From: Candidatus Aenigmatarchaeota archaeon
Lineage (GTDB): Archaea > Aenigmatarchaeota > Aenigmatarchaeia > Aenigmatarchaeales > JACQIB01
NCBI GenBank assembly: GCA_043799675.1
Contig: JAZDNN010000032.1
Coordinates: 1 to 14,713, forward strand
Direction of reading: 5' to 3'
Length of the DNA: 14,713 bases
Under the pieces are notes generated by a model. That model was not told the DNA's origin, made no database searches, and worked only from the letters and a program-made list of their open reading frames with translations. Positions 1 to 14,713 of the stretch are shown in pieces (position 1 is the first letter of the stretch; each line of letters begins with the position of its first letter). The position numbers were made by a program, and so were the translations under genes.

Positions 1-1787
1 CTGTTCGCAATCACTATCAAATCAGTAGCCTTGAAGCTGGTCGGCGGCACGCCCAAATCGTTCACCACCCGGTCGAACACGCCGTAAGCCGATTCGCCGT
101 GGATGGTGCCTGCAACCAGATTGGCCAGCGCACCTATCCTCATCGCTTCGTACAGCGCTTTTGCCTCAAGGCTCCTGACCTCTCCGATTATCAGCGTGCT
201 GTCCCCGAGACGCAGGGCGGTCCGTATCGCCTCTTCCGCAGGCAGCTCCAGCTCGACTCTGGTTATCACGCTCCTGCTCTTGAGCCTCTCAACGTTGAAC
301 CCCAGCGTCCTGAGAGCCTCGATTGGAAGTTCAAAGGTGTCCTCAACAGTAATCATTCTGTAGAACGGCAACGTCTGCAAAGCCAGGGAGCCGAGCAACG
401 AAGTCTTTCCCGCGCCCCTGGTACCGGCTATCAGCATCGTCCTTCCGTAGCTTGCCGCGAACCACAATACTCCGGCAAAGAGCGGGTTGAACATCTTTTC
501 ATTCACAAACAGCGGGAACGTCCACGGCTTGAACCTGTGCCTCCTCAAAGCAAACGCCAGTCCCTCGGGGCTCAGCCTCGGCCCGATTGCCGCCACCCTC
601 GCCACCCCGCCGGGCACCTGTATCTCCGTGTCCAGGACCGGGTTCGCCTCGTCCAAAGGCCTTCCCGAAAGCAGCTTGAACCTTGTTGCCAATCGTTCCC
701 CGTCCAGCGCGGTGGGAACCAGGTTGGTCTCGCATTCCTCGTAATCCTTATGACGTATGTATATCGGCTGCGCCCCCATGGGACTGTTCAGGTTCACGTC
801 CTCGACGTTATCGTCCGCGAGGAGAAGTTCTATGACGCCGAGCCCGGCCGTATATCTTGTCAGTATGGTGGCCAGTTTGGTTATCTGCTCGGGCGTGACC
901 GCGAACTTCCGCACGTCGGCAAGGTCCCGTATGAGCTCCGTGCCGATGCTCGAGAACATCGCGCGCATCTTCCCCTCTTCCTTCATCTCGAGTTCCACCG
1001 GCCTCCGCTGCTCGAGCGTCCTCCTCGCGTCATCCAGCAGCGTGTATTCCTTTTCGGTGAGCTTGAATTCTGGAGGCGTCACGAAATAAATCGGCCGTAT
1101 CTTTCCGGGCACCTTGAAAATCTCCACCGTCGTGCCTTCCCCCACGGTGTACTTCTTGACCGCCTGCCCCGGCGGCGGCTTGATGGTCCATTTCGTGTAC
1201 ATGAACGTGGGCCTCGTCATCGGGTGGAAGAACTGCCTGTAAACGCCCCTGTCCCCGATGTGATGGCCGGCAAGGTAGGGCTCGGCCGACTTTATCATCG
1301 TCGTCTTTTCCAGTATCTCCTTGATCGGGAACAGCGCATGCTCCAGATAAAATTGTATGTACTTCGTTTCGGTCGGGAGTTTCTCCTGCTCTATCTGCAA
1401 ATGCCTGATTTCCCTGACAAGGTTGACGTAGGCCCCTATCGGGTCCCCTCTCAGTTGGAACGTGACCATCGTATTGAGCCAGTTCCACCATTCGTTGGCT
1501 ATCGGGTGCTTCGCCGGGTCGCCAACGTTCTGTATGCTTGCCAGCCTTCTTTCCCTGACTATCTTCCGCATCGCATCCGCGATCTCGACCAGCAGCTTGG
1601 TCTGCGGCTCGTCATACTCGTGCTCGCGCGATTCGCTTATGACTATGGCGGTCACGTTCCGGTCGGTGATGAGCCTGTCGATTATCCTGGCCATCACTAC
1701 GTCCACGTCCTCTATCGAGGAGCCGAACACGCCACCCAGCGCATTCATATGCAGGGTTCCGCCCTTCACTTCAGTCTCATATACCAC
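1..1787 (-). CDS. Type II/IV secretion or type IV pilus assembly ATPase (FlaI/TadA/CpaF family) with long N-terminal region; 3' end lies outside the window
   Basis: Manual minus-strand translation of both ends, which are in the same frame. Probable GTG start at 1787 (MVYETEVKGGTLHMNALG) after a GGTG RBS-like motif; alternative ATG at 1748. Walker A GTRGAGKTS (425-399), Asp box EDTFEL, Walker B LIIGEVR, His box GTIHG. Absent from the ORF track because no stop lies in the window. Confidence 0.93.
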   Translation of the reverse strand, partial: MVYETEVKGGTLHMNALGGVFGSSIEDVDVVMARIIDRLITDRNVTAIVISESREHEYDEPQTKLLVEIADAMRKIVRERRLASIQNVGDPAKHPIANEWWNWLNTMVTFQLRGDPIGAYVNLVREIRHLQIEQEKLPTETKYIQFYLEHALFPIKEILEKTTMIKSAEPYLAGHHIGDRGVYRQFFHPMTRPTFMYTKWTIKPPPGQAVKKYTVGEGTTVEIFKVPGKIRPIYFVTPPEFKLTEKEYTLLDDARRTLEQRRPVELEMKEEGKMRAMFSSIGTELIRDLADVRKFAVTPEQITKLATILTRYTAGLGVIELLLADDNVEDVNLNSPMGAQPIYIRHKDYEECETNLVPTALDGERLATRFKLLSGRPLDEANPVLDTEIQVPGGVARVAAIGPRLSPEGLAFALRRHRFKPWTFPLFVNEKMFNPLFAGVLWFAASYGRTMLIAGTRGAGKTSLLGSLALQTLPFYRMITVEDTFELPIEALRTLGFNVERLKSRSVITRVELELPAEEAIRTALRLGDSTLIIGEVRSLEAKALYEAMRIGALANLVAGTIHGESAYGVFDRVVNDLGVPPTSFKATDLIVIAN

Positions 1788-1808
1788 AACAAACACCGAC
1801 GGGTTCGG

Positions 1809-1827
1809 TTTATATACGGAACTTCCG
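1809..1827. promoter_or_regulatory. TATA box in the divergent intergenic region, followed by palindrome CGGAACTTCCG
   Basis: TTTATATA at 1809-1816, 23 nt upstream of ATG 1840; CGGAA-C-TTCCG at 1817-1827. Confidence 0.55.
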
Positions 1828-1839
1828 AATAAAATAGCT

Positions 1840-2175
1840 ATGCCTGAGGCCGAAGTACAGACCGTTTTGGCGGAGGCCTTCCGCCGGATAAACGAGTTGA
1901 GCCGCCGCCTGAGGGTCGTCGAGGAGCGCCACGAACTCAACGAGAACAAATCATCCGACATGCAGGATACGATGATGCGGAGCTCGGATTCCAGCAAGGA
2001 ACAGTTCCGCGAGATCACCTCGCAGATGCGGAGCATCGAGGACCAGCTGGCCCATCTCACCAGCGAGATATCCAGGCTGGAGAAGCAGATGGAAAAGAGC
2101 GCGAAACGCGGCGAGCTGGAGGAGCTCCGCAGCCTGGTGGAGCTGTACGCGCCGTTCAAGCATGAAAAGGGATAA
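1840..2175 (+). CDS. Hypothetical coiled-coil protein (111 aa)
   Basis: ATG 1840 (MPEAEVQTVL) follows the TATA box; heptad-rich, charged helical sequence. The longer ORF-track start at 1462 overlaps the ATPase on the opposite strand. Confidence 0.8.
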   Translation: MPEAEVQTVLAEAFRRINELSRRLRVVEERHELNENKSSDMQDTMMRSSDSSKEQFREITSQMRSIEDQLAHLTSEISRLEKQMEKSAKRGELEELRSLVELYAPFKHEKG

Positions 2176-2236
2176 TATGGAAGTCAACTTCATTGACCAA
2201 AAGATATTGGCTGCCCGAGGCAGCAGGTGCTATTAG

Positions 2237-2989
2237 ATGCACGACAAGCACGACCTGATTGAAATCGTACGGAGGCTGGCCGCGGCAGGCAGGACCGAGC
2301 CGGAGATAATCGGCCAGATGCGCGCAGCGGGTTTCCGCCCGGCGGAAATCGATGAAGCTCTGAGAGCCGTGATAAAGACCAGGGTGGAGGAGCACAGGTT
2401 TCATCCGCGTCCGCAGGCCCGCCCGCCCGAGCATCACGCCCAGCCCGTCCATCATCCGGCAAAACCCGCGGAGACCGAAAACTTCCGGTCAAATCCGCCG
2501 CCCGAGCTTTCCGAACACCGTGAAAGGCAGAAATCAACCATGCCAGAGATGACTTCCATTCCGGAGTCCCTCAGGCCGATTGATATTCCAGGCTTCGCCC
2601 CGAAAGTTCATGAACAGAAGGAGGATGAATTGCCCGAGCACCCGACCGAGCCCATCACCCCCATAACGACCGGACACGAAAGCACCGGCAGGGGCTACCG
2701 GCCCACGAGGGAGCTCGAGATGGAGGAGCTCGTGGAGGAGATAGTGGAAGAGAACCTGAACAAGTTGCAGGACAGGCTAGGAACCATCGACCACCGCGAC
2801 AACCAGCTGGAAGCCCAGCTGGCAGAAACCAGGCAGCTGCTGGAGCAGGCGCATAACATCGACGTCAAGCTGCAGAAGTCCCTTGAAAATCACAACGATG
2901 AGATAAAGGAGTTCATGACCAAGTTCGAGTCACGAATAGCGGCATTGGAGCACGCCTTCAAGGCCCTCAGCGGCCACATGAAGAAATAA
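2237..2989 (+). CDS. Hypothetical protein: small helical N-domain, Pro/His/Glu-rich linker, C-terminal coiled coil (250 aa)
   Basis: AGGTG RBS-like motif upstream; N-terminus GRTEPEIIGQMRAAGFRPAEIDEAL; acidic MEELVEEIVEE motif followed by heptads. Confidence 0.85.
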   Translation: MHDKHDLIEIVRRLAAAGRTEPEIIGQMRAAGFRPAEIDEALRAVIKTRVEEHRFHPRPQARPPEHHAQPVHHPAKPAETENFRSNPPPELSEHRERQKSTMPEMTSIPESLRPIDIPGFAPKVHEQKEDELPEHPTEPITPITTGHESTGRGYRPTRELEMEELVEEIVEENLNKLQDRLGTIDHRDNQLEAQLAETRQLLEQAHNIDVKLQKSLENHNDEIKEFMTKFESRIAALEHAFKALSGHMKK

Positions 2990-3179
2990 TATCACTCCGT
3001 CTTCAAAATCACGGCGAGGAAAAATAATATTTCTCCGTTCCAAACGATGTGACGAGCAATTCTGATATTTCCCCGGCAACAATGATGCGACGGGCAAAAC
3101 ATGATATCGCTCCGTTCAAGAAAATGTGACGAGGAAAATAATGATATGGCCCCGTCCACAAGTATATGACGAGCAAAAT
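2987..3179. repeat. Degenerate five-unit tandem array, period 38-40 bp, consensus TRATAT-N2-CYCCG-N13-GRCGRGSAA
   Basis: Units start at 2987, 3025, 3063, 3102 and 3142; internal spacing is identical in all five; the array fills the gap between two convergent stop codons. Confidence 0.85.
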
Positions 3180-3184
3180 CGCTT

Positions 3185-3715
3185 CTATTTCCCTTTCTTG
3201 TCGCCCGTCTCAATGATGAGCCAGATGACCGCAAGTACTATGCCTATCAAAAAGATCGTGCCGCTCGAATTGATATTGACATTTGAAGGTAGCGTTATGC
3301 CAAGAACATCAAGCCCGCCGGAGCCCACGAACACCAGGCCTGCAAGCACGACGAATCCGACCGCAAACATTGCCGGGTACTTTGAAAAATAACTATGCGA
3401 TTCGCCGCCTTCCGTTGTCGCCAGGAAATGCTTTATTCCGAAAGCCTCGAACAGGACCACCAGCACAAGTATCCCGACCAGAACCAGCACCAGATTCGAG
3501 GAAAGGCTTGTAATGAATGAAAGCAGTGCCGTCGGGGCCGACATTATCACAAGGAAAGCCACAACAAGGGCAAGTATCGCCTGCACGCTCTTACCTTTCG
3601 GCACGTTCGCCTGATTGAGTATGCCGTAAACCACCGAAAAGGTGAGAAGCCAAAGGAGCATGTCCGGCAGCCCCAGTCTTGTCAGGACCCCGCCAACTGT
3701 CGCAAAATCGGCCAT
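3185..3715 (-). CDS. Multi-pass membrane protein, paralog 4 of tandem family (176 aa)
   Basis: ATG 3715 overlaps the upstream stop (TAATG); shares LLWLLxFxxVYGILNQ..PKxK and VFVGxGGL motifs with its neighbours. Confidence 0.85.
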   Translation of the reverse strand: MADFATVGGVLTRLGLPDMLLWLLTFSVVYGILNQANVPKGKSVQAILALVVAFLVIMSAPTALLSFITSLSSNLVLVLVGILVLVVLFEAFGIKHFLATTEGGESHSYFSKYPAMFAVGFVVLAGLVFVGSGGLDVLGITLPSNVNINSSGTIFLIGIVLAVIWLIIETGDKKGK

Positions 3716-4269
3716 TACTTTTCGTCTCCCTTTTCCATGACCAGCCAGATGACGGCCAACGCAATCATCGCCATCACCAGCGCACCCATCGGGTCTATTC
3801 CTGACGGCAAAGCGAGTCCGGTTATGCTCAATCCGCCCGCGCCTGCGAAAAGCACTATGGCAACGATTATCAAGACAGCTGCCCACACTTTCGGATGACC
3901 AGTGAACATGTTCTCTTGAACGTATTCCGCAGGTGCATCATACTCTTTTCCATCCGGCCCCTTGATTTTTTTGGTCTTGCCGACCTTCAGGTGCTTCACC
4001 CCGGCAATCTCAAGGAACGTGAAAACGACCAGTATTCCCAGAAGCACGACCAGCAGGCCCGTGGAAAGGTTCGTCAAGGTGGTGATGATCGATGCGGGTG
4101 CGGACAGCAACACGAAGAACGCCACCACGATTGCGATTATGCCCCTGACTGGCTTGGACTTCGGCATGTTGGTCTGGTTCAATATCCCGTAAACGAGCGC
4201 GAAGCTGAGCAACCAGAGCAGGATGTCCCCGAAACCGAGCCGTTCCAGCGGCAACAGCAAATCGGCCAT
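3715..4269 (-). CDS. Multi-pass membrane protein, paralog 3 (184 aa)
   Basis: About 5 hydrophobic segments; LLWLLSFALVYGILNQTNMPKSK, HPKVW and AGAGGL motifs; 1-nt gap to the upstream gene. Confidence 0.87.
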   Translation of the reverse strand: MADLLLPLERLGFGDILLWLLSFALVYGILNQTNMPKSKPVRGIIAIVVAFFVLLSAPASIITTLTNLSTGLLVVLLGILVVFTFLEIAGVKHLKVGKTKKIKGPDGKEYDAPAEYVQENMFTGHPKVWAAVLIIVAIVLFAGAGGLSITGLALPSGIDPMGALVMAMIALAVIWLVMEKGDEK

Positions 4270-4270
4270 G

Positions 4271-4783
4271 TTACTTCTTCTCCCCGCCCTTGGTCTCGTG
4301 CATCATCACGTAGACCGCGGCAATCATCACGCAGATGAACAGAAGGAACGCCATCACCGTGGTGCTTATCTCGATCTGCGGCAGGCCTATCACGTTCAGC
4401 CCGCCCGCCCCGACGAACACCGCCACCAGGATTATCAGGATGGCGGCAGCGAAGAACTTCGGATGAGCCTTGAACACGGTCCCTTCGCCCACCTTCACGC
4501 CGGTTATTTCCAGGAAAATGACCGCCACTATCAGCCCGAACGCGATGAGCACCGTGGCCACGATGAGGTTCTGCAAAAACGCCACAGCCGGCGAAGCCGC
4601 CGCGGCAAGCAGGACCAGGAACGCGGCCGTAAGGGCTATCACGCCCCTTGCGGACACGCTCTTCGGTATGCCTGCATGATGCAGCAGTCCCCAGACGATG
4701 CTGAGCGTGAGTGCCCAGAGCAAAATCAGCGTTGCACCTGCGTCACGGAGCGCAATTATGAACAAATCGATTGGTGTTGCCAT
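4271..4783 (-). CDS. Multi-pass membrane protein, paralog 2 (170 aa)
   Basis: LLWALTLSIVWGLLHHAGIPKS, FLEITGVK, HPKFF and VGAGGL motifs align with paralogs 3 and 4. Confidence 0.87.
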   Translation of the reverse strand: MATPIDLFIIALRDAGATLILLWALTLSIVWGLLHHAGIPKSVSARGVIALTAAFLVLLAAAASPAVAFLQNLIVATVLIAFGLIVAVIFLEITGVKVGEGTVFKAHPKFFAAAILIILVAVFVGAGGLNVIGLPQIEISTTVMAFLLFICVMIAAVYVMMHETKGGEKK

Positions 4784-4824
4784 GTGCTCAACTGCCCATT
4801 AATCGGAAGACTAGGCTTTAAAGC

Positions 4825-5316
4825 TTAGCCCCCGGCCTTGCCTCCCGAATCCTCTTTCATGGCGCCCCAGAACAGGCTGAGGACTATCGCCGCCCCGGCA
4901 AGGAAGATGAGGTTCTCGGGTCCGCCGATGAACGGCAGCTGCACGGGGAACAGCTCCAGCATCATGAAACCCACGCTGAACAGGACCAGCAGCACCCCTC
5001 CCGCGACCGCGGCGCCCTGGGTCCTGTCCCCTTTCTTCTCCTTCCTGACTCCGAACAGTTCCATCGCAAACGCTATGAAAAAGACCGCTATGAAGAACCA
5101 TGTTATTGAAGGCAGGTAATTGAACAGCAGACCGGTGAATGCGGCCTGGCTGGATGCAAAGAACGAAATTGCCAGGGCAATGAGCAGGTTCACTGCCCTG
5201 TTCTTGAACAGGTTGGTGAGCTCAAGGACCCCGAAAACCACGGCAAGCACGAACAGGAAGCTCACAACGAACTGGTCGCTCATCCCGAACGGCGCCCCGA
5301 GACCGAAACCATCCAT
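4825..5316 (-). CDS. Multi-pass membrane protein, more diverged paralog 1 (163 aa)
   Basis: FLFVLAVVFGVLE..FKNRAVNLLIALAISFF and MELFGVRK match the family pattern; AGGTCG upstream. Confidence 0.83.
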   Translation of the reverse strand: MDGFGLGAPFGMSDQFVVSFLFVLAVVFGVLELTNLFKNRAVNLLIALAISFFASSQAAFTGLLFNYLPSITWFFIAVFFIAFAMELFGVRKEKKGDRTQGAAVAGGVLLVLFSVGFMMLELFPVQLPFIGGPENLIFLAGAAIVLSLFWGAMKEDSGGKAGG

Positions 5317-5326
5317 CCAATCGACC

Positions 5327-5896
5327 TCAGTCTTCGAGCTGCCGCCTCAGCTGCTCCCGCTTCACCAGCAAGGTCGAATATACTTCCCCGGTACCTTCAG
5401 GCATCTTGGTGCCGCGCGGCCACCTGTGCTCAATCTGCCTTACACCCCTGTCGACTTCCTCAAGCTGATGCTCCAGCTCCTTCCGTTTCCGCTGCTTTCC
5501 TATGGTCGCTTCCCCGACCTTGCCCGCTATCGCTCCCCCGAGCTTGGCCATTCCTGGCACGTAGATCGGCGGGATTATCCTGACCAGGAAGAACATGACC
5601 AGCATCAGGCCGATTGAGATTATGAAGTACTTGGCGAATATCGGGACAAGCATCGAACCGTACCAGCCGCCCAAAACGAGGAACAGGTAAATAAGAATTC
5701 CTCCCACCCTCTGCATTCCCTTGTGCTCGGGTGATATCCATTTCATCGCGGATATCAGGAAAAGCGCCATGATGAAGCTCGGAATCGCAAGCAGGTACAG
5801 CAGCCTGTCCTGCACGGTCCCGTAAGCCGTGATCGTTGCGGGATTAATCTGGAATATCGTCTGGTACAATATCTGCTCGAATGCTGACAGGACCAT
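5327..5896 (-). CDS. Membrane protein with basic/coiled-coil C-terminal tail (189 aa); first gene of the membrane operon
   Basis: 3-4 hydrophobic segments, then a charged helical tail; TTTTTTAAT TATA-like element about 20 nt upstream on the minus strand. Confidence 0.8.
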   Translation of the reverse strand: MVLSAFEQILYQTIFQINPATITAYGTVQDRLLYLLAIPSFIMALFLISAMKWISPEHKGMQRVGGILIYLFLVLGGWYGSMLVPIFAKYFIISIGLMLVMFFLVRIIPPIYVPGMAKLGGAIAGKVGEATIGKQRKRKELEHQLEEVDRGVRQIEHRWPRGTKMPEGTGEVYSTLLVKREQLRRQLED

Positions 5897-5978
5897 GCAA
5901 ATACACGGGCAGACGCATTAAAAAAGGTTCTGTTTGGCTCAAACGGCCACTTGGGCCGCCGTTAACGATGTTTTCGTT

Positions 5979-6812
5979 TCATTCGTCAGCGTCGAAATAC
6001 GGAGGCATGGCGTCATCGGCAGGCGGCCCGCCTCTGAGTCCATCGTACATGGCCTTGTAAAGGCCCGCCTGGGCACTGGTGGCATCATTCCGGAACTGAA
6101 GCATGTTCATCTGCTGTTTCTGATATTCGGTGTTTTCCCGGAGTATCTTCAGTTCACTGTTTTCATCGCTAATTTTCTTGGATATCCTGAACGCATCAGC
6201 CCAATACTTCGCTTTCTCTTTCTTGTCCGTCGCCCTTTCGGAAGCCTCGAGCAGGTTCTCTATCGCTCCCTTATAGTCACCGAGTATCTTCAGTTTCTTT
6301 GCCTTGTTTACGAAAGATTTGTAGCCGGGCTCGTCCTTCGGCCAGTTGCCGGTATTTTCCCATATGTTAATCTGGTTGAGCGCATCGCCGTACTTGCCAT
6401 CTGCAAAACCTTTCTTCATATCAGCGACCTTGTCCTTGTTAGCCATGATGAATTCCTCTGCAGCCGTCCAGGCAACTGGCAACAGATAGAATGCATCCAT
6501 CCAGCACCATTTCGGCGTAAAATCGTACAACCTTTCCGCCGGTCGCCCCGAATAAAACATGTTGTGAACTTCGTCGCCAAAGCCCGGCTTCGGAGCGGAC
6601 CTGTCAAGAAGATACTTATTGTAAAGATCAGTGGCCTGACCGAGCGTTCCCCACATCGGCAGGGCGCGCCACGGCTCTTCCCCTTTTCCCGAATAAAGGT
6701 GGGTTTGCTCATAGGTGGCTGCTTCTTTTCCGGTCATCACAGAATTCTGAATAAGCTTATACAACTCGCCGGCAGGCAGCATAACACGTTGTTCCTGATC
6801 TTCATTTCCCAT
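5979..6812 (-). CDS. Hypothetical protein (277 aa), helical C-terminal half
   Basis: AGGTGA RBS 4 nt before the ATG; TTTATATA box at 6861-6854; protein-like composition. Confidence 0.8.
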   Translation of the reverse strand: MGNEDQEQRVMLPAGELYKLIQNSVMTGKEAATYEQTHLYSGKGEEPWRALPMWGTLGQATDLYNKYLLDRSAPKPGFGDEVHNMFYSGRPAERLYDFTPKWCWMDAFYLLPVAWTAAEEFIMANKDKVADMKKGFADGKYGDALNQINIWENTGNWPKDEPGYKSFVNKAKKLKILGDYKGAIENLLEASERATDKKEKAKYWADAFRISKKISDENSELKILRENTEYQKQQMNMLQFRNDATSAQAGLYKAMYDGLRGGPPADDAMPPYFDADE

Positions 6813-6853
6813 GCATTCACCTGAACATCCTATGTATTATTACTCATTAGTGA

Positions 6854-6861
6854 TATATAAA
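6854..6861 (-). promoter_or_regulatory. TATA box for the 277-aa gene
   Basis: TTTATATA on the minus strand in an AT-rich intergenic region. Confidence 0.55.
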
Positions 6862-6883
6862 GGTATCGCCTGCAACATATGCC

Positions 6884-7432
6884 TCATGACAGCAGGCCGG
6901 AGCCCTCGTACGCCTTCTCGCAGGTGCCGCGTGTGTATTTGTCCCATTTCCGGCCGAACTGCTTTGTCAGCCCGTTGGCATACTCGTGCAGTAGGTTCCT
7001 TTCGAGCTCCAGCAGGGCGTCTTCGGGCTTCACTTCGCCCGGAAGCAGCCCGGGCACGATACCCGTGAGCGCCGCCTTAAGTTGCTTCATCTCCTCAACC
7101 GCTTCCTTGTAGGAATTTGGCACCGTTTCCGCGAACATGTATGGGCAGCCATCGTGAGTGACATACTCCCATGCGATTATGCTTTCCGGGAACTGCAGCT
7201 GGAACCAGTAATCTATCCTGTCCCTCTCCTCACCATCGGCCCATGATTTGATCGCTTTTCCTCTTTCACCGGCGTCCCTTTCCTTTGCGTCCGACATCTT
7301 CCTTACGTAAAGCACGACCCCGTCCTCCGTCTTTTCACCGACAGCAGGCAGACGGTCCGTCTTCTGATATTCAAGCTCGCTCGGATTGTCACGAAAAAGT
7401 TTCCTGTCCTCTTCCACCATCTTGTCTGCCAT
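6884..7432 (-). CDS. Hypothetical protein (about 182 aa)
   Basis: Open frame with charged, soluble composition; start uncertain (TTG 7447, ATG 7441 or ATG 7432). Confidence 0.72.
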   Translation of the reverse strand: MADKMVEEDRKLFRDNPSELEYQKTDRLPAVGEKTEDGVVLYVRKMSDAKERDAGERGKAIKSWADGEERDRIDYWFQLQFPESIIAWEYVTHDGCPYMFAETVPNSYKEAVEEMKQLKAALTGIVPGLLPGEVKPEDALLELERNLLHEYANGLTKQFGRKWDKYTRGTCEKAYEGSGLLS

Positions 7433-7447
7433 ACATGTCATCTGCAA

Positions 7448-7807
7448 TTATTGTGCGGTCCTGCCTTCGGCCGTCGCATGCCGGATCCTGGATGCGTAAC
7501 CTTCCCAGCTTTCACAGCCTATCGGGTCCCTGTTGACCTCAGGCCATCTGGAAGGAGGGATGTCCGGATTGCTAAGGAACTCCTGGGTCATTTTATCATA
7601 AGTGGTGACCTTGCGGGGAGCGGGAACGCCGTCCATGTAGGCTATCTCCGCATTCTCTTCGTCAAAATGGACCGCATATCTGCACTCGTCCTGAAAATCC
7701 TCTAGTATCTGGTCCATCTGGCGGGTGCGAAAATCGGGAGTGATTCCCCTGGGATCGAGCTTGACTATCGTCCTTGAGGTCCCGTAAGCGGCCGTATTAT
7801 CAGACAT
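7448..7807 (-). CDS. Hypothetical protein (119 aa)
   Basis: ATG 7807 lies 22 nt downstream of TTTTATATA (7838-7830); the longer start at 7870 would overlap the toxin gene. Confidence 0.7.
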   Translation of the reverse strand: MSDNTAAYGTSRTIVKLDPRGITPDFRTRQMDQILEDFQDECRYAVHFDEENAEIAYMDGVPAPRKVTTYDKMTQEFLSNPDIPPSRWPEVNRDPIGCESWEGYASRIRHATAEGRTAQ

Positions 7808-7838
7808 CCATATAGTTACTACTAGGTAGTATATAAAA

Positions 7839-8105
7839 CTATAGGCCGTACGCCTCGTCATGATGGGCAAATCTCCTCAATAGGACCGTGTTCGCGCTTT
7901 CGGAGAACTCGTAGATAAGGACGAATGCCCCGGACACATGGACCCTCCATTTTCCAGCCAACGGCGCCCTCAATGGCTTTCCTTGCATGGGATTCATGAG
8001 TATTTTGGCAATCTGCCTTTCCAAGGCGGTCTTCAATGCGGGATTCTTTCTCGTCACCCTCCGCACTTCGAGTTGGCAGGTTTCTGTGAATTCGAGGTTG
8101 TACAT
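7839..8105 (-). CDS. RelE/ParE-superfamily toxin (RelE/StbE/YafQ-like mRNA interferase)
   Basis: 88 aa, basic; MYNLEFT...NP..GKPLRAPLAGKWRVHV..FVLIYE...HHDEAY pattern; directly downstream of an antitoxin-like gene. Confidence 0.9.
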   Translation of the reverse strand: MYNLEFTETCQLEVRRVTRKNPALKTALERQIAKILMNPMQGKPLRAPLAGKWRVHVSGAFVLIYEFSESANTVLLRRFAHHDEAYGL

Positions 8106-8118
8106 CCCAAGATCCCGT

Positions 8119-8361
8119 TCAGAACAGGTCGCCCATCGTTTTCGCTTTTATGACCTTCTCCTTCCCCGCCCTGATACGCTTGTCCTGCTCCAGCAGGCTT
8201 TCGGTGAATTCCGGCCTGAAAGATGGGTCGAGTATGTTTTCCTCGAATTCCTCGATTATGGATTCCAAGGCGGCGGATTTGTCTTTCAGACCTTCCTTGG
8301 CCTTTACCACGTTGACCACGCGATTGGCATGCTCGGAGAGCCGTATGATTGATTGAGGCAT
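8119..8361 (-). CDS. Antitoxin, DUF2683-like
   Basis: 80 aa; SIIRLSEHANRVVNVVKAKEGLKDKSAALE..I and an acidic ..P.FRPEF segment; upstream of the toxin. Confidence 0.82.
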   Translation of the reverse strand: MPQSIIRLSEHANRVVNVVKAKEGLKDKSAALESIIEEFEENILDPSFRPEFTESLLEQDKRIRAGKEKVIKAKTMGDLF

Positions 8362-8400
8362 TACATCACGTAATGTAATGTTATTTCATGTTATTTAAAG
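8359..8400 (-). promoter_or_regulatory. TA promoter with inverted-repeat operator
   Basis: CATTACAT-N6-ATGTAATG perfect inverted repeat (8359-8380) overlapping the start codon; TTTAAATA TATA box on the minus strand at 8399-8392. Confidence 0.65.
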
Positions 8401-8414
8401 CTATACGCCTTCAC

Positions 8415-9134
8415 CTAGAGCTGCTCCAGCGCTTCCTTTTCCCTGAAATGCAGCTTTCCGGGCGCTATCAGGACGGCAGGCACCCCCAATTGCCGCTCAA
8501 GCAGCTCCTTTGCCGTGCAATAAACTATCTCAGATTCAGATGAACCCAGCCTTGAGGCCGCCACCAGCTTTTCCTTCTCCTTGACCACGCCCGCTTTGAG
8601 CAGCATCTTGACCGCATCCGTTGCCCGCATGTACAGCCCTATCCCGGAATCCAGGTCAAGCAGGAGCAGGGTATGCAGCCCGAGCTTCCTGTTCCCCTTA
8701 AGCGCCTCCTTCACCGCCTCGAGCTGCCCCGAGAATGGCACGGTGGCCGTCCTGCCGAACTTGTACAGCTGCAGACCCGTCTCGGCAACAGCGGAAAAAA
8801 TTGATGCATTATGGATGATTTGTACGGGGATTCTCCTCTTTCTGGCCTCCAGGAAAACATCAATGTGGGTCGTGGCAGCCAACGGGTCCCCCGGGACAAA
8901 AAGGGCGACATCGGCCTGCTTCGCCTTCGCAAGGAACTGGGGAAGATTATCCTCGAGGTCCTGCCTCTTCAGTAGTGTGACCGGTCTTCCTATCAGCCTT
9001 GCCAATTCATCGATTGAGCCGCCCCACTTGTTGGTGTAGAGCTCCGCAAAGCAGTCGCACGATTTTGCTATGGAAACCGCCCGCAGGGTGAGGTCGCTCT
9101 CGTCAAAAAGGCCCAGTCCGATGATGTACAGCAC
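8415..9134 (-). CDS. dph5: Diphthine synthase (EF-2 diphthamide methyltransferase)
   Basis: GTG start, (M)LYIIGLGL; AELYT, PGDPLAATTH, HNASIFSAV..TGLQLYKFGRT and GLHTLLLLD motifs; 239 aa. Confidence 0.96.
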   Translation of the reverse strand: MLYIIGLGLFDESDLTLRAVSIAKSCDCFAELYTNKWGGSIDELARLIGRPVTLLKRQDLEDNLPQFLAKAKQADVALFVPGDPLAATTHIDVFLEARKRRIPVQIIHNASIFSAVAETGLQLYKFGRTATVPFSGQLEAVKEALKGNRKLGLHTLLLLDLDSGIGLYMRATDAVKMLLKAGVVKEKEKLVAASRLGSSESEIVYCTAKELLERQLGVPAVLIAPGKLHFREKEALEQL

Positions 9135-9184
9135 GGCAATACTTGACCGTTGCGCTTTTATCCTTTTGCAAACTGTTGGCTGGG

Positions 9185-10084
9185 ATGGATGAGAAGAAAG
9201 GCGACGGATATTACGTCGGGCGCGTGGTGCGGCAGTTCGCGGAACGGAACGGCATCGAAATCCTGTCAAGCGGGGAACCGGTCACCTACGATGAATGGAG
9301 GCGGTTCCAGTCGTTCATTGACAGGGACAAAGGGGAGGATGCGGAAGGTAATGGCATTCCCTGCTACCTCATGCGCGCGATATGCAACGAAAAGAAACCC
9401 AGTGTCACCGGGTTCTCCGTATATCAGGACAGGCCGAACGGTCCCTTTTTCGCCTATGTGAGCTACGGGAACACCGACTACAGGCTGTTCGAGATCGATG
9501 CAAAATGCGAGAACGTCAAGAGGATGATTGAATTCTGCGGCGTCACCAGAACGTACTATCCTGTGACCGGCTACACGCAGAAGGAACTGAAAAAAGGCCT
9601 CATCGTGCGAAAGGTGGAGGAAGGCATACTCGGGGGCCGGGAGAGCGTTGATTTTCTTGTCGAACCGTCGGTGTGGGACAGCATGGTACGGCCTTTCGAA
9701 TGCATGGATTCCATCAACAAGGCCCAGCTGCTGGCGAAGCACTGCCTCCGCGGCAGCGACGACGGCAGGTCGCGGCCTCCGGAAGTCATGCGATACCTGG
9801 AGCGGACAAGCAGGTGCCTGCGAAACATTGGTTACGTCCCGGCCGACACCGGCAGGTCGCTGCTGGAAAAGGACATTTACATGGTCCAAGATATCGAGCC
9901 CGACCTGCCCATAGGATGGACGCGCTATTTTCTGAGGGGACTGGCACCCATACTGGATAAACTGCCGGAACAACCTGATCCAGAAATGGCGGCCGGACGC
10001 ATGGCTGGCCTGTTCAACAACGCCGGGGCCGAACCGAAATGGTCCGCTGCCGAACTGCTCGAACTCAGTTGCAAGCGGTTTTAA
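9185..10084 (+). CDS. Hypothetical protein (299 aa)
   Basis: ATG 9185 (MDEKKGDG); long open frame divergent from dph5; no family recognised. Confidence 0.78.
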   Translation: MDEKKGDGYYVGRVVRQFAERNGIEILSSGEPVTYDEWRRFQSFIDRDKGEDAEGNGIPCYLMRAICNEKKPSVTGFSVYQDRPNGPFFAYVSYGNTDYRLFEIDAKCENVKRMIEFCGVTRTYYPVTGYTQKELKKGLIVRKVEEGILGGRESVDFLVEPSVWDSMVRPFECMDSINKAQLLAKHCLRGSDDGRSRPPEVMRYLERTSRCLRNIGYVPADTGRSLLEKDIYMVQDIEPDLPIGWTRYFLRGLAPILDKLPEQPDPEMAAGRMAGLFNNAGAEPKWSAAELLELSCKRF

Positions 10085-10106
10085 GCGGACGGATGCCATT
10101 CTTCCC

Positions 10107-10877
10107 ATGCGCTTCGCATTCGACGTCATCGGCAACCGCGAGAAGGCGGTGGCCATAGTGGAGCTTCCGGAGAAATCAGACCCCGCTGCCGTTGCAAGAT
10201 CAATCATGGAACGGCACCCGAACGTCAAAAGTGTCCTGGCAAAAGCGGGTCCGAGGGAAGGTGTCCTCAGGATATACAAGCTCAGGCTTCTGGCAGGCTC
10301 GAAGGACACCGAGGTCATGCACCAGGAATACGGGATGAAGTTCAGGCTTGACCCCCAGACCGTCTACTTCAGCCCCCGCGAAGGGTTTGAAAGACAACAT
10401 ATAGCAAGGATGGTCAAGCCAAAGGAACGTGTGCTGGTCATGTTTGCAGGCTGCGGGCCGTTCGCAATCGCGATAGCAAAAGCACAGCCCACCGCCAGGG
10501 TGGAAGCAATAGAAATCAACCCTGCTGCCGTCAAGTACATGGAACAGAACATCAGGCTGAACGGGGTGGGCCTGAGAGTGAATGCCCATCTGGGGGATGC
10601 GCATGATTCGGCAAAGCTGGGAAAGCTCGATCGGATAATCATGCCCCTGCCCGAGCTTGCCTGGAAATTTTTGCCTGCCGCTTTCGGCGCCTGCAGGAAG
10701 GGCGGTATCATCCATCTCTACGGCATCTCGGGTCAGGAAAAATTCATCGATCTCGTCCACAGGGTGCATGAGGTCGCAAGGCATGAAGGAGTGAAGATGA
10801 GGATAACCGGCGGGGAGAAGGTGCTGCCCTATGCGCCGCACACGTGGAAGGTGCGGCTGGACATAAGAGTATTGTAA
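10107..10877 (+). CDS. trm5: Trm5-family (Met-10+) SAM-dependent tRNA position-37 methyltransferase, short form lacking domain D1
   Basis: FDVIG start; H.EYG..F.LD...VYFSPR...ER, MFAGCGPF, IEINP.A and DRIIMPLP motifs. Confidence 0.82.
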   Translation: MRFAFDVIGNREKAVAIVELPEKSDPAAVARSIMERHPNVKSVLAKAGPREGVLRIYKLRLLAGSKDTEVMHQEYGMKFRLDPQTVYFSPREGFERQHIARMVKPKERVLVMFAGCGPFAIAIAKAQPTARVEAIEINPAAVKYMEQNIRLNGVGLRVNAHLGDAHDSAKLGKLDRIIMPLPELAWKFLPAAFGACRKGGIIHLYGISGQEKFIDLVHRVHEVARHEGVKMRITGGEKVLPYAPHTWKVRLDIRVL

Positions 10878-10882
10878 CAAAT

Positions 10883-10922
10883 TAGTGTCATATGACAACT
10901 TTAAATAGTGTCAGATGACAAC
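10883..10922 (+). promoter_or_regulatory. Two palindromic operators flanking a TATA box
   Basis: TGTCATATGACA (10886-10897) and TGTCAGATGACA (10909-10920), 23 bp apart, with TTTAAATA (10900-10907) between them. Confidence 0.75.
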
Positions 10923-10929
10923 AAATAGT

Positions 10930-11535
10930 ATGCAATTCAGAGACTTCGCCGAGAACCTGCTTGGCTCAAAAGTCAAAATAAAGGTGCTGAGAAAGTTATT
11001 GACCGAAGCGTTCCTTCCCAGCGAACGGGAACTGGCAAAACTCATCGGCGTATCATACACCGCGGTCAGCCGGGCACTAAAGGACTTCCACGAACTCAAC
11101 CTTATATCGCCGCTGAGAATCGGCAATGCCATGACATGGCGACTGAACGAAAAAAGCTATGCCTGCGAATTTCTTTCCAACGTCATCGGAAGCATGCAAA
11201 CATCGCCTTTGGAACACCTGAAAGAAACGCTCCATGAACACTTGAAAGATATGCGGGAGAAGGGCAAAATCAAATTGATCAAGGCCGTAATATTCGGTTC
11301 CGTTGCCGAGGGAAGGGAGATGCCCGACAGCGACATTGACCTGTTCATTTTGGTACAAAGCGAAGAGGAAAGAAATCATCTGTTGAATTCTGCGTTTCCG
11401 GTCGTCGGCTTGATTATACAGGAGATGTACGGCAACAAGCTTTCTCCGCAGATTTTTACCATGAAAGACTACGCTGACCCGAAGAACAAAAAGTTCCTGG
11501 AAAACGTGGAGAAAGGAATCACGGTGCTTTCATGA
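10930..11535 (+). CDS. Winged-HTH plus minimal nucleotidyltransferase (MNT) fusion; putative antitoxin/regulator
   Basis: HTH SERELAKLIGVSYTAVSRAL; FGSVAEGREMPDSDIDL (GS-x10-DxD). ATG 10930 preferred over 10915, which lies inside the operator only 7 nt after the TATA box. Confidence 0.9.
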   Translation: MQFRDFAENLLGSKVKIKVLRKLLTEAFLPSERELAKLIGVSYTAVSRALKDFHELNLISPLRIGNAMTWRLNEKSYACEFLSNVIGSMQTSPLEHLKETLHEHLKDMREKGKIKLIKAVIFGSVAEGREMPDSDIDLFILVQSEEERNHLLNSAFPVVGLIIQEMYGNKLSPQIFTMKDYADPKNKKFLENVEKGITVLS

Positions 11536-11933
11536 TTAAAAACAGGCCGGTCGATCGCTCGGATGCCGTCAATTACCTGAAAAGGGCCGAAGAATGCCTG
11601 CATTCGGCGCGAAGGAGCATGGAAAATGATGAATGGAATGTCTGTGTAATAGACGCCATCCATTGCGGAATAGCCGCCGCAGATGCCATATGCGTAGCCA
11701 AACTGGGCCTCCGCAATGCCAGCGAGAATCACAACGATACGCTACGACTCCTCGCCAGCATCGGGAACGACAATGAGATTTCCGCGGCCGTCCGCCATCT
11801 GAGCAGCCTTCTTAGCATCAGGACCGACGCCGAATACGGGAGCAAACTTCAACTGCGCCCTGCAGCCGAGGCCGCACTGATGCACGCCGAACGGCTCCTG
11901 AATTTCAGCCGGAATAAAGTAAAACCGATTTGA
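11532..11933 (+). CDS. HEPN-domain protein, partner of the MNT
   Basis: YLKRAEECLHSA..., AIH..I.AADA, H, and R.DAEY motifs; ATGA overlap with the MNT gene. Confidence 0.88.
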   Translation: MIKNRPVDRSDAVNYLKRAEECLHSARRSMENDEWNVCVIDAIHCGIAAADAICVAKLGLRNASENHNDTLRLLASIGNDNEISAAVRHLSSLLSIRTDAEYGSKLQLRPAAEAALMHAERLLNFSRNKVKPI

Positions 11934-11941
11934 CGTCTGAT

Positions 11942-12148
11942 TCAGACCTTGTAGCGTTCCCTGTATTCCTTGAATTTCATCACCACATGCACCACGTCCG
12001 CTATGCTCGTCCCGGTCCGGTTGGATATCTCGGTGCTGTTCAGCCCCTTCACGAAATACATCTCAAGGACGTTTTGCACGTACAACTGGCATCTGCCCTG
12101 AACGGCGAACATCGGCACGGTCTTCGTTCTTTCCTGTCTTGCTTCCAT
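11942..12148 (-). CDS. Small HTH-like protein (68 aa), paralog A
   Basis: AGGTGA RBS; VLEMYF..GLNSTEISNRTGTSIADV HTH-like segment. Confidence 0.72.
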   Translation of the reverse strand: MEARQERTKTVPMFAVQGRCQLYVQNVLEMYFVKGLNSTEISNRTGTSIADVVHVVMKFKEYRERYKV

Positions 12149-12207
12149 AATTCACTCACCTCTGCGAGAGAATTATTTACCTACAAAAGGTCACATATAA
12201 AGATTTT

Positions 12208-12453
12208 TCAGATGTCGTGCCGCTGCCTGTATTCCCTGTATGTTATGATCACTTCTTTGACGTCCTCTTCACGCGTGTCCGTCCGTCTGGCTATTTCCTC
12301 CACGCTGCGCTTGTCATCAAAATACAGGTAAACCACCTTGTCCAGATATCTTTTGGACATGCCCGGCATGACGAAACCTTCAATCCGGACCCCTCTGCCC
12401 TGAGTTGCCGTTTCATCATGTCTTACCGAATTATGATACGTTGCCCCAATCAT
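12208..12453 (-). CDS. Small HTH-like protein (81 aa), paralog B
   Basis: AGGTGA RBS; VVYLYF..KRSVEEIARRTDTREEDV..EYR aligns with paralog A. Confidence 0.72.
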   Translation of the reverse strand: MIGATYHNSVRHDETATQGRGVRIEGFVMPGMSKRYLDKVVYLYFDDKRSVEEIARRTDTREEDVKEVIITYREYRQRHDI

Positions 12454-12547
12454 TCACTCACCTAATCGAGAGAAAACAATAGCAGCGATTGTCCCATATA
12501 AAGGTTTCAGATGGATTCCCGTAAACCGGAAAACGGTATTTGGACGC

Positions 12548-12730
12548 TCACCGGGAGGTGTTTGTCTGCATGTACAGGGGCTCGCAACCCATCGCTGGTT
12601 CCATTTCGCTCCACCCGTACGCCGTCCCGTCTTCCTGGTAGTCGTCCGAATTCCTGCGCTCTTCAGGGAACTCCGGTATAAGGCCGGTCGTCTTCAGTAA
12701 CGGCCTTTCAAACTCTTCTGCCATATACAT
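12548..12730 (-). CDS. Small acidic hypothetical protein (58-60 aa)
   Basis: Open frame preceded by TTTATATA (12755-12748, minus strand) inside the end of the upstream gene. Confidence 0.5.
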   Translation of the reverse strand: MYMAEEFERPLLKTTGLIPEFPEERRNSDDYQEDGTAYGWSEMEPAMGCEPLYMQTNTSR

Positions 12731-12739
12731 ATATTACTT

Positions 12740-13105
12740 CTAAGTGGTATATAAAGCTTGCACAATCGGCTCGTAATCCCAGCCTTCCAGAATCCTGTCC
12801 GGTAGCATGATTGTCAGTTTGCTTTCCCTGTCCTTGTACAGCTCGAATCCTTCGTCAAGCAGCTTCAGGTAAAAATTCCTGTCTGCCTCGTCAGGGTCGT
12901 ATTCATCTACAACTGCTGTTGAGAGATATGCCCTTGTTGCACCGTCCTCTTGCAGGACATCACGGCAAATCTCGCGCTCTCTGGTTATCTTTCCTTCGCA
13001 TGGGCAGAAACGCTGTGCCTTCAATGCTTTGACAGCCTCTTCCTTCGGCAGCAAGACAAGCTCCTTTTCCGCTATCGTTTTCCTCTTTATTTCCAGATAG
13101 CTCAT
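12740..13105 (-). CDS. Hypothetical protein (121 aa)
   Basis: Open frame 27 nt downstream of taw2; soluble composition with a CPC motif. Confidence 0.7.
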   Translation of the reverse strand: MSYLEIKRKTIAEKELVLLPKEEAVKALKAQRFCPCEGKITREREICRDVLQEDGATRAYLSTAVVDEYDPDEADRNFYLKLLDEGFELYKDRESKLTIMLPDRILEGWDYEPIVQALYTT

Positions 13106-13132
13106 GCCGCTGCTTGGCGGAAAAAGGATAAA

Positions 13133-13960
13133 TCAGCACACTTTGAGGTCGAACACCAGGTGCTGCTTGCCGGGGCTCATGCTCTTCACATGCTGGATGT
13201 CGAGCACTTTGAGCGTCCTCCCGTAAGCTGATGCGACATCTTTGAGCTCTTCCGTCCTTGCTTCCACCTGGTCCAGCGGAAGGGCCTCGTGATAATGGAT
13301 GGTTGCCCCCTTCTTGGCAATCTTAAGAGCTGACGGGAAAAAAACCAGCGAATCGTCCAGCCAGCCCGAAATCACCCTGTCCGCGGTTCCGGCCAGATCG
13401 TCGGAAAGGTTCCTGCAATCCCCCCTGAGCACCGTGACCTTGTGGGAAAGCCGGTTGAGCTTGAGGTTCTCCTTCAGAAACGCAAGAGCGGTCGGATTGA
13501 CGTCAATGGCCGTTACCTGCTTGGCCTTCTTCGCGACCGGCAGCGTCCAGTAGCCTATCCCGGCAAACATGTCCACTATCTTTTCGTTGGGCTTGATCAT
13601 GCCTGCAAGCCTTCCCCTCTCCCCTTTGTTGCCGCCGGACCACATCACCTTGTTCAGGTCCATCTTGAACACGCACCCGTGCTCCCTGTGTATTGTTTCC
13701 AGTGAGCTTTTTCCTGCAAGCACCTCCATTCTCGGCTTCCTGGTGGTCCCGCTTATGCCCTTTTCGAGTGCCACGGTCCTGAAATGAGGTAGCACCTTGA
13801 GGGCGGCAGCGCCTATTTGCTTCCTGGCTACCATCAATTCAGGCTTCAGCCTCAGAATCATGATTTCCCCGACCCCGTTGTAACCGCGCGGGAGCGCAGC
13901 GAGCTGCTTCTCGCTCAGTTTCTTGCTCATTTCATTTGAAAGTTGTTTGTGGAATGTCAA
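13133..13960 (-). CDS. taw2: Taw2/TYW2-like tRNA(Phe) 4-demethylwyosine aminocarboxypropyltransferase
   Basis: TTG start after GGTGA; HREHGC.FK.D..KVMWS.GN..ER.R, DMFAGIGYWTLP, GDCR, ADRVISG and IHYHE motifs, typical of Taw2 rather than Trm5. Confidence 0.82.
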   Translation of the reverse strand: MTFHKQLSNEMSKKLSEKQLAALPRGYNGVGEIMILRLKPELMVARKQIGAAALKVLPHFRTVALEKGISGTTRKPRMEVLAGKSSLETIHREHGCVFKMDLNKVMWSGGNKGERGRLAGMIKPNEKIVDMFAGIGYWTLPVAKKAKQVTAIDVNPTALAFLKENLKLNRLSHKVTVLRGDCRNLSDDLAGTADRVISGWLDDSLVFFPSALKIAKKGATIHYHEALPLDQVEARTEELKDVASAYGRTLKVLDIQHVKSMSPGKQHLVFDLKVC

Positions 13961-14062
13961 ATCATCACCAGCAGGATGGCTAAGCTACTGCCGTAAGGGA
14001 TAAAAGCACATACGCAAGTCCAGAAAACAGGTTTCTCGGGTCGCCGAGTGAAAATATTCGGA

Positions 14063-14151
14063 GATTTAGCGTATGCAGCTAAGCTGCCAAGAGTTCTTGG
14101 CCGCTAAGAAACGGCTTATGCTAAGATAGGTCGCCCTAATGCGCTAAAATC
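14063..14151. ncRNA. Candidate structured RNA/DNA element (closing stem plus five adjacent hairpins)
   Basis: TTTAGCGTAT (14065-14074) pairs with ATGCGCTAAA (14139-14148) and encloses five back-to-back inverted repeats; no known RNA family recognised. Confidence 0.4.
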
Positions 14152-14170
14152 GAAGAAAAGAGGAAAAAAT
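14152..14170 (-). terminator. Oligo-T/pyrimidine archaeal terminator for the 4-TM gene
   Basis: ATTTTTTCCTCTTTTCTTC on the minus strand about 35 nt after the stop at 14206. Confidence 0.5.
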
Positions 14171-14205
14171 CAAACGCTTTTGGATACCGGTCAGGGCAAG
14201 ATTTG

Positions 14206-14592
14206 TTAGAATCTTGCGAACTTCCCGGCACCGCTGCGCCAGATTGCTTCCACCGCAAGTATCACCGCAGCCGGCATGGCCAGCGCGGCGATGTTGTTGA
14301 TGATGCCCGCGACGTACGTCCCGATCATCGGGAGCGCACCGAGGAAGGCCGTGTTCGCTCCGACCACGACCAGGGCAATCACCGACAAGAGGTAAGCCTC
14401 AGCATCGTCTGTGCTGATGGTTCCCAGCTTAGCGGCAGAGAGCAACCCAACGATTGTACCAAGGACCAGCAGCACCATTGCCGTGGTCGATGGGGGTATA
14501 GCGATCGGCGCGAGTCCTGCTATCACGGCGATTATGACGCCGAGCAGGAACAGGTAGCCGCTCACCTTGACCCATTGGGTTTCCTTTGCCAT
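14206..14592 (-). CDS. Small very hydrophobic membrane protein (128 aa, about 4 TM)
   Basis: AGGTGA RBS 5 nt before ATG 14592; TTTTTAAA TATA-like box upstream; G..FLLGVIIAVIAG, LGTIVGLL and PAAVILA motifs. Confidence 0.85.
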   Translation of the reverse strand: MAKETQWVKVSGYLFLLGVIIAVIAGLAPIAIPPSTTAMVLLVLGTIVGLLSAAKLGTISTDDAEAYLLSVIALVVVGANTAFLGALPMIGTYVAGIINNIAALAMPAAVILAVEAIWRSGAGKFARF

Positions 14593-14713
14593 TCTGTTCA
14601 CCTATCTTCCCCTTTGACTGAGGTATCCTTTAAAAAGGTGACAGGCGACTAGGGCAGTTGTCGATGTCGCCATTAACTTATTGCAGGATTAAACCTTTAT
14701 CTGTGAGCTGCCT

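Follow-up and report, generated by a model that had tools for sequence, protein, structure and literature searches.

A dispersed, probably REP-like family of 38-40-nt repeats in the genome of a Candidatus Aenigmatarchaeota archaeon

Results

Five tandem repeat units fill the spacer between two convergent genes

The window analysed here, by which we mean the whole 14,713-nt stretch of DNA, is contig C17 (JAZDNN010000032.1, positions 1 to 14,713) of a Candidatus Aenigmatarchaeota archaeon genome (GCA_043799675.1) that comprises 748,753 bp in 45 contigs and is 83.4% complete and 0.08% contaminated. Two of its genes converge on a non-coding spacer. The upstream gene (2237-2989, plus strand) encodes a 250-aa coiled-coil protein for which domain searches return only a weak DUF7310-like match, and the downstream, convergent gene (3185-3886, minus strand; our gene caller places its start at 3715) is a membrane-protein-like ORF. 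The spacer between them is wholly occupied by an array of five head-to-tail repeat units. Direct reading of positions 2700-3500 places the unit starts at 2987, 3025, 3063, 3102 and 3142, with periods of 38, 38, 39 and 40, and the sequences at 2987-3181 are exactly as first listed in the original prediction.

All five units lie on the plus strand. Unit 1 (2987-3024; TAATAT-CA-CTCCG-13 nt-GGCGAG-GAAAAA) begins inside the upstream gene, whose stop codon is the TAA of the unit itself. It is followed by unit 2 (3025-3062), by unit 3 (3063-3101), which belongs to a CCCCG/GACGGG subtype, and by units 4 (3102-3141) and 5 (3142-3181). Unit 5 ends 3 nt short of the convergent gene's stop codon (3185-3187), with about 8 nt between its CAAAA core and that codon. 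Tandem Repeats Finder recovers most of this structure when run on the window, reporting 4.2 copies of a 38-nt period at 3015-3178 (68% matches, score 114). The coding-potential caller picks no ORF within the array and the periods do not hold to multiples of 3, so that the array is, as had been proposed, not frame-preserving. Known RNA families offer no match either: a search of the whole window against Rfam at gathering score returns nothing, a permissive search round the array yields noise only (E 3.7 and 8.9), and no tRNA or tmRNA is found in the window.

CRISPR arrays are built from identical repeats of 23-50 nt and unique spacers of similar length, and are accompanied by cas genes. The array was originally judged not to be of this kind, and we agree: its conserved part is degenerate, its variable part measures 12-13 nt, and searches of the window's ORFs for cas and Nop domains are empty. 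K-turn, C/D-box and BHB-intron structures were likewise rejected by eye, as the consensus has no tandem G-A arrangement of the correct topology, the bulges are of 1 nt rather than 3, and the genome has no Nop5 match.

The units belong to a family with an invariant core

The array does not stand alone in the genome. It is one of about 25 loci that carry, in 40-42 copies, units of 38-40 nt with the form TGATAT-NN-CYCCG-N12-13-GRCGRG-CAAAA. A strict regular expression gave 15 matches, ten of which lie on nine contigs other than that of the window; iterated nhmmer searches converged on 42 matches at E<0.01 and 49 at E<1; and a covariance model built from 38 distinct genomic units (R1) gave 40 matches at E<=1e-3. 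Together, the three kinds of search place 40-49 units on 16-18 contigs. At E<0.01 the 42 units fall into 26 clusters (15 singletons, eight doublets, two triplets and one quintuplet), a count that includes one locus assembled twice, with the same sequence at the ends of contigs C2 and C8. The quintuplet, and thus the largest cluster of the family, is the array of the window, whose units 1 to 5 score 26.7, 39.7, 46, 46.6 and 41.6 bits against R1 (E 1e-5 to 1e-11). All 11 multi-unit clusters are arranged head-to-tail, and the units of each contig share a common strand. The degenerate unit pattern is uninformative in a wider scan of contigs, where it gave at least 114 single chance matches in unrelated bacteria.

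The consensus of the 38 units is TGATATTGCTCCGTT..CAAGAAC.TGACGAGCAAAA. All 38 units agree at columns C11, C12, G27, C29, G30 and A35; A5, T6, C9, G13, G32 and A34 are conserved in at least 90%, and the middle columns are near random. The boxes occur in two subtypes, CTCCG...GACGAG and CCCCG...GACGGG, and by eye the doublets tend to run GGG-type then GAG-type, an order reminiscent of BIMEs. The original proposal that selection keeps the boxes and their spacing while the middle drifts is supported by the six invariant columns and the near-random middle. The middle segment was also correctly described as variable in sequence; its length had been given as a constant 13 nt, but members of the family have 12 or 13 nt. 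Six invariant columns beside saturated ones look like purifying selection acting on each copy. Such a core could be explained by selection for a host function, or by a bias of the searches towards units with intact cores; neutral decay of a simple selfish element could not account for it.

Pairwise identities between units average 64%, with 85% for the best pair, and show no sign of recent copying. The nearest copies of the window's units elsewhere in the genome are 75-85% identical, the highest value being that between unit 3 and a copy at C12:196. Recent local tandem duplication was considered as the origin of the clusters and rejected, as neighbours within a cluster are no closer to each other (64.3% identical) than units at different loci (64.5%).

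The conserved boxes form a weak stem with a bulged C

The two boxes had been noted to be near-complementary around a bulged C and to change together in unit 3. Both observations are sound: the joint change in unit 3 is real, and columns 10 and 31 covary genome-wide, combining as U-A in 22 units, C-G in 10, U-G in five and C-A in one. Pairs 9-32, 10-31, 11-30 and 13-29 are formed in 37-38 of the 38 units. RNAalifold retains the three basal pairs alone when applied to the family, and an eight-pair helix drawn by hand is 75.9% paired, compared with 28-52% when its 3' side is slid, its upper pairs being poorly kept (11-19 of 38 units).

The unit hairpins are weak. The folding energy of a single unit is -6.6 kcal/mol for the plus strand and -7.5 for the minus strand, against -3.9 for shuffled sequences. 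Half-swap chimeras of the units fold nearly as well as the native ones, both on the plus strand (native -4.90 versus -4.67 kcal/mol, p 0.15, or 0.49 when swaps are kept within box type) and on the minus strand (-6.06 versus -5.70, p 0.075, or 0.035 within box type). As swapping halves barely alters stability, it is the two conserved boxes, CYC[C]G(T)/(A)CGRG with their bulged C, that make the stem, and the 13-mer is mostly loop. The RNA structure of the array as a whole is not unusual (z +0.78 on the plus strand, -1.5 on the minus strand). A scan of both strands of 2987-3181 for a hairpin followed by a T-run found no terminator-like site; the T4 run of the minus strand precedes the stem.

Units adjoin stop codons in a minority of spacers, mostly beside housekeeping genes

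Genomic context was established with Pfam and a home-made codon-usage gene caller that is crude, especially for start codons. Unit-bearing spacers mostly adjoin unrelated housekeeping genes. These comprise the S13-S4-S11-RpoD-L18e-L13-S9 cluster (C12), Spt4/RpoE'-S24e-S27ae (C42), S12-S7-EF-2 (C8/C2), SecY-adenylate kinase (C43), SBDS-Rrp4-Rrp41-Rrp42-L37ae-Pcc1-prefoldin (C32), aRF1/NYN (C18), ProRS/PMT (C5), Kae1/HAD and MetRS (C15) and PolB-MetAP-histone (C9); the units on C3, C23 and C34 and those of the window adjoin genes for unknown or surface proteins. Units are present on 16 contigs with a total of 199 kb and absent from the other 29 (550 kb), which include the four largest (284 kb). 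Neither the clustering at informational genes nor the absence from the four largest contigs is predicted by random insertion. The genome is compact (median intergenic spacer 22 nt), and about 25 of the approximately 290 spacers of at least 30 nt carry units.

Eleven of the 26 clusters lie between co-directional genes (eight antisense and three sense), six between convergent genes and one between divergent genes, and the remaining eight border a contig edge or fall within doubtful extensions of ORFs. At the antisense and convergent loci the CAAAA end of the unit and a stop codon are 0-14 nt apart, and the following start is at a distance of 32-134 nt. In about six cases, among them that of the window, a co-oriented gene has its stop codon at, or directly beside, the TGA or TAA of TGATAT. 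Units wholly fill the convergent spacer at five loci, with five copies on C17, three on C18, two on C32 and one each on C5 and C34. In 15 of the 16 contigs GC skew is negative on the strand that carries the units. GC skew in this genome tracks gene strand (r 0.86) and the assembly is fragmented, so the polarities of replication and transcription are inseparable here.

The distance of 32-34 nt from ATATCA to the next start also allows this motif to be read as the TATA box of a promoter. We rejected this reading, since at the S11-RpoD junction the units are followed by a canonical TTTATAAA, and since the convergent loci offer no gene to promote.

Units have been added to the DNA of this lineage

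Conservation of the units in related genomes, on which the original prediction in part depended, was not observed. Model R1 had no match in 40 relatives with genomes of 0.3-2 Mb, six from the same family and 34 from the same order, and in a sample of 150 genomes from the phylum it found a single match of 31 bits in one other genome (G083). This match falls within a tandem repeat that looks coding, and we take it to be a chance hit.

Comparison with the relatives shows that units were added to the DNA of this lineage at many places. Three conserved gene junctions exceed those of the relatives by 75-150 nt, which is exactly accounted for by the inserted units. The S11-RpoD junction measures 122 nt with two units, against 0-49 nt in 10 relatives, and the SecY-Adk junction 78 nt with two units, against -4 to 43 nt in nine of 10 relatives, the exception being a value of 799 nt that probably reflects a misplaced match. 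The Spt4-S24e junction measures 155 nt with three units, against 4 and 19 nt in the two relatives where the genes are cleanly adjacent (of the others, one gives 1446 nt, probably through a misplaced match, one has the genes on different strands, and seven are without one of the genes). A further case lies within a gene. The MetRS ORF on C15 reads through an antisense unit at nt 5919-5957, which contributes residues 511-524 (NIARLASGTEKYN), and the alignment has a gap of 13-19 residues at this place in nine of nine relatives, between the QLG and FSTL..G.LK motifs. A weaker second unit occupies the linker that follows KIE, a stretch too loosely homologous for a verdict; among the approximately 42 units there is thus one clear intragenic case, and possibly a second.

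Cluster size differs even between near-identical relatives. A metagenome contig (L176), whose upstream gene is 96% identical to that of the window at the amino-acid level, has one unit (45 bits) and a short remnant at the site of the window's five, and this unit aligns best with unit 4. Two sediment-metagenome contigs, about 93% identical in the upstream gene, bridge positions 2990 to 3192 with 60 nt. The four extra units of the window are without recent donors in the assembled genome because the copies are old and diverged, and the difference is more simply read as a loss of units by deletion in the lineage of L176.

Other modules and the search for a partner gene

The units have a mosaic make-up, as a second module (GACTGCCGCAGCAGCAAAAG; ...ATATGACTGCCGCAGCAGCAAAAG) occurs beside or inside them. 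It lies directly upstream of units at C12 6006 and C18 4932, after a unit at C5 4554, and, at C41 ~62 and C18 ~2025, within the loop of units that are normal in other respects. MITEs are recognised by terminal inverted repeats, target-site duplications and a parent IS. Many units here are flanked by degenerate partial units, at which target-site duplications are unreadable. A third palindromic family with a GGGAACCTAGGTTCCC core, unrelated to the units, is present at 11 loci.

Searches of the 83%-complete genome gave no matches to Y1/RAYT transposases (PF01797; controls respond in six of 14 genomes), to the TnpB zinc-ribbon (PF07282), IS110 (PF01548) and GIY-YIG (PF01541) domains, for which controls respond, or to the Nop domain (PF01798), for which four of four archaeal control genomes were positive. 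No partner gene was seen adjoining any cluster. One reverse transcriptase gene was detected in the genome, on contig C16.

Discussion

The units are probably members of a repeat family of the REP/RPE/BIME kind, presumably mobilised by an enzyme, although the families searched gave no match in the 83%-complete genome. We read this family as an old one that is now mainly decaying or being trimmed, and its copies as tolerated where they do least harm, whether behind a stop codon, in a convergent spacer or, once, in a surface loop of MetRS. Most units sit in the only neutral spot of a compact genome, between a stop codon and either the promoter or the stop of the gene that follows. Copies have possibly been co-opted at gene 3' ends.

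Such a family might arise as follows. A trans-acting enzyme would recognise the core formed by ATAT, CYC[C]G, GRCGRG and then the A-run, folded into a stem of 5-6 bp with a bulged C, probably on single-stranded DNA, and would copy or insert units in one orientation. Head-to-tail clusters could then grow via repeated insertion beside an existing unit, and shrink via deletion. The common antisense orientation would put TTTTG just past the stop codon of the upstream gene, and the surviving copies may be tolerated, or may be mildly useful as extra signals for termination or insulation. The original suggestion of a recombination-like site survives here in a loose sense only, as some enzyme must have copied the units. 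DGR-type adenine mutagenesis was rejected as a source of the variation between units, because A5, A34 and A35 are, by eye, among the most conserved columns.

Several other readings deserve consideration. Firstly, the units may be host cis-elements of gene 3' ends, acting as terminators, insulators or mRNA 3'-end elements. The transcript of the minus strand would then run from the stop codon through 0-14 nt to UUUUG, a weak hairpin and AAUAUCA, and stacked units between convergent genes would block read-through both ways. This fits the distance of 0-14 nt between the CAAAA end and the stop codon, the predominance among co-directional loci of units antisense to the gene with the adjoining stop (eight, as against three sense), the complete filling of five convergent spacers, and the slightly better folding of the minus strand. 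It is also consistent with the highly expressed informational genes that flank the units, with the selection suggested by the invariant core columns, and with the presence of a T4 run in 60% of element-bearing 3' flanks compared with 29% of others. T runs of five or more are, however, not enriched (10% versus 12% elsewhere), the array has no detectable hairpin followed by a T-run, and the excess of U-G over C-A (10 versus 4 at two pairs) favours the opposite strand. Moreover, only about 25 of the many available spacers carry units, the same operons do without them in relatives with much shorter spacers, one unit lies within a coding region, and a close relative has one unit in place of five. 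We regard a host role of this kind as possible but unlikely.

A second reading, which we consider decidedly improbable, is that the units are duplex DNA sites for a dimeric protein of chromatin, partition or supercoiling, with CYCCG and GRCGRG as half-sites about two turns apart. Spacing fixed at 12-13 nt would suit such sites, as would conservation of the boxes far beyond the needs of pairing and a middle segment that, by the half-swap comparison (-4.90 versus -4.67 kcal/mol), is not a co-evolving stem; the single unit strand of each contig, with negative GC skew in 15 of 16, points in the same direction. Against this, the pyrimidine-purine covariation at columns 10 and 31, with U-G among its states and 37 of 38 units paired, would not be expected of duplex sites, although subfamily ancestry could mimic it. 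No cluster has a partner gene beside it, and the units are scattered over about 25 loci, one of them coding, and are absent from relatives. A host role, whether at 3' ends or as duplex sites, would nonetheless best explain the invariant core.

We give still less credence to a third possibility, in which the units would not be DNA transposons but copies of an A-tailed small hairpin RNA that spread by SINE-like, target-primed reverse transcription at post-stop T-runs, or, as an alternative, would have as their partner a novel family of single-strand nucleases or recombinases in DPANN archaea. The SINE-like version would explain the variable A-rich 3' tail, the antisense placement near stop codons and the head-to-tail stacking, and also the missing transposase and the preference for highly transcribed genes.

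Finally, an array of TIGR-like or other guide RNAs, cut to products of about 38 nt whose variable 13-mer would pair with a target, is barely credible: the 38-40 nt period is near the 36 nt of TIGR arrays and a variable segment is flanked by conserved ones, but there is a single variable segment in place of two spacers, no Nop-domain match in the genome, no match in Rfam, and 15 of the loci are singletons. The variable 13-mers, which the original prediction had proposed to search as guides, yield no convincing targets. Their 12-mers have 22 extra matches in the genome, compared with 5.2 for shuffled sequences; 17 of the matches lie outside units, 14 of these in coding regions of unrelated genes, and none extends beyond an isolated 12-mer, so that they look compositional. 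TIGR systems are described from archaea and from small-genome symbionts in the account of PMC12045711. More generally, the suggestions of an iteron, a centromere or a guide-RNA array do not suit units that are dispersed over about 25 loci, absent from relatives and, in one case, inserted in frame in MetRS.

A repeat family of the REP/RPE/BIME kind would represent a familiar sort of selfish or semi-domesticated DNA in a little-studied archaeal host, REP-type repeats having been studied, to our knowledge, almost solely in bacteria. Even an extremely streamlined archaeal genome of 0.75-0.9 Mb carries proliferating non-coding repeats, one of which lies within an essential tRNA synthetase gene. With no known partner enzyme, a strict head-to-tail and single-strand layout and a preference for informational genes, the family offers a useful case for the study of repeat mobility and of co-option at 3' ends. 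It also carries a warning, namely that genome-wide dispersal should be checked before short tandem arrays with a variable middle are called guide-RNA arrays. Our literature search turned up no account of REP-like families from DPANN or Aenigmatarchaeota.

Comparison with known repeat systems places these features in context. BOX elements of Streptococcus pneumoniae are modular intergenic repeats in which one module is repeated head-to-tail in variable number between defined ends, boxA and boxC. The units resemble them as a short intergenic module repeated head-to-tail in varying number, and differ in that sequence and host are unrelated and that ends of the boxA/boxC type were not identified here.

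TIGR arrays, as presented in PMC12045711, alternate two repeats, with two 9-nt spacers per 36-nt unit, next to a Nop-domain Tas gene. Tandem units, a similar period (36 versus 38-40 nt) and the alternation of conserved and variable segments are shared with the array of the window; the dual-repeat, dual-spacer layout of that account, the Nop gene and the targets are missing here, and units occur as dispersed singletons.

RPEs are, in the description given by PMC10969869, palindromic repeats inserted in frame in many genes, in-frame insertion being their hallmark. The likeness lies in palindromic repeats that occur in a reduced-genome symbiont, in frame in essential genes, without a known transposase. 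As characterised there, RPEs are about 100-150 bp long and mostly intragenic, whereas the units here measure 38-40 nt and include one clear intragenic copy.

The closest comparison is with REPs, which PMC3733652 portrays as palindromes of 20-40 bp in families that number from 20 to thousands of units and are in many cases confined to one species. The same account places most REPs behind ORFs, where the neighbouring genes run in one direction or converge, and mentions an occasional copy within a gene. The units described here match it in position, and in belonging to a family of the 20-100 units given for REPs. REP dimers are, in that account, for the most part head-to-head and only rarely head-to-tail; and GTAG REPs are tied to RAYT transposases, whereas CGTC REPs have no dedicated transposase. 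Archaeal 'REPs' have been counted by RepRanger in a broad, structure-based sense only, as far as the description in PMC12306157 goes. The family described here differs in its archaeal (DPANN) host, in its copies, which are far more diverged (64% identity), and in its clusters, which are exclusively head-to-tail where the REPs of that account are mostly head-to-head or tail-to-tail. Its consensus (TGATATTGCTCCGT...TGACGAGCAAAA) is without GTAG and has CGTC only inside the stem of some units, the place of the GTAG/CGTC tag of that description being taken by ATAT and A-run flanks; its stem of 5-6 bp has a conserved bulged C and a 12-15-nt loop, and forms weak hairpins; and no RAYT was found in the 83%-complete genome. 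A dedicated transposase is likewise lacking for CGTC REPs as portrayed there. Overall, what the units share with REPs and BIMEs, as these are described, is substantial: both are short, imperfect palindromes, lineage-specific and present in tens of copies per genome, which lie outside genes and behind ORFs as singletons and clusters, are assembled from mosaic modules, and occasionally enter a gene.

A repeat unit translated within the MetRS gene

One unit of the dispersed 38-40-nt REP-like family lies within a protein-coding gene, where it is translated in frame. The methionyl-tRNA synthetase ORF (locus L035, contig C15:4387-6129, + strand) contains a unit antisense to it at 5919-5957, whose in-frame translation constitutes residues 511-524 of the enzyme; all nine relatives compared (9/9) have a gap of 13-19 residues at this site. 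The same gene has a second unit-like match (C15:6081-6120), situated in the linker that precedes the missing C-terminal domain. On contig C18, a three-unit cluster directly follows the stop codon of the gene for the peptide chain release factor aRF1 (locus L036, C18:2135-4849), and this gene also contains an intein bearing both LAGLIDADG and HTH_3 domains.

Genomic distribution and other repeat families

All repeat units are held by 16 contigs of the genome, mostly short and totalling 199 kb; none was found on the four largest contigs (284 kb). For six of the clusters a contig ends at most 300 nt away, so the units or their conserved neighbours may have contributed to the assembly breaks. A second module (...ATATGACTGCCGCAGCAGCAAAAG) adjoins units or interrupts their loops (C41 ~40-100, C18 ~2000-2060, C42 ~95-135, C12 5995-6020 and C5 4545-4570), making composite repeats of mosaic structure. 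The third family, based on a long palindrome that is perfect and has GGGAACCTAGGTTCCC as its core, with ATTTAGGAGGAAT as a recurrent flank, occurs at 11 loci (e.g. C11:12157, C14:1753, C29:9331/9415 and C16:52170), supplies the most repeated 11-mers of the genome and is intergenic in all copies except one (10/11); it has no copy in the window.

Other features of the window

Two TRM5/TYW2-family methyltransferase paralogs (10107-10877, + strand; 13133-13960, - strand) lie less than 3 kb apart in the window. A 23-nt tandem repeat of 2.5 copies (10876-10929) overlaps the start of an HTH-nucleotidyltransferase gene (MNT-like, 206 aa), which with the adjacent HEPN gene (133 aa; together 10915-11933, + strand) looks like a toxin-antitoxin-type pair.
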